Below are positions 1-64,000 of a stretch of DNA of 64,000 nucleotides, in pieces. The notes beneath the pieces are model-generated. The model worked only from the letters and a program-made list of their open reading frames with translations. It ran no database searches and was not told the origin of the DNA. The DNA lies in NCBI GenBank assembly GCA_030430565.1, contig JAUIKS010000008.1, positions 175,225 to 239,224 on the forward strand. The letters run 5' to 3'. Positions within the stretch are counted from its first letter, which is position 1; every line of letters starts with the position of its first letter. Origin of the DNA: Polyangia bacterium. GTDB lineage: Bacteria > Myxococcota_A > Polyangia > Nannocystales > Nannocystaceae. The translations under genes were made by a program, and so were the position numbers.

Positions 1-103
1 TCTTCGACAACGTCGGCACACAGGCCCTCAACGTCACGGTCGACGGCGGCAGCGATCAGCTGCTCGGCCTCCGCAGCGTACGCCTCACGCTCCACGGCGC
101 GAG

Positions 104-1786
104 CTACTGAGCCGGCGCGAGCACGCGGCTGCGCGCCGCCCCACCCCACCGCGGGGGCTCCCACACGCGCTCGATGTAGCGGAGGTTGGCGTCCGCGCGC
201 GGGTGCGGCGTGAACACGCGCGGCGTCGCGCCGACCAGCGCGAGCCCGGTGATCACCCCGAGCGCCAGCGTCAGGCCGGACAGACGGCGCGCGAGCGCCG
301 ACAAGCCCAGGGCCGCGAGCGCGACCGCAGCGGTCAACGCCGCGAGCGCCGGCAGCGTCGCGCCCGGGACGCCGAGCGCGCCGCACAGCGAGTATGGGGC
401 ATGTCCCTTAAACCATAGCGGGAGCAGCACCTCCGAGACCGGCTGGTTGACGTTCGTCAGATCGATGTGCGGCCACAGGCTCCCCGCGAGGCCGTTGAGC
501 GCCAGCGACCAGGTGACCAGCGCGACGCCGACACCGTCGACGACAGCCCGCGTGAACAACCGCTGACACCGCCGACGCAGCGCCTCGACCAGCCACACCC
601 AGCCCGGCACGATCACCGGCAGGATCACGACCAAGTACCGCGGCCCCACGCGCCAGCCGCCCGTGAAGTTGAGGCTCGCGGTCGTCAGCACGTAGACGCC
701 GACGATCGCGAGGGCCACGCGCGCGAACAGCCGCTCGCGTGTGTCGTCGTCGTCGCGCGCGCGCAGGATCAGCCCCGCGATCGCGGGCACCACCGCGGGC
801 GCCCACCAAAGCAGCCCCGAAGCCGGCGACAGGATGTGGGTGTAGAAGGCCGACCAGGTCGGGCGCCCGAGCCCGAGCAGGCCCTGCCCGTGCAGCGCCG
901 CGAACTCGGGGTTGATGACGTGGTGGTAGCCCGTCGCCATGGGGCTGCCGAACACGCGCGCGTGGTACCAGCCGAGCAGGAGCACCGGGAAGACGGCCCC
1001 GAGCGCTGCGGCGACCGCCGCGATCCGGACATGTCGGCCTCCGCGGACAAACATCCACGCGACCGTGGCCGCGAGCGGCAGCCCAGCGAAGGCGGCCGCG
1101 TACTCAACACCGACGCTCGCGCCCGCCAGCGCCCCGCCGATCGCCGACCATGGGGCGCTCCCACGTCGCAGACCGTCGAGCACCACGAACACGCCGACCC
1201 ACAGCAGGCAGGCGGCGAGCTGATGTCCGTACAGCAGGTGCGCGTACGCGTTCGCCGGCGTCCCGAGGGCGTAGACCACGAGCGCGACCGCGACCGACGC
1301 CAGCGCGGCGCCGCCTCGTCGCGCGCCGTCACGACGCCGGCTCAGCCCCCACCACAGCGCCCAGCACAGCAGCACCGTCGGCGCGAGCCCGCCGACCACG
1401 CGCGCCCACCAGGTGTACCGACGAAGCGTCAGCGGGGCTCCGCGCAGCCTCGCGTGCGCGCGCGCCAGGAGATAGGCCGGCGCGGCCGTGAGCGTCGCGC
1501 CGGGCGGCTTGTTTGGGTACAGCCGCCCGTCGACCGGGCTGCGCGCGATGTCCGGTCCCGGCAGCAGCCGCTTCGCGCCCGGGCCATCGATCGCCCACGA
1601 CCCGGCCTCGACCAACGCCATCCCCTGGATCAAGCGCGGGCGCTCGTTCGCGTTCCGCGTCGCCTCCGCGTACGGAAACGCGAACCCGAGCAGCAGCGTG
1701 ATGCAGGCGAGCAGCGCGACGCCGGCCCACTCGCGCCTGACCTGGGAGCGCTCCTCCGCTGCAGTGGTGTCGTCCGCGTCTCGCAT
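104..1786 (-). CDS. Integral membrane glycosyltransferase, family 39 / ArnT-PMT-like (about 12 TM helices)
   Basis: 560 aa, multiple hydrophobic segments; N-terminal region resembles ArnT/PMT-type lipid-linked sugar transferases (conserved acidic/RxxDG region near first loop). No HMM run. Confidence 0.55.
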   Translation of the reverse strand: MRDADDTTAAEERSQVRREWAGVALLACITLLLGFAFPYAEATRNANERPRLIQGMALVEAGSWAIDGPGAKRLLPGPDIARSPVDGRLYPNKPPGATLTAAPAYLLARAHARLRGAPLTLRRYTWWARVVGGLAPTVLLCWALWWGLSRRRDGARRGGAALASVAVALVVYALGTPANAYAHLLYGHQLAACLLWVGVFVVLDGLRRGSAPWSAIGGALAGASVGVEYAAAFAGLPLAATVAWMFVRGGRHVRIAAVAAALGAVFPVLLLGWYHARVFGSPMATGYHHVINPEFAALHGQGLLGLGRPTWSAFYTHILSPASGLLWWAPAVVPAIAGLILRARDDDDTRERLFARVALAIVGVYVLTTASLNFTGGWRVGPRYLVVILPVIVPGWVWLVEALRRRCQRLFTRAVVDGVGVALVTWSLALNGLAGSLWPHIDLTNVNQPVSEVLLPLWFKGHAPYSLCGALGVPGATLPALAALTAAVALAALGLSALARRLSGLTLALGVITGLALVGATPRVFTPHPRADANLRYIERVWEPPRWGGAARSRVLAPAQ

Positions 1787-1815
1787 CGTCCCTGATGCGC
1801 GCGCGATCGGGGCGC

Positions 1816-2517
1816 TCAGTCGCCGCCCGTGATCGCCTTTTGGTCCAGCTTGGCCTTCAGCGCCGCCAGCTCATCATCGAGCTCGTCCTTGGCGTCGAGG
1901 TTCGCGAACTTGGCGTCCAGCTCGGCCTCCGCGGCGCGCTCGTTCATCTCGCCCGAGTTGACCTCGTTGAGCGCCTCGATCGCCGCGATCTTGTCCTCGA
2001 TCGCGTTAATGCGCGCCCCCGCCTCGCCGCCGCTCGAGATCTCCTCCTCGAGGTTGCGCCCCTTCTTCGCGGCGCGCGCCTGCGCCATCAGGCTCCCGCG
2101 CCGCATGTTGAGGGACTTCAGCTTGGCCTTCGCCTCCTTCAGGCCGTCGCGCATGCTGTCGATCGTCTGCTTCTGCTGCGCCATCGCCTCCTCGAGCGAC
2201 TTGCGCTCCGAGGAGACCTCGCCCTTGCGCTGCAGCGCGGCGCGGGCGAGCGAGTCATCGCCGATCTTCACCGCCTGGGTAGCGCGCGCGTGCCAGTTCG
2301 CCTCGTCCTTCTGGATGCCCTCGAGCTTCCGCTCCATCACCTTGTAGTCGACCATCGCCTGCCGGAGGTCGCCCTCGGACTTCTTGATGTTGTCGGCCAG
2401 GTCGTCGAGCATCAGCGCGACCTCCTGCCCGGGATCGGACATCGCATCCACCGCGTCGTTGAGCGTCGATGAGATCGAGTTTCTGATCCGCGAAAACAGG
2501 CCTGGTTTCTTGCTCAT
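1816..2517 (-). CDS. pspA: PspA/IM30 (phage shock protein A / Vipp1 family) membrane-stress protein
   Basis: 233 aa, coiled-coil rich, N-terminus MSKKPGLFSRIRNSISSTLNDAVD... and overall pattern match PspA/IM30 family. Confidence 0.75.
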   Translation of the reverse strand: MSKKPGLFSRIRNSISSTLNDAVDAMSDPGQEVALMLDDLADNIKKSEGDLRQAMVDYKVMERKLEGIQKDEANWHARATQAVKIGDDSLARAALQRKGEVSSERKSLEEAMAQQKQTIDSMRDGLKEAKAKLKSLNMRRGSLMAQARAAKKGRNLEEEISSGGEAGARINAIEDKIAAIEALNEVNSGEMNERAAEAELDAKFANLDAKDELDDELAALKAKLDQKAITGGD

Positions 2518-2978
2518 TCTGGCTGGCTCCCCCGACCCGCCGCGTGCGCGGGGGCCGGCACGCGGAAGTGTACGTCACGGGTCTAGCCGTGTCTCGCCCC
2601 GCCCGCGCGACCGAAGGAGCGCGCGTCGAGTGCACGACGCCCGGCTCGCGTTGGCCGCGAGAGCCGACGGCGCGGGGCGCCCCCCCGCGCGCGCGCTGGC
2701 GACTTGACAAGCGCCGCGGCGAGACGATCTCGCCCGTCGCTGAGGCGCCCGCGAGCGCGCGAGCGCGAGCGCGCCGCGCCGTCGCAAGCACCATGACCAA
2801 AAAGACAGCTCGTGCGCGTCGCCGCGCCGCGCCGCGCTGTTCTGCGCCGCGGCGAGCCGCCCGCGCGCGGCAGCGCGCTGATCCGCGAGCGATCACGCGT
2901 CCGCGCTACACAAACAACCAGTCTCCATAGACATGTACATAAAAACCTGTCCGATGAGACGATGAGCGCGGTTCTCGG

Positions 2979-4187
2979 ATGACAAGCAAGAAGCACGGAA
3001 AGCCCCCTGTCCTGCTCGCGCACAAGTGGGCGACGAAGCACAACCCCGCCGGCTGGTGGATGAGCGAGAAGCTCGACGGCGTGCGCGCCTACTGGGACGG
3101 CAAGCGCTTCCTGTCGCGCCAGGGCAACGAGTACGTCGCGCCCGGCTGGTTCACGCGGCCGCTGCCGAGGCACCCGCTCGACGGCGAGCTGTGGATCGAC
3201 CGCAAGCAATTCCAGAAGGTCGTGGGCGTCGTCCGCCGGCAGAAGGCCGACGAGGACTGGAAGCGCGTCCGCTACCTCGTCTTCGACGCGCCCGCGCACG
3301 GCGGCGTCTTCGAGGATCGCGTCGAGCACCTCACCGACCTCATCAAGGGCATGAGCATCAAGCACGTGGTCCCCGTCGACCACGTCCGCTGCCGCGACCA
3401 CGCCCACCTCATCACCGAGTTCAACCGCGTCGAGGCGCTGGGCGGCGAGGGCCTCATGCTCCGCGAGCCGCGCTCGCTCTACGTCGCGGGCCGCTCCCGC
3501 AGCCTGCTCAAGGTCAAGCGCTTCCACGACGCCGAGGCCAAGGTGCTCGGCTACATCGACGGACAGGGGCGGCACGCTGGCAGAGTCGGCGCGCTCTCGG
3601 TCGTGACCCCAGGCGGCGTGCGCTTCGCCATCGGCTCGGGCCTCAAAGACGCGGATCGTGACGACCCGCCGAAGGTCGGCGCGATCGTGACGTACCGCTA
3701 CCAAGAGCTCACGGACGCCGGCATCCCGCGCTTCCCGACCTTCGTGCGCATCCGCGAGGACTTCGACTGGCCGACCAACGGCGGGAGCACCAGCCGCCCG
3801 GTGGCCTCGAGCGTTCCGCTGACCGCCGGAGCAGCTGCTGCGGGGACCAAGAAGGCCTCCAAGAAGGCCTCCAAGAAGACGTCAAAAAACGCCTCCAGCA
3901 AGACGTCGAAAAACGCCTCCAGCAAGACCGCCAAGGCGAGCGCGCCCACCACGAGCGCCAGCAGCAGCACCAGCACCAGCCAGACGCGCTACTTCGAAAA
4001 CGCCGGCTCGCCCGGGAAATTTTGGGAGGTCACCGCGCAGGGCGTCGCTATGGCCGTTCGCTACGGAACGCTCGGCACGCGCGGCAAGACCAAGATCAAG
4101 ACGTTTCGAGACGCCGCGCGCGCGACCGCGGAGGCCGAGCGCCTCATCGCCATTAAATTGAAAAAGGGCTTCGTAGAGAAGCCCTGA
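2979..4187 (+). CDS. Minimal ATP-dependent DNA ligase fused via Lys/Ser-rich tail to C-terminal WGR domain
   Basis: Motif I KLDGVR (KxDGxR), motif III LVFDA, motif IV EGLMLR, motif V LLKVK, then OB domain. Next a KKASKKASKKTSKNASSKTSKNASSKTAKA low-complexity tail, then GKFWEVTAQGVAMAVRYGTLGTRGKTKIKTF...AERLIAIKLKKGF (W-G-R signature). Confidence 0.8.
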   Translation: MTSKKHGKPPVLLAHKWATKHNPAGWWMSEKLDGVRAYWDGKRFLSRQGNEYVAPGWFTRPLPRHPLDGELWIDRKQFQKVVGVVRRQKADEDWKRVRYLVFDAPAHGGVFEDRVEHLTDLIKGMSIKHVVPVDHVRCRDHAHLITEFNRVEALGGEGLMLREPRSLYVAGRSRSLLKVKRFHDAEAKVLGYIDGQGRHAGRVGALSVVTPGGVRFAIGSGLKDADRDDPPKVGAIVTYRYQELTDAGIPRFPTFVRIREDFDWPTNGGSTSRPVASSVPLTAGAAAAGTKKASKKASKKTSKNASSKTSKNASSKTAKASAPTTSASSSTSTSQTRYFENAGSPGKFWEVTAQGVAMAVRYGTLGTRGKTKIKTFRDAARATAEAERLIAIKLKKGFVEKP

Positions 4188-4252
4188 GAGCCCCAACGCG
4201 TCGCCCGGTCCACCGCCAGCGCGACGCCTCGGTTCGGTCGGCCGACGCTGGC

Positions 4253-4648
4253 CTAGCCGGCCTCCTCGATGCCGAGCTTGGCCTTGATGTCGTTGACGAA
4301 GGCCTCTTCCTTCTCGGTGACGCGGCCGTCGGCGTACGCGAGCTGGATCAGGTGAATCACGACCGCGTTGCGCTGCTTCTCGGACATCACCTGCTTCATC
4401 AGCGCGGTCGCCTCCGTGATCGCCTGCTCGCGCGCGGCGTCGTCCGGCAAGCGATTGTGCCACTGCGCTGACTCGATCAAGATGCCGCGAATCTCGTCCT
4501 CCGTGGCGTCAGGCCACCACTTGCTGAGGAGGTCACAGATCTTGTTAACCTCGTCCGCGCTCAGCCCCGCGTCGGTCGCGTGCGTGAACCGGAGATACAA
4601 CAGCCCCAGGGTACGGAGAGCTTTTTTTGTGTCGTCAGGGATCGCCAT
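4253..4648 (-). CDS. TerB-family (tellurite resistance TerB-like) protein
   Basis: 131 aa, helical; resembles TerB/DjlA-type domain (conserved acidic/aromatic pattern). Family assignment from memory only. Confidence 0.5.
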   Translation of the reverse strand: MAIPDDTKKALRTLGLLYLRFTHATDAGLSADEVNKICDLLSKWWPDATEDEIRGILIESAQWHNRLPDDAAREQAITEATALMKQVMSEKQRNAVVIHLIQLAYADGRVTEKEEAFVNDIKAKLGIEEAG

Positions 4649-5385
4649 GCGCTGCTCCTCGCTCGGATGGGGGCGCCCGTAAGCGGACGTCCTCGGAGCG
4701 GTGACGAATCATATCGCAGCGCCCGGCAGGACGCGACGCGCTCGCTCGCTGCGTGTACACGCGCGCTCGAGCGAGTCCGTGGGGCGCGGACAAACCGCTT
4801 CGCGAGCGCGCGCTCAACCAGCTCGCCGATCCTCCATCAGCTCCGCGCCAACGCGCTCATCAGCGCGAAATCGCGATTAACCGTAAAAACTGCGGTAGAC
4901 CGCCGGGACATGACCGCAAATTCAGCGACGCGCGACGACGCGGCGACGCGAATTCACGCGGAGGACCGCGAGAGCGCTGTGATAGGCTTCGCGGACGCGT
5001 TCGCCGAGGCTCTCGGTGCTCGCCCCGCCCACAACGCGGCGGTCGAGCTCGAGAGAGCCCGGGCTGATCCGCGCCCCCTCCCCCGTACGACCCCCAGCCA
5101 ACACAGCACGACTCTTGCCAGATCTTCCCACAAAGCCCGAGAATCCCAAATCGCAGCCCCACGACACCTGGTTCGACAGCCTGCGTCGCGAGTACGCCGA
5201 GATGAGCCGCGCGCATCACCGGCGACTGCGCGAAGAGCAGTCCTACGAGGGTGACGACTGGGGTGACCCGGACGAGGACGACTGGGGTCGTCAGAAGACC
5301 TGAACCTCGTCTGAAGCGCGCAGCGCCAGAACGCGCGAAGGGCCGGGAAACTCCCGGCCCTCGCTAATTCGAGCGCGCCTCAGCC

Positions 5386-7353
5386 TCAGCCGCGTCGACG
5401 TCGACGCCGGCGCGAGTGACCGACGCCGAGCAAGGTGAACAACGCCAGCGCGCCCCACGGGCCGCTCTGCGGGTTCGCGCGGCAGTCACAGCCGTCGTCG
5501 TCGAGCTGCCCAGCGGTCTCCGTCCCGGCGGGGTCGGTATCCGTCGCGCTCGCGGTGTCGGAGGCGCTCGCGCTCGCCGACGCGTCCGAGTCGCTGTCGC
5601 TGTCGGTCTCGCTGTCGCCGTCACCGTCTCCGTCGCCGTCTCCGTCGCCGTCTCCGTCGCCGTCTCCGTCACCGTCTCCGTCACCGTCTCCGTCACCGCA
5701 GTCGTAGTCCTCGGGACAGTTGAGCTCGTTGGGCTCCGTGCAGATCGCGTTCCCGGCGATGTCGATCGCGCAGTAGCGATACACGAGCTTGAAGGACTCC
5801 GGGATCGTGAACGGGAACACCCACATGTGCTCGCCGTACCAAATGCCGTCGAGCTGAATCCCAGCGTCGTTGATGTCGTCGAGGTCGACCGCGTACTCAA
5901 AGTAGACGCGCTGCCAGTCGTGCGCGTAGTTCACGGTCTTGTTGTCGTGGACGCGCGCGCGCAGGTCGATGGTGTCGCCGACCATCAGCATGTCGTCCGC
6001 GGTCATCACCTGGTAGTTCTGAATAAACGGCACCGCGGTGTCGGCCATCACGTCCTCGCCGAAGAACACGAAGTTCTCGAAGGCGTTGAGGCCGTCGCCG
6101 AGGACCGAGTCGATCTTGTTGTCGCCGTTGAGATCGCCGAGCTCGATGTCGAAGGTCCCGTCCGAGGGGACCTCGCCGAAGGGCAGCTCTCCAGCCGACG
6201 CGAACATCGTGCCCTCGTGCGTCAACAAGCGATCGCCGTCCGCCGCCGCCGAGGCCAGGAACACGTCAGGATCGGTGTCAGAGTCGTAGTCGGCGAACGC
6301 GAGGCCGTAGTCGAAGGTCGCTATGTTGTCGATCGGCTGCCACCACGTCGCGGTCTCGTCGAGGAAGCCGTTGTTGCCGTTGTTGATCAGCACGCGGTTT
6401 CGGTAGCCGCCCATGCCGCCGCCCTCGCCGTCCTGCAGCGAGACGAGATCGAGGAACTCGTCGCCGTCGAGGTCTAGCGCCGTGTACTTGACGCCGTACT
6501 CGTACTGCGGGAGCTGCCCGGGCGTGATGTCGGTGAAGGTCCCGTCGCCGTTGTTCTCGTAGAGCCGGCTGCCGTCGAGGCAGCGCCGGCAGGAGTTCAC
6601 GATGTCGAGGTCGTAGTCGTTGTCGATGTCGACCAGCTCGACGTCCCAGGACCACTTGAGGTTGATATCGGGCATGTTCCCGAGCGTGACGTCGGTGAAC
6701 ACGCCGGTCCCGTCGTTGAGCCAGAGCATCGTCCGGCCGCCCTCGGAGTCCTGCACGTCCACCGGGATCCCGCCCCACTCGGTCAAGACGAGATCGAGGT
6801 CGCCGTCGAGATCGACGTCGCCGAACTCCGCGTCGCCGATGCTGTGGTCCTCCTGCGGGAGGTGCGTGCCGCTCACCTCGGTGAGGTTGAACATGTTGTC
6901 GACGTTGTCCGCGTCGTAGATGAGCAGCCGGCTGCGGCTCGACCAGGTGGCGCCGATGAAGATGTCGAGGAAGCCGTCGCCGTTGACATCACGCGCCTTG
7001 ATCACGCGCCCGGTGTCGGCGATCGCGTTCGGGTCGTCCGGGATCGAGCCGAAGACGTCCACGCTGACGTCGGTGAAGGCGACCAGCGCGGGGTCCGGAT
7101 CCGCGTTGTTCAGGAAGGCCTGGTTCGGCAGCCCCGAGTCCGGGGTCCCCGCCTCGAGGCCGCCGCAGTTGGCGAACAGGATGTCGACCGCGCCGTCTCG
7201 GTTGAGGTCCATGAGCTCGACGTCGGTCGTCCAGAACTCGCCGATGTCCTCGAACTGCTGCGGGGTCGCCTTGACCCACGGCGCCGCGGCGGCCGTCGCC
7301 GGCAGGATCGAGACCACGAGCGCAGTGATGAACAAACTACTGAGACGACGCAT
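5386..7353 (-). CDS. Secreted FG-GAP/VCBS repeat beta-propeller protein with (GD)n linker and MYXO-CTERM sorting signal
   Basis: Signal peptide MRRLSSLFITALVVSILPATAAAAP. Repeated DxNxDGxxD calcium-binding FG-GAP motifs (DLNRDGAVDILFAN, DVNGDGFLDIFIG, DLDGDLDLVLT, DIDNDYDLDIVN). C-terminal (GD)12 then GCDC...hydrophobic...RRRRRRRG tail. Confidence 0.75.
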   Translation of the reverse strand: MRRLSSLFITALVVSILPATAAAAPWVKATPQQFEDIGEFWTTDVELMDLNRDGAVDILFANCGGLEAGTPDSGLPNQAFLNNADPDPALVAFTDVSVDVFGSIPDDPNAIADTGRVIKARDVNGDGFLDIFIGATWSSRSRLLIYDADNVDNMFNLTEVSGTHLPQEDHSIGDAEFGDVDLDGDLDLVLTEWGGIPVDVQDSEGGRTMLWLNDGTGVFTDVTLGNMPDINLKWSWDVELVDIDNDYDLDIVNSCRRCLDGSRLYENNGDGTFTDITPGQLPQYEYGVKYTALDLDGDEFLDLVSLQDGEGGGMGGYRNRVLINNGNNGFLDETATWWQPIDNIATFDYGLAFADYDSDTDPDVFLASAAADGDRLLTHEGTMFASAGELPFGEVPSDGTFDIELGDLNGDNKIDSVLGDGLNAFENFVFFGEDVMADTAVPFIQNYQVMTADDMLMVGDTIDLRARVHDNKTVNYAHDWQRVYFEYAVDLDDINDAGIQLDGIWYGEHMWVFPFTIPESFKLVYRYCAIDIAGNAICTEPNELNCPEDYDCGDGDGDGDGDGDGDGDGDGDGDGDGDGDSETDSDSDSDASASASASDTASATDTDPAGTETAGQLDDDGCDCRANPQSGPWGALALFTLLGVGHSRRRRRRRG

Positions 7354-7664
7354 GTCCTTGAATTACTCCGAGCGGCCGACCTAGATCAACAAGCGCGCCG
7401 CCGCGCCGACGCGCCCGCGCGCTTTCTGTCCTCCGCGGATCGAAATCGGGCGTGCTGAAGCTGTCCTCGAGGCAATATGTCTTTTGAAGCAGAAATAGCG
7501 CGCGCTGACCGAGCCGCCCGGCCTGTCCGTATGGACTTATCGCGCTCGTTGTACGCGCAATCTCCCGAGGTGCGATCGACGCTGCGCACCCACGACGACG
7601 CAAAACCGCGCGCCCGCGCCGACGCGGCCGCACGATCGCCGCGCTCGCGCGCGCGCGAGCTAGC

Positions 7665-8369
7665 TCAGCGCCCCATCATCCGGCGCCAGTCGTCCAGCGA
7701 TCGGATCCGCAGGTAGTGGTTGCTGCGCCGCTGCTCCCGCATCGTGCTCGTCGGCGTCGGCCCGTAGTCGTGCCCCGGGTAGAGCACGACGTCGTCGGCG
7801 AGCTTCGCGAGCGTGCCGGTCAGCGTCTCGTACATCTGGTCCGGATCGCTGCCCGGCAGATCAACGCGCCCGCAGCCGTTGACGAACAGCGTGTCCCCCG
7901 AGACAAGTCGATCGTGGAGCAGGAAGCACTGGCTCCCGGGCGTGTGCCCGGGGGTGTGGATCAGCTCGACGACGACGTCGCCGAGCTCGATTCGATCCCC
8001 GCTCTCGTGGCGCACGAGGTCGCCTTCGCTGACGCCGGTGATCTTCTTGAGCCCGTCTGCCTCGAGCTTGTGGACATGAACCCGCGCGTCGGCCTTCCCG
8101 ACGAGCTCCGCGACGCCGCCAGGCACGGAGAAGCCGAACATGCTCCCGCCGACGTGGTCGGGGTGGTAGTGGGTGACGAGCGCGCCCGTGATCTTCATGC
8201 CGTCGCGCCCGGCGATCTCGAGCAGCGCGTCGGTGCTCCAGGCGGGATCCACGACCAAGCACTCGCCCGCGCTCCGACTCCCGATCAAATAGACAAAGTT
8301 GGCCATCGGCCCCAGCGGGACCTGGCGAAAGTACAAGTCGGGGTTCTGCGGCGCGTTGGAGTGACCCAC
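7665..8369 (-). CDS. MBL-fold metallo-hydrolase (glyoxalase II-like)
   Basis: HYHPDHVGG (HxHxDH) zinc-binding motif, TPGHTPGS, downstream GHDY. Confidence 0.8.
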   Translation of the reverse strand: MGHSNAPQNPDLYFRQVPLGPMANFVYLIGSRSAGECLVVDPAWSTDALLEIAGRDGMKITGALVTHYHPDHVGGSMFGFSVPGGVAELVGKADARVHVHKLEADGLKKITGVSEGDLVRHESGDRIELGDVVVELIHTPGHTPGSQCFLLHDRLVSGDTLFVNGCGRVDLPGSDPDQMYETLTGTLAKLADDVVLYPGHDYGPTPTSTMREQRRSNHYLRIRSLDDWRRMMGR

Positions 8370-8433
8370 GCACGTGGTTGTGTCAGGGACCCGCGCGCGC
8401 GGTCAAGCCCTCGGGCCCGGCGCGACACGCGGA

Positions 8434-8748
8434 TCAGGTCTCGACGATGACGCCGCGCCAGAACGCGACGCGCCCCTCGATCTCGCGGGCTGCGGGCTTC
8501 GTGCTCGGGTAGTACCAGGCCGCGTCCCGGTTCTCGACGCCGTTGACCACGATGGAGTAGTAGCTCGCAAGCCCCTTCCAGCCGCAACGCGTGTGGGTGT
8601 CGCTCTCCTGGAAGAACTCGCGGCGCAAGCTGTCCGCGGGAAAGTAGTGGTTCCCCTCGACGATGATGGTGTCGTCGCTCTCCGCCAAAATCTCGCCGTT
8701 CCAAATCGCGCGGGCCATCGCAGCACCTCCGCTGGGAGCGTGGCACAC
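8434..8748 (-). CDS. DUF427 domain protein
   Basis: 104 aa; MARAIWNGEILAESDDTIIVEGNHYFP matches DUF427 N-terminal signature. Confidence 0.6.
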   Translation of the reverse strand: MCHAPSGGAAMARAIWNGEILAESDDTIIVEGNHYFPADSLRREFFQESDTHTRCGWKGLASYYSIVVNGVENRDAAWYYPSTKPAAREIEGRVAFWRGVIVET

Positions 8749-8812
8749 CCAAAACGAAGACGCACCCCGACCGGGGTGCGTCCGCGAGCGACGATACCGT
8801 CGCTAAGCCGGT

Positions 8813-10447
8813 CTAGAGCGCCTCGAGCACCGCGCGGATCTCGGCGAGCTCCGCGTCCTCGGGCAGCGCGGCCTCGGCGGCCTCGAGGGCCTCGAAGGCC
8901 TCGGCGACCGCGACCGCCGGATCAACCTCGAAGTCGCTCTGCGCCTTCAGGGCCTCGGCGTAGGTGTACACCGCCCGCCCCTTGAGCAGGTTGAGCGAGC
9001 TGTCGCCCATCAGGTCGCCGAACGAGATCGAGTCCGCGACGGTGCGCTCCTCGAAGGTCACCCCGTCCTTGTAGCGAACGGTCACGCTCACGGGCGTATC
9101 GGGCGAGATCAGGCTCGGCGCGCAGGTCTCGATCTGCTGGTAGAAGACCATCGCGTCGTTGGGCGCGAGGTGCTGCGGCTCGACCTCGGCGGGATCGGTG
9201 CTGTACTCCTCGCCGCTGAATTTCACGATCGAGAAGCCCGGTGGGAGCTCCAGCTCGACCTGAACGTCGCGCGCCGACACGGCGAGCGTGTTGACGAACT
9301 GCGTGTTGAAGATCTTCCAGGCCTCCTCGGCGTTGGGGATGAACACCGAGGCGCCCTTGCCGATGTCGGTGACCGTATCCATCAGCAGGTCGTTGTAGGA
9401 GGTCGCGTCGCCAACTCCGACGCCGACCATGTAGATCCCGTCTTCGTTGTTGGCGCCGGCGTGCTCCGCGATGATCTCCTCGTTGGTGATCCCGACGTTC
9501 GCGCCGCCGTCGCTGATCAGCACGATCCGGTTGATGCGCCCGGCGTCGTACGAGGCCTCGGCGAGCTGATAACCCGCCTTGAGGCCACCCGCGAGGTCCG
9601 TGCCGCCGCCCGCCTCGAGACCGTTGCAGACCGCGAGGAGCTGCGAGTCATCCGGGCCGGTGACCGCGTAGCCGCCAAGCTTGATCGCGTTCGTCGTGTC
9701 CCAGCCGACAGCGGAGACGATGTCGCCCGACTTGAGGCTGGCCGCGATCGCCCGACAGCTCTCCTTCTGCATCTCCATCGGCGTACCCGACATCGAGCCC
9801 GACTCGTCGAGCACGAGGGTGATGTTGAGGGGCGCGCGGTCCTCGTTCGTGACGGTCTCGCTCGCTACACCGATCTGCAGGACGAACTCGCTGCGATCCG
9901 TGGTCTCCGCGACCTTGAGCAGCTCCGTCGTCAAGGTCAGCTTGCCGGCCTCGGGCGTCGGGTACTGGAAGGTGTAGTAGTTCATGAACTCGTAGGTTCG
10001 AACCGGCACGTTGCTGAGCGAGCCAAACGTGCCGAGCACGGCCTCGCGCGCCTGAACCGGCGACGACATCGAGTTCGAATCATCCGGGGAGAGGTAGAGG
10101 ACGACCGGGGTCTCGTCGTCGCACTTCATCTCCTCGGGCGGCTCCTCCTCGGGCGGCTCCTCCTCGGGCGGCGGCTCCTCGTCGGGCCCGCCACCGGTGG
10201 TGCCGGCCCCCGAGGTCCCGGTGGCGCCGCCGCTGGGGTCCCAGCCGCCGCTCGTTCCGCCGAAGCCGGACTCGCCCGCGCTCCCATCGCCCGACCCGGT
10301 GCCGAATCCGCTCGCGTCGCTCCCGCTGCCGTCACCGGAGTCCGAGCTATCGCCACAGGCGGCCAGGGAGAGCGACACCATCAGCCCGAGGGCCGCGCTC
10401 GCGCTAATTCGAGAAAGGGGGGAACGACGACGGTTTAAAATCAACAT
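8813..10447 (-). CDS. Lipoprotein with von Willebrand factor A domain (YfbK-like vWA + C-terminal extension)
   Basis: Likely start at MLILNRRRSPLSRISASAALGLMVSLSLAAC (lipobox LAAC). MIDAS motif LVLDESGSMSG, later LISDGGANVG. Acidic PEEEPPEEEPPEE linker. Confidence 0.7.
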   Translation of the reverse strand: MLILNRRRSPLSRISASAALGLMVSLSLAACGDSSDSGDGSGSDASGFGTGSGDGSAGESGFGGTSGGWDPSGGATGTSGAGTTGGGPDEEPPPEEEPPEEEPPEEMKCDDETPVVLYLSPDDSNSMSSPVQAREAVLGTFGSLSNVPVRTYEFMNYYTFQYPTPEAGKLTLTTELLKVAETTDRSEFVLQIGVASETVTNEDRAPLNITLVLDESGSMSGTPMEMQKESCRAIAASLKSGDIVSAVGWDTTNAIKLGGYAVTGPDDSQLLAVCNGLEAGGGTDLAGGLKAGYQLAEASYDAGRINRIVLISDGGANVGITNEEIIAEHAGANNEDGIYMVGVGVGDATSYNDLLMDTVTDIGKGASVFIPNAEEAWKIFNTQFVNTLAVSARDVQVELELPPGFSIVKFSGEEYSTDPAEVEPQHLAPNDAMVFYQQIETCAPSLISPDTPVSVTVRYKDGVTFEERTVADSISFGDLMGDSSLNLLKGRAVYTYAEALKAQSDFEVDPAVAVAEAFEALEAAEAALPEDAELAEIRAVLEAL

Positions 10448-10714
10448 CTGTAAGGGCTCCTGGACGCGGGGACAGGTCCCGCGTGGACCACCAGGAACTC
10501 TTGCAACATGCGACGCACCGTGTGATTTCAACCACTTGCGAGGTATGCCGACACCGATCAGGACGACCATGCCCCGCCGTCAAGCCGGGGTCGGACATTC
10601 GTGTCATGAGCTCGCGTGTTACAGCACGAAGCGCGCGATCGAGAGCAGATCCTCTCATCCTTCGACGAAAAAACCCCGACCTCTGTTCACGCCTGGCTGT
10701 GATATGCCGACGAC

Positions 10715-10894
10715 GTGGACGACGAGATCGAGGTCTGCTGTCCGTACTGTTTTGAGTGGCAGGCGCTCTACGTCGATCCACAAACGCGCGGGGAGCTGGT
10801 CCAAGACTGCGACGTTTGCTGTCGCCCGTGGCGCGTGCTCGTCAGCCGCGACGAACACGGCCGCCTGCAGGTGGCGCTGGATCGAGCGCAATAA
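10715..10894 (+). CDS. Small CPXCG-type cysteine-rich zinc-ribbon protein (not in ORF track; GTG start)
   Basis: Translated by hand: (M)DDEIEVCCPYCFEWQALYVDPQTRGELVQDCDVCCRPWRVLVSRDEHGRLQVALDRAQ*. Two Cys pairs CPYC...CDVCC typical of CPXCG family. In-frame TGA immediately upstream of GTG. Confidence 0.5.
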   Translation: MDDEIEVCCPYCFEWQALYVDPQTRGELVQDCDVCCRPWRVLVSRDEHGRLQVALDRAQ

Positions 10895-11258
10895 ACCGTT
10901 CACGCGTGACTGGCGGCGGGATCGCTCGAGCGTCGACCGCCGGAGATCGGGTGACTGGCCCGCTTGCGGAGGTCGACGCGATACCCCGACTCGAAAAACA
11001 GGCTGACGAGGCCGAGCACGAGCGAGAAGAAACAACCGGCGAGGATGATGCTGGTAAACGACATGACTGGATTCCTTGTGGCTACCCCTATGCGGGGAGC
11101 CCGAGGGTTCAGCACATCTCAGGCCAACAACGACGGAACGCGGGCCCGTTGAAATAACAGTGTTTTTTAATCACTCGAGACAACGACTGGCCACCCCGGT
11201 AGCCGGATGTGGCCAAATTCGTTGCAATGGAGCACATCGCCCAGCGCGCGTTACGGCG

Positions 11259-12962
11259 CTAGCCGAGGCCGTACGCACGCACTCGATACTCGTCGAGCAT
11301 TCGCTGCGCGTTGAAGTAGGAGGCCGCGAGCGCGATCGAGCCTCGCATGACCTCCGACCACCCGGGCTTGTTGGTCCGAAACAGCGGCAGGACGACGTCA
11401 TCCAGCAACCGGTAGAGCTGATCGGCCTCGGCCGCGTCCGCGTCATCACCATGGTGGCCGATCGGCTCGATCGCCCAGCCGGTATGACCGATGATGCAGC
11501 CTTCGACCCACCAGCCGTCGCGCGTGCTGAGGTTCGGAACGCCGTTGTGGGAGGCCTTCATCCCGCTTGTGCCCGACGCCTCGAGCGGCGCGCGCGGCGT
11601 GTTGAGCCACAGGTCGACGCCCGAGGTCAGCAACGAGCCGAGGTCCATGTTGTATCCGGGGATGTAGACGAGCTCGATATTCGGCCCGCAGCGCGCTCGC
11701 AGCCGGTGAATCTCGGCGATCAGCCGCTGGCCCTCCATGTCGCGCGGATGCGCCTTGCCGGAGTAGAGCACCTGGAGTTTCCCATGCCGCTCGGCGATGC
11801 TCTGAAGTCGCTCAATGTCACGAAGCAGCAACGTGGGGCGCTTGTAGGCGGTCGCCCGCCGCGCGTAGCCGATGGCGAAGACATCGGGATCGAGCGCGAC
11901 GCCGCACCGCCGCTTCACCTCATCGAGCAACGCGCGCTTGGCCTCGGCGTGCGCGTCGGCGATCTCCGAGAGCGGGATCCGCTCGGCGTGGCGAAGCGCG
12001 TAGTTTTGGTGTCGCCACTGCGGGATCCGGCGATCGAAGAGCGCCCGGAACGGCTCGCTCGTCCACGTCGTCGAGTGCACGCCGTTCGTGATCGCGTGGA
12101 TCTCGTGGCCTGGGAACATCTCGCGCGAGACCTCCCCGTGTCGACGAGCGACGCCGTTGACGAAGCCGCTCAACGCGAGCCCGAGGTGGCTCATGTTCAG
12201 CTCCGCCTGCGCTTGCCCGGGGAGGCGGGAGAACAGCGCGAGTCCAGACTCGCCGAGCACTCGCGTGGCCAGCTCGCGCGGGAATGAGTCGTGACCCGCT
12301 GGCACCGGCGTGTGCGTGGTGAACACGCACGCGTCCCGAACGCTCGCTATCGCGTCGTTCAGTCGCTCGTCACCGAGTTCGTCGAGCTTCACCCGCAGCA
12401 GGTCGAGCGCGAGCAGCGAGGAGTGCCCCTCGTTCATGTGATAGACGCGCGGGGCGAGGCCCAACGCGGCGAGCACTCGACGGCCGCCGATCCCGAGGAT
12501 GATCTCCTGCGCGAGGCGATAGCGCTCATCCCCGCCGTACAGATGATCGGTGAAGCGACGATCGCCCTCGTCGTTTCCGTCGACGTCGACATCGAGATAG
12601 AGGATCGGGATGACGTGACCGTCGATCCCCTTGAGGCTCAGGCGCCACGTCTGGACCTCGACGGTGCGCCCCTCGATCTCCACCGTGACGCGAGGATGCT
12701 GCACTCGCTCCAGATGCTCGGCGGGCGTCCACTTGACCGGCGCGACCTCTTGCTGCCCGTCCGCGTTGATCGACTGCTGAAAGAAGCCCTGGCGATGAAG
12801 CATCGTCACGCCGACCAGCGGCAGCCCCATGTCCGCCGCCGCGCGCAACGTATCGCCAGCGAGCACGCCGAGACCACCCGAGTACGTTGGGATGCGAGCT
12901 GAGAGCCCGACCTCCATGGAGAAGTAGGCGATCTGAACTTGAGGGTTGCTGCTGTCCTGCAT
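11259..12962 (-). CDS. glgP: Alpha-glucan (glycogen/maltodextrin) phosphorylase, GT35, short archaeal-type
   Basis: PLP-binding motif EASGTSGMKASHNG, GT35 conserved blocks. Start set at MQDSSNPQVQIAYFSMEVG (conserved FSMEx N-terminus of short GlgP). Confidence 0.8.
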   Translation of the reverse strand: MQDSSNPQVQIAYFSMEVGLSARIPTYSGGLGVLAGDTLRAAADMGLPLVGVTMLHRQGFFQQSINADGQQEVAPVKWTPAEHLERVQHPRVTVEIEGRTVEVQTWRLSLKGIDGHVIPILYLDVDVDGNDEGDRRFTDHLYGGDERYRLAQEIILGIGGRRVLAALGLAPRVYHMNEGHSSLLALDLLRVKLDELGDERLNDAIASVRDACVFTTHTPVPAGHDSFPRELATRVLGESGLALFSRLPGQAQAELNMSHLGLALSGFVNGVARRHGEVSREMFPGHEIHAITNGVHSTTWTSEPFRALFDRRIPQWRHQNYALRHAERIPLSEIADAHAEAKRALLDEVKRRCGVALDPDVFAIGYARRATAYKRPTLLLRDIERLQSIAERHGKLQVLYSGKAHPRDMEGQRLIAEIHRLRARCGPNIELVYIPGYNMDLGSLLTSGVDLWLNTPRAPLEASGTSGMKASHNGVPNLSTRDGWWVEGCIIGHTGWAIEPIGHHGDDADAAEADQLYRLLDDVVLPLFRTNKPGWSEVMRGSIALAASYFNAQRMLDEYRVRAYGLG

Positions 12963-13054
12963 GTCGAGCGCACGATCATTCCGATGGCGAGCCCGTGGGT
13001 CAAGGCCGCGGACGTGATCTGCCGACGGACGAGCGCGTGCAACCTCGTGCGCGC

Positions 13055-15700
13055 TCAGCCAGCCGTGGTGCGTCTTCGCCGGAGGCCCGCGAGCAGCAGC
13101 AGGCCCACGAGCCACGGCCCGCCCCTGCGCGTCGGCAACGAGGTGCAGCCACAGCCCGACGGATCCTCATCGAGCCCGCTGTCGGTAGCGCCGACCGACG
13201 TCGACGCGGCCGTCGTCACCCCGGGCTGAAATGATGTTGAGCCGGTCTCCGAGCTTGACCCCCCCGTCGACGTCGAGCCGCCGGAGCCCCCCGTCGTCGA
13301 GTCCGTCGTCATCTCGCCGTCGGTCGTGCTCCCGTCGCTCGTAGAGCCCGTCTCGCCGGGCTCCTCGCCGTAGTACGCCCCGCAGGCCGGCTCGTTGAAC
13401 ATGCCCGCTCGATGCGCGAGCGAGAGGGTGTACGCGCCCGCGCCGAAGCCGAGCATCGGCGTGTTGAACTTGTACGTGCCGTCGTTCTCATCGAAGGTCT
13501 CCGCGACCATCAAGAAGTTAGCCAGCGCCTGGTCGAGCACCCAGTTCGTCAAGGCGTCGGCGCGCGCGTGGTCCCCCACCATCCGCTTCGCGATCGAGCC
13601 GCGAAGATCCGTGATCACCCACTCGGCGCTGTCGTAGTCGCTCCCCCACGGGCTGAGGTCCTCGGCGTTCGGGTGATCCCAGCGATCGTCGTTGCGCGAC
13701 CACCCCTCACCGGCGTCGACCGAGAGGTTCGCGTCGAGCCCGTCGAGCGTCGCCTGCGCGATGGCGCCGTTTGGATCGAAGAGCCCCATCGCGATCGCGT
13801 CGAGCACGGCCGCGTCCCAGTAGCCCTCGCCTGCGCCGAGCTCCTCGGTGTTCACCGCGATCGCCCCGTTCCCGTCGGTGAGGCGCTCCGCGATCGCGCC
13901 CCGCAGCGCCTCGGCCGCCTCCTGGTACGCCGTCGCGCGCGCGTCGTCGCCGCGCCGCTCGGCGATCGCGGCGGCGTCACACAAACCACGCGCGGCCGTA
14001 ATATTCGTGAACGCGAAGTGACGCTCGCGACCGTTCCAGTGCGTCTCCCAGATCGACGAGTCTGGCCGCAGGAGGCCCGTCTCCGGCTCTACGAGCGCGA
14101 TGATCACGTCGGCGATCTGCGTGGCGATCATCTCCCAGTTGTCGTCCGCCACGCTCGTGTCGCCGGTCACCTGCTCGTAGACGCGAAGCGCCCAGAGGAA
14201 CAGCCCGAAGCCGTCGAACTCGAGGTTGGGCCCGAAGTCGTTGAAGTCGGTCTCCTCGACGCCGAAGCCGTAGTACCGGACCAGGCTGATCTGGTAGTCA
14301 GGCATGTTGTAGTCGGCGAGCTCATTCCAGTCCTTGAACAGCCCCGACTCCGCGTTCAGGTAGAACATCAGGCCGTCGCGGGCCTCCTGCTGCATGCCCA
14401 GGACCGCCATCCCCGCGACCCCGTAGGCGCCGTCGCGGATCCACGCGTAGGTCCAGTTACCGGGCGGCATGCTCGCCAGCAGCGCCCCTTGAGCGTTGTG
14501 CTGCACGACCGCCGGGAGCGCGTTTGGCTCGAAGCGGGTCCGTCGCGCGTCGCCGTCGTTGGCGAGATGCGGACGCAGGAAGTAGCTCTCCTCCTGAACC
14601 TGTCCCATGCGCAACATCGCCGCCGAGTGCCGCACGAGCATCGCCTCGTCGTCGCCGAGGCCCTCCGGGAGCGTCAGCTGCCCCTGAAAGTCGGCCCAGG
14701 CCGCGAGCTCCGCGTCGACGAGCGCCTTCGCCCCCTGCCCAGCCACGTAGTCCTCGATCCACTGCTGCGCCGCTTCGCCCCCCGCCGGATCGGGGTTGTG
14801 TACGAACGCGATGCCGGCCCACGCCTCCTGCCCCGCGCCGATCGTTTCGAGGTCAAACTGCAGCGCCGCGACCGACGCGTCCGCCGCGTTCGGGGGGGGC
14901 GCGTTGTCGGGTAGATCGCCCAGGGTGTCGTTGACGATGTCGTAGACCGAGACGCCCGGCGCGAAGCCCTTGTGCGCCACCGGCCCGAGCGCGTGGGTCG
15001 CGACCGCGCCCGCGAAGCCGCGCTCGCGGATCACGTCGCCGTCGTCGGTGATCGTCTCGCCGTTCTCGCCGATATCCTCCCCGACCTCCCACGGCGAATT
15101 GGCGCGCCCGTAGCCGAGATGAAAATTCGCCAGCGAGAACGCTTGTACGCCGCTCAGCGGCTGGTTTGAGTTATTGCGCACGCGCAGCGCGAGCACGCCC
15201 GCGCCGTGGGGCACGTCGCGCGGGGAGAACACGAAGGTCGTGAACTCGATGGCGCCGGCGTGCTGCACCATCGCCACAACCCCGGTCCCGCCCGAGGTAT
15301 CGTCTGTGTAGCCGACGTATCCGCTCGCGTCGTAATCAACAGGGAGCTCGGGGAGCCAGAATTGCTCGCCCGCGACGCGTACGCCGAAGTACGCGTCGTA
15401 CAAGAGGTCTCGGGTGTAGACCGCCGCGAACTGCCCGCCATCCCAAATCTCTTCGTCGTTCTCGTCGAGCTGCGGCTCCTCCGCCGCGAACAGGTGCTCG
15501 CGAAACTGCTCGAGCTTCCCGGTCTCGAGGTTGAGCAGACCCGCGCCGTGGCCGCTCGAGAACGGCAAATCGAAGCGTGTTTGCTGCACAGGTGCAGCTG
15601 CGTGCGCGTACATCGGTTCCGAGAGCGTCGTCGCGGCGCCGAGCGCGAGCGTGAGCGTGACGCGAGCTGGCGATGCGAGGAGATACGTGCACACGCGCAT
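13055..15700 (-). CDS. Secreted GH15-family glucoamylase/glucodextranase-like protein with MYXO-CTERM
   Basis: Signal peptide; (alpha/alpha)6 GH15-like segment ...SIWETHWNGRERHFAFT... C-terminal S/T/G-rich linker then CGCTS...LVGLLLLAGLRRRR tail. Confidence 0.65.
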   Translation of the reverse strand: MRVCTYLLASPARVTLTLALGAATTLSEPMYAHAAAPVQQTRFDLPFSSGHGAGLLNLETGKLEQFREHLFAAEEPQLDENDEEIWDGGQFAAVYTRDLLYDAYFGVRVAGEQFWLPELPVDYDASGYVGYTDDTSGGTGVVAMVQHAGAIEFTTFVFSPRDVPHGAGVLALRVRNNSNQPLSGVQAFSLANFHLGYGRANSPWEVGEDIGENGETITDDGDVIRERGFAGAVATHALGPVAHKGFAPGVSVYDIVNDTLGDLPDNAPPPNAADASVAALQFDLETIGAGQEAWAGIAFVHNPDPAGGEAAQQWIEDYVAGQGAKALVDAELAAWADFQGQLTLPEGLGDDEAMLVRHSAAMLRMGQVQEESYFLRPHLANDGDARRTRFEPNALPAVVQHNAQGALLASMPPGNWTYAWIRDGAYGVAGMAVLGMQQEARDGLMFYLNAESGLFKDWNELADYNMPDYQISLVRYYGFGVEETDFNDFGPNLEFDGFGLFLWALRVYEQVTGDTSVADDNWEMIATQIADVIIALVEPETGLLRPDSSIWETHWNGRERHFAFTNITAARGLCDAAAIAERRGDDARATAYQEAAEALRGAIAERLTDGNGAIAVNTEELGAGEGYWDAAVLDAIAMGLFDPNGAIAQATLDGLDANLSVDAGEGWSRNDDRWDHPNAEDLSPWGSDYDSAEWVITDLRGSIAKRMVGDHARADALTNWVLDQALANFLMVAETFDENDGTYKFNTPMLGFGAGAYTLSLAHRAGMFNEPACGAYYGEEPGETGSTSDGSTTDGEMTTDSTTGGSGGSTSTGGSSSETGSTSFQPGVTTAASTSVGATDSGLDEDPSGCGCTSLPTRRGGPWLVGLLLLAGLRRRRTTAG

Positions 15701-15760
15701 GACGGGAATCTACTCCGAAAAGCCGAGCAAAGGGTGAGCGGGTTTTTGTATCGTGTGGGC
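15701..15760. promoter_or_regulatory. Divergent intergenic region between GH15 gene and amylase gene (shared control region presumed)
   Basis: 60-bp gap between divergently oriented starts. No consensus promoter elements identified by eye. Confidence 0.2.
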
Positions 15761-18154
15761 ATGCGCTCGCTCTCGGCTTTCTTGGTGCTCTCGGCCCTCA
15801 CCGCGCTCTCGTGCAGCACTGGAGATCCGGGGGCCACCGAGACCGACGGATCGGGCCTGACATCGCAGACCTCCGAGAGCGGACCCATGCAGGTCAGCGA
15901 GTCCGCGAGCAGCACAGGCGCGGGCAGCTCGACCACGGGCGGGCCCGGGACGACCGACAGCGGCGAGACAGACTCCACGACCACCGATCCAGGCACCACC
16001 ACCGGCACGACGTCAGACGCCGAGTGCCCGACCGAGTTCCGCTTCAAGCTGCCCAACAACGGCGCGAACCCGCGGGTCGCCGGCGCCTGGCACGGCTTTG
16101 ACCTCGCGACCGCGACGCCGCTCGAGGGACCCGACGGCGACGGCTACTACCGCGGGACCGTCGAGCTCGCGCCGGGGCTGTGGGCCTACAAGATCGTCTA
16201 CGACCAGGGCGGCGAGGCGCAGTGGATCTTCGATCCAGAGCAGGCGCGGCGCACTTACTCCGACGAGGTCGAGAACTCCGCCGTGCTCGTCCGCGACTGC
16301 GCGCTGCCGACGCTCGCGGTCGAGAGCAGCGCGGCCCAGAGCGACGGCTCGTTCACCGCCGCGCTCACGTACCTCGACGGCGTCCACGAGGACGGGCCCG
16401 ACCCCGGGGCGTACACGGCGACGCTCGACAGCGAAGGCGACGTGACGCCGCTGACCGACCAAGAGTTTCAGGTCGACGCCGACACGGGCGACGTGTCACT
16501 CTCGCTCGCGTCGCTCGCGAAGGGCAAGTACACGATCCGGTTGACGGCCGCTGACAACGCAGGGCGCGAGTCCGAGCAGGTCCGCCTCGTGTTCTGGATC
16601 GAGGACGAACCCTACGATTGGGACGGCGCGCTCATCTACATGGTGATGACCGACCGCTATCGCGACGGGGACCCCGGCAACAACGGCGGCCCGACCCCCC
16701 CGGCGGATCCCCGCGGCGACTGGCAAGGCGGCGACTTCGAAGGCCTGCGGCAGAAGATCGCCGACGGCACGCTGGACCAGCTGGGCGTACGCGCGATCTG
16801 GTTGACCCCGTTCCAGACCAACCCGTCGGGCCCCTACATCGCCTCGGACGGCGTGCACCACGTGACCGGCTACCACGGGTATTGGCCGATCGCGGCGCGC
16901 GAGGTCGACCCGCGACTGGGCGGCGCCGAAGGCCTGAAGGCGCTCGTCAAAGAGGCCCACGCCCACGGGATCAGGATCCTCCAAGACTACGTGATCAACC
17001 ACGTCCACGAGGATCACGAGTACATGGCGGAGCACCCAGATTGGTTCCGCACGGGCTGCGTCTGCGGGACGCAGGACTGCGACTGGACCGGGCACGCGCT
17101 CGACTGCATGTTCGCGCCCTACCTCCCCGACATCGATCACCGCGTGCGCGAGGCGAACGCGGCGTTCGTCGAGGACGCGGTCTGGTGGCTCGATGAATTC
17201 AACATGGACGGGCTGCGCGTCGACGCGGTCAAGCACGTCGAGGAGGCGGCGACGCGCAACCTCGCCGCAGCCGTGCGCGAGGGCTTCGAGGCCGCCGGCA
17301 CGCGGTACTTCCTGATGGGCGAGACCGCGATGGGCTGGGCCGACTGCGCCGACCCGTGCAACGACGAGAACTACGGGACCATCTCAAAGTACGTCGGCCC
17401 CCTCAACCTCGACGGTCAATTCGACTTCGTGCTCTACCACGCGGTCTCCTACAACACCTTCGCGTACGGCAGCAAGGGGATGCTGCACGCGGCGTACTGG
17501 TTTGAGCACGGGCTCGAGAAGTGGCCGGCGGGCTCGGTGATGACGCCCTACATCGGCAGCCACGACACGCCGCGCTTCGTCTCGCTCGCCGACTACCGCG
17601 GTCAAGATCCGGAGCACGATCCGGGCGTCGCCCACAGCCAGTGGGACAACGTGGCTCAAGAGCCAGGTGAAGCCGAGCCGTACCGACGCGCGCGCGTCGG
17701 CTTCGCGTGGCTGCTCGGGCTGCCCGGCGCGCCGCTGCTCTACTACGGTGACGAGTACGGGCAGTGGGGCGGCGCCGACCCGAACAACCGCCAGATGTGG
17801 CGCGCGGAGGCGCAGCTCAGCGCGGACGAGCTCGAGACCCTCGAGTTCGTCCGCACGCTCGGCGCCGCGCGCAGGGACATCCCCGCGCTCCGCTCCGGAG
17901 CGTACGTCGCCCTCGACGCGACGGAGGACAGCATCGTGTACGGGCGCCACCTCGAGGGCGGCGACTCGGCGATCGTCGCCGTCAACCGCGCCGGCGCGCC
18001 GCAGCCGGTCACGGTCCAGGTGAGCGCGTCGCTCGAGCTCGAGCCCGACGTGGTGCTGAAGGACGCGCTCGGCGGTCCCGACGTAACCGTCTCGATCACC
18101 GGGAACGCGAGCTTCAGCATCCCGGCGAGCGGCGCGGTCATCCTCTCCCAATGA
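15761..18154 (+). CDS. GH13 alpha-amylase family lipoprotein with N-terminal CBM48/glycogen-binding-like domain
   Basis: Start MRSLSAFLVLSALTALSC (lipobox). CBM48-like FRFKLPNNGANPRVAGAWHGFD...YYRGTVELAPGLWAYKIVYD. GH13 catalytic blocks DGVHHVTGYHGYW, GIRILQDYVINHV, GLRVDAVKHV, FLMGE, GSHDTPRF. Confidence 0.8.
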   Translation: MRSLSAFLVLSALTALSCSTGDPGATETDGSGLTSQTSESGPMQVSESASSTGAGSSTTGGPGTTDSGETDSTTTDPGTTTGTTSDAECPTEFRFKLPNNGANPRVAGAWHGFDLATATPLEGPDGDGYYRGTVELAPGLWAYKIVYDQGGEAQWIFDPEQARRTYSDEVENSAVLVRDCALPTLAVESSAAQSDGSFTAALTYLDGVHEDGPDPGAYTATLDSEGDVTPLTDQEFQVDADTGDVSLSLASLAKGKYTIRLTAADNAGRESEQVRLVFWIEDEPYDWDGALIYMVMTDRYRDGDPGNNGGPTPPADPRGDWQGGDFEGLRQKIADGTLDQLGVRAIWLTPFQTNPSGPYIASDGVHHVTGYHGYWPIAAREVDPRLGGAEGLKALVKEAHAHGIRILQDYVINHVHEDHEYMAEHPDWFRTGCVCGTQDCDWTGHALDCMFAPYLPDIDHRVREANAAFVEDAVWWLDEFNMDGLRVDAVKHVEEAATRNLAAAVREGFEAAGTRYFLMGETAMGWADCADPCNDENYGTISKYVGPLNLDGQFDFVLYHAVSYNTFAYGSKGMLHAAYWFEHGLEKWPAGSVMTPYIGSHDTPRFVSLADYRGQDPEHDPGVAHSQWDNVAQEPGEAEPYRRARVGFAWLLGLPGAPLLYYGDEYGQWGGADPNNRQMWRAEAQLSADELETLEFVRTLGAARRDIPALRSGAYVALDATEDSIVYGRHLEGGDSAIVAVNRAGAPQPVTVQVSASLELEPDVVLKDALGGPDVTVSITGNASFSIPASGAVILSQ

Positions 18155-18504
18155 CCGGAGCTGTCCGGAGACACACCTTGACCCAAGCGAACAACGTTGT
18201 CTCGCGGTCGTCTCGCGCGCGATAAAAACTCAAAAAAGTTCGTTGACAGCACTAGGCGCAGCGGCTACACCGAACACGCTCCTGCCATAGGTGTGGTTGG
18301 AGGTCTCGTCATGAATCGTTCCACGCAAAAAACAGGCGTTCGCCCAGCATTGGCGGATCACATCCTGTTCTTCGCCCTCACGGGCGAAGGATACGCGTGT
18401 TGAGCAGTTCCCGGCGTGACAACGTTTTTCTAGCGAATCTTTCGTGGAATGACGCCCAGGCGCCGGGACTCTCGGCACGCGCGGTCCGCTAGCCAATCGT
18501 CCGC

Positions 18505-18576
18505 GCTGGCGTAGCTCAACGGAAGAGCACCTGCTTTGTAACCAGGTGGTTGTGGGTTCGACTCCCACCGCCAGCT
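18505..18576 (+). tRNA. tRNA, anticodon TGT (Thr) by manual folding
   Basis: Acceptor GCTGGCG/CGCCAGC, D-arm GCTC-AACGGAA-GAGC, anticodon arm CCTGC-TTTGTAA-CCAGG (one C.C mismatch at 31:39), variable TGGTT, T-arm GTGGG-TTCGACT-CCCAC. No encoded CCA. Confidence 0.65.
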
Positions 18577-18642
18577 CAACGCACGGGTCCATACCCGGCT
18601 CGGTGTCTATGCGCCGAGCCGGAGGGCTTCGATTTTCCGATT

Positions 18643-18819
18643 GGTTGTATCGAGTTGAGTTGTATCGAGTTGAGTTGTTATCGCGCTGAGTTGTTATCGA
18701 GTTGAGTTGGTATCGCGCTGAGTTGTTATCGAGTTGAGTTGGTATCGCGCTGAGTTGTTATCGAGTTGAGTTGGTATCGCGCTGAGTTGTTATCGAGTTG
18801 AGTTGGTATCGAGTTGAGT
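18643..18819. repeat. Tandem direct repeat array, about 32-bp unit (two diverged 16-bp half-units), about 5.5 copies, relatively AT-rich
   Basis: Unit gttatcgagttgagttggtatcgcgctgagtt repeated head-to-tail with no unique spacers. Lies about 65 bp downstream of tRNA 3' end. Confidence 0.85.
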
Positions 18820-18863
18820 CACAACATCTAGACGCTGTGGTATCGCCTGATATCGTAGTTCAT

Positions 18864-18899
18864 GGGCCCGCTCCCGGAATCTAGTCCGGTCGCGGGCCC
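18864..18899 (-). terminator. GC-rich hairpin (8-bp stem GGGCCCGC/GCGGGCCC, 20-nt loop) downstream of kinase gene stop. Possible intrinsic terminator without U-tract.
   Basis: Perfect inverted repeat seen in sequence about 40 nt past the stop codon of the 18937..21333 (-) gene. No T-run. Confidence 0.2.
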
Positions 18900-18936
18900 A
18901 CCGCTTTCGAAACCGTGTTGTGCGCGCGGCGCTGGC

Positions 18937-21333
18937 TCAGCGCTTCCACCACGGTTTATCGGTCGTGCTGGGCTCGCTCTCCACGTCGTCCACCTTCATG
19001 CCGGACGAGCTGAAGTCGACATCGATCTCGTCCGAGCGTGATCCAGAATCCTCGACATCCACGTCGACATCGACATCGACATCGACATCGACATCGACCG
19101 ATGAGCTGTCCAGAGACCCGAGATCGATCTCCACGCTCGTGATGGGATCGCTCTGCTTCGGCGTAAACGGAGACGGGCGCGCGGGGCTCTGAAACGGGTT
19201 CTGGGCCGGCGGCGCGAACGGCGAGCGCGCTGCGCGGTTCGGCACGGCGCGCGACGCGGACGACATCCGTCGGTTCTCGGCTTCCTTAAATCGGTTCGCC
19301 AGGGTCTTGATGAAGGCGCCCATCCACGGCTTCATCGCGTCAAACTCGCGCTCGATCACGTCCCCGGTGACCATGATCAGGGTTGTCTCGGTGACTGCGA
19401 CCACGCTCGCGGTCCGCGGCGACTCGGCGAAGATCGCGGTCTCGCCGAAGACATCACCTGGGCCGAGCATTCTCAAAGAGACGCGCTCGCCGTTAACAGA
19501 CTTGTAGACCTCGAGCCGCCCGGCCTCGACGATGTAGGCCGCGTCCCCGACCTCTCCCTCGCGGATGATGTGCGTCCCCTGCTTGTACGTGATCGTGGGG
19601 AAGTTCCCCCCGCCGCGAATGAGACGCTGAAGATCCTGCCGGAGCTCGTCTGTCGATTGGTAGCGCTCGGCGGGCTTGCGCGAGAGCGCCTTCATCGTGA
19701 TGCGCACGATCTCGCGCGGGTACATCGTGCCGCCGACGATCTCGCTCGGCGCGACGATCTCGGCGCGCTGCGCCATCCTTAAGGTCTCGATGTTCGAGTT
19801 CCCGCGGTACGGCGGCCTGCCGGTCAACACCTCGTAGAGGATCGCCCCGATCGCGAAGATGTCAGAGCGTTGGTCCAGCTCCGCGTGACGACCACGAGCT
19901 TGCTCTGGAGACATGTAGCCCGGCGTGCCGAAGACGAGGCCCTCGGTCTCCTCCGGCGGCAGCTCGGGGAGCGGATCGAAGACGATGTTCCGCCCCTCCC
20001 CCTCCACTTCGAAGAGGCGCGCGCCGCCCCAGTCCATCAGGTAGACCTGGCCGTAGTCGCCGACCATGATGTTCTCGGACTTGATGTCGCAGTGCAGCAC
20101 CCCGCGAGAGTGGGCGTAGCCGAGCGCGTCGCAGACCTTGATCAGGATCTCGAGGATGTTGAGCAGCCGGTCGTGATCGCGATACTTGGAGTGCCGGATC
20201 AGCTCAGCGAGGCTGCGCCCGTCGATCAGCTTCATCGTGAAGAACAGCCGCCGCTTCGCGTCGAGCCCGAAGTCGTGAACAGGGACGATGTTCGGGTGCG
20301 CGAGCTGCCCCGTGATCTGCGCCTCGCGAATGAAGCCGCGGACGAGCATCGGCTGTTGATATGTCCGATCGTGCAGGAGCTTAATTGCGCAGCGACGCTG
20401 CAGCGCGCGGTCGAGCACGACGCCGATCGCGCCGGTTCCTCCGCGCGCGATCTCTCCCTCGTAGCGCAGGCGCTCGCCGCTCTGCGCGAACACGGCGCGG
20501 ATCATCTCTTGGATGCGTGGGTGAAACGAGGCGATCAACGCCGCGCGCTTAGCCGCGCGCTCCGCCCGGGACGAACGGCGGATCCCCGAGTGCTCGGCCA
20601 GGTCGTGAGGCGTCGGGATCGCGCGCGAGCTGACCGCGGGAGAGTCGGCGATGTCTCGCGCCCTCGCGGAGCTGGAGGTCGCGCTCGCCTTTGACGGCGC
20701 GGGGGGGCGAGACGTCGCCCCTGGTGCCGCCAGCGCTGACGAGGTGGGGCGCGCCCCCGGAGCGGGGATCACAGGGAGCGAATCACTCGGCGTGATCGTG
20801 TCGGGCAGCGTCGTGCTCGGCGAGATGTTGACCGGGACCGACTCGTCGAGGATCGGCGAGCCGCGGGTCGACGAGCTAGGAGTCAACGGCTCCTGCACAT
20901 CGCGCGAACGTCTCCCAGCGACCGAGGGCGCTGGCGGGATAGCGGAGGACGGGGTCCCGCGCGGCGGCGTCGACGGCACGCCCAGGATCGGCGGCGTCGC
21001 GCCAGAATCATCAAGACCGCTCCCCGCGAACGGCGGCGGCGGGAGCAACGGCGCGGACGAGCTGGAGCCGCTGGGTGGAGGTCCCGCGATCGGCGGCGGC
21101 GGCGATGACGACGGAGGGACGATCGGCGGAGCCGGGGCGACCTTGGAGCTCCCCGAAGCGCGTGCCCCTTGAACCACGGGAGGCGGGGGGACGGCCCCGC
21201 GCTTTCGAGTCCGGCTCGGCACGACCGGCGGCGCGACGACGCGTGAGCCGGATCGACCCGCGTCGCGCTCATCACGACTCGTCGCGGATTCGGTCGACGG
21301 CGGTCCGCCCGCGCGCTTTTTCGAGTCGCCCAT
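18937..21333 (-). CDS. Ser/Thr protein kinase with C-terminal cyclic-nucleotide-binding (CAP-family) domain
   Basis: Pro/Ser-rich N-terminal about 300 aa. Kinase core (AIKLL, HSRGVLHCDIKSENIMV, DWGGARL, GTPGYMSPEQ). cNMP-binding block HIIREGEVGDAAYIVEAGRLEVYK...LGPGDVFGETAIF...RTASVVA. (VD)n acidic tail. Confidence 0.8.
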   Translation of the reverse strand: MGDSKKRAGGPPSTESATSRDERDAGRSGSRVVAPPVVPSRTRKRGAVPPPPVVQGARASGSSKVAPAPPIVPPSSSPPPPIAGPPPSGSSSSAPLLPPPPFAGSGLDDSGATPPILGVPSTPPRGTPSSAIPPAPSVAGRRSRDVQEPLTPSSSTRGSPILDESVPVNISPSTTLPDTITPSDSLPVIPAPGARPTSSALAAPGATSRPPAPSKASATSSSARARDIADSPAVSSRAIPTPHDLAEHSGIRRSSRAERAAKRAALIASFHPRIQEMIRAVFAQSGERLRYEGEIARGGTGAIGVVLDRALQRRCAIKLLHDRTYQQPMLVRGFIREAQITGQLAHPNIVPVHDFGLDAKRRLFFTMKLIDGRSLAELIRHSKYRDHDRLLNILEILIKVCDALGYAHSRGVLHCDIKSENIMVGDYGQVYLMDWGGARLFEVEGEGRNIVFDPLPELPPEETEGLVFGTPGYMSPEQARGRHAELDQRSDIFAIGAILYEVLTGRPPYRGNSNIETLRMAQRAEIVAPSEIVGGTMYPREIVRITMKALSRKPAERYQSTDELRQDLQRLIRGGGNFPTITYKQGTHIIREGEVGDAAYIVEAGRLEVYKSVNGERVSLRMLGPGDVFGETAIFAESPRTASVVAVTETTLIMVTGDVIEREFDAMKPWMGAFIKTLANRFKEAENRRMSSASRAVPNRAARSPFAPPAQNPFQSPARPSPFTPKQSDPITSVEIDLGSLDSSSVDVDVDVDVDVDVDVEDSGSRSDEIDVDFSSSGMKVDDVESEPSTTDKPWWKR

Positions 21334-21537
21334 ACAGCGCCGTATTCAGCCCAGCGGGCCGCATCGTCGTTCTACCACATTCCCCGGCTCCAGCCCCTGA
21401 TGCACGCGATCTCGATGGGCGAGTGCGCGCTTGCTGCTGCATCGAAAGACAGGTGTGTCGAGGTCGGAGCGAGTTCGAATTGGCCGCCGGGCCGCGCGTG
21501 TCCCCGATAGGTGTGAACAGGCCGGTCAGCCCCCGAA

Positions 21538-24500
21538 TCAGTCGCGCGCCGTGAACTCGAGCAAGCGCTCGACGAGCTGCGAGAGCGTCGCGCTGGAGCG
21601 CGCCAGCTGCTCGTCGCTCTCGGCATTCGCGATCGCGCTGAGCGGCGCGCGAAGCTCTCGCCCCACGGTAGCGAGGAATACGCTCTTCGCTCGACACGCG
21701 GCGATCGCCTGGCGGCGCGCGTCTTCGAGCGACGCCGCGCGGGCCCGCAGCCGCCGCGTGTGCGCGAGGTGACCCGTCACGTCCGAGACGAGCACGTACT
21801 GTCGTTCGCGCGGGCCCTCCCGCCGCGCGCGTCGACCTGTGAAGGTGAGTTCGAACGCGCGCCTAGGTCCGCTGCGCGGCTCGACGTGGAGCGTCGCCGT
21901 GCGAATTTTCCCGTCGAGCGCTCGGTGGAGGGTGGCGTCGAGGCGCTCTCGGACCGCGCCCCACCACTCCGCCGCGCTCCTCCAGGTCGACGTGAGACCG
22001 TCGAGCGTCTCGTCGAAGCCCGTGAGCTCGCCGTCGGTGTCGACCGTGATCACCGCGATCCCGAGCGCCCGCGTCGCGCTCTCGAACAGCTCCGTCGCCT
22101 CGCGACGCGCGGCCGCTGCGGTCAGCTCCCGCCGGATGAGGCGCGCCGACTCAATCGCGAGCGCGATGTAGATCGAGAGCGACTGCAGGACGCGCTCGTC
22201 GTCCCTCGTGAACATCCCGGCCGCGAGTCGATTGTCGAGATAGACGACCCCGATCGCGCGCTCACCTAGGTTCACCGGGGCCGCGATCACGCTCCGGAGC
22301 CCCAGCACGGACTCGCTGCGAGCGCCGCCGACGCTCCCGAAGGAGCGCTCGTCCGCGGCGCTGAGAAACAGCGAGCGCTGCTCGGCGAACACGAGCGAGA
22401 CGACCGACTCATCGACGCGCGCCTCGGGCGGCAGCGGCCCCCCGCTCGCGCCGCGGCCGGCGACTCGACGCGGCGTTGAACCTGTCTCATCTACCAGGTA
22501 GAGGAAGCCGCGCTCGGCGCCGAGGAAGCCGAGCAGCACGTCGAGGATCAGCTGCGCTTGATGCTCGAGCGTGCTCGAGCGCGCGGCCGAGAGACTGAGC
22601 TCGAGCACGGTCTCGTGGAAGCGCGCGGGGCTGGCGTGAAGCGGGAGCCCGAGCGGGTGCTCCGGCGACTCCCGGTCGCTCGAGAGCGCCTCGGTCCCCG
22701 TGACGCGAGCGGGACGGGGCGGCGGCGCGGCCGCTTGAAACTCTTGCTGGATCCACGCCGCGCGGGTCGCCATCCCGTGGCGAGCCGCGAGCGCGTGCGC
22801 GCGGGCGCGGGCGCGGGCCGCCGCCTCGAGCCGCCCCGTCGTTGTGTGGAGGTGGGCGCGCACGCGCGCGGCCTCGCACAACGCCCGCGGGCTGTCGATC
22901 CGGAGCGCGAGCGTCTCGGCGCGCTCGACCCACGGCTCGACGCGCGCGACCTGCCCTGTCAGCAGGCAGTAGGTCGCCTCCATCACGGCCCACTGGGCCT
23001 CGATGATCGGCACGTCGCTGGCGTCCCGAACGCGATCGAGCAGGGCCCGCGCCCGCGCACGCTCGGCGCCCCGAAGCGGTCGCGCGGCGCGACGACGCAG
23101 CGCGCGGAGCAGGACCCCCTGCGCCGCCGCGATGAAGCCGTGCCGGCCGTCGACCGTGAGCCGCCGCGGGTTGAGGTCGAGGTCGAGGAACTGCTGGACG
23201 CGACGATCGAAGAGCGCGTCGAGCTCGCCGGTCTCGACGAAGATCATCAGCTCGCAGCTGAGCAGGCTGACGCGGACGTAGATCTCGGAGGCGTAGGGGC
23301 GCATCGCCGCGCGCGCGCGCTTGAGCTGCTGCAGCGCGGCGCCCCCGAGCCCGCGCCCGGCGAAGACGCACGCGGCGTAGATCGTGACGACGTGGGTCTG
23401 CGCCCGACGAGCGTCGGCGTTGATCAGGAATCGACGGCACACGCGCTCCGCCCAGCCCCGCGCCTCCTCGACGTAGCCGCGATCGTACAGGTTCCACATC
23501 AGCGCGTAGACGATGTTGCCGTAGGCGTCCGTCTCGAGGCGGTGCTCGCCGATCGCCATGGCCTCGAGGTACGCCGCGAGCGCCGGCCGCGAGTCACCGA
23601 GCAGCTCGAGGCCGTATCCGCGGTACCCGATCGCGCGGGCGAGCGCGCTGCGGTCGCCGAGCGAGCGCGCCATCGCGATGGAGCGATCGACGTAGCGGAG
23701 GAAGCGTCGCCGCAGCTTGAGGACCGACATCACCATCGCGTAGTTGGTGTAGGCGAGCACCTGCGCGCGGTCGGGCGTGGGGCGCTCGGCGAGCTGCAGC
23801 GTGCGGACGGCTGACTGAACGAGCAGGCCGCCGCGCATCGAGAAGTAGGCCGCGTGATCGACGACGTACAGCAAGCGAAGCATGATTCGGCGGCGCTCGG
23901 CGGCGGACGGGATGTCGCGGACGCGCGGGCGCGCGGGCGCGATCAACCCCGCGACCGCGCTGATGAGGCCGCGCGCCGAGTCCGAGGGCGGCGTCTCGCC
24001 GAGCGCGGCGAAGCCCCGGTTGACCTCGGCCATCGCCTCCTCGAGGAAGAAGCCGGCGACCTTGACCTCGGCGACGCTCGCGTGGATCGACGCGCGTCGC
24101 AGCGAGGTCTTCGCGCGCGCGAGCGCCTCCGCGAACGCTCGATCCGCGTCCTCGATGCGCCCGACGAGCCCGCAGACCTCTCCGCGGAGCTCAAAGAACG
24201 CGCAGTCGAGCCCGACGGCGGCGACGCGCGCGGCCGCCTCCGCGCGCTCGAGGTAGCGATGGGCGTCGCGCGCCGCGTGGCGATCAAACGCGAGCTGCCC
24301 GGCGCGGAGGTTGCTCTCGAACACGCGCGCGTCGCTCTGCACCGACGCGCCGGCGGCGTTGTAGTGACGCGCGATGGCGAAGATCACGTCAAGGTCGGCG
24401 TCGGCGCCTCCAGCCTCGAGCGCGCGCGCGCAGCGGGCGTGCATCCGCGCCGCCTCGTCGCGGTCGAGCCGAGCGAGCAGCGCCTCGTGGAGCCGCTCGT

Positions 24501-26460
24501 CGACGAAGGCGTAGCGCCGCTGGCCGACGCGCTCGATCACCCGCGCCTCGACGCCGCGCGCGAGCGCCCGAGAGATCTCGTCCGCGGGGCGCTCGCTGAG
24601 CTCGGGCAGCAGGTCCTCTTCGAAGCGGCCGCCGATCACCGCCGCCGCCGTCAGCACGTAGCGCGCCTCGTCCTCGAGCGCGACCAGCCGCTGGGTGAGG
24701 ATCTCGAGCACGTCGCCGGGCAGGTCGAGGGTCTCGAGGCGCTCGCGATCGAAGACCCACTCGCCCCAGTGAGGTCGCAGCGCCCCCGCGTCGAGCATCG
24801 CGTGGACGTACTCGCAGATCTCGACGGGGATGCCGCCCGTCCGGGCCGCGATGTGCTCGATGACGCTGGGCGCGAGCGCGCCGCCGAGCAAGCGCTGGAT
24901 CAGCCGCGAGATGTCGTCGACTTCGAACGGCGCGAGGCGAATGGTTCGCGTCGCGAGCTGGCTGATCGGGGTCTCGACGAGCGCGGCGCGGGGATCCTCG
25001 CGCGCCCCCAGCACGACGCAGAGGCGCGCGTCGCCGGCGGCCAGCGCGAGCCGCCGCAGCACCTGCACGCTCGACCAGTCGATCCACTGCGCGTCGTCGA
25101 GCACGAGCACGAGCGGCCGCGCCCCGTCGCCGACCAGCTGGAAGAACTCCGCGATCGCGGCGAGAAAGACATCGTCGGAGCTCGACTCGCGGACCTCCCG
25201 CTCGCGCGCGAACGCGGAGAGCCGCGGGCAGAAGCGCGTGAGCAGCCCCGTTCGCTCAGCGGTCGCGCGCTCGAGCGCCCCGCGCGTCGCGTCGCGCTCC
25301 TCGCCCCGCATGCGGTCTAATTCGCGGAGCGTCCGCTCGACCGCGCGACGCAGCGGCGAGAACGGGCTGCGCTCGCGTTGCTCGCACGCGCCGACCATGA
25401 CCAGCGCGCCGCTCGAGCGCGCGCGATCACAAAATTCACGCAGGACGCGGGTCTTGCCGACGCCGGCGCGACCGCGCAGCAGCACCGTGTCAGAGAGGCC
25501 GACCGAGGCGCGCTCGACCGCCTGGGAGAGCGCCCGCAGCTCCGCGCGTCGGCCGACGAGCGGCAGGGCGCTTGAGGTCTCATAGGACAGGTTGACGCCG
25601 CCCAAGCTCGGCGCCTCCCCCCGCCCCGCCCGCTCGTTGAGCTCCGGGATCCGCTCGAGGTCCTCGATCAGCGCGACGGCCGACTCGTAGCGCTGGTCGG
25701 GGTCCTTCGCCAGCAGCCGCGCGATGATCGCCGAGAGGGCCCACGTGACGTCTGGCGCGAAGGCCTGGACCCGCGGCGGCGCGTCGCGGGTGTGCATCTT
25801 CATCAGCTCGCCGACGTCGTTGGACAGAAACGGCGGTCGCCCGGTCGCGCACTCGAACAGGCTGACGCCGAGCGAGTAGAGATCCGCGCGACCGTCGACC
25901 GGGCGCGGGAGCATCCCCGTCTGCTCGGGCGCCGCGTAGAGATAGGTGCCCACGACGGCGCGCCCGGCCTGCAGCTCGCTCGTGTGCGTGGCGAGGCCGA
26001 AGTCGACGAGCGCGGCGCCCCCCCGCGCCGGCAGGATGATGTTGCGCGGCTTGACGTCGCAGTGCACGACGCCGCGACGATGGGCGACGTGCAGCGCGCG
26101 GGCGAGGCTGCGCGCGAGCCCGATGATGCGCGCCTCGTCGAGCGGCCCAGCGCGCAGCACGTCGGCGAGCGTGGGTCCCTCGATGATGTCCATCACGAGG
26201 AACACGCGCCCCTCGCTCTCGCCGATCATGTGGATCTTGGCGAGCCCGGGATCGTCGAAGCACGCGAGCAGCGAGGCCTCGCGCCGAAACTGCCGCTGGA
26301 CCTCGGGCTCGAGGCTGCGGCGCTGAACCTTGATCGCGTAGCGCCGGCCCTTGTGAACGCCGCTGAAGACGCGGCTGAAGCTGCCCTCGCCGAGCTCCCG
26401 CAGCAGCGTGATCCCGAACCCCTCCAGATCGGGCGGCGGGCTTCGCGTGGCCTTCGCCAT
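21538..26460 (-). CDS. Multidomain signalling protein: Ser/Thr kinase - AAA/STAND ATPase - TPR-like - GAF - PAS-like - His-less HisKA remnant
   Basis: Kinase motifs (AIKVQRR, HRRGVVHCDVKPRNIIL, DFGLATH). P-loop LLRGRAGVGKTRVL. GAF region LYLVDETG...IAAPVNLGERAIGVVYLDN. Terminal FLATVGRELRAPLSAI resembles HisKA H-box (SHELRTPL) with His->Arg and no HATPase_c domain. Confidence 0.8.
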   Translation of the reverse strand: MAKATRSPPPDLEGFGITLLRELGEGSFSRVFSGVHKGRRYAIKVQRRSLEPEVQRQFRREASLLACFDDPGLAKIHMIGESEGRVFLVMDIIEGPTLADVLRAGPLDEARIIGLARSLARALHVAHRRGVVHCDVKPRNIILPARGGAALVDFGLATHTSELQAGRAVVGTYLYAAPEQTGMLPRPVDGRADLYSLGVSLFECATGRPPFLSNDVGELMKMHTRDAPPRVQAFAPDVTWALSAIIARLLAKDPDQRYESAVALIEDLERIPELNERAGRGEAPSLGGVNLSYETSSALPLVGRRAELRALSQAVERASVGLSDTVLLRGRAGVGKTRVLREFCDRARSSGALVMVGACEQRERSPFSPLRRAVERTLRELDRMRGEERDATRGALERATAERTGLLTRFCPRLSAFAREREVRESSSDDVFLAAIAEFFQLVGDGARPLVLVLDDAQWIDWSSVQVLRRLALAAGDARLCVVLGAREDPRAALVETPISQLATRTIRLAPFEVDDISRLIQRLLGGALAPSVIEHIAARTGGIPVEICEYVHAMLDAGALRPHWGEWVFDRERLETLDLPGDVLEILTQRLVALEDEARYVLTAAAVIGGRFEEDLLPELSERPADEISRALARGVEARVIERVGQRRYAFVDERLHEALLARLDRDEAARMHARCARALEAGGADADLDVIFAIARHYNAAGASVQSDARVFESNLRAGQLAFDRHAARDAHRYLERAEAAARVAAVGLDCAFFELRGEVCGLVGRIEDADRAFAEALARAKTSLRRASIHASVAEVKVAGFFLEEAMAEVNRGFAALGETPPSDSARGLISAVAGLIAPARPRVRDIPSAAERRRIMLRLLYVVDHAAYFSMRGGLLVQSAVRTLQLAERPTPDRAQVLAYTNYAMVMSVLKLRRRFLRYVDRSIAMARSLGDRSALARAIGYRGYGLELLGDSRPALAAYLEAMAIGEHRLETDAYGNIVYALMWNLYDRGYVEEARGWAERVCRRFLINADARRAQTHVVTIYAACVFAGRGLGGAALQQLKRARAAMRPYASEIYVRVSLLSCELMIFVETGELDALFDRRVQQFLDLDLNPRRLTVDGRHGFIAAAQGVLLRALRRRAARPLRGAERARARALLDRVRDASDVPIIEAQWAVMEATYCLLTGQVARVEPWVERAETLALRIDSPRALCEAARVRAHLHTTTGRLEAAARARARAHALAARHGMATRAAWIQQEFQAAAPPPRPARVTGTEALSSDRESPEHPLGLPLHASPARFHETVLELSLSAARSSTLEHQAQLILDVLLGFLGAERGFLYLVDETGSTPRRVAGRGASGGPLPPEARVDESVVSLVFAEQRSLFLSAADERSFGSVGGARSESVLGLRSVIAAPVNLGERAIGVVYLDNRLAAGMFTRDDERVLQSLSIYIALAIESARLIRRELTAAAARREATELFESATRALGIAVITVDTDGELTGFDETLDGLTSTWRSAAEWWGAVRERLDATLHRALDGKIRTATLHVEPRSGPRRAFELTFTGRRARREGPRERQYVLVSDVTGHLAHTRRLRARAASLEDARRQAIAACRAKSVFLATVGRELRAPLSAIANAESDEQLARSSATLSQLVERLLEFTARD

Positions 26461-26544
26461 GCCTCAGACAGTATCAGGAAGCCGACGACGGCCGCCGCGT
26501 GATCTTGCCCTCGGGGACATGTCCAAATGAGGATGTGCTTCGTT

Positions 26545-27963
26545 CTAGAGGCTCGCGAAGAGCTCGAGCGGCAGGTCTACGCGCGCCCCCCAGGCCGCCT
26601 CGTCGTGGAGCGCGCCCGGCTCGTGCCAGTGGAAGACGTCGTCGCCGTCGGCGTAGCCGATCGACTGGAGCGCGGCGTAGAATTGCAGGTTTACGCAGAA
26701 GTTGTCGAAGTCGTCGCCGTCGTCCTCGATCCCGTCGGCGTCGTCATCCGAGCAGGTGCCGCCCCCGCCCGAGTCGAGGTACAGCGCCGTCCCGCGGTGC
26801 CCCGCCGCGACGTAGCGCTCGATCATCGTCAGGCCCGGCGGCTGCGCGCCGTCGAGCGAGCCCCAGCCCATGGTGCCGGAGAGGCTGAGCGCCATCGCGT
26901 AGCGCTCCGGGAAGCGGTCGGCGATGTGAAACGAGATCAGCCCGCCGAGCGAGGAGCCCATGACGCCGACCAGCTCGACCTCGCCGTAGGCCTCCTCGAT
27001 CAGCGGGCGGATGACGAGCTCAACGAGGTCGGCGTAGCGGTCCCCCTCGCCGCCGATCATGCCGCCGCCGATGTCGTCGGCGACGTGCGTGTACTCGTCC
27101 ACGCGCGCGGGCGTGTTGTCGACGCCGACCAGCAGCACGCCGGGCGGGGCGCTCTCCTGCAGCGCCCACGAGCCGAAGGGCGCGTCGGGGTTAAACAGGT
27201 TCTGCGCGTCGTGGACGTACAGCGCGCGATCAAAGGCCCCGTCCTGCGGGACCCAGATCTCGAGATCGCGCGGCGCGAGCTCGTAGCCGCTGATCGAGTA
27301 CCAGCGCTCGAGGTGCGCCGCGCTCGCGCGCACCAGCGAGATCGCGCCGAAGTCGTCGTAGTCATGTCGCCGCCCGAGCGGGTCCGCGATCCACTGATCG
27401 CCGCCGTCCGTGAACTTGTAGCGACTCCCGTCGGGCGCGGCGATCTCGAGCTCGAGCCACGAGAGCGCGCCGGTGGTCTCCATCGCCTGCCCGGCCCAGC
27501 CCTCGTGATCACCGGCGAGGCTCCAGCCCTCCGGACCACAGAGGCAGGCGAACAGGAAGCTCCCGCTCGCGGTCTCGACCGGGAGGCCGCCGCGGCCGGC
27601 GATGGTCTCGAGCGCCTCCTGCGGATCAACCTCGCCGGCGATCGCGGCGCGCAGCAGCTCCTCGTCCTCCGAGAGCGGCTCGCCGCCCGTCGTCTCGGCC
27701 CCTGTGCCCGTCGTCTCCTCACCCGCGCTCGTCGTCGCCTCGCTCGTCGTCGCCTCGCTCGTCGTCGCGCCCGCGCTCGAGCTCGCCGCGCTCGACGTCG
27801 GCGAGGCGCCCGTGCTCGTCGCGTCCGTGTGCCCGCCGCCGCTCGAGCTCGCGTCGGTCACCGCGCCGTCGGTCTCGGAGTCGCGGCCGGAGTCGCCGCT
27901 GCAGGCGACGAGCAGGCCGCCGAAGAACGCTGTCATCAGGCGCGTACGAGGTGGTTTGGGCAT
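26545..27963 (-). CDS. Lipoprotein alpha/beta-hydrolase of the putative-esterase (esterase D / enterochelin-esterase-like) family
   Basis: Start MPKPPRTRLMTAFFGGLLVACSG (lipobox). Nucleophile elbow GVMGSSLGG. N-terminal Ig-like domain as in enterochelin esterase. Acidic T/S-rich linker. Confidence 0.6.
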   Translation of the reverse strand: MPKPPRTRLMTAFFGGLLVACSGDSGRDSETDGAVTDASSSGGGHTDATSTGASPTSSAASSSAGATTSEATTSEATTSAGEETTGTGAETTGGEPLSEDEELLRAAIAGEVDPQEALETIAGRGGLPVETASGSFLFACLCGPEGWSLAGDHEGWAGQAMETTGALSWLELEIAAPDGSRYKFTDGGDQWIADPLGRRHDYDDFGAISLVRASAAHLERWYSISGYELAPRDLEIWVPQDGAFDRALYVHDAQNLFNPDAPFGSWALQESAPPGVLLVGVDNTPARVDEYTHVADDIGGGMIGGEGDRYADLVELVIRPLIEEAYGEVELVGVMGSSLGGLISFHIADRFPERYAMALSLSGTMGWGSLDGAQPPGLTMIERYVAAGHRGTALYLDSGGGGTCSDDDADGIEDDGDDFDNFCVNLQFYAALQSIGYADGDDVFHWHEPGALHDEAAWGARVDLPLELFASL

Positions 27964-28091
27964 GTCGCGCGGACGATATCGCGCGTCCCCGACAGACGGC
28001 AAATTGTCCGCGCGGGGACCGAGCGCCCGGGCGGCGCCGCGGTCGCGCGATCCCGCGGTGTATCATGCCTTCGCGTCGTCGGGCGGGATCC

Positions 28092-29981
28092 ATGAACATG
28101 TCTTTTCATTCATATTTGCCTCGGCGCGCGGGGCCCCTCGCGTGCGTGACGGCGCTCGCGCTCGCGCCCGCCGCCGCGCTCGCTACGCCCACGGAGCCGC
28201 TCGAGCTCGAGAACTCGGTGCAGGCGACCAGCGAGTGCGCGAGCTGTCACCTGTTTCTCAACCCGCCGGCGAACGAGGGCGAGCCCAACATCAGCCCGCA
28301 GGCCTACACGGGCTCGCTGATGGCGAACTCCGCCCGCGATCCGGTGTTCTGGGCAGGGGTCGCGATCGCGCACCAGGACTCGCCCGGAGAGACCGAGGAC
28401 TGCGTGCGCTGCCACGCGCCGATCGCGTTTCTCGAGGGTCGCGGGGACGCCATCTCGATCGAGGAGCTCGCGCCGCAGGACCTCCACGGCGTGTCCTGCG
28501 ACCTCTGTCACCGGATGTACGACGACGGGGAGACGCCGCCCGGCAACGCCCGCTACGTCATCGACGACGTGGCGGTCGACGGCAGCGTCCCGCGCCGCGG
28601 GCCGTGGACCTACGGCCCGGGTGATGACCCGCAGCACCCGACGAGCGACGACAACGAGCTCCTCGAGCGCTCGCGGATGTGCGGCACCTGCCACGACGTG
28701 ACGACCTCGCGCGAGCGCGTCGACGACCTCGGTCAGGGCCTGGGCGTCCCCTTCAACGAGCAGCGGACCTACCGCGAGTGGCTGGGCAGCGCCTACGCCC
28801 AGGACGGACCTGATCAGCGCAGCTGTCAGGACTGTCACATGCCGGCGCTCGCGGACGTCGCCGGCTGCGACGGCTTCAACATCGCCCAGAAGACCCATGA
28901 GACAGGCGGCCGTCGGCACGACCTCGTCGGGCTCAACCTCCCCGTCATCAACCTGATCCAGGCGGTCTACGGCAAGAGCGCGGGCGGGCCGCTCGACGAC
29001 CCCTACTTCGGGCTCACGCTCGAGGTCGCGGAGCTGCTGCGCCAGCAGGCCGCGACCCTCGAGCTCGAGTCGCCGGAGTCCGTCGACCTGAGCGCCGGCC
29101 TCGACGCGCTCGGGGTGACCGTGACCAACGAGACCGGGCACAAGCTGCCGACGGGCTACTCCGAGGGCCGCGTGATGTGGCTCGAGATCACCGCGACCTA
29201 CGGCGAGGAGCTGGTCTACAGCTCGGGGCGCTGGGACGAGGACGGCATGACCATCGAGGAGGACGCGCAGGTCCGCCGCTACGAGGGCGTCGCCGAGGAC
29301 TTCGACGACGGCGCGCAGCTGCACCTGCTGCGCAATAACCACTGGGTCGTCGACAGCCGCATCCCGCCGCGCGGGCTGGTTCAGGACCTCGAGACCGACC
29401 CCGTGGGTGACCGCTACGCGCTCGGCCCCGACGACACCTGGCCGCACCGAGATGTCGTGAGCTACAGCTTCCCGCCGGCGAGCGTCGTGGACCAGGGCCC
29501 CGAGGTCGCGCCCGAGCTGACGATCCGCGCGCGCCTGCTCTACCTGATCAACACGCCCGAGTACGTCGAGTTCCTCGCCGAGGACAACAACACCAACGCC
29601 GCCGGGACGACGCTCGCCGCGCTGTTCGACGAGCACGGCCCGCCGACCCCGATCGTCTTAGCCGAGCAGGAGGTGACCGTGCCGCTCACGGGCCTCGAGG
29701 GGCCGAGCACCGGCGGGGGCGAGACCGACGCGACGACGACCAGCGCGGGGACCGACGGGAGCACGAGCGGACCGGGGACCTCCGCCGGCCCGGCGACCGC
29801 TGCAGAGGCCGCGACCGCCGACGCGTCGACGCAGGGGACTGACGCGGGATCCGGAGACGACGACGAGGGCGGCTGCGCCTGCGCGGCCGACGGGCGCGGC
29901 GGGCTGGGCGGCTCCGCGCCGTGGCTGCTCCTGCTCGTCGGCGCGGGCGCGCGAGCGCGCCGTCGCTCGATTCAGACCTGA
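28092..29981 (+). CDS. Multiheme c-type cytochrome (5 CXXCH) with MYXO-CTERM sorting tail
   Basis: Signal peptide MNMSFHSYLPRRAGPLACVTALALAPAAALA. CASCH, CVRCH, CDLCH, CGTCH, CQDCH. C-terminal T/S/G-rich linker then GGCACAA...WLLLLVGAGARARRR. Confidence 0.7.
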   Translation: MNMSFHSYLPRRAGPLACVTALALAPAAALATPTEPLELENSVQATSECASCHLFLNPPANEGEPNISPQAYTGSLMANSARDPVFWAGVAIAHQDSPGETEDCVRCHAPIAFLEGRGDAISIEELAPQDLHGVSCDLCHRMYDDGETPPGNARYVIDDVAVDGSVPRRGPWTYGPGDDPQHPTSDDNELLERSRMCGTCHDVTTSRERVDDLGQGLGVPFNEQRTYREWLGSAYAQDGPDQRSCQDCHMPALADVAGCDGFNIAQKTHETGGRRHDLVGLNLPVINLIQAVYGKSAGGPLDDPYFGLTLEVAELLRQQAATLELESPESVDLSAGLDALGVTVTNETGHKLPTGYSEGRVMWLEITATYGEELVYSSGRWDEDGMTIEEDAQVRRYEGVAEDFDDGAQLHLLRNNHWVVDSRIPPRGLVQDLETDPVGDRYALGPDDTWPHRDVVSYSFPPASVVDQGPEVAPELTIRARLLYLINTPEYVEFLAEDNNTNAAGTTLAALFDEHGPPTPIVLAEQEVTVPLTGLEGPSTGGGETDATTTSAGTDGSTSGPGTSAGPATAAEAATADASTQGTDAGSGDDDEGGCACAADGRGGLGGSAPWLLLLVGAGARARRRSIQT

Positions 29982-30114
29982 TTTTTGACACAGGAACCGA
30001 GCGACATCGCCCATCGGACATGTTCTCGCGCGCCGATCGGCGCTGGCTTTGCCCCCGCGTCGCCGGGGGTGGACAATACGGCTCACCGGCCCGCGTTGGC
30101 GGCCGAGCGCGCCG

Positions 30115-31026
30115 ATGTCCCACCACAACAACTCCCTCCCGTCCTCACGTCAGCTCCTGCTCGCGTGCTCCTGCGTACTCATGCTGCCGCTCGCGTCGTG
30201 TGGCGACGACGTGACGAGCGAGACGACCGCCGGTGAGACCACCAGCGGCGACGACACCGAGACCGACGGGACGACGGAGGGCCCGGGCACCACCGAGACC
30301 ACGGCGGGGCCGGGGGACGGCGACGGCGACGGCGACGGCGACGGGGACGGGGACGGGGACGGGGACGGTGATGGCGACGGCGACGGCGACGGTGACGGGG
30401 ACGGCGACGGCGACGGTGACGGCGATGGCGACGGCGACGGGGACGGCGACGGCGACGCCTGCGGCGACGGTCAGATCAGCGGCGACGAGCTCTGCGACGG
30501 CGAGGCGCTGGCCAGCGAGAGCTGCGAGAGCCTCGGGGTCGGCGGAGGCGCCCTCGCCTGCGCGGAGGACTGCGCGAGCTTCGACATCACGGGCTGCGCC
30601 TTCGAAGGCTTCGCCGAGAGCTTTGAGACCGGCGATCTGAACGCGGCGCCCTGGCAGACCTCGGGCGTCAGCGTGTGGACGGCCGAGGAGACCACGTCAC
30701 CCGACGGCGACTTCGCGGCGCGCAGCGGCAAGCTCGCCGGCGATGAGTGGAGCGAGCTGGCGATCACGCTGGTGTTCCCGCTCGCGGGGCAGGTCTCGTT
30801 CTGGCACCGGGAGAGCAGCGAGTTCTGCTGCGACAAGCTGCGCTTTTACGTCGACGACGAGCTGCTCGAGGAGTGGGCCGGCCTGACCGAGTGGAACGAG
30901 TCGGTGTTCGAGCTCGGCGCCGGCGAGCACACGCTGCGCTGGCGCTACGAGAAAGACATGAACGTCGAGGTCGGCGACGACTTCGTCATGATCGATCACA
31001 TCATGGCGGACGCGACGCTCCCGTGA
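30115..31026 (+). CDS. Lipoprotein with (GD)n linker, Myxococcus cysteine-rich repeat and C-terminal domain of unknown function
   Basis: Start MSHHNNSLPSSRQLLLACSCVLMLPLASCG. About 70 aa of GDGDGD. CGDGQISGDELCDGE repeat. C-terminal conserved-looking domain with FCCDKLRF. Confidence 0.5.
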   Translation: MSHHNNSLPSSRQLLLACSCVLMLPLASCGDDVTSETTAGETTSGDDTETDGTTEGPGTTETTAGPGDGDGDGDGDGDGDGDGDGDGDGDGDGDGDGDGDGDGDGDGDGDGDGDACGDGQISGDELCDGEALASESCESLGVGGGALACAEDCASFDITGCAFEGFAESFETGDLNAAPWQTSGVSVWTAEETTSPDGDFAARSGKLAGDEWSELAITLVFPLAGQVSFWHRESSEFCCDKLRFYVDDELLEEWAGLTEWNESVFELGAGEHTLRWRYEKDMNVEVGDDFVMIDHIMADATLP

Positions 31027-31104
31027 GCGCCGCGCGTCTATGAGCGTGGGACATCTGGACGCGTCGGCTAGCCCTCACGGTCGAGATCCGCTACGCAGCA
31101 AGGT

Positions 31105-31794
31105 GTGGCGGACCGGACGAAGGACCTGACGAAGATCGCGGAGGAGCTGTGGAGCACGACGAGGAAGCTGCGCTTCTTCGGCGTCGAGACCGGCGCGCGC
31201 ATGACGATCGCGCGGCTGCCGGGCGGCGGGCTGTTCGTGCACTCGCCGGTCACGCTCAGCGACGCGCTGCGGGCCGAGGTCGACGCGCTCGGCCCGGTCG
31301 CCTGCGTGGTCGCGCCGAGCCTGTTTCACCATCTCGCGATCGACGGCTGGCAGCGCGCGTACCCAGACGCCAGGTTCACCTGCTGCCCGGGGCTGGAGAA
31401 GAAGCGCGCGGATCTCCGCTGGGACGGCGTGCTCGGGGATGACGCTGAGCCCGAGTGGCGCGGCGCGCTGGAGCAGGTGCACTTCGCCGCGCGCGCGCTC
31501 GAGAACGAGGTCGTGTTCTTCCACGCGCCGACGCGCTCGCTGATCTGCGCCGACGCGGTGTTCAACCTCTCGGCGCACCCGAGCCGCTTCACGCGGACGG
31601 TCGGCTTCTTGATGGGCAACCACTCGCCGGGCGCGACGTGGATCGAGCGCTTCCTGATCCGTGATCGCGCTGGCGCCCGCGAGCAGATCGACCGCATGCT
31701 CGCGTGGCGCCCCGAGCGGATCGTGCTGGCCCACGGCGCGCTGGTGCCGACGGACGGCGCCGCGGTGCTCCGCGAGGCCTACTCGTGGCTGTAG
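31105..31794 (+). CDS. DUF4336-like domain protein
   Basis: 229 aa soluble protein. Family call from recollection of DUF4336 pattern only. Confidence 0.35.
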   Translation: MADRTKDLTKIAEELWSTTRKLRFFGVETGARMTIARLPGGGLFVHSPVTLSDALRAEVDALGPVACVVAPSLFHHLAIDGWQRAYPDARFTCCPGLEKKRADLRWDGVLGDDAEPEWRGALEQVHFAARALENEVVFFHAPTRSLICADAVFNLSAHPSRFTRTVGFLMGNHSPGATWIERFLIRDRAGAREQIDRMLAWRPERIVLAHGALVPTDGAAVLREAYSWL

Positions 31795-31986
31795 CGCGCG
31801 GGCGCGGGCATCTACGACGAAGCCGAGCGGCGCGCGACCCCGCCCCCCGCGTCGTCGCTCGCCCGCGGACGCGTCGGCGATCGTGACCGCCCGCGCCCTT
31901 GAACATGACCAATAAGACAGGCAATATCTCGATCGGAGCGCAGCCCGGCCGCTCGCCTCACGAGCGCCCTCGCCCCGTTCGCTAGC

Positions 31987-33420
31987 ATGCACACACAGCA
32001 TTCACGCGCGGCGCGTCACGCCGAGCGCAGGCGCTCACGCACGACGCCCGCCCTCGCGCGCAGACCCTCGCTCGCGGCGGCGCTCATCCTCGCGACCGCC
32101 AGCTGCACCGTGTCTCCCGAGCCTGTCGCCGGCATCGCGATGACGCGCGCGGCGCCCTCCGCGGCGGCGTCCGTGCTGCGTCCGCCGGCGCTGTTTCGAC
32201 TCCCCTCCGCGCCCCAGCCGTCGACGCCGGATACACGCCGGCTCGAGGCGCTGCTCCGCTCGGGGCGAGAAGGCTTCATCACGCCGATGGAGGACCCGGC
32301 GCGCTACCGCGTTCAGCTGCTCGTCACGACCTTCTCGCCGCGAACCGGCGAAGCCGACGCGATCGCCGAGTACCGCTACCGACCCGACGCGGAGTTCATC
32401 TACGTCGCCTCCGCGATCAAGACCTTCGGCTCGGTCGCCGCCCTGCTGACGCTGCAGCGCCTGCAGGCCGAGGGGCACCCCGTCGACCTCGACACCCCGA
32501 TGGCGTGGTGCCTCGAGGGCCAGCGCTTCTGCCACACGCGCGACAAGACCAACGTCGAGAGCGGGGCTATCACGCTCGGTCACGAGCTGCGCAAGATCCA
32601 CCTGGTCTCCAACAACTACGCGTTCAACCGCGTCTATGAGTTCGTCGGCCACCACGACCTCAACACGCTCACGTGGCGGCTCGGCTTCCCGAGCGTACGG
32701 ATCCGCCACCGCATGCAAGACAGCTTCGACGAGGCCACGCGCCGCACGACCCCCCGGATCGAGTTCCGCCCCGAGGGTCACGAGCCCGTGGTGATCGATC
32801 GCCGCGTCAGCGAGCTCGAGCTGGAGCCCGCGCCCGTCGACACGAGGGTCGGGACACGACACGTCGACGGCGGCGGCGAGGTCGTGCAGAGCCCGAAGGA
32901 CTTCGCGAATCACAACTACACGACGCTGCTGGATCTCCATCGCCTGACGCTCGCGCTGACTCGCCCCGAGCACCCCGACGCGCCCGAGCTGCAGCTGACC
33001 GCGGAGCACCGCGACTTCCTGCTCGAGGCGATGGAGGATCACCCCTCGAACTCACAAAACCCGGTGTACGAGCGCGATCAGGCGCACCTGCGCTACAAGC
33101 TGCTGCTGAAGGGGATCCTCGACGTGCTGCCGCTCCGGCGAATCCACTACGTGGGCAAACCGGGGCGCGCCTTCGGCTTTCACGTCGACACGGCGTACAT
33201 TGAGGACCGCGAGACCGGGCGCGCGATGGCGGTGACGGTGGCGATCCACGCGAACTTTGATCAGCTCGTCGAGTACAGCCCGCGCGTCTACAGCAAGATC
33301 TCGCGGCCGTTCTTCCGCAGCCTGGGCGAGACGCTGGCGTGGGAGTTCCTGGTGGAGGATCCGAGCACGTCGGCAGGGTCGCGCCGCGCCGCCGCTGACG
33401 ACTACGACGCGCCGAGCTGA
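31987..33420 (+). CDS. Secreted serine hydrolase, class A beta-lactamase-related
   Basis: Signal/lipobox region ALILATASC. SxxK-like ASAIKTF, SDN-like SNN, KTG-like KPG elements. Confidence 0.4.
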   Translation: MHTQHSRAARHAERRRSRTTPALARRPSLAAALILATASCTVSPEPVAGIAMTRAAPSAAASVLRPPALFRLPSAPQPSTPDTRRLEALLRSGREGFITPMEDPARYRVQLLVTTFSPRTGEADAIAEYRYRPDAEFIYVASAIKTFGSVAALLTLQRLQAEGHPVDLDTPMAWCLEGQRFCHTRDKTNVESGAITLGHELRKIHLVSNNYAFNRVYEFVGHHDLNTLTWRLGFPSVRIRHRMQDSFDEATRRTTPRIEFRPEGHEPVVIDRRVSELELEPAPVDTRVGTRHVDGGGEVVQSPKDFANHNYTTLLDLHRLTLALTRPEHPDAPELQLTAEHRDFLLEAMEDHPSNSQNPVYERDQAHLRYKLLLKGILDVLPLRRIHYVGKPGRAFGFHVDTAYIEDRETGRAMAVTVAIHANFDQLVEYSPRVYSKISRPFFRSLGETLAWEFLVEDPSTSAGSRRAAADDYDAPS

Positions 33421-34781
33421 GCCCGCGCGCCCGCGGCGTCGAGCACCCGGAGGCGCGCGCGGTCTCTGATCCGTCGCATCTCGGGCTCAAAGAAGAACTC
33501 GCGCGCGCCGAGGGCTGGCTGAAGATCATCGATCCAGGTCGCGCCCGCGTCGAAGCGCGCGAAGAACGGTCGGCCGACCCAGGCCGGGTCCCGCGCCTGG
33601 AGAAACTTGAGCACGAACACTCGCTCGCCGCGAAGCTCGGCGACCCCATCGATCAAGACCTTGCCCGACGCCGCGCTCATCGACGGACCGCGCGCCGTCC
33701 GGGCCAGACCGGAGCACCGCCGGATCGCGTCGTTGTAGACGTCGAGCGCGCGCGCGAGCGGGACCTCGAAGTAGCGGCGAGCGCCCGTGTCACGCTCGAC
33801 GAACATGTAATACGGGACAGCTCCGTGGCGGACCTGCGCGCGCCACAGCGCCGCCCACGTGGCGGCGCGGTCGTTGATGCCGCGCAGCAGCGGCGACTGG
33901 GTGCGGACAACGGCGCCGGCCCCCCGGATCCGCGCGAGCGCGCGCTGGGCGATGTCCGTCGAGAGCTCGGCCGGGTGCGTGTAGTGGGCCATCACGGCGA
34001 GGTGCTTCCCGGCCGCGCGGACCTCCTCGAAGAGCCGCAGGAGCTCGTCGGCGTCGCTATCCGTCACGAAGCGCTGCGGCCAGTAGGCGGGCGCCTTGGT
34101 GCCGACACGGACGGTCTGAAGGCTCTCGACCGCGAGCAGCGGCTCGATGTATCGCCGCAGCAGCTTGGCGCGCATGACCATCGGATCGCCCCCCGTGAGC
34201 AGCACGTCCGAGACGCCGGGGTTCGCGGTCAGGTACTCACACAACGGCGTCGTCTCGCTCGACGCGAAGCGCAGCTCCTCGAGCCCGACGAATTGCGCCC
34301 AGCGGAAGCAGTACGAGCAGTACGCGTGACAGGTCTGCCCCTGGCTCGGGAAGAACAGCACGGTCTCCGCGTACTTGTGCTGCGCCCCGGCGAGCGGGCG
34401 GCCGCTCGGCAGGCGCGGCACGTTGAGCTCCTGCTGACCGGCTGGATGCGGGTTCAGGCGCGCCTGGATCTCGCGGGCGCGCTCGGCGAGCACCGACGCG
34501 GGCGCGCCCCGGCGCAGCAGCGCGACCATCCGCTCGAGATCCGCGCGCTCGAGCATCCCCGGCTGCGGGAAGGTCAGGCGATACATCGGGTCATCGGGCG
34601 CCCGCGACCAGTCGATCAGCGCCTCGACGACATAGCGGTTCACGCGAAATGGGAGCACCGCGGCGACCGCCTTCATCTCGAGGCGCTGGCGCGCGTCGAG
34701 GCCCGCGAGCTGCGGGATCTGGTCGAGGTCACGCGCGCCGTACACTTGGAACTTCGTGCTGCTCTCTGTCGCGTCGGTCAC
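33402..34781 (-). CDS. KamA-family radical SAM aminomutase (lysine-2,3-aminomutase-like)
   Basis: CHAYCSYCFRW (CxxxCxxC) radical-SAM cluster motif in KamA-type context. LLTGGDP. 459 aa with C-terminal extension. Confidence 0.7.
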   Translation of the reverse strand: MTDATESSTKFQVYGARDLDQIPQLAGLDARQRLEMKAVAAVLPFRVNRYVVEALIDWSRAPDDPMYRLTFPQPGMLERADLERMVALLRRGAPASVLAERAREIQARLNPHPAGQQELNVPRLPSGRPLAGAQHKYAETVLFFPSQGQTCHAYCSYCFRWAQFVGLEELRFASSETTPLCEYLTANPGVSDVLLTGGDPMVMRAKLLRRYIEPLLAVESLQTVRVGTKAPAYWPQRFVTDSDADELLRLFEEVRAAGKHLAVMAHYTHPAELSTDIAQRALARIRGAGAVVRTQSPLLRGINDRAATWAALWRAQVRHGAVPYYMFVERDTGARRYFEVPLARALDVYNDAIRRCSGLARTARGPSMSAASGKVLIDGVAELRGERVFVLKFLQARDPAWVGRPFFARFDAGATWIDDLQPALGAREFFFEPEMRRIRDRARLRVLDAAGARAQLGAS

Positions 34782-35075
34782 GAGTCACGATCTTCGTTCG
34801 TAAGAGGTTGTACGGATCGGCGCCGTCATCTCCAGCGCTGCTCATCACGCCACTCGCGAGCGAGCGCGGCGAGCCGATACGCCGGGCGCGACGAAAACGA
34901 GCGCCGCCCACAGCCACTCAACCATAGCGGGAGCTGCCAGGCCCACGCGCCGTGGTGGCGAGGAGCGCCGCCCAGGCGGCGAGCCCGAAACGGGCGCGCT
35001 CCCGCGCCTCGGCCCCCACGACGTCAGCCTGGAGCGCCACGGCCGCGCGCGCGGGAGATTGACTCGAATCGTAGG

Positions 35076-35648
35076 TCAGCCGCGCGCTAGATCACCCGCG
35101 CCGCCGAACTTCTTGACGCAGCGCCGCATGAGCTCGCTCGTGTTCTCGTAGAGCTCGCCCTCGGTCTGACGCAGCGCGTGGGCGTAACAGTTGGCCGAGT
35201 CCGCGGAGGTGTTGAGCCGACACTTCTCGCGGACCTCAGCGCGCTCGGCCCGGCGCCGATCGAAGTACAGCATCAGCTCCTTGGCGTCCTCGGCCCAGCG
35301 CCGCTTCATCATCTCGTCGTGGGCGTCCGCGACGTCATCGCAGGCTTTCTTGAGGCCCTTCACGGGCTTGGCCGGCATGACCGTGATCGCCTCGATCTTG
35401 GCGTCGAGCGCCGCCTTCGCGCGGGCCTCCTCGGCCTGCTTCTTGGCGGCGTACTCTCTCTCAAACTCCTCGTCGGCGGCCTGCTTGTTGGCGTCGATCT
35501 CCGCGCGCATGTCGAGCGCCTTGGCGATGCTGCCGGCGTTCTTCTTGCCCTCGCCGCCCTCGTCGCCGTCACAGGCCAGCGCGAGGCTGGTCGCGAGCGC
35601 GAGGAGCACAGAGAGGGACAAGGGCGTGCGGGATGACAGCGATGACAT
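35076..35648 (-). CDS. Hypothetical lipoprotein, coiled-coil/charged
   Basis: Lipobox LALAC. K/E/A-rich helical sequence. Four Cys. Confidence 0.35.
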   Translation of the reverse strand: MSSLSSRTPLSLSVLLALATSLALACDGDEGGEGKKNAGSIAKALDMRAEIDANKQAADEEFEREYAAKKQAEEARAKAALDAKIEAITVMPAKPVKGLKKACDDVADAHDEMMKRRWAEDAKELMLYFDRRRAERAEVREKCRLNTSADSANCYAHALRQTEGELYENTSELMRRCVKKFGGAGDLARG

Positions 35649-35817
35649 TGCGGGCGACCTCCGGGCGAGCGTTCCGATCCAGCTCTATGTATAAAGGGGC
35701 GATGCTTGTTCGTACAAGCACCTCCGCCGCCACGACGCGAGCCTCGACCGCGCGTGTCGTGGTGCGTGTAGATGGAGGGGATCGGACGGCGTTCTCGACG
35801 CTCGCGCGAGGAGGATC

Positions 35818-37038
35818 ATGGAGCGGCTGAGCGCTGGGTCAGCCGCCCGCCTCGCGCTCGCGCGGGCGGGCCTCCTGCGCCCCGCGTGGACCGACCTGCC
35901 CGCGCGCGTGGGCTCCCGCGCCAGCGCCAGCTCGGTCCACGAGGCCGCGCTCGCGCACATCCGGCGCCCCGGCTACCTGCAGCTCGACACGGTGGCCGTC
36001 GCCGGCGCGCGCAGCCACGGGATCGTGCTCGCGTCGCGCCTCGAGGGTTTTCGTGCCAACGACGCCGAGGACCTGCTCGCGCCCGGATCCGAGCTGTTTG
36101 AGTACTGGGGCCACGAGGCCTCGTGGATGCCGATGGAGCTGTACCCGGCGTTCGCGTTTCGCCGCGAGGACTTCGCGGTCCACCCGTGGTGGGGTGACCT
36201 GCTGAAGGAACACCGCGAGACCACGCGGGCGATCGTCGCGCGAATCCGCGCCGAGGGCCCGCTGCGCTCGGCGGATCTCGAGGGCGCCTCGAAGGGCGGG
36301 TTCTGGAACCTCAAGCTGTCCAAAAAGCTCGTCTTGAGCCTGTGGTCGAGCGGCGAGCTGGCGATTCGCGAGCGCCGCGCGTTCCTGCGCACCTACGATC
36401 TGCGCGAGCGGGTGATCCCGAAGCGCGTCCGCGGTCGACCGCTCGCGCTGACCGACAGCCTCCGCGCGCTGCTGCTGCGGGCGCTCGACGGCCACGGCTG
36501 GGCGACGACCGGCACGCTCGCGGCGACCTGGCGGCTCCGCAACCTCCGCGCCGAGATCACGACGGCGCTCGAGCAGCTGCGCGAGGCCGACCAGGTCCGA
36601 CCGTGCACCCTCGAGACCGAGGGCGGCGAGCGGGTCCGCGGCTGGATCCGACCGCGCGATCTGGAGCTCGCGGCTCGCCTCCGGCGAGCCCGCCCGCGAC
36701 GCGATCGCGGCGTGCTGCTCTCCCCCTTCGACCCGGTGCTCTGGGATCGCAAGCGGGTCGCGCGGCTGTTCAATTTCCAGATGCTGCTCGAGATCTTCAA
36801 GCCAAAGGCTCAGCGCGTCTACGGCTACTACTGCATGCCCGTGCTCGCGGGCGATCGGCTCATCGCGCGCGTCGACCTCAAGGCCGACCGCAAACGCGGA
36901 TCGCTCGAGCTGCGCGCGCTCCACTACGAGCCGCCGGGGCGCGGGCGTCGGGGCGCCCCGGAGCAGCGCGCCGCGGTCGAGCACGCGCTCGCGCGCTACG
37001 CCGCGAGCGTCGAGCTGCGCCCGCCTCCGCGAGCCTGA
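35818..37038 (+). CDS. Winged-helix DUF1006 / YcaQ-AlkZ-like protein (putative interstrand-crosslink DNA glycosylase family)
   Basis: 406 aa. Overall pattern (N-terminal wH repeats, conserved LFNFQMLLEIFKP..YGYY block) recalled as YcaQ/AlkZ family. No HMM run. Confidence 0.5.
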   Translation: MERLSAGSAARLALARAGLLRPAWTDLPARVGSRASASSVHEAALAHIRRPGYLQLDTVAVAGARSHGIVLASRLEGFRANDAEDLLAPGSELFEYWGHEASWMPMELYPAFAFRREDFAVHPWWGDLLKEHRETTRAIVARIRAEGPLRSADLEGASKGGFWNLKLSKKLVLSLWSSGELAIRERRAFLRTYDLRERVIPKRVRGRPLALTDSLRALLLRALDGHGWATTGTLAATWRLRNLRAEITTALEQLREADQVRPCTLETEGGERVRGWIRPRDLELAARLRRARPRRDRGVLLSPFDPVLWDRKRVARLFNFQMLLEIFKPKAQRVYGYYCMPVLAGDRLIARVDLKADRKRGSLELRALHYEPPGRGRRGAPEQRAAVEHALARYAASVELRPPPRA

Positions 37039-37061
37039 CAGGACTGATAGGATGCGGCCAG

Positions 37062-38354
37062 ATGTTCGGCTCTAGCCTGCTCGAGGTCGTGATCGGCCTC
37101 GCGTTCATGTTCACGCTGCTCAGCCTGACGTGCTCGTCGCTCAACGAGCTGTACGCGCAGTACACCAAGAAGCGGGCGAAGAACCTGAAGCTGGCGCTCA
37201 CGCGGATGCTGGGCGAGACCCACGTGGACGCGTTCTACCGCCACCCGCTGCTGCGCTCCCTGTCGAGCTCGGGCGGCGAGGAGGACAGCGACGACACGCC
37301 CTCGCCGTCGTACATCCCGAACGCGACGATGGCGAGCATCGTCCTGCAGATCGTCGGGCTCGCGCCGAGCGCGGAGCAGCGCGCGAAGACTCGCGCGCTG
37401 CGAAAGCAGATCAACGACATCTCCGCGCCCGGCTTCGAGGCCCTCCGGCCGCGCGTGCTGAGCGTGCTCGGCCCGCTCTACGCCTGCCACACCAAAGACG
37501 TGCAGCGGCTCGACGCGCTGCACGACACGGTGAAGGGGCTCGACGGCATCGACAAGACCGTGCGCGCCGCCGTGCTCGAGCGGATCAAGCGCTACCGCGA
37601 GCGGGCCGCGAGCGCGGGCAAGCTGACGGTCGAGACCCTCACGGCGCGGGTCGTGGGTCTCGACGACAGCGAGTCGCTCAAGCACACGATGCTGGCGCTG
37701 ATCAACGCCTCGGACGGCACGATCCCCGGGATCAAGGACAACATCGAGGGCTGGTACGACGACGTGATGGACCGCGCGAGCGGTTGGTACAAGCGCGGCA
37801 CGCAGCGGCGCATGCTGATCATCGCGTCGCTCTTGGTCGTGTTCGGCAACGTCGACGCGCTCGCGGTCGCCGACATGCTGTGGCGCGAGCCGGCCATGCG
37901 CGCGCAGGTCGTCAGCGTCGCGGCGGTCGCCTCCGCCAGCCAGGCCCAGCGCGACTCGCCGACCCCCGCGCCCACGACGCCTCCTCCGAATAACAACGGC
38001 AATAACGGCAATAACGGCGACAACGGCGACAACGGCGAGGAGGACGACGACTTCGATGATGACGACGACGACAGCAGCGGCGATCCAGCGCCCGCGCCCG
38101 CGCCCGAGGTCGCGGACCTGAGCGCGGATCCGCTGGGCATCTACCGCGTCGGCTTCCCGATCGGCTGGAAGCTCGAGCTGCTGGCGTCACTGTTCGCGAA
38201 GGGCAGCTTCAACCTGCTGAGCAAGAAGATCGCCGGCCTCGTGATCTCGCTGCTGGCGGCGGCCCAGGGCGCGCCGTTTTGGTTTGACCTGCTCAACAAG
38301 CTCGTCAACCTGCGCGGATCCGGGCGCAAGCCGTCGGCCAGCAACAACAGCTAG
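37062..38354 (+). CDS. Hypothetical membrane protein with N-terminal hydrophobic helix, Asn/Gly-rich and poly-Asp low-complexity region
   Basis: Start MFGSSLLEVVIGLAFMFTLLSL. Internal TM RRMLIIASLLVVFGNV. NNNGNNGNNGDNGDNGEEDDDFDDDDDD. Confidence 0.4.
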   Translation: MFGSSLLEVVIGLAFMFTLLSLTCSSLNELYAQYTKKRAKNLKLALTRMLGETHVDAFYRHPLLRSLSSSGGEEDSDDTPSPSYIPNATMASIVLQIVGLAPSAEQRAKTRALRKQINDISAPGFEALRPRVLSVLGPLYACHTKDVQRLDALHDTVKGLDGIDKTVRAAVLERIKRYRERAASAGKLTVETLTARVVGLDDSESLKHTMLALINASDGTIPGIKDNIEGWYDDVMDRASGWYKRGTQRRMLIIASLLVVFGNVDALAVADMLWREPAMRAQVVSVAAVASASQAQRDSPTPAPTTPPPNNNGNNGNNGDNGDNGEEDDDFDDDDDDSSGDPAPAPAPEVADLSADPLGIYRVGFPIGWKLELLASLFAKGSFNLLSKKIAGLVISLLAAAQGAPFWFDLLNKLVNLRGSGRKPSASNNS

Positions 38355-38377
38355 ACCAGCTCGCTAGGGTCCCGCTC

Positions 38378-39115
38378 CTACCGGCGCTCGAGATCCTCGA
38401 GCCGGGTCTTGAAGACCCGATCCCACAGCGTCAGCGGCTCGCCGAAATTCGCGCGCACGTGCGAGTGGTGGATGTTGTGAAAGCCCGAGGTGTTGAGGAG
38501 CACGCGCGGCAGCGCGCGCTCGAGCAGCGGGATCGTCACGCCGCAGTGCAGGTAGAAGTTCAGCGCCATGAAGCCGAGCACGAGCCCGAAGTAAGCCGGC
38601 GCCCAGTGGGTCGCCTCGGGGATGCAGATGATCAGGATCGGCCAAAACGTCATCAGCGACTCGACCGGGCCGACCGCGAAGCCGGCGAAGGGGGTCGGGT
38701 CGCGGTACGCGTGGTGAGCCTTGTGGAACACGAACAGCGCGCGCGTGTGCAGCAGCCGGTGCTTGAGGTACAGCCACGCGTCGATCGCCACGACGCCGAC
38801 GAGGGTCTGCAGCAGCACGGGGCCGAGGCTGAGCCCGGCCTCCTCGAGCGACCACACCAGCCCGATCGGGTGCCCCAGCCATGACTGCGCGATCGGCCAG
38901 GCCGCGAGGGTCGCGGCGACCCACGCCGCCTGCGTCGTCACGCGCGCCTCGCTGAGCACCGGCGGCGGGCGCCTGCGCACGCCCTGGATGCGCTCCCCGT
39001 AGTACAGCGACGCGTAGGCGCACAGGCCCGCGCCGAGCAGCATGGTGCCGGAGATCGCCACGAACGCGATGATCATCGAGGCGCACCAGATCAGCGGGCT
39101 CTCGGGATGGAACAT
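38378..39115 (-). CDS. Fatty acid hydroxylase / sterol desaturase family membrane protein
   Basis: His boxes HKAHHAYR and HNIHHSH. Multiple TMs. Start chosen at MFHPESPLIW (longer ORF to 39331 possible). Confidence 0.65.
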   Translation of the reverse strand: MFHPESPLIWCASMIIAFVAISGTMLLGAGLCAYASLYYGERIQGVRRRPPPVLSEARVTTQAAWVAATLAAWPIAQSWLGHPIGLVWSLEEAGLSLGPVLLQTLVGVVAIDAWLYLKHRLLHTRALFVFHKAHHAYRDPTPFAGFAVGPVESLMTFWPILIICIPEATHWAPAYFGLVLGFMALNFYLHCGVTIPLLERALPRVLLNTSGFHNIHHSHVRANFGEPLTLWDRVFKTRLEDLERR

Positions 39116-39278
39116 CCCGGCGGCCGTCAGGAGCAGCGGGAGCGCGGCGTCAAACTCCTCGGCGAGGCTTCGATTCGAGCGATCGCGGGGCACCGCGGGA
39201 TTGTAGCGAGACCGACGGGATGAATCGCGCGACAGGTCCCGAAACGCGCGTGGCGTGGCGCACACGCGCTGAGCTAGC

Positions 39279-40184
39279 CTAGCCGCGCTTGCGGAGCACG
39301 AAGATGGTGTCGAACTCCAGCTCCGAGACATCCCAGGAGCGCTCGATATCGTAGGTGAAGTCGTGGACGCCGACGATCTCGAGACTCGGCACCATGGCGA
39401 ACAACCCGAGGATCTGGCGCGCGCTGTACGTCCGCCAGCTCCACAGCGTCTCGGTGCGTCGCTCCGCCCCGCCCTGCTGCACGCGCAGCCGCGATCGCAT
39501 GCGCTCGCGTCGACGTCGTCGGTCCGGAGGCCAGGTCTGGACGTTGCAGATCACGCGCACGCCGTCGCGCTCGCCGACCCAGCGCTCGCGCTCGAGTCGC
39601 GTCTCTTCGTAGGTGGTGAGGTGGAGCCCGAGGACGTAGAGCCCCCCCGGCGCGAGCGCTGACGCGACGCCCTCGAGATGCGCGCGCGCGCCCGCGTCCG
39701 AGAGGATGTACTTGAACGAGCTGACGGGGCAGTAGGCCAGCTGGAAGGGCGGACCGAGGCGCAGCTCGTCGGCGAAGCTCTCGAGCCGCGCCCGCTCGAC
39801 CCGCGCGCGCAGGCCGGCCGCGCGCAGTCGCTGCTTCGCGTACGCGACCATCTCGGGTGAGAGGTCGAAGCCGACCACCGAGTACCCGCGACGCGCGAGC
39901 GCGGCGACCAATCGACCGCTCCCGCAGGCCGGCTCGAGCGCGCGCACGCGCTTGCCCCTACGCGCGCGCGACGAGCCGTAGCAATCCATCACGTCGCCGA
40001 GGAACTCGACCTCACGTCGCGTATCGACGTCGTAGAGGATGTCGTACCACTCGGGGGTCGAGTACCAGTCGGTCGTGGAGTAGCGCGCCGCCACGGGCGC
40101 GAGGATATCGACGGCGGCGGGGACGTGACGCAGTTTTTTCTGGAGCAAGCCAGGCGCGCGCGCGACCGCGAGCCAGCGGGCCAA
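39279..40184 (-). CDS. Class I SAM-dependent methyltransferase
   Basis: Motif I LEPACGSGRL, DLSPEMV motif II region. Confidence 0.65.
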   Translation of the reverse strand: MARWLAVARAPGLLQKKLRHVPAAVDILAPVAARYSTTDWYSTPEWYDILYDVDTRREVEFLGDVMDCYGSSRARRGKRVRALEPACGSGRLVAALARRGYSVVGFDLSPEMVAYAKQRLRAAGLRARVERARLESFADELRLGPPFQLAYCPVSSFKYILSDAGARAHLEGVASALAPGGLYVLGLHLTTYEETRLERERWVGERDGVRVICNVQTWPPDRRRRRERMRSRLRVQQGGAERRTETLWSWRTYSARQILGLFAMVPSLEIVGVHDFTYDIERSWDVSELEFDTIFVLRKRG

Positions 40185-40306
40185 GCCGCATATACGCCGC
40201 CCACGAACGCCGTTGGAGCGCGCGAGCGCTGCGTATGCACGCGGTTGTGGGCGCTAGCGCGCGTTGGGAGCGCTCGCTACGCTGGCCCGAAGAACAAGGA
40301 GTTCCC

Positions 40307-41311
40307 ATGCCTCGGAGCACGACGCACCGCCCCCTCCCGTCCCGTTTCGCCCTCCTCGGATCCCTCGCCCTCGCCTGCTCGCTCGCGGTCGCGTGTGAGA
40401 AGCAAGCCACGCAGACGCCCGAGTCGAGCCAATCTTCGGGTTCCCGCGCCGCCGAGCTGGCCGCGACCCAGGGCACCGACGAGGAGTTCCAGGCCATCGC
40501 CAAGGGCTTCGCGGACGCGTACAGCGCGCTGGGCTACGGCGACGTCGAGGGCGCGGTCGCGCGCTTCTCGGAGCAGATCGTGTGGGAGACGCGCGGCGGC
40601 GCGAGCGGCTCGGTCGACGGGCGCGAGGACCTGTTCAACTACTTCCGCAACAGCGGGCGCAGCGCGAAGATCGCGGCCGAGCGCGTGTTCCTGGCGGACG
40701 ACGAGGTCGTGATCTCGCAGGGCGTGATGATCGAGCAGTCGAAGGGCGCGGGCTTCGTCGCGATCGGGCGCATCATCGCCGGCGAGATCGTCGAGGTCGA
40801 GGAATTCCGAACGTCGCCGCCGGCCGACAGCAAGGGCCCCTCGCTGCCCTCCGAGACCGAGCTCATCACCGACTACGGCGACGACGTCAACAAGGCGCTC
40901 GCGGAGTCGCTGCACCTGGCGTGGAGCAAGCGCGACTGGTCGACGATCGAGGGATCGCTCTCGGGCGACGTGGTGCACCACGACGTCGCCAGCGGCGAGA
41001 CGACCCGCGGCTTTACGAGCTACAAGAAGTGGTTCGAGGGCTACACCCGCGCGTTCCCGGACATGAGCTTCGAGGTCCTGCGCTCGTGGGCTGCCGGCGA
41101 CTACGTGATCGTCGAGCGGCGCACCCGCGGCACGCACACCGCGAAGCTCGGCGAGCTCGAGGCGACCAACAACGCGGTCGAGCTCGAGGGCCTCGACATC
41201 TACCGGTTCGAAAACGGGATCATCGTCGAGATGTGGCGCTACCACGACGCCGCCGCGCTGACGGCCCAGGTCAACGCGGGTCAGCCGGCGGCGGAGCCCG
41301 AGAAGCCGTGA
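40307..41311 (+). CDS. Lipoprotein with tandem SnoaL-like / ester-cyclase (NTF2-like) domains
   Basis: Start MPRSTTHRPLPSRFALLGSLALACSLAVAC. Two repeats of the ester-cyclase-like pattern (..VVHHDVASGETTRGF..YKKWFEGYTRAFPDMSFEV..). Confidence 0.55.
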   Translation: MPRSTTHRPLPSRFALLGSLALACSLAVACEKQATQTPESSQSSGSRAAELAATQGTDEEFQAIAKGFADAYSALGYGDVEGAVARFSEQIVWETRGGASGSVDGREDLFNYFRNSGRSAKIAAERVFLADDEVVISQGVMIEQSKGAGFVAIGRIIAGEIVEVEEFRTSPPADSKGPSLPSETELITDYGDDVNKALAESLHLAWSKRDWSTIEGSLSGDVVHHDVASGETTRGFTSYKKWFEGYTRAFPDMSFEVLRSWAAGDYVIVERRTRGTHTAKLGELEATNNAVELEGLDIYRFENGIIVEMWRYHDAAALTAQVNAGQPAAEPEKP

Positions 41312-41318
41312 GCGCGCG

Positions 41319-42662
41319 TCACGACTGATGCGCGAGCCGCTCGCGCCGCAGCGGCATCGTCAAGCAGCGACCGCCGCCGCGCGCCCGCGACAGCTCGCTC
41401 CCGGAGAAGCTGAACACCGCGCGCGCCTGCTGCATCCCGTCGGCGATCAGCTCCGCGCGCTGCTCACTCGAGAGCACCGCGCTGATCCGGCGCTCGGCGA
41501 AGCCGTGCTCGAGCAGCTCGGCGATGGTCCGACTGTTGCGGCTGTAGAGGATGATCTTGCCCGGCGCGACGCAGACCGCGTTGGCGCCGTCGGTCCACTG
41601 CTCGCGCTCCTGCTGGATGATCTCCTGCCCGCCGCAGGGGACGAGCTGGAGCTTCGCGCCGAATTCCTCGCGCAGGACGTCGAGCACGGTCGCGCCCACG
41701 AGCAGCTCGGCCTCGCGCTCTCGCTGCAAGCGCGCGACCGGCAGCGGCTTCACCTCGCCGCGCTGCTTCGACCCGGCGATCAGCGGCTCGTGCCCGAGGA
41801 ACAGCCCGTCGTCGATCTGCGTCAGGATCGTGTCGAGGTGCATCAGCGAGCGGTGCGCCGGCATCAGCACCGCGTACACCCGCTCCAGCGCCGGCAGGTT
41901 CGGGAACAGCACGCGCTCCGCGAGCCGCTCGATCGCCTCGGCCGAGGTCCGCTCGGAGCAGCCGATCATGATCCACTCGTGCGAGGGCACCAGCACGTCG
42001 CCGCCCTCGAGCGTGAGGTGGCGGGCGCCGTCGGGCGCGATCGGCGTGAGCGGCGGCCCGAAGCCCGAGGGCAGGCCCCAGCGCAGCGAGAAGCGCACGA
42101 GCTCCGGCTCGCGACCGCGCGCGCGCCGACACATGTTGCCGACGACGATCTGGTCGCCGATCGCTATGCAGGGGTCGCGCATGAACATCAGATTAGGCGT
42201 CGGCCGCAGCGCCATGTCGAAGCGGTCGAACAGCCGCGCGCGCACGCGCGCGAGGCTCTGCGGCGCGCCCGGGATGTCGCTCCAGTGCAGCCCGGCGATC
42301 AGCGCGATCGCCAGGCGCTCGGGTGACCACTCGAGCAGGTGATCGGTGAGCGCCTCGACCCCGCCGTGTACGCACACCGCCGCGAGCAGCCGGCGGGTCT
42401 CGGCGATCGGCGCGCGTCGCAGCGCGCGCCGCAGCAGCGACTCGAGACCGTGCACGCGGGCCCCCGCGCCGCGGAGGATGTCGGTCATCACGTCGTGCTC
42501 GCGCTGGGTCTCGACCGGCGACAGGATGTCGTCGAACAGCAGCAGCTCGAGCTCGTGCTGCGTCATGTGCGAGATCTCGAGCCCTGGTCGACGGACCACG
42601 ACGTCGCGCAGCGGGCCGATCTCGTTGACAACCTGGATCCCGACTTCCGTAGCGCCTGACAT
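41319..42662 (-). CDS. arcA: Arginine deiminase (amidinotransferase superfamily)
   Basis: N-terminus IQVVNEIGPLRDVVVRRPGLEI matches the ADI N-terminal block. C-terminal catalytic Cys in GGGRCLTMPL. Confidence 0.65.
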   Translation of the reverse strand: MSGATEVGIQVVNEIGPLRDVVVRRPGLEISHMTQHELELLLFDDILSPVETQREHDVMTDILRGAGARVHGLESLLRRALRRAPIAETRRLLAAVCVHGGVEALTDHLLEWSPERLAIALIAGLHWSDIPGAPQSLARVRARLFDRFDMALRPTPNLMFMRDPCIAIGDQIVVGNMCRRARGREPELVRFSLRWGLPSGFGPPLTPIAPDGARHLTLEGGDVLVPSHEWIMIGCSERTSAEAIERLAERVLFPNLPALERVYAVLMPAHRSLMHLDTILTQIDDGLFLGHEPLIAGSKQRGEVKPLPVARLQREREAELLVGATVLDVLREEFGAKLQLVPCGGQEIIQQEREQWTDGANAVCVAPGKIILYSRNSRTIAELLEHGFAERRISAVLSSEQRAELIADGMQQARAVFSFSGSELSRARGGGRCLTMPLRRERLAHQS

Positions 42663-42750
42663 GCGCTGGACTATAGCGGCGGATCTCGGAGGCGCCGCCC
42701 GCCCCCGCGTGAGGCGACGACGCGCGCGAGTGAGGATCCGCGAAGCCGCG

Positions 42751-44073
42751 TCACGGGCAGTCGGCGTAGATCGTCATCTGCTTGTCGTCGGCGGGCTCGC
42801 CGTTGCTGTTGGCCTCGCGCAGCTCCTGGCAGGCGAGCCCGCACACGACGATCACCCCCTTCGAATTCTCGTCGGGGAGGATGAAGCCGTGCATGTTGTC
42901 GTCGCACACCTCGAGGCGATCGAGCGCCTCGCCGTCGAGCTCGACGTCAACCGACGCGTCAAACTCCGCGAGGGTCATCCCCCACAGCTCCGGCGGCAGC
43001 GTGGTCACGCAGAACGGCAGATCGTTGAGCAGCTCCAGCTTCTTGTACAGCCCCTGCTCTGAGTCGGCCCGCTTAAACGCCGGGTAGCTGTCGATGTCAG
43101 CCATCCCGCCCGCGAGCGCGAGCTCGTGCAGCGCGTCCCAGACGTCGACGTCCGGCTCCATGTCACCGGGCTCCGGAGGAAGGTCCTCGAGGATGCTGAG
43201 GCCGATGACCATCGAGAACATGTGGTCGTCGTAGCCCTCGAGGAGCTGCTGCTCAGCGTCGCTGTCGTAGGTCTCAAACAGCGCGTATGGATCGACGCCG
43301 TCGTCGGTGTCGCAGTTCGGCGCGCCGCTCGTGATGATGACGATGAACTGCATCGCGTCGCCGTTGGCGGGGCTCGCCCACAGCGCCTCCTTCGCGCTCT
43401 CGATCGCCTCGGCGAGCGGCCGCCCGCCGCCCATCTCGGACGGGTCGAAGGGCAGCGCGCTGTCGAAGCTGTTGTACGCGTTCAGCATCAGCGGCGCCTC
43501 GGGATCCGGCTGCACGCCGCAGGCCTCAGCGCCCTCGCCGGGCGCGCCGAGCTCGGGCGCGAGCACGAAGCCCATCCGCGCCCACTGGCCGAGCGCGCTC
43601 GCCTTCGCCAGCACCGCCGCGCGCACGCTGTACCAGTGCAGCACGAACTGATCGTCCATCGGGTCCTCGGTCACCGGGAAGTACCCCCCCTGCATCGCCG
43701 CGGACTTGTCGAGGATGAACATGATGTCTGGCGGCAGGATCTCCAGCTCCACCTCGAGCGGCGCGCAGCCGCCGTCGTCGGAGGTCTCGCCAGCGGTGCC
43801 CACGCTCGTGACGCCGCCCGTGCCGACCGTGCTCGAGGCCGCGCTCGTCGCGAGGCTGCCCTCGGACTCGCCGCCCGCGCTCGTCCCCGTGACCGTCGCC
43901 TCGCTGCTCGCGCTCGAGGACGCGCTGACCGAGTCCCCAGAGCCCTCGGAGGCGCTCTCCTCCGGCGCCACCCACTCGAGGTTGAGGGCGAGGCAGCCCG
44001 ACGAGAGCAGCAGCGGGAGCGCGACGAGCCCACGCGCGAGCGACCCGCCGCGTCGATGCGCGCGCGTTTCCAC
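42751..44073 (-). CDS. Acidic lipoprotein with degenerate vWA-like domain
   Basis: Lipobox LLLSSGC. S/E-rich linker. FILDKSAAM (DxSxx MIDAS-like) and VIITSGAPNC. Confidence 0.35.
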   Translation of the reverse strand: METRAHRRGGSLARGLVALPLLLSSGCLALNLEWVAPEESASEGSGDSVSASSSASSEATVTGTSAGGESEGSLATSAASSTVGTGGVTSVGTAGETSDDGGCAPLEVELEILPPDIMFILDKSAAMQGGYFPVTEDPMDDQFVLHWYSVRAAVLAKASALGQWARMGFVLAPELGAPGEGAEACGVQPDPEAPLMLNAYNSFDSALPFDPSEMGGGRPLAEAIESAKEALWASPANGDAMQFIVIITSGAPNCDTDDGVDPYALFETYDSDAEQQLLEGYDDHMFSMVIGLSILEDLPPEPGDMEPDVDVWDALHELALAGGMADIDSYPAFKRADSEQGLYKKLELLNDLPFCVTTLPPELWGMTLAEFDASVDVELDGEALDRLEVCDDNMHGFILPDENSKGVIVVCGLACQELREANSNGEPADDKQMTIYADCP

Positions 44074-44207
44074 GGCCCTACACTACAACATGTCCCCTAG
44101 TTCCAATCCGTAGAATGGCGCGTTTTATCTGCGCGCCGCGTCCTCGCGTCGCGAGCTCGCATAACTGCGCGAACGGTCATATTCGAGATTCGCGGTCGCG
44201 CGGTCGC

Positions 44208-44831
44208 TCAGCGACGCAGCTTGCTCGCCAGGTCGGTGCCGATCACCAGCTGCAGCGCCGCGCGCAGCTCGGGGTGCGCCTTGAGCGAGGCTCGGAGCGC
44301 GGCGCAGTCCCACTGCAAGAACGCGGTCTCGCGGGTCGCGGAGACCTCCGCCGAGCACGGGCGCTCGGTCAGGAAGCCCATCTCGCCGACGAACTGCCCC
44401 TCGCCCAGCCGCGCGACGACCTCGCCGTCGACCGCGACCGCGAGCTCGCCCTGGTCGATGACGCGCAGCGCGTCGAGCTGCTGGCCGCGCGCGAGGATCG
44501 ACCGCCCGGCCGGCACGGTCACCCAGGTCGCGCACTGGGCGAGCCGCAGGAACTCGCGCGGCGAGAGCGAGCGGAACACGAGCTGGTAGAGCCGACGCTG
44601 TCGCGCGTCGAGCGTGACCGGGCGCCGCTCCAGCAGCAGCGTCCGGATCTGCAGCACGTTGATGCCGATAAACACCGAGTTCCAGCAGATCGGCGCGATC
44701 AGCCCGTTGGCGAAGTAGTAGGGGATCAGCATGCCGATCGCGACGATCGTCAAGAGTCGCAGCCAGAGGATGTCGCGGACCAGATAGGACGCGAGGAACA
44801 GGACGTTCGCGACATGAATCAAGTAATTCAT
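44208..44831 (-). CDS. 3-TM membrane protein with C-terminal cyclic-nucleotide-binding-like domain (Popeye-like architecture)
   Basis: N-terminal hydrophobic helices (YLIHVANVLFLASYLV, LLTIVAIGMLIPYYF, APICWNSVFIGINVL). cNMP-like block GEGQFVGEMGFL...RPCSAEVSA. Start overlaps the upstream gene stop by 1 nt. Confidence 0.6.
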   Translation of the reverse strand: MNYLIHVANVLFLASYLVRDILWLRLLTIVAIGMLIPYYFANGLIAPICWNSVFIGINVLQIRTLLLERRPVTLDARQRRLYQLVFRSLSPREFLRLAQCATWVTVPAGRSILARGQQLDALRVIDQGELAVAVDGEVVARLGEGQFVGEMGFLTERPCSAEVSATRETAFLQWDCAALRASLKAHPELRAALQLVIGTDLASKLRR

Positions 44832-45493
44832 CAGACGACCCCCTTCCCCGCGAGCGAGCGCTCACCGCGACCCGCGACCGCGCGCAGCGCCGCGTCGACC
44901 AGCTCAGTCGGATCGGCGTTGTCGGCGATGTACTCGCTGCGGTGCGCGTAGGTGATCACGCCGCTTTGGTCGACGACGACCGCCCCGCCCTGCTGCGCGT
45001 GGTCACCGTCGGCGCGGTGCTGCTGGTACCCCTCCCCGATCGCGCGCAGCTGCGAGTAGAGCGCGCGGCCGCCGAAGGTCCCCAGCCACGCGCGGCGCAG
45101 CCCGGCGGCGCCGTAGCTCGCGCGCTCCGGGTCGCTGACGATCGTCACGCCCGCGCCCGCGAGCCCGTGTCGCGCGACGAAGCCGGCGATGTTCTCCGGC
45201 CGACCGTTACCGACGAAGACGACGTTCACGCCGAGCAGCTCGAGCTCGTGCAGCCGCGGCGAGATCGCGGCGACGTGCTTGCTGCAGCCGACGCAGCCGA
45301 AGTGCCGCAAGAACACCACCACGCTCGCGCGGCCGCCCACGAATTCACGCAGCGGTCGCCGCCCGCCGCCTTCGTCCGTGACCACCGCGTCGAGCAGCGC
45401 CTCCGGCAGCGCGCCTCCCACCGAGAGTCCATCCATCCCCGTGATGATAGGCCGCCCCGGCTGATCGCCCGCCGGGCGCTCGCGCGCGCGCAC
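44831..45493 (-). CDS. Thioredoxin-fold peroxiredoxin-like (AhpC/TSA-type redoxin) protein
   Basis: VVVFLRHFGCVGCSKHV CxxC redox motif in redoxin context. Confidence 0.55.
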   Translation of the reverse strand: MRARERPAGDQPGRPIITGMDGLSVGGALPEALLDAVVTDEGGGRRPLREFVGGRASVVVFLRHFGCVGCSKHVAAISPRLHELELLGVNVVFVGNGRPENIAGFVARHGLAGAGVTIVSDPERASYGAAGLRRAWLGTFGGRALYSQLRAIGEGYQQHRADGDHAQQGGAVVVDQSGVITYAHRSEYIADNADPTELVDAALRAVAGRGERSLAGKGVV

Positions 45494-45572
45494 CCCCTGC
45501 CCGTGAGGCCAGGAGAGCAGCAGCGCTCAATCGAGCCTCAATCGAGCCGCGATCGAGCGCTCGAGCTCATCA

Positions 45573-47369
45573 TCAGAAGAGCACGATCCGCACGTCGCGG
45601 ACGCACGAGAGCCCGCGCAGCAGCTCGCGCGCGAGGTAGCGAAACAGCGTGTCGAGACAGATCTCGCGCGAGAAGCCGCCGTTGCCCGTGGCCAGCAGCG
45701 GCAGCGCCAGGGTCTGCACGTTCAGCGTGTCGGCGTGATAGATGCAGCTGCCCAGGATCTCGCAGATCAGGTCGCGGCTCGGGCCCGGCCCCCCGCCGAA
45801 GCCGCGGCCACGCAGCGTGATCCCGTGGAACACGAAGCGCGCGCTCAACCCCCCCGCCGAGGTCACGACCGCTCGACCCGCGCGCACCGGGATGTAGCGC
45901 TGCGCCTGGTCGTAAACGGCCTCGCCCGCGGCCTGACGGATCGCTCGCGAGACGCCGCTGCGCATGGTCAAGAACTGATCGTCAGAGCTGACGAGCGCCT
46001 CGACGTCCTGATCGACCAGGTCACCGCAGACGATCGTCAGCGTGCGCGCGTCCGGGAAGTCGTAGCGGTCGAGGATCCGCCCGCGCGCCCTGCCGGTGCC
46101 GTCCGCGACCTCGAGGTAGTGCGCGCGCCGAGAGCGGTAGCGCTCGAGGTGGGGCCGCAGCGCGACGTCCTCGACCGCGTCCCAGGGCGAGATTGCGTCG
46201 ACGACCGGATCGATGACGGCGAGCACCTCGGCGAAGGACGAGAAGCGCTCGGAGGGGGACTTCGCCAGGCAGCGCTCGACAATCTCGCTCGTCCGCGCGC
46301 TGATCGCCGGGTTGAGCGAGCGCGGCGGCGTGAGCGGCTCGGTCTTGTGCTTGTGCAGGATCGCGAACCAATTCCCGCCGTCGAAGGCGGGCCGCCCGGT
46401 CAGCGCGTGGTAGAAGGTCGCGCCGAAGCTGTAGATGTCCGCGCGCGTGTCGACGCGGCGTGGATCCTCAGCTTGCTCAGGGGCCATGTACCACGGGCTC
46501 CCGAGCACCTGCCCGACCAGCACCGCCTCGTCGATCTCGCTCGGCCCGCGCGCCAGCCCAAAGTCGACCACGCGCGCCGCCCCTTCGTCGTCGACGAAGA
46601 TGTTCGAGGGCTTGAGGTCGCGGTGGATGATGCCCTCCTGCGCCGCCGCCAACATCCCGCGCGCCGTGTCTCGCATCCACCGGATCACGCGCTCCTCGTC
46701 GATCCCCACGTCGCCTGACTCGCGCTCTTCCGCCCGCATCACGCGCGCGAGATCAAGGCCGTCGATCCACTCCATCACGAGCACGGGCCCGCGCTCGGGG
46801 AGGATGTCGAAGTCGTGGATCTCGACCACGTGCGGCGAGTCGATCTTCGCCAAGATCCGCGCCTCTTGCAGGAAGCGACCCCGCGGGGCGCCCGGCAGCA
46901 GCACCTTGATCGCTACCTGCTTCTCGAGCGTTCGGTGCCGCGCCCGGTACACCACCCCCATCCCCCCGCGCCCGACCTCCTCCAGCACCTCGTAGCGCGC
47001 GCTCACGTCTCCGTCGCCCAGCACGAAGCCCTGCAGATCGTCGCTTGGTGACGGCCGCGTGCTGTGCGTCGCGCCCTCGCGCGAGGGCAGCGTCTCCGCG
47101 CCCTGGGCCCACAACGTCTCCGCGTGCGACGCCCGCTCAGTCGCGTGCTCGCTCCGCTGCGTCTTGCCGCGATCGTGCAGGGTCGTCTCCAGCTCCATCG
47201 CCGGAGGCGGTTCCGCGCCCTCACCCGCCGCGCTCGGGTCCCTGCGCGACGCCGTCATCGCATCCTCCACACGGGCAGCATCCCCCACCCCTTCGTGCGC
47301 AGCAAGCGTCCGCGCGCGGAAATTCGACCCCCGCCCACCGCCGCGACGCTCAGCGAAGGGCCGAAGCAC
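45573..47369 (-). CDS. Ser/Thr protein kinase fused to C-terminal macro-like (ADP-ribose-binding-type) domain
   Basis: Kinase motifs (GRGGMGVVYRARH, AIKVLL, HRDLKPSNIFV, DFGLAR, APE). C-terminal about 190 aa LTIVCGDLVDQDVEALVSSDD...RAIRQAAGEAVYDQAQRY...GRAVVTSAGGLSARFVFHGITL follows macro-domain spacing but lacks canonical NAAN/GGGV. Confidence 0.7.
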   Translation of the reverse strand: MLRPFAERRGGGRGSNFRARTLAAHEGVGDAARVEDAMTASRRDPSAAGEGAEPPPAMELETTLHDRGKTQRSEHATERASHAETLWAQGAETLPSREGATHSTRPSPSDDLQGFVLGDGDVSARYEVLEEVGRGGMGVVYRARHRTLEKQVAIKVLLPGAPRGRFLQEARILAKIDSPHVVEIHDFDILPERGPVLVMEWIDGLDLARVMRAEERESGDVGIDEERVIRWMRDTARGMLAAAQEGIIHRDLKPSNIFVDDEGAARVVDFGLARGPSEIDEAVLVGQVLGSPWYMAPEQAEDPRRVDTRADIYSFGATFYHALTGRPAFDGGNWFAILHKHKTEPLTPPRSLNPAISARTSEIVERCLAKSPSERFSSFAEVLAVIDPVVDAISPWDAVEDVALRPHLERYRSRRAHYLEVADGTGRARGRILDRYDFPDARTLTIVCGDLVDQDVEALVSSDDQFLTMRSGVSRAIRQAAGEAVYDQAQRYIPVRAGRAVVTSAGGLSARFVFHGITLRGRGFGGGPGPSRDLICEILGSCIYHADTLNVQTLALPLLATGNGGFSREICLDTLFRYLARELLRGLSCVRDVRIVLF

Positions 47370-47529
47370 GCTGAATACGCGCCGCGGAGCGCTCGCGCGC
47401 CTCTCTATAGGAAGACCACGTGCTGGTCCAGCTCAGCGAACTGCGGGACTTGGCTGGCGGCGGAAGTCCTTGCCGCGCGCGAGCGAGCTGCGGCCCCCGA
47501 CCTGATAGGGGCGTGGCCCCGTAGTGTTC

Positions 47530-50500
47530 TTACATGTCCTCGTAGCCCGCTTTCACGATGTGCAAGGCCCACTCGGTGTCAATCCAGCGGGTCGACTTGT
47601 GCGGTGTCCCGTCGAGGTAGCGGTGGCGATGCACCCGCTCTTGGTCGAGTACCCCGCCAGTCCGCGCGACATCATCTCGGGCCGCGAGCACCCAACCGAG
47701 ATCTGTTGTCGACACCGAACGCTCGGCGAATCCTCCGGTCCCACCATCGACCCGAAGTCCGCCCTTCGCAGCGCCTCCGATGATCCGCAATCGCGTCGAG
47801 CCCTGGGCGATCCATGAACCGGGAGGGTACCGGTCGAGGACACGCTTCACGAGCGCCACGGCTTGCTCGCGCCAGCGACGAGCCAGTGTCCGCGAAGCGC
47901 CGCGTCCCTTGCCGAGCGCTCTCCACGTTGCGAAGTCGACCTCCGGGATCTTCCACGCCGAATCGCGCCAGCGCCCAACCCCGGCGTATCGCCAGCCAGA
48001 CGCGTGCCGGGTCATGACGAACGCCGTCTCCGAGGGGCGACGGTTGGGTACGGGGAGTTCGACCGCGTCAGGCGCGGTCAGCGGTCCTTTGCTCTCCACG
48101 AGTAGGAACAGGTGCCCATCCACACGTGACCACGGACCGCGGGGGGGCTCGGAGAGCTTGAACCTCGCCACCAGGTCCTCGTTGCTCAGGAACTCGCCAA
48201 CGAAGGGCGCGAGCTGCTCGGGACGAACCACGTCGACGACTCGCGCGAGGACGGTCGTCTCCGCTGTGACTGGAAGGTCAGGTGCATCGGGGTTGTCCGA
48301 GCGAAGCTCAAAGCCGCCCTTGGCCTTCACGAGCCGCTTGAGGTGGTGGGCGAAGCCCGTGTGGGTGTCGCCCCGCGCAACCAGGACAACGCGCCCGACG
48401 ACCGCGGCGAGCGGAAGGCCGCGCCCCCACTCGAAGACAACCCAATCGCCGTCGCAGATCGGCTTGGATCCACCGCACATCGAGTCTCCATAGGCGCGGG
48501 TCGCAAATCGATTCTCGGCGGTTTCAACGGGGAGGCGCACGTAGTCCGCTTCAGCCTCAACTTCGACCGCCGGCCTCGAGATTGAACCGGCGGCCACCTC
48601 CAAGCTTGGGTACGCGACGAACCTGCCCCTTGGAACAAGGTCGATGACAGCAGCGAGAGGCTCGACCCACCAGCCGTCGGGCGCCCGCCGAAACTGAACG
48701 CGATACCGAGTGCCGGTTGCTCCCGCGCTTGGTCCGAACCACTGTCGGAGCAGATCCGGTAGCTTGTTGTCACGCGCGCCAACCGGCCGCGCCACATTGA
48801 CCGCGACTTTGACGAAGCGAAACAGCCACATCGAGCCGTCCTCGAGCCGTACCTCGGTATCGCCGTGCGGGAGTCGCTCGCGGCCCTTCGTCGGCAAAAA
48901 CAGGATTGGGCCCTTGGAGTTGTGCGAGACGTTGCAGACGAAGGAACTCTCGCCTGCGATCGAGTCTTCGTCGACTCGGGCGCGACGTTGATAGCGTGCG
49001 AGACGAGCGTCGACGAGCTGCCACGTCATCTCGACGAGCGCGTCGCGAGCCGCGGGGTCTTCCGGCGGCGGCAGCCGGAATCGCAGCGCGTCGTCCTGTA
49101 TGGAGAACCACGGCCCCTTCGTCCACGCCTGGATCGGGTTCTTTCGCCAGTAGCGACGCCACACAGCGGGCTCCGGAGCGCGCGGATCGGGTAGAGCCTT
49201 GACCCCCTTGAGATCCTCGAACAAGACAGGGTTGCGAAGCAGGTAGGCGTGGCTGCGACGCGCGAGCTGCTCGAGCGGCATCCCGTCGAACAGGGCCTCG
49301 GACGTAAGGAGCACTTCGAGCACGACCATCTTGAAGCACTTCGTCAGGCTCTCGCTGGCCTCGACGGCGTGCAGCCAGTCCTCGCCGTGTACGTAGGCTT
49401 TGCGCTCGGCTTCGCCGAGGTCGTTCTCGTCGCCAACGAACTCGAACCAGCTTTTATAGCGCTTTCGAATCGCGCGGATACTCTGTCCGAGTCGAACCAG
49501 TTCTCCGGGTGTTGGGCGAGTTCCACGTTCATCACGGAGTTCGCGGTAGACCTGCACCGCCGGGATCGCGTGGGAGGCCGGCGTGAGTTTCTTGAGCAGC
49601 TCGATGGCCTCGAGCTTGATCTCCACGCTGCATCCGGCCGGGAGTTCCAGCGTCTCCGGTCGCTCGAGGAATTGGGACAGAGGCGGCGCAGACGGTGAGA
49701 GCGTGAGCAGCGTGCGCACGCGGCCGAGGAACACCTTGTGATTGCCGACAAAATCGATGACCTCGAGGACATCTTTGCCCTCCGAAGTTCGCAGGCCGCG
49801 CCCGAGTTGCTGGAGAAACACCAGCGGCGACTCTGTTGGACGCAGCATGACGACCCGGTCGATCTGTGGCACGTCGATGCCCTCGTTGAACAGGTCGACC
49901 GCCGCGATGGCCTCGAGCTGACCGGAGTCGAGCTGCTCGAGGGCGTCACCACGGGACGCCGACGTTTCGCCCGAATGAACCGCGACGACTCGAACGCCCT
50001 TGCCCTTGAGCCATTTCGCAACGTAGTCCGCATGGCCGATCGACACGCAGAACACGAGCGTGCGAGTCGCGGGCCGCTCACACCACGCTTCGTACAGGCG
50101 CGACATCCGGGCCTCGGTCTCCACGAGTCGAGCCAGGTGCTCGATCGTGAACTGACGCCACGGCATGGGTTTGTACTCGGTTGTATCCGCGAGCCCTCGG
50201 TAGTGAAACGGCACAAGCAAACCACGCTGGATGCCCTCGCCAAGGTCGGCGCGAAAGGCAACGTGGTCGTCGAAGATCCCGCCGATATCGCCCTGGTCGG
50301 CGCGCTCCGGTGTGGCCGTAAGGCCGAGCAGGAACTTCGGATCGAGATGCGCGAGGAGCCGCCGGTAGGTCGGTGCGGCCGCGTGGTGCACTTCGTCTAC
50401 GATGACGTAGTCAAAGCTTGTCGCCGAGAGTCGGGCGAGCTGCTCGGGTCGCGTGAGCTTCTGAACCGACGCGAATACGAACTCGGATGACAGGTCGTCA

Positions 50501-51816
50501 GACGCCCCGTGAAAGAAGCCAAAAGTCGCGCTGGGAAACACGCGGCGAAACGTAGCGCTCGCCTGAATGAGCAGCTCACGGCGATGGACGAGGAACAGCA
50601 CACGAGTGCGAAGCCCCCGTCGTTCGCAAAACGCTTTGACATCGAATGCGGCCAGAAACGTCTTGCCGAGACCCGTCGCCAGGACCACCAAGGCGCGCTC
50701 GCGGCCATCGTCGCGGCTGCGCGCGAGAGCCTCGAGCGCGTCATTCTGGACACCGCGCGGAGCGACCAGCTCGTCAGTGATACCCTCTGCTTCCCCGATC
50801 GGCAGCTGCGCGTTGTCGGCACTCCGTCGGGCGTATTCCTGAAGCCATACCTCATCAAGGGTTCTCGCTCTCGCCCAAAGCTCGTCGAATGCTCCGACGA
50901 TGGCCGCGTACGCAGCGGGGTCGCGCGCGGCCTCTGTTCGCAGGTTCCACTCGACCCCAACGCCCAGGGCTGAGTCGGACCAGTTTGAGCTCCCGACGAA
51001 CGCGACAGCAAAATCGGGACCCTCAAACCGCCATGACTTTGGGTGAAACGCTCGATTATTTTGCAGCCTGGTCTCAACAACGCGTACCGAGAACGATCCG
51101 GGGCCCTCAGCTTGTGCGAGCTGCGCCCAGTCGAGTAGCCGGCGAAGCGCCTGAACCTGGGTGATGGCCAAGTAATCGCCAGTAACGACGCGAATCGTTG
51201 CACCACGTTCGAGCGCTTCATCAATCTGCACAGAGAGCGTATCTACCCCGGTGTGTTGGACGAAAGCCGCGACAATAGAGATCTGATCCGCGCGCTCAAA
51301 CAAATGGCGGACCGGACGACGAAACGGGTCGTCGGGACCCCCCACAACAAGTGGAGCCGCACGCGCAGCTCGGTTCGCCCACTCGTGCTCGGTGGTGGGC
51401 CGAGGGATGAATCCTGCCTGTTTGTAGTTCCCGTACCTGGGAATGACGAAACGAACGCCGCCCCGTGGGTCATCAACATCTCCCGTGTAGCGGGGAATCA
51501 CATGAATATGGAGATGGTCGACGGTCTGGCCAGCGGCATGTCCGGAGTTGAAGCCGACGTTGTATCCGTCTGGCTTGTGCGATGCGTCGAGCTGTCGTTT
51601 GACCGTCTCGACGAGTTCGAATATCGCGGTTTGCTCCTCGCGGCTGGCGTCGAACCAGGTCGCCACCACCCGATGGGGGATCACGAGCGTGTGCCCGTCA
51701 CTAACGGGGTAGGCGTCGCGAATGGCAAAGGCCAGCTCGTTCGAGGCAACCCACTCGCTGTTCGAAATCTCTGTAAACGGAGAACTCACGACGAATCGAC
51801 CTCGAGCCTTACACAC
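47530..51816 (-). CDS. 1428-aa fusion: HIT hydrolase - PLD (HKD) nuclease - SF2/ResIII helicase - DUF3427-like region - B3-like DNA-binding domain - LexA/UmuD-type S24 peptidase - unknown C-terminal domain
   Basis: HIT HLHIHVIP. PLD FHPKSWRF...GSSNWS. Helicase I ATGLGKT, II VDEVHH, III LTATPER, VI LQQLGRGLR. B3-like FVCNVSHNSKGPILFLPTKGRERLP..GSMWLFRF. S24 site VAAG(S) at aa 1074-1077, GDSM at 1110-1113, DGDWVVF, HLKRL (Ser1112/Lys1160). Confidence 0.85.
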   Translation of the reverse strand: MCKARGRFVVSSPFTEISNSEWVASNELAFAIRDAYPVSDGHTLVIPHRVVATWFDASREEQTAIFELVETVKRQLDASHKPDGYNVGFNSGHAAGQTVDHLHIHVIPRYTGDVDDPRGGVRFVIPRYGNYKQAGFIPRPTTEHEWANRAARAAPLVVGGPDDPFRRPVRHLFERADQISIVAAFVQHTGVDTLSVQIDEALERGATIRVVTGDYLAITQVQALRRLLDWAQLAQAEGPGSFSVRVVETRLQNNRAFHPKSWRFEGPDFAVAFVGSSNWSDSALGVGVEWNLRTEAARDPAAYAAIVGAFDELWARARTLDEVWLQEYARRSADNAQLPIGEAEGITDELVAPRGVQNDALEALARSRDDGRERALVVLATGLGKTFLAAFDVKAFCERRGLRTRVLFLVHRRELLIQASATFRRVFPSATFGFFHGASDDLSSEFVFASVQKLTRPEQLARLSATSFDYVIVDEVHHAAAPTYRRLLAHLDPKFLLGLTATPERADQGDIGGIFDDHVAFRADLGEGIQRGLLVPFHYRGLADTTEYKPMPWRQFTIEHLARLVETEARMSRLYEAWCERPATRTLVFCVSIGHADYVAKWLKGKGVRVVAVHSGETSASRGDALEQLDSGQLEAIAAVDLFNEGIDVPQIDRVVMLRPTESPLVFLQQLGRGLRTSEGKDVLEVIDFVGNHKVFLGRVRTLLTLSPSAPPLSQFLERPETLELPAGCSVEIKLEAIELLKKLTPASHAIPAVQVYRELRDERGTRPTPGELVRLGQSIRAIRKRYKSWFEFVGDENDLGEAERKAYVHGEDWLHAVEASESLTKCFKMVVLEVLLTSEALFDGMPLEQLARRSHAYLLRNPVLFEDLKGVKALPDPRAPEPAVWRRYWRKNPIQAWTKGPWFSIQDDALRFRLPPPEDPAARDALVEMTWQLVDARLARYQRRARVDEDSIAGESSFVCNVSHNSKGPILFLPTKGRERLPHGDTEVRLEDGSMWLFRFVKVAVNVARPVGARDNKLPDLLRQWFGPSAGATGTRYRVQFRRAPDGWWVEPLAAVIDLVPRGRFVAYPSLEVAAGSISRPAVEVEAEADYVRLPVETAENRFATRAYGDSMCGGSKPICDGDWVVFEWGRGLPLAAVVGRVVLVARGDTHTGFAHHLKRLVKAKGGFELRSDNPDAPDLPVTAETTVLARVVDVVRPEQLAPFVGEFLSNEDLVARFKLSEPPRGPWSRVDGHLFLLVESKGPLTAPDAVELPVPNRRPSETAFVMTRHASGWRYAGVGRWRDSAWKIPEVDFATWRALGKGRGASRTLARRWREQAVALVKRVLDRYPPGSWIAQGSTRLRIIGGAAKGGLRVDGGTGGFAERSVSTTDLGWVLAARDDVARTGGVLDQERVHRHRYLDGTPHKSTRWIDTEWALHIVKAGYEDM

Positions 51817-51911
51817 TCAAGGACATCGGTCATTCTCTGTAATCCCACACGCCACGAAACGGTAGATTGGCGTTCGCAATGTCATCATGACTACTCCAGC
51901 GCTGCGCGGGC

Positions 51912-52907
51912 TCACTGCTCAAAGCAGTATAGATGTGCTGGGAGTGCGCACGGAATGGTGTCTCCAAACGCGGACCAACGTTCATCCGTGTAGTTTGATT
52001 TCCCGAACTGTCCTGGCTCGAGATCGTCGCTGGTCCACTCAGAACAGTGCGCCATGTCGGGATGCTGCTCTCCCCAGGGCACAGTATTCGTCCACACCGA
52101 TACACCGTCGAGTAATTGACCGCTCTCGTCCATATCGATGGGGGCTTCGAGTCCTCCATCGACCAAGTCGTTCCAGTTGTCGGCTACCTTGGTCCCGTCG
52201 ACCAGGACATATCGTCCCTCGGACTTGAAGAAGTGTGTAGACGGCGAGTACTCGGACCCGCTGATCCAAGGACGAAAGTCGATGGCGTTCTCGAAGCCGG
52301 CCTCAAGCGCACGCTCGCGGCAGCGATTGATTGCACCGTCGATACCAGATAGATCTCCGAAATACGCTTCACTCGAGACAAAGACGACGCGATCGCGGGC
52401 GCAGGCGGTGTTGCAGCCGTCGTCTTTCTGATTGCCATCGTCACACTCCTCGTTAGGGCCAACGAAACCGTCGCCGCACATCGGGAGCAGACACGCGTTG
52501 GTGCATTCGTCGCTATTCTCGTCGTTGCCGTCGTCGCACTGCTCCCCTACTTGGACCTGACCGTCGCCACAATCCGCCGGCTCGCTCGTGTTGGTCGGGT
52601 CGCTGGTTGTGGAGCTCATCGCTGTCGTCGTGCCCGACTCGCTCTCGGACATCGTCCCGTCGGGACCACCGGTTGTCGTCTCGCCGCCCGTCATCGATGT
52701 GGGCTCAGTTTCGCTCTCGCTCCCCGACCCAACCTCGCTCATGCTCTCGCTCTCGGAGTCCCACGTCACCGTGATCTCGAGCGCTTCTTGCGAGGCCGCC
52801 TCGGCTTGGCATCCGACGAGGAACATGGCCAAGGCCGCGTGTTCGGCGTGTTCGAGTACTCGGGTTGACTTCGAGGGTCGCATCACGGACTCGCTCATCA
52901 TCGCCAA
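51912..52907 (-). CDS. Secreted protein with two Myxococcus cysteine-rich repeats and C-terminal DUF1554-like domain
   Basis: Hydrophobic signal LAMFLVGC. T/S/E-rich linker. CGDGQVQVGEQCDDGNDENSDEC and CGDGFVGPNEECDDGNQKDDGC. Cys-containing C-terminal domain ending LYCFEQ. Confidence 0.6.
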   Translation of the reverse strand: MAMMSESVMRPSKSTRVLEHAEHAALAMFLVGCQAEAASQEALEITVTWDSESESMSEVGSGSESETEPTSMTGGETTTGGPDGTMSESESGTTTAMSSTTSDPTNTSEPADCGDGQVQVGEQCDDGNDENSDECTNACLLPMCGDGFVGPNEECDDGNQKDDGCNTACARDRVVFVSSEAYFGDLSGIDGAINRCRERALEAGFENAIDFRPWISGSEYSPSTHFFKSEGRYVLVDGTKVADNWNDLVDGGLEAPIDMDESGQLLDGVSVWTNTVPWGEQHPDMAHCSEWTSDDLEPGQFGKSNYTDERWSAFGDTIPCALPAHLYCFEQ

Positions 52908-53021
52908 AATCGCGCGGAGATGGAAAAGCCCGTGTACCGCGGTCCAAGTGTAGGTGCAACACGCACAAACAACGAGATCGAAGTTACTGTTTCCGTTTGG
53001 CGCGTGCCCGTTGGGCGCCTA

Positions 53022-56000
53022 CTACGTCGCGCGGTAGCGTGTCCCGCGGGCGTTGCCACGGCAGGTCACCAGACCTTCTGTGCCCAACCGGGACAAGCTC
53101 GCTCGCAGCTGCAAGGGTGTACCTCCAGTCAGCTCACGCAACTCCGCCGCGGACGCGGGATGGTCAAAGGAGCGCACCGCCTCGAGCACCGCGCGATCGT
53201 ATTCCTGACGACCCTGCGCGGTCCGGGTGTTGATCGCCCGGGCCCGCGGTGATGTCCGCGTCGTGCCGCGCTTCGTCGTCTTCGCGCCCTTCTTCGCTGG
53301 CACAACACAAGCGACAGCCGGACGAGACGCGGCCACGTCTTCATCGCGCTCGACATCACCGTCGGACTCCAGCAGCGCCATCAGCTCCTCGGGCGAGAAG
53401 CGCGTCACGCCGCCGTCGCTCGCCAGCAGGCCCTCGGCCAGCGCCCGCTTCTGCTCGTGCAGCTCGAGCACCGCCTGCTCGATCGTCCCCTGCGACACGA
53501 AGCGGACGACCGTCACGGGCTTGTCCTGACCGATCCGGTGCGCGCGGTCGCTGGCCTGATCCTCGACGGCGGGGTTCCACCACGGGTCGAGGTGGAGCAC
53601 GTAGTCGGCGGCCGTCAGGTTGAGCCCGGTCCCGCCCGCCTTGAGCGAGATGAGGAACAGCGGCGCGTCTCCGGTCTGCCAGCGCTCGACCAGCTCGGCA
53701 CGCCGCTTCGCGGGGGTGGAGCCGTCGAGGTAGAGGTGCTCGAGCGTGGTCGCGTCCAGGCGCTCGCGGACCAGCGCGAGCAGGCCGGTGAACTGGCTGA
53801 ACACCAGCGCCCGGTGGCCCTCGGCGTGCAGCTCCGTGACGAGTTCCATGAAGGACTCGAGCTTGGACGAGGTCGCGCGCGAGCCCTCCTCCATGAGCTT
53901 GGGGTGGCACGCGAGCTGGCGAAGCCGCGTGAGCGCGGCCAGGATCGCGAAGCGGGCGTCTGGATCGTCTTCCCCAGGCCCATCTCGTCGGCCAGGCACG
54001 CGCCGGCGCCCCACTCCGCCAGGCGCATCAGCCACTCGAAGCCCTCACGCTGGTAGTCCCGCAGCGTCCCGTTGAACGCGGAGGGGACCCGCGGCTCGAT
54101 CTCCCGCCGCTATGCGCTCGAGCAACCTCGAGGTCGCGTCGTCGATGTCGAGCTGGGCCGCGTCCTCGACGAGTTCGGCGACGACGTTGACGGCCGCCGC
54201 TCCGCTCACGAGCTTGTCGCGCACGGGCGCGAGCGCGGCGTCGCTGTCGGCGAGTCGCCGCGCGAGCGCGCGCTCGAGCTCGACGAAGCGCTCGGGGCCC
54301 ACGCGGACGAAGCGACGACCCCCGCGCGCGGCCGCGAGCAGCTCACGCAGCGGGATGCGCTCGCCGTCGACCGTGACCTCGCCCTCGACCTCGAACCACT
54401 TCGGGCCCCGCCGCAGCTTCACGCGCAGGTCTCTCGGCGACGCTCGCTTCTTGAGCACGCGCCACGCCTTGCGCCCGGTCCACTCGATCGCGAGCGGGGG
54501 CTCCCCCTCCTCGGCGCGGCGCTGGAGCTCCGTGAGCAGCGCGAGCGCGGGCTGGAGCTCTTCGACGCGGTACTGGTGCTCGCGCTCCGTTCGGAAGCGC
54601 TCGAGCTCGAGCTCGCGCTCGAGCGCTTCGACGGCGCGGCGCTCTTGCTCGAGATCGCGCCGGGCGTGCACACGCTCGCCATCGAGCGCCCCGTACACGC
54701 TCGTGGGTCCCTGTCCCGGCGGCCATACCGAGCCGCCCTCACCGAGCGGCGCGCTCACGAGGGACACGACGAGTGATTCGTCGTCGGGCGTGAGACGCAC
54801 GACGAGCGCGGCGCCGCGTGAGACGCTTCGGCCCTGAAGCGCCGGCGGCAGCTCGAGCCCGACCGCGGGCTGGAGCTGTTGAAGCAGCGGGAGCAGCGAG
54901 GCGTAGGCGTCCTCCGGGAGACCGGCGCGATGCGTCTCGATCAACTCACGCAGCCCGTCGACGAGCGGCGTGCGCTCACAGAACACGCACACGCCGGTTT
55001 TGGGCTCGAACACGAACAACACCGCCCGCGCGTGATCCTCGGCGAGTTCGTGCTCTCGCAACGCGCCGAGGCGAAGCTCGAGATACGCGAGCTCCTCTCG
55101 CTGCGTCACGACGAGCGTCGGCGAAACCTCGCGCAGGCGTATGCGTTTGCTCGGATCGTCCGCCCGGAAGACGAGCTCGTGCTTGCACAACGCCCGCAGC
55201 GCGCTGAGCTGCGTACGCGCCGAGACCGAGCGTCGAGTCCAGCGGTAGTCATGCTGGATCTCGAGGGCGTCGGCGATCTCGCGGTCGAGCGGCGATGGCT
55301 CGGCGCTCTGCCACTGGATGTCATTCGGGCTGCACTTGCTCCCCGGGCTCCAACCGCCGCGCTTCTTTTGTTTCTGCACCGCAGGCCGAACCGTCAGCGC
55401 GCCGTCGCGCAGGTCCACGCGCCAGGTGACTCTCCGGGGCGCCGTGCTCGCGACAACACCGACGCTGTGCCGTCGCACCAGGCGATCGAGCGCCTCGACC
55501 GTCCGTGACCAGCCAAAACCCCCGGCGATCTCGAGCAGCGCTTCGTGGAGCCCGTGATCTGGATCGAAGAGCGCGTCGAGCGTCCATTCAACCAAGGAAC
55601 GCGCGTGGGCACGTTCGTGTCGCTTACGGTGGAAATCAAAAGACAGCGGCCGCGCGCGGTAGTCTCGCAGCGACAGGCTGACGGTCTTGCCCAGCTCGGA
55701 GTGCAGCACCGTGAGCGTCCGCTCTTCGCGGTGGAGCTCGACGATGATCTCGGCGACCAGCACAGGCTCCAGCGCGCGGGGTTGCGACCGGATGGCGTCG
55801 CGGAGCTCCGTCAGCGCGCGCGCGAGCAGCTCGAGCGGACGCGCAGGCAGCGGAGTAGACCAGAGCCCCATTCGCTTGCGATCGAGCGCGGTCCGCCGCG
55901 CCTCGGTGTACAGCTGCTTGCGCGCGGCCTCACGGGCGCGGTCACCAACGCTGCTCCAAAGGACATCCATCATGGGAGGCGGCGTGAGCGGTGGCACCAA

Positions 56001-56483
56001 CAGCTGGATATAGGTCGGCGTACCGACGTGATCGAAAAGGCCCGGCGGGATCCCGCCCCAAGCCGCGAGCTCGGGCACCGGCGCGTCGAGCAGATCCGCG
56101 ACGCCGTGTCGCTTCGCCCAGGCGCGCAGCGGCTTGGGCTCGCGCGGCGGCGAAGGAACATCGATCCCGACGTAGAGCTGGCGGGGCGACCAGCGGACGC
56201 GCTGGTCATCCGTGTCGGCGACGGAGAGCGCGTCGACGAGTTCCCGAATCAGGATGAAGCGCATCTCTTCGGGTAGCTCCTCGTCGAGATACCGGTGAAA
56301 CACGGGGCTCGAGAGCAGCTCTCCCATCGTCTGAATGTTCAGGAGTCGGGCGAAGTCACGGACGAACTCGACGGTGTCCCAATCACCGTCGATCTCGTCG
56401 ACGGCGATCGAGTTCAACATCCGCGCCCGCGCTGGTACTCGGAGCCAGCGCTTTAACCCTTGGACCGTCGTCGGGGCTCCCAT
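53022..56483 (-). pseudogene. SNF2-family helicase, disrupted (frameshift before DYQ motif; internal deletion of ATPase lobe 1 after Walker A)
   Basis: An 812-aa N-terminal ORF (54045..56483) ends in a stop. +1 frame reads [40 protein letters not shown] (SNF2 Q/Walker A). Then a frame change gives [22 protein letters not shown], joined directly to helicase-C (LDGSTP, WWNPAVEDQASDRAHRIGQ). About 250 aa incl. DExH missing. Confidence 0.55.
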
Positions 56484-56750
56484 GGTGGCAGTATAGCGCG
56501 AATTCGCGCATTGCTGCCCTGCAACTGAATTGGCACAGACCGCCGCTGGTGGTCAGCAGTACGCGCGCGGAGACCGGTCGCGTCAAGGATCGGATTGTGG
56601 TGCCGTTGTTGCTCGCGCTAGCCAAGGGCGTCCCTCCGGACTCGTCCCCGTAGCGTCTTCACTAGCTCAATCGCCTGCGACCTGCCCGTTCGGCTGTCGA
56701 GGCCAAGAGCCACGCCCGCGTCTCGTGGCCTGCTACGCTCGCCACGCGGC

Positions 56751-57500
56751 ATGCAGCTCCACCAACTCCCATTCTCCCACTACAACGAGAAGGTCCGCTG
56801 GACGCTCGACTACAAGCAGCTTCCGCACGAGCGCGTCACGTACTTGCCGGGGCTGCACATGCGCCCGATCCGTCGGCTCACTGGGAGCACGCAGACGCCC
56901 GTGCTCGTCATCGACGGCGAGGCCCTCCGCGGCTCCGCGACGATCATCGACACGCTCGAGCGACGACACCCGTCGCCCGCGCTCTACCCCGAAGACCCCG
57001 ACGCGCGCGCGCAGGCGCTGGCGATCCAGCGACGCTTCGACGATGAGTTCGCGCCGGCGATTCGGCTCGCGCTGTTCGCCGAGATCCTCGAGGACGGCGC
57101 CTACTTCCCCGACCTGTTCTCGCTCGGCAAGCCGTGGCTCGTGCGGGCGCTGTACCGGCTCGTGTTCCCGCTCGGCGCTCCCACGGTCCGCAAGGTCAAC
57201 GGCGTCACGGGGCCCGCGGCCACGGTCGAGGCGCTCGCCACGACGCAGGCGGCGCTCGACTTCGTCGACGCGCTGCGCGGCGGTCGGACCTACCTCGTCG
57301 GCGAGGCGTTCTCGATCGCGGACCTCGCCGCCGCCGCGATCTTGATGCCGACCGCCGACCTCCGTCACCCCGACGTGCACCGCGACCTGCCGAAGGGCGA
57401 GGCGATCCGCGCGTGGGAGCAGCGCTGGGCCGCGCACCCGACCGTGCGCTGGGTCGAGCTGATGTACGAACGCCACCGCCCGCTCCGCCAGCGTCGCTGA
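56751..57500 (+). CDS. Glutathione S-transferase family protein
   Basis: N-terminal thioredoxin-like GST fold (LHQLPFSHYNEKVRWTL...TPVLVIDGEAL) and helical C-terminal domain. Confidence 0.65.
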   Translation: MQLHQLPFSHYNEKVRWTLDYKQLPHERVTYLPGLHMRPIRRLTGSTQTPVLVIDGEALRGSATIIDTLERRHPSPALYPEDPDARAQALAIQRRFDDEFAPAIRLALFAEILEDGAYFPDLFSLGKPWLVRALYRLVFPLGAPTVRKVNGVTGPAATVEALATTQAALDFVDALRGGRTYLVGEAFSIADLAAAAILMPTADLRHPDVHRDLPKGEAIRAWEQRWAAHPTVRWVELMYERHRPLRQRR

Positions 57501-57549
57501 GCGGCTGACTTGACGGGCTCGCGCGCGCGCGGCAACGTCTCGCTCGTCT

Positions 57550-58023
57550 ATGCAAGCGCTCACGACACGGAGGTCCGCGCGCTCGTCACTGCTCGTCGCC
57601 GCGCTCCTCACCGCGGCGGCGTGCGACGCGGGAGCGCGCGCGCCCGCGGTCGAGCGCGCGCAGGTGCAGGTGCAGCCGATGACCGTTCACTACCTCGAGA
57701 TCGTCACCGAGAACCCCGACACGACCTGCGCCCTCTACGAGCGCGTTCACGGCCTGTCCTTTGGACCACGAGACGACAGCCTCGGAGGCTCCCGCATCGC
57801 GCGGCGACCGGATGGGAGCATGGTGGGCGTCCGCGCGCCCCTGGCCGCGCACGAGGGGCCGATCGTGCGCACGTACCTCGCGGTCGAGGACATCGAGGCG
57901 GCGACGAAGGCCGCCGAGGACAACGGGGCGCAGCTCGCGTACGGGCCGAGCCGCGAGGGCGCGCACGGGCAGTTCGCGATCGTCATCCACGACGGGGTCG
58001 AGCACGGGCTCTGGCAAGAGTGA
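57550..58023 (+). CDS. VOC-family (glyoxalase/bleomycin-resistance fold) lipoprotein
   Basis: Lipobox LLTAAAC. Beta-alpha-beta-beta-beta pattern VHYLEIVTENPD...FAIVIHDGVEHGLWQ. Confidence 0.55.
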   Translation: MQALTTRRSARSSLLVAALLTAAACDAGARAPAVERAQVQVQPMTVHYLEIVTENPDTTCALYERVHGLSFGPRDDSLGGSRIARRPDGSMVGVRAPLAAHEGPIVRTYLAVEDIEAATKAAEDNGAQLAYGPSREGAHGQFAIVIHDGVEHGLWQE

Positions 58024-58026
58024 CGA

Positions 58027-58590
58027 TCAGCGCGCGCGCTCACGCTGCGTGAGCAGCTCGAGCAGCCCGAGGAAGGTCCACCGCGCCTCGGGCGGGCTCT
58101 CGTCCCCCCACGGGTCGATCAGCGCGAAGCGCATGTTGTACTCCAGCTCCTCTTCGTCCATCCACGGGATTAGGTCGTAGCCCTCGGCGACGTGACCGAA
58201 CTCCGGGTGCCCGCGATCGCAGCAGAGAAACAGCCAGTGCTTGTCGCCGTAGCTGGCGAAGTGGATCCACGGGCCGTCGGCCGGGCGCTCCTCCGGATCC
58301 GCGCTCCCCTTGATGCGCAACCAGCTCGCGGTCGAGCGCACCATCGAGGCGAATGACCAGAAGGTGACCGAACGGTCATACTGCGCGCCGCCGGCCGCCT
58401 CGAGGTAGCGCGTGAACGCGTCCGGGAGTTCGAAGCGCGCGGCGGCCTCGCGCCCGAGCTGCTCGACGAAGGCCGCCCGCAGCGTCGCCAGCTGTGACGC
58501 CATATCATCGGGCGTGAGCGCGGTCGGGCTCTTGATCAGCTCGTCGAGCGCGCGACGCAGGATCTCCACCCCGAGCATCGTACGTGACAC
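58027..58590 (-). CDS. SMI1/KNR4 (SUKH-1) family protein
   Basis: 187 aa. Pattern with conserved Trp/Gly positions (..FLxxxGG..W..F) resembling SUKH immunity-type proteins. Recalled, not searched. Confidence 0.4.
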   Translation of the reverse strand: MSRTMLGVEILRRALDELIKSPTALTPDDMASQLATLRAAFVEQLGREAAARFELPDAFTRYLEAAGGAQYDRSVTFWSFASMVRSTASWLRIKGSADPEERPADGPWIHFASYGDKHWLFLCCDRGHPEFGHVAEGYDLIPWMDEEELEYNMRFALIDPWGDESPPEARWTFLGLLELLTQRERAR

Positions 58591-58623
58591 ATCGCCCCCG
58601 CAGCAGGACCTCGCCCATGGGGG

Positions 58624-59262
58624 CTAGCCGCAGCCCCTCGCGGGCGCGCGACGGACCACGAGCTGCGTCGACGCGCCGAGCCCGATCGCCGCGCGCTCCG
58701 CCTCCGTGAGCGCGCGCGCGGGCACCCGCGGCCGACCGTCGAGGAACAGCGGATGCGGACGCGCGCGCCCCAGGGCCGCGTCACGCAGCGACCTCCCCAG
58801 GGTGCCGAGGATGAGCGACAGCGGCCCGGTGGGGTGCCCCCCGGGGACCGCCGCCCTCGCGTGACGAGCGTGGATCCGAAACCGAACCGGCCCGAGCGCG
58901 TCCGCGCCGACCTGGCGCGCGTCGACGAACAGGCGCGGCATCCCGAGCCACGGCGCCCACGCCTGCGCCAGGCTGTTGGCGATCGGCGTCCGGCAGCAGC
59001 GCGCGTGCCAACGGAGCGCGCCCGCGTCCGTCAAGCGCACGCAGTCGAGCTGATCAACGCCTGTCTCGAGGCGCAGCTGACTCGGCGTCAGCTGGACGAT
59101 GTCGGTCCCGCCGGCGTCGTCCAGGAGCTCGAGCCGCCCGAGCCAGCGCGCGTAGGCCTGACAGCCGCGACAGTGACAGACGATTCGAAACACGCGCGCC
59201 GACGCGAGCGCGCGACCGGTGACGCGCCCGCAGGCGCAGCGAAGCGGGAGATCAGAGGACAC
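58624..59262 (-). CDS. GFA-family (CENP-V/Mss4-like) zinc-binding protein
   Basis: CACGRV...CHCRGCQ matches CxCG...CHCxxC of the GFA fold. Confidence 0.5.
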   Translation of the reverse strand: MSSDLPLRCACGRVTGRALASARVFRIVCHCRGCQAYARWLGRLELLDDAGGTDIVQLTPSQLRLETGVDQLDCVRLTDAGALRWHARCCRTPIANSLAQAWAPWLGMPRLFVDARQVGADALGPVRFRIHARHARAAVPGGHPTGPLSLILGTLGRSLRDAALGRARPHPLFLDGRPRVPARALTEAERAAIGLGASTQLVVRRAPARGCG

Positions 59263-59269
59263 GCGAGGA

Positions 59270-60577
59270 TCACGATAACAGGCGAGAGCCGGCGTCTGAC
59301 GCCGCGCGGGCGCCCTCGAGCTCGAACACGACGAGCGCGCTGCGCTTGCCTCGGAGCGCGACGGGACCGAGCGCGCGAAACGAGAGCGCCGGCTCCCCCT
59401 CGACGAGCGCGCGCGTCGCCTCGGTCACCAAGATCGTCGTCCCGAGCTGCTTGTTGAGCCCCTCGACGCGACTGGCGGTGTTCACCGTGTCGCCGATGTG
59501 CGTGTACTCCATGCGCTGCGGCGTCCCGACGTTACCCGCGACCAGCCGCCCGGTGTGCACCCCGATCCCGATCGCCAGCGGGGCCTCGCCGCGCGCGGAT
59601 CGTCGTCGATTCAACGCCGCGAGGCGCTCCGTCATGCCGAGCGCGCAGCGCAGCGCTCGCGCGGCGTGGTCTCGCTCGCGCACCGGCGGACCGAACACGG
59701 CGCAGATGCCATCCCCGATGAACTTGTCGAGGATCCCGTCGTGGGCGAACACCTCGTCGACCATCTCGCGGAAGTACTCGTTGAGCAGCTCGACGGTCGC
59801 GCTGGGCGTCATCCCCTCGGTCAAGCTGGTGAAGCCGCGGATGTCGCTGAACAGCACCGTCGCGCGCTGCTCCTGTCCACCCAGCGCGATGGCGTCGGGG
59901 TCGGCCGCGAGTCGATCGACGACGGGGCCCGGGAGGTAGCGCGCGAGCGCGTCGCGCTCTTTGACCCGCTGGGCGATGGTCCGCAGCTTCTTGGCCGCGT
60001 AGACGAGGATCGCGGCCATGCTGATCAGCTGGGCGAGGTCGAGCGCGAGGCTCACGCCCGCGCCGACCGACGCGTGGCGGACGAGCAGCCAGGTGTAGCC
60101 GACGACCGCGCAGAGCGTGGTCCAGACCGTGACGCGCCAGTCGAAGCGCAGCGCGTTGGCGCTGATGATCAGCATGAGCGCGACCGCGGTCGAGAACAGC
60201 TGATGGGGCGCCTCCGCGGGTTGATGCATCAAGAGGTGCGCGTGGCTCGTGTCCATCGCCGCGACGAGCACCGCGACGTCGAGACCCGAGAGCGCGAACG
60301 CGATGAGCGGGTGGAAGCCGCGGCGCAACCACGTGAGGCTGAGGACGATCAGCCCGACCGCGTAGGCGAAGCCGAGGATCGTGCTGAGCCGCAGCGGCGC
60401 GCCCTCGGCGAGGCTCGACATCGCCACGATGCCCGACATCGTCAGCCAGATCGCGACGCGGTACCGGTTGATCACCCGCTCGCTCTTCCACGCCTCTTCG
60501 AACAGGAGTCGATCGATCGGCGACTGCGCGGACCAAGCCATACCCGCAGGATGGATCGTCAGGCGCGGGCGCGTCAC
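59270..60577 (-). CDS. Membrane-anchored class III adenylate/guanylate cyclase
   Basis: Five to six N-terminal TM helices. CHD domain VLFSDIRGFTSLTE...FIGDGICAVFG...IGVHTGRLVAGNVG...YTHIGDTVNTASR. Confidence 0.8.
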   Translation of the reverse strand: MTRPRLTIHPAGMAWSAQSPIDRLLFEEAWKSERVINRYRVAIWLTMSGIVAMSSLAEGAPLRLSTILGFAYAVGLIVLSLTWLRRGFHPLIAFALSGLDVAVLVAAMDTSHAHLLMHQPAEAPHQLFSTAVALMLIISANALRFDWRVTVWTTLCAVVGYTWLLVRHASVGAGVSLALDLAQLISMAAILVYAAKKLRTIAQRVKERDALARYLPGPVVDRLAADPDAIALGGQEQRATVLFSDIRGFTSLTEGMTPSATVELLNEYFREMVDEVFAHDGILDKFIGDGICAVFGPPVRERDHAARALRCALGMTERLAALNRRRSARGEAPLAIGIGVHTGRLVAGNVGTPQRMEYTHIGDTVNTASRVEGLNKQLGTTILVTEATRALVEGEPALSFRALGPVALRGKRSALVVFELEGARAASDAGSRLLS

Positions 60578-60632
60578 GGCGCCGACGGCTCGGTTCCGCC
60601 CGCGCGCTTCGATGTCTTAATAGCCAGAATCA

Positions 60633-63600
60633 CTAGCGATGCGCGCGCAGCCAGGCCTTGACCTCCGCGCGCAGCGCCTCCGCGCGCTCGTCGGGCGCCT
60701 GGGCGCGCAGCAGCGCCTGCGCCGTCTGGGCGCGACGCCGGGCGCCGTCGCGGTCCTCGTCGACCGTCGCGCGCGCGATCAAGAACATCCCCTCCGCGCG
60801 ACGCCGGGCGCTCCACCCGTCGTGCTCGGCCTCCGCGACGAACGACGGCCCGTCGACGATCGCCTGGACCTTCTCGATCGTCGCGGCCGCGTCGTCGCCC
60901 CGCGCGAGCTCGAGCTCGGCGAGCTGCAGCAGCGCCTCGACCCGCGTCGCGTCGGGCGCGTCGACCGACTCGAAGACCGCGAGCGCCTGGCGAAACAGCC
61001 CCTCCGCCTCCGCGCGCGCGCCCTGCTCCTGGAGCACCTCGGCCTGGTTGCGCAGCGCGACGCCGACGCGGCGATGGGTGCCGCCGTGCGCCGCGCGGGC
61101 GATCGACTCCGCCTCCTGATAGGCCGCGAGCGCGCGCGCGTAACGACCTGCCTTAAAGTGCGCGTGACCGATCCCGACGCGCGGGTTAAATTGATCCGGG
61201 TGGCGCGCGCCGAGCCGACGCGTGATGTTGTCGCACGCGCGCTGGAAGTGCTCGAGCGCGCGCGCGGGATCACGATCGTCGTAGATGAGCCCCAGGTTGT
61301 TGTGAATGCTGGCCTGCCGCGGATCATCGGGTCGGCCCTCGAGCAGCGCGGCCGCGCGCAGCAGCAGCGACTCCTCCGACGCGTCGCCGGCGTCCTCCGA
61401 CGCGACGGTCGACATGTTCACCAGCGAGTTCACGAGCTCCGTGTGCTCGGGCCCCAGCGCGCGCGCGCGGATCTCGAAGGCGCGCCGGTAGGCCGCGCGC
61501 GCGTCGTTGAGCCTCCCGAGCGCGCCGTAGGCGGTCGCGGTGTTGTCGAGCACGACGGCGAGGTACGGATGGCTGGCGTCCAGCGTCCGCTCGAAGCGGG
61601 GTCGCAGCGCCTCGTAGATCTCGAGCGCGGGGGCCGGCTCGCCCGCCATGAGGAAGGTGTTCGCGACGCTGAACTCGGCCCGGAGCGCGAGCAAGCTGTC
61701 GCGTCGAGCGCGGGGATCCGCCGCGATCGCGCCGAGCGTCGCCCGTGCGGCCCCGTGGTCGCCGGCCCGAGCCTGCGCCCAGCCCTGGTACAGACGCAGG
61801 CGCGCCTCGAGCTCCGCGTCACCGCCAGCGCGCTGAAGCGCCGCCTCGGCGATCGGGACCCACTCGCGCGCGCGCGCGGGGTCGCCCTCGCCCTCGGCGT
61901 AGGTGTTGACCAGCTCGCTCGCGCTCTCCGTGACGCCGAGGTCATCGCCCGCCGCGAGCGCGTCGGCGAGCGCGCGTCGCAGCTGCGCGACGGCCTCCCC
62001 CGGCTCGCCGTCGCGCGCGAGCGCCCTCCCGAGCACGAGGCGGGCCTCGGCGACCAGCGGGAGGTAGTCGAGTTCCTCCGCCCGCGCGACGGCGACCGCG
62101 GCCCGGGGCCGCGCCGTCGTGACCTGTCCCGAGAGCAATAATGCCTTGATCTCCGCGAGCTCGCCCCGCGTCGTCTCGAGCTCGCCGCGCGCGCGCGCGT
62201 CCTCCGGCGGCGGGATGACGGCGCGCAGCGCCGACGCGTTCGCGCAGGCCTCCACGCCGCGCAGCGACTCGACCGCCTGCACGGATCCCTCGACCACCGC
62301 GTCGAGCGCGGGCGAGCGCCGGAACGCCCCGACCAGCGCCGCGAGCTCGTCGAGCCGCCGGTCCAGGCACGCGGCGCGGAGATCGAGCAGCTCGCCCGAC
62401 TGCTCGCCCCGCACGCGCGTCGCTCGGCAGCTGTCGTCACGCATCGCCGCCCAGCCCTCGGCGTAGGCGTCGAGCTGGCGCGCGACCTCCGTCCACGCCC
62501 GCTCGGCGTAGGGCAGCGAGCTCGCGGCGAAGCGCTCGGCGAGCGCCGAGCGGGTCGCCTCGTCGCCCCACACCGCGCGGGCCTGCGCCTGACCGCTGCT
62601 GCACACCGGCTCGCGCGGGCTCCAGCGCCCGGCGATCACGGCGCCCCCGGCGACCGCCAGCACGGTCACGCCCGCCGCGATCCGCCGCCGCGGACCGGCC
62701 GGATCCCGACGCAGCGCGTCGAGCAGCTCGTCCATCGTCTCGAAGCGATCAGCCGGCTCGCGCGAGAGCCCCCGGAGGAGGGCGCGCCTCGCCGTCGCCG
62801 GCAGCCCGACCTGCTCGCGCCGGGAGGGTCCGCGGACGTCCCCCCGCAGCACCGCCGCGCACAGGTCTGAGAAGCCCTCGTGGGGGAAGGGGTGCGCGCC
62901 GTAGAGCGCCTCGTAGAGCGCGACGCAGAAGCTGAATTGGTCTGAGCGCGCATCGACGCGCGCGCGCTCAAATTGCTCTGGGGACATGTACGCCGGCGTC
63001 CCGACGAGCGCGCCGGTGCGGGTGAGTTCCTCCGTGTCCCCGAGCGCGCCGGGCGTCGTCGCGGCGCGTTCATCGACGGCGACCCGCGCGAGCCCGAAGT
63101 CGAGGACCTTGACCGTCCCGTCGCGGGCGATCATCGCGTTCTGCGGCTTGAAGTCGCGATGCACGAGACCCGCCGCGTGCGCGGCCGCGAGCCCAGCCCC
63201 CGCGTCGAGATAGACCTCGAGCGTCGCCCGCCACGACCGCGGCGCGGCGTCTCGCCACGCGCGCAGCGTGACGCCGTCGACGAACTCCATGGCGATGAAC
63301 ACGTCGTCGTCGAGCGTCCCCACGTCAAAGACCGAGACGACGCTCTTGTGCGAGAGCTGGGCCAACGCGCGCGCCTCTCGCAGCAAGCGCGCGCGCTCCT
63401 CGTCGGAGTTCCGCTGCGGGTGCACGAGCTTGATCGCGACCTTTCGATCGAGCTCCGGATCGTACGCCGCGAACACCACGCCCATCCCGCCGGCGCCGAG
63501 CTGCTCGATCACGAGGTAGCGACCGAGACGAGCCGGGGCCGAGTCACGTCGATGACGAGCGGGGGGCCCGTTGCCGAGCTGCGTCATCGCGTAGGCCGTG

Positions 63601-63797
63601 TCGACAGAGGCGCGATCGGTCGCCCGCGAGTCCGCGGCCAGCGCGAGCGCGCTCCACAGCTCGTAGCAGCGCTCACAGCCCTCGACGTGGCGCTCGAAGC
63701 GTGCCCGCTCCTCCGAATCCCCTGCCCGCTCCAGCAACCCGACGAGCGTGTTCTCGTCCGGACACTCCGCGCGCGCGCTCGTGTGCTCGCTCGACAT
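60633..63797 (-). CDS. Ser/Thr protein kinase with N-terminal zinc-finger-like motif and long C-terminal TPR array
   Basis: Start MSSEHTS. HVEGCERCYELW. Kinase motifs (GAGGMGVVFAAYD, AIKLV, HRDFKPQNAMI, DFGLARV, SPEQ). About 600 aa of TPR-like helical repeats. Confidence 0.8.
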   Translation of the reverse strand: MSSEHTSARAECPDENTLVGLLERAGDSEERARFERHVEGCERCYELWSALALAADSRATDRASVDTAYAMTQLGNGPPARHRRDSAPARLGRYLVIEQLGAGGMGVVFAAYDPELDRKVAIKLVHPQRNSDEERARLLREARALAQLSHKSVVSVFDVGTLDDDVFIAMEFVDGVTLRAWRDAAPRSWRATLEVYLDAGAGLAAAHAAGLVHRDFKPQNAMIARDGTVKVLDFGLARVAVDERAATTPGALGDTEELTRTGALVGTPAYMSPEQFERARVDARSDQFSFCVALYEALYGAHPFPHEGFSDLCAAVLRGDVRGPSRREQVGLPATARRALLRGLSREPADRFETMDELLDALRRDPAGPRRRIAAGVTVLAVAGGAVIAGRWSPREPVCSSGQAQARAVWGDEATRSALAERFAASSLPYAERAWTEVARQLDAYAEGWAAMRDDSCRATRVRGEQSGELLDLRAACLDRRLDELAALVGAFRRSPALDAVVEGSVQAVESLRGVEACANASALRAVIPPPEDARARGELETTRGELAEIKALLLSGQVTTARPRAAVAVARAEELDYLPLVAEARLVLGRALARDGEPGEAVAQLRRALADALAAGDDLGVTESASELVNTYAEGEGDPARAREWVPIAEAALQRAGGDAELEARLRLYQGWAQARAGDHGAARATLGAIAADPRARRDSLLALRAEFSVANTFLMAGEPAPALEIYEALRPRFERTLDASHPYLAVVLDNTATAYGALGRLNDARAAYRRAFEIRARALGPEHTELVNSLVNMSTVASEDAGDASEESLLLRAAALLEGRPDDPRQASIHNNLGLIYDDRDPARALEHFQRACDNITRRLGARHPDQFNPRVGIGHAHFKAGRYARALAAYQEAESIARAAHGGTHRRVGVALRNQAEVLQEQGARAEAEGLFRQALAVFESVDAPDATRVEALLQLAELELARGDDAAATIEKVQAIVDGPSFVAEAEHDGWSARRRAEGMFLIARATVDEDRDGARRRAQTAQALLRAQAPDERAEALRAEVKAWLRAHR

Positions 63798-64000
63798 CGT
63801 CAGCGCGAGTCTATCGGCGGGCCGCCCGGCGGTGGGAGATGACGGTATCCGCCGCCGACGAAACCACACAGCTCGCCACCGCGCGCCTCGCCGTCCCAGA
63901 CGAGGCCGCGGGTGAAGCTGCGGACGTACAGGCTCCACGCGTAGGCGTCTCCCGACGGCGAGAACGCGACATCGTAGGGCGCCTCGGCGAGCGCGGCGGG

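Follow-up and report, generated by a model that had tools for sequence, protein, structure and literature searches.

[quoted passage not shown] The PLD nucleases BfiI and R.NgoAVII, which carry B3-like domains, recognize unmodified sequences; BfiI has no ATPase, and that of NgoAVII is a separate subunit. ScoMcrA and SprMcrA, Type IV enzymes dependent on phosphorothioate and 5mC, contain sulfur-binding (SBD), SRA, and HNH domains. In LexA, lambda cI, and UmuD, the S24 peptidase domain follows a small DNA-binding domain. Proteolytic control of a restriction enzyme has a precedent in EcoKI, whose proteolysis by ClpXP amounts to restriction alleviation (PMC11109961).

[quoted passage not shown] On balance, the locus as a whole appears to be best explained as an old foreign segment that carries such an enzyme with a built-in proteolytic switch. 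The original prediction of a possibly defense-related giant nuclease-helicase agrees with the SauUSI-like Type IV architecture of this protein and with the presence of its relatives among defense genes.

The giant protein comprises 1419 aa when translated from the GTG codon at 51789, but its open reading frame extends back to a GTG at 51816 (1428 aa). Residue numbers given here count from 51816, so that numbering from the database start is lower by 9. The database protein is 100% identical and 1419 aa long, and the start at V10 agrees with the family-consensus N-terminus. The protein matches the PADLOC mREase_IV model (E=4.7e-97) and SauUSI (E=1.5e-81 when its sequence is used alone; the family profile reaches 1.5e-120, covers SauUSI residues 21-680, and so runs into the coupler). 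The Pfam PLDc_2 score of the nuclease region, 25.3 bits, is slightly below the 27-bit cut-off; none of the catalytic motifs (Table 1) is disrupted in the window copy, and all are conserved across the family. For the middle module, the B3-like and sulfur-binding-domain-like identities were reached by elimination and are tentative. The SRA-like reader, assigned by its fold, appears to correspond, in strongly diverged form, to the target-recognition domain (DUF3427/SRA) of SauUSI; Pfam DUF3427 was not detected in the reader of the window copy and is present at that position in sister forms.

Table 1. Coordinates of the features in and next to the low-GC segment
Feature	Position	Strand	Remarks
Ser/Thr kinase + Macro-domain gene	45573..47369	-	Left flank, synteny anchor; Pfam; GC3 0.89, native composition
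Giant gene	47530..51789	-	HIT / PLD nuclease / SF2 ATPase / coupler / beta-barrel / LexA-type S24 / SRA-like reader
HIT domain (aa 20-111)	51484..51759	-	Pfam PF01230, E=2e-22
Histidine triad HLHIHV (aa 101-106; HLHIHVIP aa 101-108)	51499-51516	-	Nearly invariant in family
PLD/HKD nuclease domain (aa 193-314)	50875..51240	-	Single HxK motif; aligns with SauUSI nuclease domain (E=1.5e-120 match)
HPKSW, HxK motif (aa 258-262)	51031-51045	-	Conserved in family
GSSNWS (aa 275-280)	50977-50994	-	Conserved in family
SF2 helicase-like ATPase (aa 352-690)	49747..50763	-	ResIII E=5.5e-36, Helicase_C E=6.3e-14
ATPase motif I GLGKT	50659-50673	-	Intact
ATPase motif II DEVHH	50383-50397	-	Intact
ATPase motif III TATP	50308-50319	-	Intact
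ATPase motif VI QQLGRGLR	49789-49812	-	Intact
Seven-stranded beta-barrel (aa 958-1053)	48658..48945	-	B3-like DNA-binding pseudobarrel, tentative
Predicted LexA-type self-cleavage site VAAG (aa 1074-1077)	48586..48597	-	Scissile bond A1076/G1077
S24 peptidase core (aa 1090-1199)	48220..48549	-	S24 fold
GDSM, Ser1112	48481-48483	-	Invariant in 42 sequences
HLKRL, Lys1160	48337-48339	-	Invariant in 42 sequences
SRA-like modified-base reader + helical tail (aa 1200-1428)	47533..48219	-	Putative, assigned by fold
DUF4215 cysteine-rich lipoprotein gene	51912..52883	-	Pfam DUF4215 E=1.5e-11; TIGR02232 myxo_disulf_rpt
DUF8344-SNF2 helicase pseudogene	53022..56483	-	Context only, outside low-GC segment

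The S24 module is located immediately before the SRA-like reader and has the peptidase fold, the Ser-Lys dyad, and an Ala-Gly scissile bond N-terminal to the core that are characteristic of S24/LexA proteins. Residues A1075-A1076-G1077 do not vary among the 42 aligned family members and, as in LexA, are found some distance (35 residues) ahead of the catalytic Ser; their context, P(S/T)L(R/K)AAAG, resembles the VAA/G cleavage site of LexA, and the alignment to the lexA model TIGR00498 begins at model position 85 and aa 1073. With these features, the module would appear, on the whole, to be an active self-cleaving switch. A gene for a SprT-like DNA-dependent metalloprotease (Pfam E values to 4e-18) is found directly upstream at 22 of the 32 loci that encode short forms without S24 and at none of the 23 S24-form loci (Fisher p=8e-8), which suggests that enzymes of this family are generally subject to control by proteolysis. 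We infer that a restriction enzyme is here governed by a proteolytic switch; no prior description of a SauUSI-type enzyme with a complete LexA-style self-cleavage module was found. At the other end of the protein, the HIT domain combines the HIT fold with the HxHxHxx motif of that family and matches HIT and Ap4A-phosphorylase structures in the PDB (E down to 1e-16). It is missing from some S24-bearing relatives. At a guess, it might block resealing by taking AMP off ligase or off DNA ends that are 5'-adenylated.

The family is widespread: the full-length protein has thousands of database matches and the S24 plus reader module about 324 cluster representatives, members of the family being labeled merely as "DEAD/DEAH box helicase family protein." No family members were found on viral contigs. 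The homolog in Anaeromyxobacter Fw109-5 is encoded between DUF1156/DUF499 genes and an HNH nuclease gene, with an excisionase-like HTH protein and a phage integrase alongside. The 77 nearest neighbors of family members include SLFN/DUF2075 helicases (5), NERD-UvrD proteins (3), canonical PLD-helicase-DUF3427 enzymes (2), and HNH nucleases (2), as well as DrmD, HmaC, and SIR2.

By homology to SauUSI, a cycle of recognition, translocation, and cutting can be proposed, in which the C-terminal SRA-like domain, perhaps aided by the beta-barrel, would read a modified base in incoming DNA. This recognition would turn on the SF2 ATPase for translocation along the DNA, and two PLD domains, each contributing its one HxK motif, would pair to cut it. 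Self-cleavage at Ala1076/Gly1077, which RecA-ssDNA filaments would stimulate if the module behaves like LexA, lambda cI, and UmuD, would release the nuclease-motor part from both the reader and the interface for S24 dimerization. The outcome would be a built-in proteolytic off-switch, that is, restriction alleviation during damage to the cell's own DNA. This direction, inactivation as opposed to activation, is proposed tentatively, by analogy, and with less than even confidence.

As originally predicted, the DNA at about 47.5-52.9 kb is a lower-GC island, which is evident from windowed GC, GC3, codon usage, and k-mers. The GC content of 1-kb windows is 0.58-0.67 over 47.5-53 kb and 0.70-0.73 in both flanks; that of the two-gene span 47530-52907 is 0.631, compared to 0.699 in the remainder of the window and to a minimum of 0.658 among 477 equal-sized windows elsewhere. 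The edges of the low-GC segment coincide with gene boundaries, and its two genes are the strongest outliers of the window in GC3, codon usage, and GC-normalized tetranucleotide signature. Their GC3 values are 0.740 (z -4.1) for the giant ORF and 0.723 (z -4.6) for the DUF4215 ORF, against 0.889 +/- 0.037 for the 38 other ORFs, and the respective z scores of synonymous-codon likelihood are -3.5 and -3.7. The base-composition-normalized tetranucleotide signature makes 47-54 kb the sole strong outlier within the 64 kb (r 0.75-0.77 vs 0.874 +/- 0.025, z to -5.0); no such k-mer deviation accompanies the GC dips elsewhere, at 3.5-13 kb and 18-19.5 kb. In all four respects (GC, GC3, codon usage, and tetranucleotides), the segment has the atypical composition of a genomic island. 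The original statement that its proteins are poorer in Ala and Arg holds for the DUF4215 protein (A+R 0.105, z -2.2) but not for the giant protein, which has an ordinary amino acid composition (A+R 0.207, z -0.3) and neighbor-like GC1 (0.70) and GC2 (0.48), nearly all of its GC dip being at synonymous sites.

The second gene of the segment, which probably starts at M9 (52883) within a reading frame that stays open back to 52907, encodes a protein with a signal peptide followed by an invariant G32-C33 lipobox. It is a member of a large, lineage-typical Nannocystaceae/Myxococcales family, and its closest homolog (61%) comes from a sister myxobacterial lineage. The cysteine-rich secreted protein that had been placed on a possible defense island is a DUF4215 lipoprotein and shows no defense signal, PADLOC giving no match for it. 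In relatives, its gene is not linked to the giant gene. It is an ordinary lipoprotein and probably a passenger unrelated to defense. The adjacent SNF2 gene is indeed decayed, as judged against the intact 1292-aa Pyxidicoccus homolog: it contains an in-frame TGA at 54045-54047, a frameshift places its motif-I segment (53951-54088) in another frame, and a deletion of ∼215 aa has removed what else there was of the ATPase N-lobe. Its remnant does not belong to the low-GC island, being native in composition (k-mer z +0.6, GC3 0.83-0.85). Of the variable insertion envisaged at 47.5-56.5 kb, only the left edge is marked by a break of synteny, described below.

In the closest available relative, the Myxococcales MAG HK-STAS-MYXO-17, synteny is retained on the kinase side, where eight genes (KinMacro, AhpC, cNMP, hyp440, ADI, and three more) are colinear and the ortholog of the kinase-Macro gene is 80% identical. 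Colinearity breaks precisely at the left edge of the segment; at the orthologous site, this relative has neither of the two genes and carries unrelated high-GC genes, a comparison that covers one relative and, its contig ending 10 kb from the anchor gene, the left flank only. This sister organism does carry the giant gene elsewhere: its copy (85% amino acid identity, with an equally low GC3 of 0.75) is found on another contig with a different upstream neighbor; the two sister MAG loci are 99.96% identical, so the two assemblies represent one organism. Family members in other genomes have host-like GC, indicating that low GC is not a family trait. The segment is a pair of compositionally foreign genes at a synteny breakpoint, most likely acquired horizontally, though not recently, from a lower-GC, probably myxobacterial, donor. 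Composition, the synteny break, and the absence of both genes from the orthologous site in the relative partly bear out the predicted horizontally acquired island; recent arrival and hallmarks of mobility do not form part of it.

The age of the segment is indicated by the divergence of the giant gene from its sister copy (dS 0.65, fourfold identity 0.61), which is as high as that of core genes (dS 0.37-0.55), so the acquisition was not recent. The same values would be expected if the two genes were long-time residents whose GC3 is kept down by local factors, such as weak expression, weak biased gene conversion, or selection, the synteny difference being an ordinary rearrangement. Such a history without horizontal transfer would also account for the similar GC4 of the two sister-lineage copies (0.74 and 0.77), as expected of compositional equilibrium, for the lack of any integrase, transposase, or flanking direct repeats within 46.8-57 kb and of a tRNA near the segment (the only one in the window is at 18505-18577), and for the somewhat reduced GC3 of the relative's DUF4215 homologs (0.82-0.87 vs 0.92-0.96). 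Nevertheless, it is unlikely, as the tetranucleotide signature remains aberrant after normalization for GC (z -5), the giant gene occupies different contexts in sister lineages and is missing from the orthologous site, family members elsewhere match the GC of their hosts, and the family has a patchy distribution that includes the integrase-bearing island in Anaeromyxobacter. A single older acquisition followed by partial amelioration in parallel accounts for the equal GC4 just as well. An assembly artefact, in the form of a chimera within a metagenomic contig, might be suspected, given that the source is an uncultured or metagenomic assembly and that the homolog in the sister MAG is on a short 5.2-kb contig. 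Such an artefact is very improbable: a 32.5-kb Logan contig, listed independently but possibly built from the same reads, is 100% identical to the window over 24,260 bases and spans both junctions, which fall in ordinary intergenic spacers between co-oriented genes, and the closest homologs of both genes (85% and 61%) come from a sister myxobacterial lineage.

Instead of restriction, the family could be viewed as serving DNA repair at DNA-protein crosslinks or blocked ends. It would then combine a PLD phosphodiesterase akin to Tdp1, itself of the PLD superfamily, a HIT deadenylase akin to aprataxin, itself of the HIT type, a helicase, and a SprT protease of the Spartan/Wss1 kind, with S24 as the SOS wiring. 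The SprT-like genes directly upstream of the short forms, the conservation of the HIT domain, and the link to RecA/SOS logic through S24 would fit such a function, but it is improbable in view of the SauUSI homology that runs continuously across nuclease, ATPase, and coupler (E=1.5e-120) and of the C-terminal DUF3427/SRA modified-base readers, which are typical of modification-dependent restriction enzymes. The neighborhoods are also defense-rich, one member resides on an integrative island, and the patchy, context-hopping distribution is unlike that of core repair genes. For a restriction enzyme, the same evidence for a functional LexA-type module is compatible with an ON switch, whereby the intact enzyme would be kept inactive or target-restricted through its reader and S24 part until phage replication leads to RecA-filament-stimulated self-cleavage and a deregulated nuclease-translocase shreds DNA in an SOS-licensed or abortive-infection-like manner. 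S24 cleavage can activate a protein, as in UmuD, and many phages generate ssDNA and RecA filaments; the SauUSI apo-structure, too, represents an inactive state that needs a large rearrangement (PMC7913695). We consider activation rather unlikely, although none of the following objections is decisive: an enzyme that lost its only modified-base reader could not discriminate self from foreign DNA and would put the host chromosome at risk, PLD nucleases need dimers so that loss of the dimerizing S24 would more naturally weaken activity, and in the known precedent, proteolysis of a restriction enzyme serves to alleviate restriction and does not activate it (PMC11109961).

Taken as an island of deviant composition, the segment is ordinary, a foreign defense gene at a synteny breakpoint; more weight attaches to the gene itself. 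If the module works in the way its invariant residues suggest, it would provide a direct link between restriction and the RecA/SOS signal and would show cells restraining, or unleashing, a dangerous translocating nuclease on DNA damage. It is conceivable, if less than probable, that the LexA-like module is an SOS-type fuse that senses RecA filaments and cuts the nuclease-motor from the reader, turning restriction either off or on, and that sister enzymes reach equivalent control through a dedicated SprT-like protease encoded upstream. Dedicated proteolytic control hard-wired into restriction enzymes would then be a previously undescribed principle, and the conserved N-terminal HIT domain a further uncharacterized activity.

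Compared to SauUSI (953 aa), the giant protein (∼1420 aa) additionally has an N-terminal HIT domain, with a beta-barrel and an entire LexA-type S24 module inserted ahead of the reader; divergence has put this reader beyond the reach of Pfam DUF3427, and a helical tail comes after it. Its S24 module, unlike those of LexA, lambda cI, and UmuD, is embedded in a 1400-aa nuclease-translocase with the DNA reader on its C-terminal side, cleavage and RecA dependence being predictions. In contrast to BfiI and NgoAVII, the ATPase is in the same chain as the PLD nuclease, and the B3 assignment is tentative; in contrast to the HNH nucleases ScoMcrA and SprMcrA, cutting is assigned to PLD domains with an ATPase motor, and the sulfur-binding-domain similarity is weak and not localized. 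The concept shared with EcoKI/ClpXP, by analogy and not by homology, is that of a translocating restriction enzyme proteolyzed to protect host DNA when self-DNA is targeted or following DNA damage (PMC11109961); EcoKI is subject to a general cellular protease acting in trans, whereas here the protease would be either built in (S24) or encoded by an adjacent gene (SprT-like).

The larger gene of the low-GC segment (gene 1) encodes a protein predicted to be a SauUSI-type Type IV enzyme with an additional HIT domain and an embedded LexA-type switch. The gene 1 product is identical to database protein P0001, the start of which lies 9 codons downstream of that of the 1428-aa ORF, and its family is named in the databases only as DEAD/DEAH box helicase. 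The HIT, phospholipase D-like (PLD) and SF2 ATPase domains are followed by a coupler and a beta-barrel, and a LexA-type peptidase S24 domain is placed between the barrel and a putative C-terminal SRA-like reader (modified-base recognition domain); Pfam searches at E<=10 with residues 690-1075 and 1195-1428 returned nothing useful. In the defence library, the model for Type IV methyl-directed restriction enzymes scores best (E=4.7e-97), and among solved structures SauUSI ranks first (7clg; E=1.5e-81 from the single sequence). With the family profile, the SauUSI match reaches E=1.5e-120 and spans SauUSI residues 21-680, a stretch that takes in the nuclease and the ATPase and extends into the coupler (domain limits from PMC7913695). 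The fold comparison list includes LexA and lambda cI (13.6), ORC/Cdc6-type winged helices (8-9), sulfur-binding domains of phosphorothioate-dependent enzymes (7.7), SauUSI itself (7.4), B3 domains (6.2-7.3) and SRA domains (6.1-6.8). The window copy retains every catalytic motif in intact form: HLHIHV in HIT, HPK...GSSN in PLD, and GLGKT, DEVHH, TATP and QQLGRGLR in the ATPase.

Coordinates of the segment, its flanks and related features (window positions unless a residue range or another contig is indicated)
Feature	Position	Strand	Description
Low-GC span	47530-52907		Genes 1 and 2
Gene 1	47530-51789	minus	1419 aa; ORF open to 51816, from which residues are numbered
HIT domain, gene 1	residues 20-111		PF01230, E=2e-22
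PLD domain, gene 1	residues 193-314		PLDc_2, 25.3 bits
SF2 ATPase, gene 1	residues 352-690		ResIII, E=5.5e-36; Helicase_C, E=6.3e-14
Peptidase S24, gene 1	residues 1073-1194		PF00717, E=1.6e-9
Gene 2	51912-52883	minus	DUF4215/myxo_disulf_rpt cysteine-rich protein
Left flank	45573-47369	minus	Ser/Thr kinase-Macro fusion; Macro is ADP-ribose-binding or hydrolysing
Right flank	53022-56483	minus	DUF8344-SNF2 helicase pseudogene
Displaced motif-I segment, SNF2	53951-54088		Another reading frame
In-frame stop, SNF2	54045-54047		TGA
Second GC dip	18000-19500		GC 0.587
tRNA-Thr	18505-18577		TGT; sole tRNA gene of the window
DUF4215 homologs, sister-lineage contig L043	4491-5477; 10557-11552	plus; minus	61% identity
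Integrative island, Anaeromyxobacter sp. Fw109-5 (L124)	CP000769.1 4634173-4658429		Next to serS; carries a family member
DUF8344-SNF2 helicase, Pyxidicoccus sp. MSG2 (L125)	15986-19864		Intact, 1292 aa
SprT-like gene	L076, L079, L080, L082, L086-L093, L097, L102-L104, L107-L109, L115, L116	same as family gene	Family loci with the gene
Putative downstream ORF	L073, L078, L082, L086, L090, L094, L103, L105, L108, L110, L122	opposite to family gene	100-250 aa; short-form family loci

The cleavage site of LexA is VAA|G; across 42 aligned family members, the segment preceding S24 reads P(S/T)L(R/K)AAAG, with the A-A-G invariant. About 35 residues past this putative cleavage site lies the motif FAVRxxGxSMxGG...DGDW with an invariant Ser, followed by a KR with an invariant Lys; the corresponding positions of the window protein are the predicted site A1076|G1077, S1112 and K1160. 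With site, Ser and Lys all invariant, the full set of sequence features that define self-cleaving S24 proteins is present. In a set of 1.84 billion proteins, the combination of S24 with the reader has 324 cluster representatives and hardly occurs outside this family, so that a portable module shared with other effectors was rejected.

A survey of 84 loci (79 metagenomic, 4 genomic and the source contig) distinguished three forms of the family. In the short form, the SRA half of Pfam DUF3427 (E 1e-22 to 1e-25) comes directly after the HIT, PLD, ATPase, coupler and barrel domains; the second has S24 ahead of a reader of the DUF3427 type (E 1e-18 to 1e-22), with HIT missing from some members; and in the form found in the window, S24 precedes a putative SRA-like reader that is divergent and ends in a helical tail. 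Six S24-bearing members (L114, L117-L120 and L123) align only from about residue 139 of the window protein despite the presence of upstream sequence; this subgroup appears to lack HIT, which would make that domain not obligatory for S24 forms. Directly upstream of the family gene and on the same strand, 22 of the 32 eligible short-form loci encode an SprT-like zinc metalloprotease (Pfam E to 4e-18) of ∼170-200 aa with a C-terminal zinc ribbon, whereas all 23 eligible loci with S24 lack such a gene (Fisher p=8e-8). Two proteases are therefore paired, in a mutually exclusive manner, with one enzyme core, which argues that proteolysis is part of the enzyme's control. In the part of the literature covered, HIT, S24 or SprT joined with PLD-helicase or SauUSI-like enzymes is not described, nor are the architecture of the gene 1 product and the SprT pairing. 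At 11 short-form loci, a small putative ORF, either a gene or an artefact of antisense reading over conserved sequence, is located just downstream on the opposite strand.

The joint presence of SprT, HIT and PLD could suggest that these proteins repair DNA-protein crosslinks. Such a role is at odds with the continuous SauUSI homology, with the DUF3427/SRA readers and with genomic contexts that are patchy and shift between genomes. It is also at odds with the neighbourhood of the Anaeromyxobacter Fw109-5 homolog, which is bordered by DUF1156/DUF499 genes on one side and an HNH nuclease on the other, next to an excisionase-like HTH gene and a phage integrase; this integrative island comprises an SNF2/NOV_C helicase, two DUF1156 genes, a DUF499 ATPase, the gene 1 homolog, HNH_2, the HTH_17 excisionase-like protein and the integrase. 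Defence genes are further found among the 77 nearest neighbours at 20 family loci: five Schlafen-type DUF2075 helicases, three NERD-UvrD proteins, two canonical PLD-helicase-DUF3427 enzymes, two HNH proteins, and one each of DrmD, HmaC, SIR2 and DUF499. The association with DUF2075, reported for DUF3427 enzymes (PMC6765204), is thus seen here as well. For this family, the evidence favours defence over repair, and the defence relation in the original prediction is borne out for gene 1 by the Type IV library match, the SauUSI homology, the readers and the neighbours.

The same does not apply to the cysteine-rich product of gene 2, which had no match in the defence-protein library. Its signal peptide is followed by an invariant Gly-Cys lipobox, and it is a member of a large secreted-protein family of Nannocystaceae and other Myxococcales. 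In the sister lineage (Myxococcales MAG HK-STAS-MYXO-17), contig L043 carries two DUF4215 homologs away from gene 1; the two regions are inverted, 90.7% identical over 1.4 kb, and flank an IS66-family transposase and a CarboxypepD_reg protein in a layout that resembles a composite transposon. All genes of the segment and its flanks are on the minus strand, and promoter/terminator and Rfam scans of 46.5-57.5 kb gave nothing above background. PADLOC "PD-T4-6" matches of the kinase-Macro gene were judged to reflect generic kinase-domain similarity, this gene being syntenic and native in composition.

The low-GC island recognized by eye was confirmed by computation, with 1-kb GC values of 0.58-0.67 at 47.5-53 kb, against 0.70-0.73 on either side. 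The two-ORF span has a GC content of 0.631, compared with 0.699 in the remainder of the window, and none of 477 equal-sized windows elsewhere falls below 0.658. The segment deviates from its flanks in sliding GC, GC3, codon usage and k-mers alike: against 38 other ORFs (GC3 0.889 +/- 0.037), genes 1 and 2 have GC3 values of 0.740 (z -4.1) and 0.723 (z -4.6) and synonymous-codon likelihoods at z -3.5 and -3.7, and the GC-normalised tetranucleotide correlation drops from 0.874 +/- 0.025 elsewhere to 0.75-0.77 (z to -5.0) over 47-54 kb, covering both ORFs. The other GC dips of the window (3.5-13 kb and 18-19.5 kb) show no k-mer deviation; the second of these, which contains the tRNA-Thr gene, also lacks a coding-frame GC3 signal. 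A paucity of Ala and Arg had been noted for the encoded proteins and holds for the gene 2 product (z -2.2) but not for that of gene 1 (A+R 0.207, z -0.3), where the GC dip is at synonymous sites.

A search with the kinase-Macro gene as anchor yielded one true ortholog (80% identity), on contig L004 of the sister lineage, where eight kinase-side genes are colinear (44-80% amino acid identity). Directly upstream of the kinase gene, L004 carries unrelated high-GC genes and no gene 1, DUF4215, SNF2 or GST gene, so that synteny is lost precisely where the segment begins on its left side; the comparison on the right side is limited by the end of L004, 10 kb upstream of the anchor. The N-terminal part of SNF2, used as a second anchor, found only itself and one partial homolog (27%). 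The organism of L004 also holds gene 1, on another short contig (the two MAG assemblies, L043 and L044, are 99.96% identical). This copy, on contig L003, shows 85% protein and 83% DNA identity to the window gene, has an equally low GC3 (0.75) and a different upstream neighbour, and its homology to the window stops exactly at the gene 1 start codon. Between the two copies, dN is 0.08, dS 0.65, fourfold-site identity 0.61 and GC4 0.74/0.77, versus 0.12-0.21, 0.37-0.55, 0.63-0.70 and 0.92-0.99, respectively, for seven core genes compared with L004; this codon-level divergence shows that there was no recent exchange.

A compositional island as such is ordinary. The original prediction of an acquired island stands with respect to foreign composition and the break at the left edge but finds no support in mobility genes: the segment has neither an integrase nor a transposase, lacks flanking repeats and has no tRNA close by (searches for repeats and att-like sites gave only short GC-rich chance matches, and the one tRNA is distant), and viral contigs contain no member of the gene 1 family. 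We read the segment as a horizontal acquisition from a lower-GC donor that predated or paralleled the split of these lineages and would have been followed by relocation or independent insertion. A less probable but serious alternative is that gene 1, equally GC-poor in both lineages, is a long-term resident with its own compositional equilibrium and no transfer; a low GC is no general trait of the gene 1 family, because members in other genomes generally match the GC of their flanks.

The adjoining SNF2 gene, suspected to be decayed, is a true pseudogene in comparison with the intact Pyxidicoccus protein: its motif-I segment is shifted to another frame, an in-frame TGA is present, and residues 874-1088 of the homolog (∼215 aa, the remaining ATPase N-lobe) are absent. 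The C-lobes of the two are 61% identical. The pseudogene does not form part of the low-GC segment, as its composition is native, unlike that of the adjoining low-GC genes. In Pyxidicoccus, the SNF2 gene lies within two genes of the gene 1 homolog; this recurrence may reflect a functional link or mere co-location in defence islands.

By homology to SauUSI, the reader would trigger ATP-driven translocation, and a PLD dimer would cut the DNA. By analogy with LexA, a RecA filament would stimulate cleavage at A1076|G1077, leaving S24 and the reader detached from the nuclease-motor. Such cleavage may act as an on-switch; an off-switch, i.e., built-in restriction alleviation, is favoured, because an enzyme deprived of the reader and of a domain that probably mediates dimerisation should no longer cut in a targeted manner and because proteolytic alleviation has a precedent. 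Compared with SauUSI, the gene 1 product adds HIT and the embedded LexA-type module, and the precedent for the proposed off-switch is the alleviation of EcoKI restriction through proteolysis by ClpXP (PMC11109961).

Follow-up and report, generated by a model that had tools for sequence, protein, structure and literature searches.

A probable restriction enzyme of the SauUSI family with a LexA-type module that may cut it in two upon DNA damage

The window analysed here, the whole stretch of 64,000 nucleotides of DNA, contains a gene whose features suggest that its product is a restriction enzyme that can be cleaved in two upon DNA damage. The explanation that accounts best for the protein as a whole, and that we put forward tentatively, is that it is a SauUSI-type enzyme equipped with a damage-triggered, self-cleaving off-switch. 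If true, this would amount to a built-in, damage-triggered form of "restriction alleviation", or to a fuse against autoimmunity.

Results

As the first-pass annotation had claimed, window positions 47530..51816 contain a single reading frame of 1428 codons; it lies on the minus strand and is closed by a stop codon at 47530-47532. The start codon as called is GTG. The first residue of the homologues and of the public gene call corresponds to codon 10 (VSSPFTE..), so that translation probably begins at the GTG at window position 51789, which gives a protein of 1419 residues. The motifs quoted in that annotation were all found at their residue numbers, and the proposed order of HIT, PLD, SF2 helicase, B3-like and S24 domains is upheld by HMMs, by the fold and by conservation in 119 relatives. 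Judged from the sequence, the domain match is far beyond chance.

All features described below lie on the minus strand. The protein begins with a HIT domain (51484..51759, aa 20-111; PF01230, 2e-22), whose triad H101/H103/H105 lies in the motif HLHIHVIP (aa 101-108). An analogy to aprataxin had been drawn for this domain but is not supported: among the matches listed, its best solved relatives are enzymes of the Hint, Fhit and Ap4A-phosphorylase types, and aprataxin was absent from the 60 matches listed, of 209, in the profile comparison with solved structures. The HIT domain is followed by a PLD-family nuclease (50875..51240, aa 193-314) with the motifs FHPKSWRF (aa 257-264) and GSSNWS (aa 275-280), containing H258-x-K260-x4-E265 and G275-S-S-N278; its PLDc_2 score of 25.3 bits is slightly below the cut-off of 27, and the assignment also draws on the alignment with 7clg. 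Next comes an SF2 DExH helicase-like ATPase (49738..50763, aa 352-693; ResIII, 5.5e-36; Helicase_C, 6e-14), which carries ATGLGKT (aa 380-386, with the Walker A residues GLGKT at 382-386), VDEVHH (aa 473-478, DEVHH at 474-478), LTATPER (aa 499-505) and LQQLGRGLR (aa 668-676, with motif VI, QQLGRGLR, at 669-676). The alpha-helical coupler behind it (48955..49719, aa 700-954) includes a winged-helix-like part with a beta hairpin, as well as a Trp-rich block at aa 788-837 (KSWFEFV.. at aa 788-800; KCFKMVVLEVLL at aa 826-837). A B3-like beta-barrel DNA-binding domain (48655..48945, aa 958-1054; segment FVCNVSH.. at aa 959-1001) and a LexA/lambda-cI-type S24 self-cleaving module (48226..48621, aa 1066-1197) complete the middle part. 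The C-terminal domain (47533..48222, aa 1199-1428) consists of an SRA-like beta-barrel and a helical subdomain. Its sequence is particular to this protein's family; it resembles the modified-base readers of restriction enzymes, and we consider it fairly probable that it is the target-recognition domain and reads a modified base.

Several lines of evidence place the protein in the SauUSI family. First, the family profile matches SauUSI (7clg_A) with an E-value of 6.8e-122, aligning aa 124-846 with SauUSI residues 20-715, that is, the nuclease, the ATPase and a portion of the coupler; over these ~700 residues SauUSI is by far the closest homologue among the matches listed. Second, PADLOC assigns aa 171-760 to the Type IV methyl-directed restriction endonucleases (mREase_IV, 4.7e-97). 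Third, the HxK(x)4E nuclease motif of SauUSI is the same as that in the PLD domain (PMC7913695). Given this match and a solved homologue, the earlier statement that the protein does not match any named system was too strong. A DUF3427-like reading of the Trp-rich block was rejected: the Pfam scan of the protein found no DUF3427, and the block lies within the coupler that aligns with SauUSI up to residue 715. The protein is therefore very likely a SauUSI-family nuclease-motor, and probably a modification-dependent restriction enzyme.

The S24 module gave a Pfam match of 1.6e-9 (37.9 bits; gathering cut-off 23.3), and its LexA HMM alignment runs from the cleavage-site region onward with 22.7 bits, far below the equivalog cut-off of 110.95. 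The predicted scissile bond Ala1076-Gly1077 (48586..48591) lies in VAAG (aa 1074-1077), the predicted nucleophile is Ser1112 (48481..48483) in G-D-S-M (GDSM.., aa 1110-1128) and the predicted general base is Lys1160 (48337..48339) in L-K-R-L (HLKRL.., aa 1158-1176). The codons of the Ala-Gly site were verified; the site is 35 residues ahead of Ser1112, which matches the spacing between Ala84 and Ser119 of LexA. More than 120 full-length homologues share 50-56% identity with the protein; conservation was counted in 119 full-length relatives in this range (~50% overall). Ala1076, Gly1077, Ser1112 and Lys1160 are invariant in all 119, so that the claim of an intact LexA-type cleavage site and Ser/Lys dyad holds, with HMMs and fold in agreement; in a set of 59 genome-derived proteins, 56 retain the Ala-Gly, Ser and Lys together. 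The PLD residues H258, K260, N278 and S280, the helicase motif residues and the HIT residues H101 and H105 are likewise invariant, while the remaining histidine of the triad, H103, is kept in 118 of the 119. On these sequence grounds, the S24 module is likely to be proteolytically active.

The S24 module is an insertion: some sister proteins have the B3 domain fused straight to the C-terminal domain (P0136, P0153, P0176, P0179, P0192, P0228 and P0216), and another, P0186, has neither B3 nor S24. Across the sister proteins, HIT and S24 have mostly been gained, lost or degraded together. In the divergent lineage P0259, Ser, Lys and Ala-Gly have been lost along with the HIT triad, which argues that selection maintains the catalytic residues in the lineages that still have them.

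Relatives occur patchily, in ~104 of 185,579 species genomes, mostly of Myxococcota, and decayed remnants were found in some genomes. The neighbourhood is recurrently of defence type: about one in eight loci (~10-11 of 78) adjoins a canonical SauUSI-like PLD-helicase-DUF3427 paralogue, one locus is flanked by McrBC-like genes, another belongs to a DUF1156/DUF499 island that includes an integrase, and the gene of the window itself sits within a 5.4-kb low-GC island. Most contexts tell little, and some loci show conserved synteny among Myxococcaceae, which is unusual for fast-turnover defence genes and counts against a defence reading. Upstream of the gene, no Myxococcus-type SOS box was found, which is a point against the model proposed below.

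Discussion

The chassis of the proposed enzyme would be a single-polypeptide, ATP-dependent Type IV enzyme, made up of a PLD nuclease, an SF2 translocase motor, a helical coupler and, at the C-terminus, an SRA-like reader whose ligand is presumably a modified base. To this, three modules would have been added: an N-terminal, catalytically intact HIT nucleotide hydrolase or transferase, a B3-like DNA-binding barrel that follows the coupler, and a catalytically intact LexA/lambda-cI-type S24 module between that barrel and the reader. If the enzyme works like SauUSI, binding by the reader would license translocation driven by ATP, and the PLD domains would cut the DNA as a dimer. In the least certain step, RecA-ssDNA filaments, arising from DNA damage that may include chromosome damage inflicted by the enzyme itself, would lead Ser1112 and Lys1160 to cut the Ala1076-Gly1077 bond; that the module responds to RecA filaments at all is a view we favour by a little. 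The cut would yield a HIT-PLD-motor-coupler-B3 fragment (~118 kDa) and an S24-reader fragment (~39 kDa), and would uncouple the reader from the nuclease. Restriction would then most likely be disabled, because SauUSI-type motors need the reader to start. Provided that cleavage occurs, we consider it slightly more likely that it turns the enzyme off than that it turns it on. It counts against this off-switch model that it gives the HIT domain no part to play.

An alternative proposal, plausible from the sequence, is that the C-terminal part of the protein is set free or activated by autoproteolysis of the SOS type. In essentially this proposal, the S24-reader part would, while tethered, keep the intact protein auto-inhibited or limited to modified DNA, and cleavage triggered by RecA filaments from phage replication or DNA damage would free an active HIT-PLD-motor-B3 fragment, which would degrade DNA with relaxed or B3-defined specificity (a "specificity switch" variant is included here). 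We regard this as rather unlikely, though still as a serious rival. On the one hand, the cleavage site and dyad of the S24 module do not vary among the relatives, the apo structure of SauUSI is described as an inactive state, and S24 cleavage can activate a protein and not only inactivate it, as in UmuD. The cleaved nuclease-motor fragment, still carrying the B3-like domain, might stay or become active, which would favour these alternatives. It retains the nuclease, the motor and a B3-like DNA-binding domain of the type found in the PLD enzymes BfiI and NgoAVII (PMC7913695), and defence systems triggered by host DNA damage are known, such as AbpAB (PMC10732053). On the other hand, SauUSI requires its reader to start ATP hydrolysis and translocation, and therefore loss of the reader should disable rather than unleash the enzyme. 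The sister proteins that lack S24 keep the reader permanently attached, which suggests that the reader belongs to the functional enzyme instead of inhibiting it. Furthermore, a damage-activated non-specific nuclease would turn any SOS episode into suicide, and the surroundings of the relatives' loci show no conserved antitoxin or immunity partner gene. The anatomy of the protein speaks for a switch-off, by uncoupling of the reader, no less than for activation.

Less likely still is that the S24 module is no damage switch, acting instead in dimerisation or in docking to the RecA filament, or cleaving itself constitutively and independently of RecA as a maturation step, which would leave a Type IV enzyme with an unusual linker. 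PLD nucleases form one active site only as dimers; the S24 domains of LexA, cI and UmuD form dimers and bind in the groove of the RecA filament (PMC9926225), and LexA-like proteins such as IrvR are reported to cleave themselves independently of RecA (PMC7101444). However, dimerisation alone would not require Ala-Gly, Ser and Lys to be invariant in 119 sequences that share ~50% identity, and lineage P0259 lost the S24 catalytic residues along with the HIT triad.

Finally, it is very unlikely that the protein is an SOS-linked repair or end-processing machine rather than an immunity enzyme, with HIT removing nucleotidyl adducts, PLD acting on blocked ends like Tdp1, the helicase remodelling the lesion and the LexA-type module making activity dependent on DNA damage. 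Eukaryotic HIT (aprataxin) and PLD-superfamily (Tdp1) enzymes do clean DNA ends, models of RadD, XPB and UvrB also give scores with the helicase, many loci lie in ordinary chromosomal surroundings that are syntenic among Myxococcaceae, and the S24 module connects the protein to the DNA-damage response; but the scores of the repair-helicase models are far under their cut-offs, and the closeness to SauUSI including the HxK(x)4E motif, the Hint-, Fhit- and Ap4A-phosphorylase-like HIT domain, the reader-like C-terminal domain, the patchy distribution with remnants and a low-GC island, and the recurrent adjacency to other restriction genes all speak against it.

Comparison with known systems

That HIT and S24 additions are undescribed, as had been claimed, is borne out: our literature search found no paper describing either addition to the SauUSI-type family, or their combination. 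[quoted passage not shown] Unlike SauUSI, the protein described here begins with a HIT domain and carries a B3-like barrel and an S24 module between coupler and reader; no sequence similarity could be detected between its reader and the DUF3427 of the SauUSI family. In LexA, lambda cI and UmuD (MEROPS S24) the S24 domain is C-terminal, whereas here the module sits inside a 1419-residue nuclease-helicase instead of a small repressor, follows a B3-like and not an HTH domain, and is itself followed by ~230 residues. R.NgoAVII/CglI and BfiI likewise combine a PLD nuclease with a B3-like barrel, and NgoAVII/CglI also involve an SF2 ATPase (PMC7913695); in these enzymes, however, B3 is a sequence reader, the helicase, if any, is a separate subunit, and SRA-like, S24 and HIT domains are lacking. 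The SRA-nuclease enzymes ScoMcrA, TagI, MspJI, AbaSI and PvuRts1I use HNH or PD-(D/E)XK nucleases and have neither motor nor HIT nor S24.

A further analogy, one of function only, is restriction alleviation of Type I enzymes, in which proteolysis stops a translocating enzyme when the chromosome is endangered: EcoKI is shut off after DNA damage or recombination by ClpXP, acting on HsdR, a process tied to RecA and DNA damage (PMC11109961; PMC12707154). Type I alleviation relies on a housekeeping protease that attacks stalled complexes in trans, whereas the protease of the protein described here would, by analogy, act in cis and on one defined bond.

An enzyme of the SauUSI type with a divergent putative reader

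The open reading frame at window 47530-51816 runs uninterrupted for 1428 codons on the minus strand, a point that the first-pass annotation had left unstated, and translation places every motif quoted in that annotation at its stated residue number. Because the homologues and the public gene call begin nine codons downstream (VSSPFTE.., window 51789), the true protein is probably 1419 aa long; the 1428-aa numbering is kept here.

[quoted passage not shown] SauUSI consists of a PLD nuclease with an HxK(x)4E motif (residues 1-191), an SF2 ATPase (221-617), an alpha-helical coupler (618-805) and an SRA-fold target-recognition domain (TRD; 806-953) (PMC7913695). Enzymes of this family are characterised by ATP-dependent cleavage confined to DNA with 5mC or 5hmC, and by dimerisation via the PLD domains. 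Firstly, a profile of the family matches the SauUSI structure 7CLG with an E-value of 6.8e-122, aa 124-846 of our protein corresponding to SauUSI 20-715, and the PLD region aligns to the SauUSI nuclease. Secondly, the single HxK(x)4E...GSxN motif of the SauUSI family is present as H258-P-K260-S-W-R-F-E265 and G275-S-S-N278, and the nuclease is followed by an SF2 DExH helicase-like ATPase, made up of ResIII/DEAD (aa 352-505; Pfam, 5.5e-36) and Helicase_C (aa 573-677; 6.3e-14). Thirdly, aa 171-760 are recognised by the PADLOC model of Type IV methyl-directed restriction enzymes (4.7e-97). The profile alignment extends to SauUSI 715 (aa 846), thereby covering part of the coupler, and the coupler region is all-helical in an AlphaFold2 model. 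By analogy, we infer that the protein works like SauUSI.

Several domain names proposed in the first-pass annotation can now be adjusted. Pfam recovered HIT, ResIII, Helicase_C and Peptidase_S24, and PLDc_2 (aa 193-314) fell slightly short of its cut-off (25.3 against 27 bits); neither DUF3427 nor B3 was found. The Trp-rich block (aa 788-837) that had been taken as DUF3427-like gives no Pfam match to DUF3427 even at E <= 1, and the profile alignment to SauUSI, together with the SauUSI domain borders, places it in the coupler.

When aa 651-1428 were compared as a single sequence with PDB sequences, the end of the helicase was the sole match. Four parts can be distinguished in the AlphaFold2 model, which covers aa 700-1428 and was built with 118 homologues (mean pLDDT 90.9): aa 700-954 are helical, aa 958-1054 form a barrel of seven strands and a single helix, aa 1066-1197 are the S24 domain and aa 1199-1428 are an alpha/beta domain. 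The barrel had been called B3/EcoRII-N-like. As far as the fold is concerned this stands, the predicted structure being a seven-stranded pseudobarrel; Pfam membership does not, as no match to B3 (PF02362) or EcoRII-N (PF09217) was found at E <= 1.

The C-terminal domain is well defined in the model (pLDDT 96.1 when aa 1196-1428 are folded alone). The proteins named in the comparison of the last 230 residues are ScoMcrA, KRYPTONITE, UHRF1, TagI, AbaSI, PvuRts1I, MspJI and LpnPI. On the strength of a moderate fold similarity, we regard this domain as a putative, very divergent SRA-like reader, placed where SauUSI has its TRD. The assignment is one of predicted fold only, as is the agreement of the reader with the SauUSI family, because no sequence homology to DUF3427 or to any solved structure was found: the profile of the domain has no match in the PDB, and its alignment with the DUF3427 of neighbouring paralogues has a probability of 0.2% (hhalign). 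With this domain as the query, HMMER exhaustively scanned 1.84 billion cluster representatives and returned 223 matches, essentially all of them the same family or fragments of it. The reader may recognise a DNA modification that has so far not been linked to restriction.

A predicted LexA-type self-cleaving module between motor and reader

The Peptidase_S24 domain (aa 1073-1194) scores 37.9 bits in Pfam against a gathering score of 23.3, and its model shows the S24 beta-fold. The first-pass annotation had read a LexA-type cleavage site and catalytic dyad here, and conservation bears this out: the predicted scissile bond A1076-G1077, located 35 residues upstream of Ser1112, as well as Ser1112 (GDSM) and Lys1160 (LKRL) themselves, are present in 119 of 119 full-length relatives. 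The surroundings of the bond read (A/V)-A-A-G, as in LexA, and the loop that follows is variable in sequence and of low confidence in the model. The alignment of the LexA HMM to the protein begins at the cleavage-site region, and the best fold matches are lambda cI fragments that include this region. Judged by sequence and predicted fold, the module thus has every characteristic of the LexA/cI/UmuD peptidases. The protein is not a LexA repressor, because it reaches 22.7 bits against the cut-off of 110.95 of the equivalog TIGR00498, of which the C-terminal half alone was matched, and because a helix-turn-helix is absent: whereas LexA has an N-terminal winged helix-turn-helix, here it is the B3-like domain that precedes the cleavage site.

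The protein belongs to a conserved family. We found more than 120 full-length homologues of about 1405-1460 aa with 50-56% identity, whose sole name in the source databases is 'DEAD/DEAH box helicase family protein'. In the alignment of 119 of these relatives, the invariant residues include PLD H258, K260, N278 and S280, Walker A, DEVHH and motif VI and, within S24, Gly1110 and Met1113 in addition to the scissile bond and the dyad. A scan of one genome per species detected relatives in 104 of 185,579 species. Most are Myxococcota (Archangium, Pyxidicoccus, Hyalangium, Sorangium, Minicystis, Nannocystis, Anaeromyxobacter and Kofleriaceae), the others being Acidobacteriota, Planctomycetota and a few other MAGs. 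The spacing of the seven domains is alike in nearly all loci with enough sequence. All 13 scored catalytic residues are kept in 49 of 59 long genome copies, and Ala-Gly, Ser and Lys in 56 of the 59, some of the incomplete copies being truncated by contig ends.

Sister proteins with other module sets were found among the matches to the C-terminal domain. In seven of them (P0136, P0153, P0176, P0179, P0192, P0228 and P0216), the B3-like barrel is fused straight to the C-terminal domain, without S24; another, P0186 (966 aa), has neither B3 nor S24. Since such S24-less sisters exist, the S24 module is best understood as an insertion into a working enzyme composed of PLD nuclease, motor, coupler, B3-like barrel and reader. 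Decay products of the family, with open reading frames that have lost modules, occur as well: one of 449 aa in Sorangium sp. So ce134 (locus L019, 9374-10723) joins about 45 residues from the start of HIT to the post-cleavage part of S24 and the reader, and one of 324 aa (locus L009, 9725-10699) begins inside S24.

The HIT domain

The N-terminal HIT domain (aa 20-111) is a clear member of PF01230 (80.1 bits against a cut-off of 21.5; 2e-22) and of the HIT superfamily, with an HxHxHxx triad in which H101 and H105 never vary and H103 is kept in 118 of 119 relatives. In sequence it is closer to Hint, Fhit and Ap4A-phosphorylase enzymes than to aprataxin, to which it had been likened. Among solved structures its best relatives are HIT proteins from archaea and bacteria, Fhit, Hint and Ap4A phosphorylase, and the best HIT-type match in NCBIfam is ATP adenylyltransferase/Ap4A phosphorylase (69.5 bits, below its cut-off). 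An aprataxin-type DNA 5'-deadenylase was rejected: aprataxin is absent among the 60 matches listed of 209, and Pfam gave no zinc-finger match.

By sequence comparison, proteins tend to have either both HIT and S24 or neither of them, a tendency based on descriptive counts of few independent cases. In one protein, P0166, S24 is present and HIT is degenerate. In P0259 (1366 aa), from a divergent lineage, the His triad is lost (PPAVLIIPR), Ala-Gly has become Tyr-Gly, Ser has become Ala (DDAM) and Lys has become Arg (LRM), despite intact PLD and helicase motifs. The loss of both sets of residues in this single case hints that HIT and S24 act together.

Genomic setting

The gene lies in a 5.4-kb stretch (window 47600-53000) of 56-68% G+C, compared with about 70% on both flanks, whose extent is exactly that of the gene and a small DUF4215 ORF upstream of it (window 51912-52907). 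This lower G+C content points to horizontal acquisition. That the genome is myxobacterial is indicated by the DUF4215 domain together with the list of homologues. A search for direct or inverted repeats flanking the stretch gave nothing convincing, and no tRNA gene was found next to it. The sole tRNA gene in the window, tRNA-Thr (TGT; 18505-18577), is far from the gene, at a place where the GC content falls locally (0.618 at 18-20 kb). A tblastn search with aa 956-1428 found no match in plasmid or phage records.

Clustering of the neighbours at 80 loci, whose frequencies are descriptive counts, revealed no universal partner gene or operon. The commonest neighbour is a canonical PLD-ResIII-Helicase_C-DUF3427 (SauUSI-like) paralogue of about 1040-1060 aa, which adjoins the family gene in about 10-11 of 78 loci (~13%; L004, L009, L012, L038, L047, L071, L074, L079, L081, L082, L088), in several phyla and in either orientation. 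The two could form a two-enzyme cassette, or simply cluster in defence islands. Other mobile or defence neighbours are a Schlafen group 3/DUF2075-type helicase (L054, L056 and L077; PF09848, 5.8e-61, for the L054 copy, the sole one scanned), YhgA transposases, toxin-antitoxin genes and, in one context, McrBC-like genes with a resolvase and a RepB primase.

In Anaeromyxobacter sp. Fw109-5 (locus L001, 1-7939), two DUF1156 genes, a small ORF and a DUF499 ATPase gene precede the family member, and an HNH gene and an integrase gene lie just downstream. The family member occupies the position of the HKD-helicase effector of 'Type-2 BREX-related' systems (PMC12839542). Membership of such systems (DUF1156/DUF499/DUF3780/HKD-helicase) was rejected, as DUF1156 and DUF499 occur at this locus only, are absent from the window and do not recur among the 80 loci.

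Many loci are ordinary chromosome, with M16 peptidase genes flanking the family gene in both Pyxidicoccus and Archangium. Directly downstream of our gene (window 45573-47369, minus strand) lies a gene for a Ser/Thr protein kinase of 598 aa that includes a fused Macro domain (ADP-ribose-binding or -hydrolase), and Ser/Thr kinases are found near family members in six other loci. Because Ser/Thr kinases are very abundant in Myxococcota, these neighbours may be background; like the M16 peptidases, they appear to reflect the lineage or synteny. At window 53022-56483 (minus strand), adjacent ORFs of 812 and 337 aa in different frames are jointly homologous to a 1292-aa DUF8344-SNF2 helicase that is located near a family member in Pyxidicoccus (L002), the former to residues 106-785 (27% identity) and the latter to residues 1084-1291 (61%). 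Because neither ORF covers the N-lobe of the SNF2 ATPase (about residues 800-1080), the pair looks like a deletion remnant or a split gene.

A possible damage-responsive switch

In SauUSI, the motor hydrolyses ATP and begins to translocate once the reader has recognised a modified site, after which the PLD dimer cuts (PMC7913695; bioRxiv 10.1101/2025.10.16.682607). In the protein described here, the sole covalent link between motor and reader passes through the LexA-type module with its invariant scissile bond and dyad. Self-cleavage would produce a fragment containing HIT, PLD nuclease, motor, coupler and B3-like barrel (residues 1-1076), and a fragment containing S24 and the reader (residues 1077-1428). 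S24 modules cleave themselves at alkaline pH or when stimulated by the RecA*-ssDNA filament. Since, to our knowledge, RecA-ssDNA filaments are the signal for all well-studied S24 switches, cleavage would be triggered by DNA damage. No SOS box of the Myxococcus type was seen upstream of nine loci, which is a weak negative. We tentatively propose, with somewhat less than even confidence, that the enzyme carries its own SOS sensor: RecA*-stimulated cleavage at one Ala-Gly bond would part the reader from the nuclease-motor, so that a DNA-damage signal would decide, non-transcriptionally, whether the enzyme is inactive, active or changed in specificity to that of the B3-like domain. The co-varying HIT domain could provide a second, nucleotide-based input.

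As to the direction of the switch, we favour the possibility that cleavage turns the enzyme off, the module acting as a fuse against self-restriction. Deprived of its reader, a SauUSI-type motor should fail to start, and the S24-less sisters keep the reader permanently attached. A serious rival is that cleavage turns the enzyme on or changes its specificity, because the released nuclease-motor would retain a B3-like DNA-binding domain and because UmuD, which is activated by S24 cleavage, illustrates that such cleavage can activate. Switching off has its own precedent in proteolytic restriction alleviation, as ClpXP acts on EcoKI after DNA damage (PMC11109961; PMC12707154).

Comparison with known systems

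In the literature we found no description of a restriction enzyme, SauUSI-like or otherwise, to which an S24 or HIT domain is fused, and the terms LexA, autoproteolysis and self-cleavage are all absent from a 2025 review of restriction-modification biology. The sequences themselves are not new, because databases already hold them, and JGI automatic names list the component COGs; it is the architecture as a functional unit that appears to be undescribed. Our analysis defines a conserved family with relatives in the genomes of about 104 species, and the module lends itself to clean point mutants (S1112A, K1160A and G1077D). It might also serve in engineering as a damage-responsive protein-splitting part.

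If the proposal is correct, this would be, as far as the literature searched shows, the first restriction enzyme under autoproteolytic control and also the first LexA switch embedded in an enzyme that is not a regulator, extending the uses of S24 switches beyond repressors and UmuD. Translocating restriction enzymes endanger their own host, and their restraint is only partly understood, ClpXP-mediated alleviation of Type I enzymes being the textbook case. Compared with this, a LexA-type fuse built into the enzyme itself would be a novel, highly direct form of restraint or, alternatively, a new way of arming a nuclease upon DNA damage.

Follow-up and report, generated by a model that had tools for sequence, protein, structure and literature searches.

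The closest solved structure to the intact members of the family treated here is the SNF2/Rad54-like core of Sulfolobus solfataricus SSO1653 (PDB 1z63; E 2.2e-88 for family member P0032), a two-lobe motor that carries motifs I–III in lobe 1 and motifs IV–VI in lobe 2. Motors of SF2/SNF2 ATPases depend on two lobe 1 elements, Walker B and motif III. The gene analysed here lies on the minus strand of a 64,000-nucleotide stretch of Polyangia bacterium DNA (the window) and, compared with 1z63, has lobe 1 reduced to motif I and all of lobe 2 present, an arrangement in which the ATP site would be unable to form. It is very probably a recently inactivated pseudogene of a large bacterial SNF2-family DNA translocase, in keeping with the sequence-only reading of this region, which had offered a pseudogene as one of two explanations, next to assembly errors: the frame is disrupted, essential sequence is lost, and the truncated form occurs in no homologue.

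Models named DpdE in PADLOC are the best defence-library matches of the gene, and one of them, PDLC02850 ('DpdE'), covers intact family members end to end and matches the window ORF at positions 293–790. Against the NCBIfam model for DpdE of the Dpd 7-deazaguanine DNA-modification/restriction system (NF041062), a score of 25 bits was obtained versus a cut-off of 500, and the scanned neighbours included no Dpd-type genes; with this low curated-model score and no dpd neighbours, Dpd membership was rejected. SNF2 lobe 2 is held in common with the SNF2 helicases ZorD of Zorya (61.7 vs a cut-off of 1500) and DrmD of DISARM (36 vs 610), and membership of either system was also rejected, the scores being far under the cut-offs and partner genes being absent from the window. 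The nearest NCBIfam models, SCO1167/SCO6262 family helicase and pilus_reg_Snf2, both scored far below cut-off, and the intact family members themselves fall far below all NCBIfam equivalog cut-offs.

The gene belongs to a family of stand-alone bacterial SNF2 translocases that is common yet uncharacterised. A phmmer search with the 812-aa N-terminal ORF as query retrieved 1407 homologues of the N-terminal region at E ≤ 1e-3, typically 1150–1450 aa long and spread over Myxococcota, Planctomycetota, Cyanobacteria, Bacteroidota, Gammaproteobacteria and other groups. The best of these align end to end (for example, residues 2–797 of P0024 with residues 2–793 of the query), and the alignment of P0024 from residue 2 supports the ATG at 56483 as the true start, over the start of the 791-aa gene call. 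Each of four intact members scanned with Pfam (P0024, P0026, P0028 and P0032) contains SNF2-rel_dom over positions 1–290 of 290 together with Helicase_C. The N-terminal region of ~790 aa that immediately precedes the SNF2 motor and marks the long-N-terminal SNF2 family (P0024–P0172) is present in the window gene by descent, and the N- and C-terminal parts of the gene are colinear in 73 genomic loci. Typical of the family in its Q motif, motif I and lobe 2, the window gene differs in the loss of ~220 aa of lobe 1 and in its broken frame. It also carries a lineage-specific winged-helix-like tail that is absent from relatives. The CxC...CxH cysteines that inspection by eye showed in P0024, P0028 and P0032 are missing from the window gene, as they are from several members.

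The intact ancestor was probably a protein of ~1380 aa, made up of an accessory N-terminal region of ~790 aa, a two-lobed SNF2 motor and a short winged-helix tail, and what remains of it can be followed along the minus strand in three pieces. The N-terminal region (residues 1–794; 54102..56483), a long accessory domain found in one bacterial SNF2 helicase family, is read in the native frame and gave no significant Pfam or NCBIfam match of its own, and the 812-aa ORF (56483–54045) to which it belongs has no Pfam match. This ORF runs on through an out-of-frame tail (54045..54101) to a TGA stop at 54045–54047. The middle piece (53957..54109; 51 codons) lies in the +1 frame, which is closed upstream by a TAG stop at 54110–54112, and contains a linker, the Q motif LRDYQ and motif I/Walker A GLGKT, ending in ...IQT; it was delimited by Pfam, tblastn, conserved residues and codon-position GC. 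Directly after IQT the original frame is resumed, and it stays open to the stop codon at 53022–53024. This C-terminal part comprises the end of the SNF2 domain with an intact RecA-like lobe 2 carrying motifs IV–VI (53358..53956; placed by Helicase_C, identity to P0002, conserved residues and GC3), within which the Pfam Helicase_C match spans 53529–53864, and the lineage-specific C-terminal tail (53025..53255), a probable winged helix-turn-helix. The 812-aa ORF, the SNF2 start in the +1 frame and the second frame change after IQT had all been described in the sequence-only reading, and each was recovered where it had been placed, by frame reading, Pfam, tblastn and codon-position GC.

No uninterrupted frame thus crosses both SNF2 lobes, as two frame changes and the TGA at 54045–54047 intervene. 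The N- and C-terminal parts share one frame and only the 51-codon middle piece is offset, the two deletions described below summing to a multiple of 3 nt; the scrambled stretch of 49 codons between the two parts, read in that shared frame, contains a single TGA. Codon-position GC gives independent support for both frame changes, since the GC-rich position tracks the frame switches: third-position GC is 0.85 in the N-terminal part, the GC-rich position is moved by one base over 54100–53960 (0.98), and it is restored C-terminally (0.96, also the GC3 of the lobe 2 part).

The first frame change was traced to a small lesion at 54101..54110 (minus strand; net −2 mod 3), located from the frames and from residue spacing. 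In 103 of 113 full-length members, exactly 25 residues (75 nt) separate the conserved Leu of LLER from the Tyr of DYQ, compared with 70 nt in the window, which makes a 5-nt deletion the most parsimonious reading; the lesion is thus most likely a deletion of this size, the alternatives being the loss of 2 nt or the gain of 1 nt. Such a deletion of ~5 bp at 54101–54110 would have shifted the frame 15 codons ahead of DYQ. The second frame change lies at the junction of a large deletion (53954..53960, minus strand; 3n+1 nt, ~0.65 kb, 214–224 aa), identified from the MAFFT gap, tblastn and genomic spacing, and this deletion would have stripped motifs Ia, II (Walker B) and III from lobe 1. The two deletions are ~145 bp apart and, being so closely spaced, may both have arisen from a single error-prone repair event.

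Alignment to intact homologues, which had been proposed as a check, defined the large deletion: with MAFFT, the window gene aligned to 11 members shows a gap of 214–224 residues between GLGKTIQT and the linker on the lobe 2 side (the family was represented by 113 full-length members overall). By genomic spacing in the 73 loci, the missing stretch is ~213–240 aa, the N-terminal region and the C-terminal part being set 780–861 nt apart in these loci, always in frame, versus 141 nt in the window. The loss of lobe 1 sequence that the sequence-only reading had put at about 250 aa is therefore upheld, and its size is revised downwards.

The domain matches agree with these boundaries. The middle piece (50 residues) matches SNF2-rel_dom at positions 1–34 of 290 (E 1.2e-8) and, by tblastn, residues 870–915 of P0002 at 72% identity (E 2e-16). 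The downstream ORF matches Helicase_C at positions 2–110 of 110 (E 4.8e-22), bearing out the earlier statement that the helicase-C motifs after the junction are intact and supplying the lobe 2 of an SNF2 ATPase, with 56% identity to P0002 (tblastn). Of the complete lobe 1, motif I through III, that a functional SNF2 ATPase requires, only SNF2-rel_dom 1–34 of 290 is found. Kept are the Q motif, motif I and motifs IV–VI; lost are motifs Ia, Ib, Ic, II (DExx Walker B) and III together with the helical region that follows them. The absence of the DExH box and motifs Ia–III, already noticed by eye, is confirmed by the 78 of 227 conserved columns (≥80% conserved among the 113 full-length members) that fall inside the gap and by residues 916–1138 of P0002, for which tblastn found no counterpart on either strand anywhere in the window. 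The same search detected no displaced or inverted copy of the missing lobe 1 within the window. With lobe 1 deprived of Walker B and motif III, the remnant product would be unable to hydrolyse ATP or to move on DNA.

A short architecture shared with relatives would have spoken for a natural variant, and it was looked for at both the protein and the genomic level. Among the 110 representatives (of 149) in which both motifs were found, none has a short spacing from motif I to lobe 2 (measured to D.WWNP), theirs being 346–409 aa versus ~134 aa in the window, and the short form is likewise absent from all 73 loci. The short architecture is accordingly not a natural variant of the family. Eight metagenome contigs that contain the exact 29-mer left of the junction were set aside as unrelated SNF2 genes in which the motif I codons alone are in common.

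The surviving sequence is well preserved. Outside the gap, 144 of 149 conserved residues are kept (31/32 in the N-terminal part, 21/23 in the middle piece and 92/94 in the C-terminal part), the two terminal parts exceed the family mean in retention, and the remainder of the gene contains no further frameshifts or stops. Together these point either to recent inactivation, which we infer, or to fragments that are still under selection, and the near-complete retention of residues fits continuing selection on the fragments too. Close relatives were found in none of the collections searched, the best matches reaching 30–36% identity over the N-terminal region and 67% over the C-terminal one, and close orthologues were found neither by exact look-up, nor in 90% identity clusters (singletons), nor by searching genome and metagenome contigs with the N-terminal region. 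At this divergence the breakpoints, the size of each deletion and the age of the event are estimates; the distance is too great to measure selection on the fragments and, for the N-terminal alignment, too great for a pattern search.

The C-terminal tail (the last ~115 residues), for which no homologue was found among relatives, has a GC3 of 0.74, unlike the rest of the gene. Its matches to GntR and HTH_27 in Pfam are weak (E 0.05–0.16). A single-sequence AF2 model, of low confidence (pLDDT 58.6), has a helix-helix-helix-strand-strand (hairpin) topology, and the proteins that Foldseek ranks highest for it are nearly all ArsR-, MarR- and Rrf2-type winged-helix regulators (E ~1e-2). The winged helix-turn-helix proposed for the tail is on this basis retained as a putative assignment: the tail is probably such a domain.

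Pseudogenisation was weighed against an artefact of assembly or consensus, or a minority variant, in which the real gene would be intact with ~1380 codons. The two lesions fall within 150 bp of each other in an otherwise perfect gene, which is how a local assembly problem could look. However, the products of two assemblers, the 346-kb NCBI contig and a 32.5-kb Logan contig from run ERR3428547, are 100% identical over 18.9 kb (18,879 bp; window 62923–44045), both lesions included, and both assemblies give the same split gene calls of 791 aa and 290 aa; the two may come from one read set. Nor does the local sequence suggest an error, since the small lesion is best read as a 5-nt deletion and not as a homopolymer error, the missing segment occurs nowhere else in the window, and no long direct or inverted repeats able to mediate a deletion or collapse an assembly were found near the junction, where there are only short GC-rich chance matches. 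The assembly-error alternative is weakened by these comparisons and is considered improbable. A search of the literature on run ERR3428547 and on the SNF2 family returned nothing useful.

It is also improbable, in our estimate, that the gene is split into working pieces, with the 812-aa N-terminal product, a product of lobe 2 and the winged helix (from GTG 54035 or ATG 53894), or both, acting in an ATPase-independent DNA-binding or regulatory role. Both fragments are open and are predicted as proteins by gene callers, although long open frames survive by chance at 70% GC. Their retention of 31/32 and 92/94 family-conserved residues would be expected of working pieces, but equally of a young pseudogene. 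ATPase-dead relatives exist, at least one family member (P0031) having degenerate ATPase motifs, yet the split architecture itself occurs in no relative; a promoter and terminator scan of the locus was negative, and no good ribosome-binding site was seen by eye upstream of ATG 53894. An ATPase-less remnant might have been kept by selection, its pieces regulating by binding DNA independently of ATP or serving an intact paralogue, encoded at another site in the genome, as a dominant-negative partner. This is given a very small probability; if it were so, the unusual conservation of both fragments would reflect selection and not youth. Programmed recoding or rearrangement, in which frameshifting, stop read-through or DNA inversion restores the protein, might be suggested by the single TGA between two parts in one frame, but with the catalytic segment gone it is as good as refuted: fusion would not bring back Walker B and motif III, neither strand of the window offers another lobe 1 cassette, and notable flanking inverted repeats are missing.

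Read as a recently inactivated pseudogene, the locus shows cleanly how deletion begins to erode a gene, here in a genome that is large, GC-rich and probably myxobacterial, and the public gene calls of 791 aa and 290 aa ought to be joined into a single entry marked as a pseudogene. As such it is an ordinary pseudogene, with little significance beyond annotation, and is not to be listed among functional helicases.

The neighbours of the SNF2 gene encode a GST, a DUF4215 protein, a HIT-PLD-helicase and a kinase-Macro protein. A low-GC stretch at 45.5–53 kb holds the kinase-Macro protein, the 1428-aa HIT-PLD-helicase-S24 protein, which matches PADLOC mREase_IV (E 4.7e-97), and a Cys-rich protein. 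In the sequence-only reading, the SNF2 gene was taken as a possible remnant of a second helicase module that helps to mark this island as dynamic. This is unsupported: the gene belongs to a stand-alone family, its GC of 0.68–0.73 is that of the backbone (0.58–0.66 in the island), and no HIT-PLD-helicase homologue was detectable by tblastn (E 1e-5) in any of 80 relatives' loci. On the last of these observations, a functional tie between the SNF2 gene and its HIT-PLD-helicase neighbour was rejected, and the locus should not be taken as evidence for a two-helicase defence module in the low-GC segment. The flanking genes, among them that of the Cys-rich protein (51912–52907), whose repeat is named 'myxo_disulf_rpt' by NCBIfam and was read as hinting at a myxobacterial source, are ordinary chromosomal ones and further encode a GST, a guanylate cyclase, a peroxiredoxin, a cNMP-binding protein and many Ser/Thr kinases.

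For the minus-strand SNF2-family gene (window positions 56483–53022), the start of the public 791-aa call for the N-terminal fragment (P0001) was found to lie 21 codons too late (56421–56483, minus strand). Aligned with P0024, a homologue from the bacterial long-N-terminal SNF2 family, the 812-aa ORF matches from its residue 2 onward, which supports the ATG at 56483 as its start. At the other end of the gene, the C-terminal tail (53025–53357, minus strand) showed a GC3 of 0.74 versus 0.96 in the helicase lobe, with much weaker codon bias, and no homologue of the tail was found in any relative, which together suggest that it is a lineage-specific addition.

Comparison across the family revealed a SWIM-like CxC...CxH signature in some homologues (P0024, P0028, P0032), immediately ahead of a conserved LLEWTLDA.HD block; the cysteines are missing from the window protein, where the matching site falls at residues ~283–310 of the N-terminal ORF (~55590–55640, minus strand), and from P0026, P0033, P0034, P0036 and P0037. 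None of the family members tested received a SWIM assignment from Pfam. P0031, a full-length representative of 1387 aa, carries degenerate ATPase motifs (GLGKV; DNAR instead of DEAQ; LLSTP instead of LTGTP; DPWWNP absent), and so ATPase-dead paralogues of this long-N-terminal family apparently exist in nature.

The 29-nt motif I sequence GAGATGGGCCTGGGGAAGACGATCCAGAC was matched exactly in eight metagenome contigs (L082–L089; accessions JAABU*, JAABVA and JAAUYK). Seven of these carry an SNF2 gene just 36% identical to the window gene around motif I, six of the seven also matching the helicase region, at 33%, and in the eighth (L086) the match was limited to a 38-residue stretch around motif I, at 58%. 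The exact matches reflect convergence, arising from a conserved motif combined with GC-rich codon usage, and do not indicate relatedness.

A 1428-aa minus-strand protein (47530–51816), encoded in a stretch of lower GC (0.58–0.66), carries a HIT domain at its N-terminus, fused to a PLD nuclease domain, a ResIII/Helicase_C motor, a middle region without assignment, and an S24 (LexA-like) peptidase domain. Residues 171–760 matched a Type IV methyl-directed restriction enzyme (PADLOC, E = 4.7e-97); the extra HIT and S24 domains look unusual for that enzyme type. Because the adjoining minus-strand gene (45573–47369), whose product joins a Ser/Thr protein kinase to a Macro domain, gave strong matches to PD-T4-6-type kinases (PADLOC, E = 1e-69), the two genes may together make up a defence-like pair. 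The GC of the region is lowest (0.58–0.60) where a Cys-rich acidic repeat protein is encoded (TIGR02232 myxo_disulf_rpt, DUF4215; 51912–52907, minus strand); the TIGR02232 repeat takes its name from myxobacteria, which hints at a source within Myxococcota. The sole tRNA gene within the window, a plus-strand tRNA-Thr (anticodon TGT, 18505–18577), lies where the GC content drops locally (0.587 at 18–19 kb).
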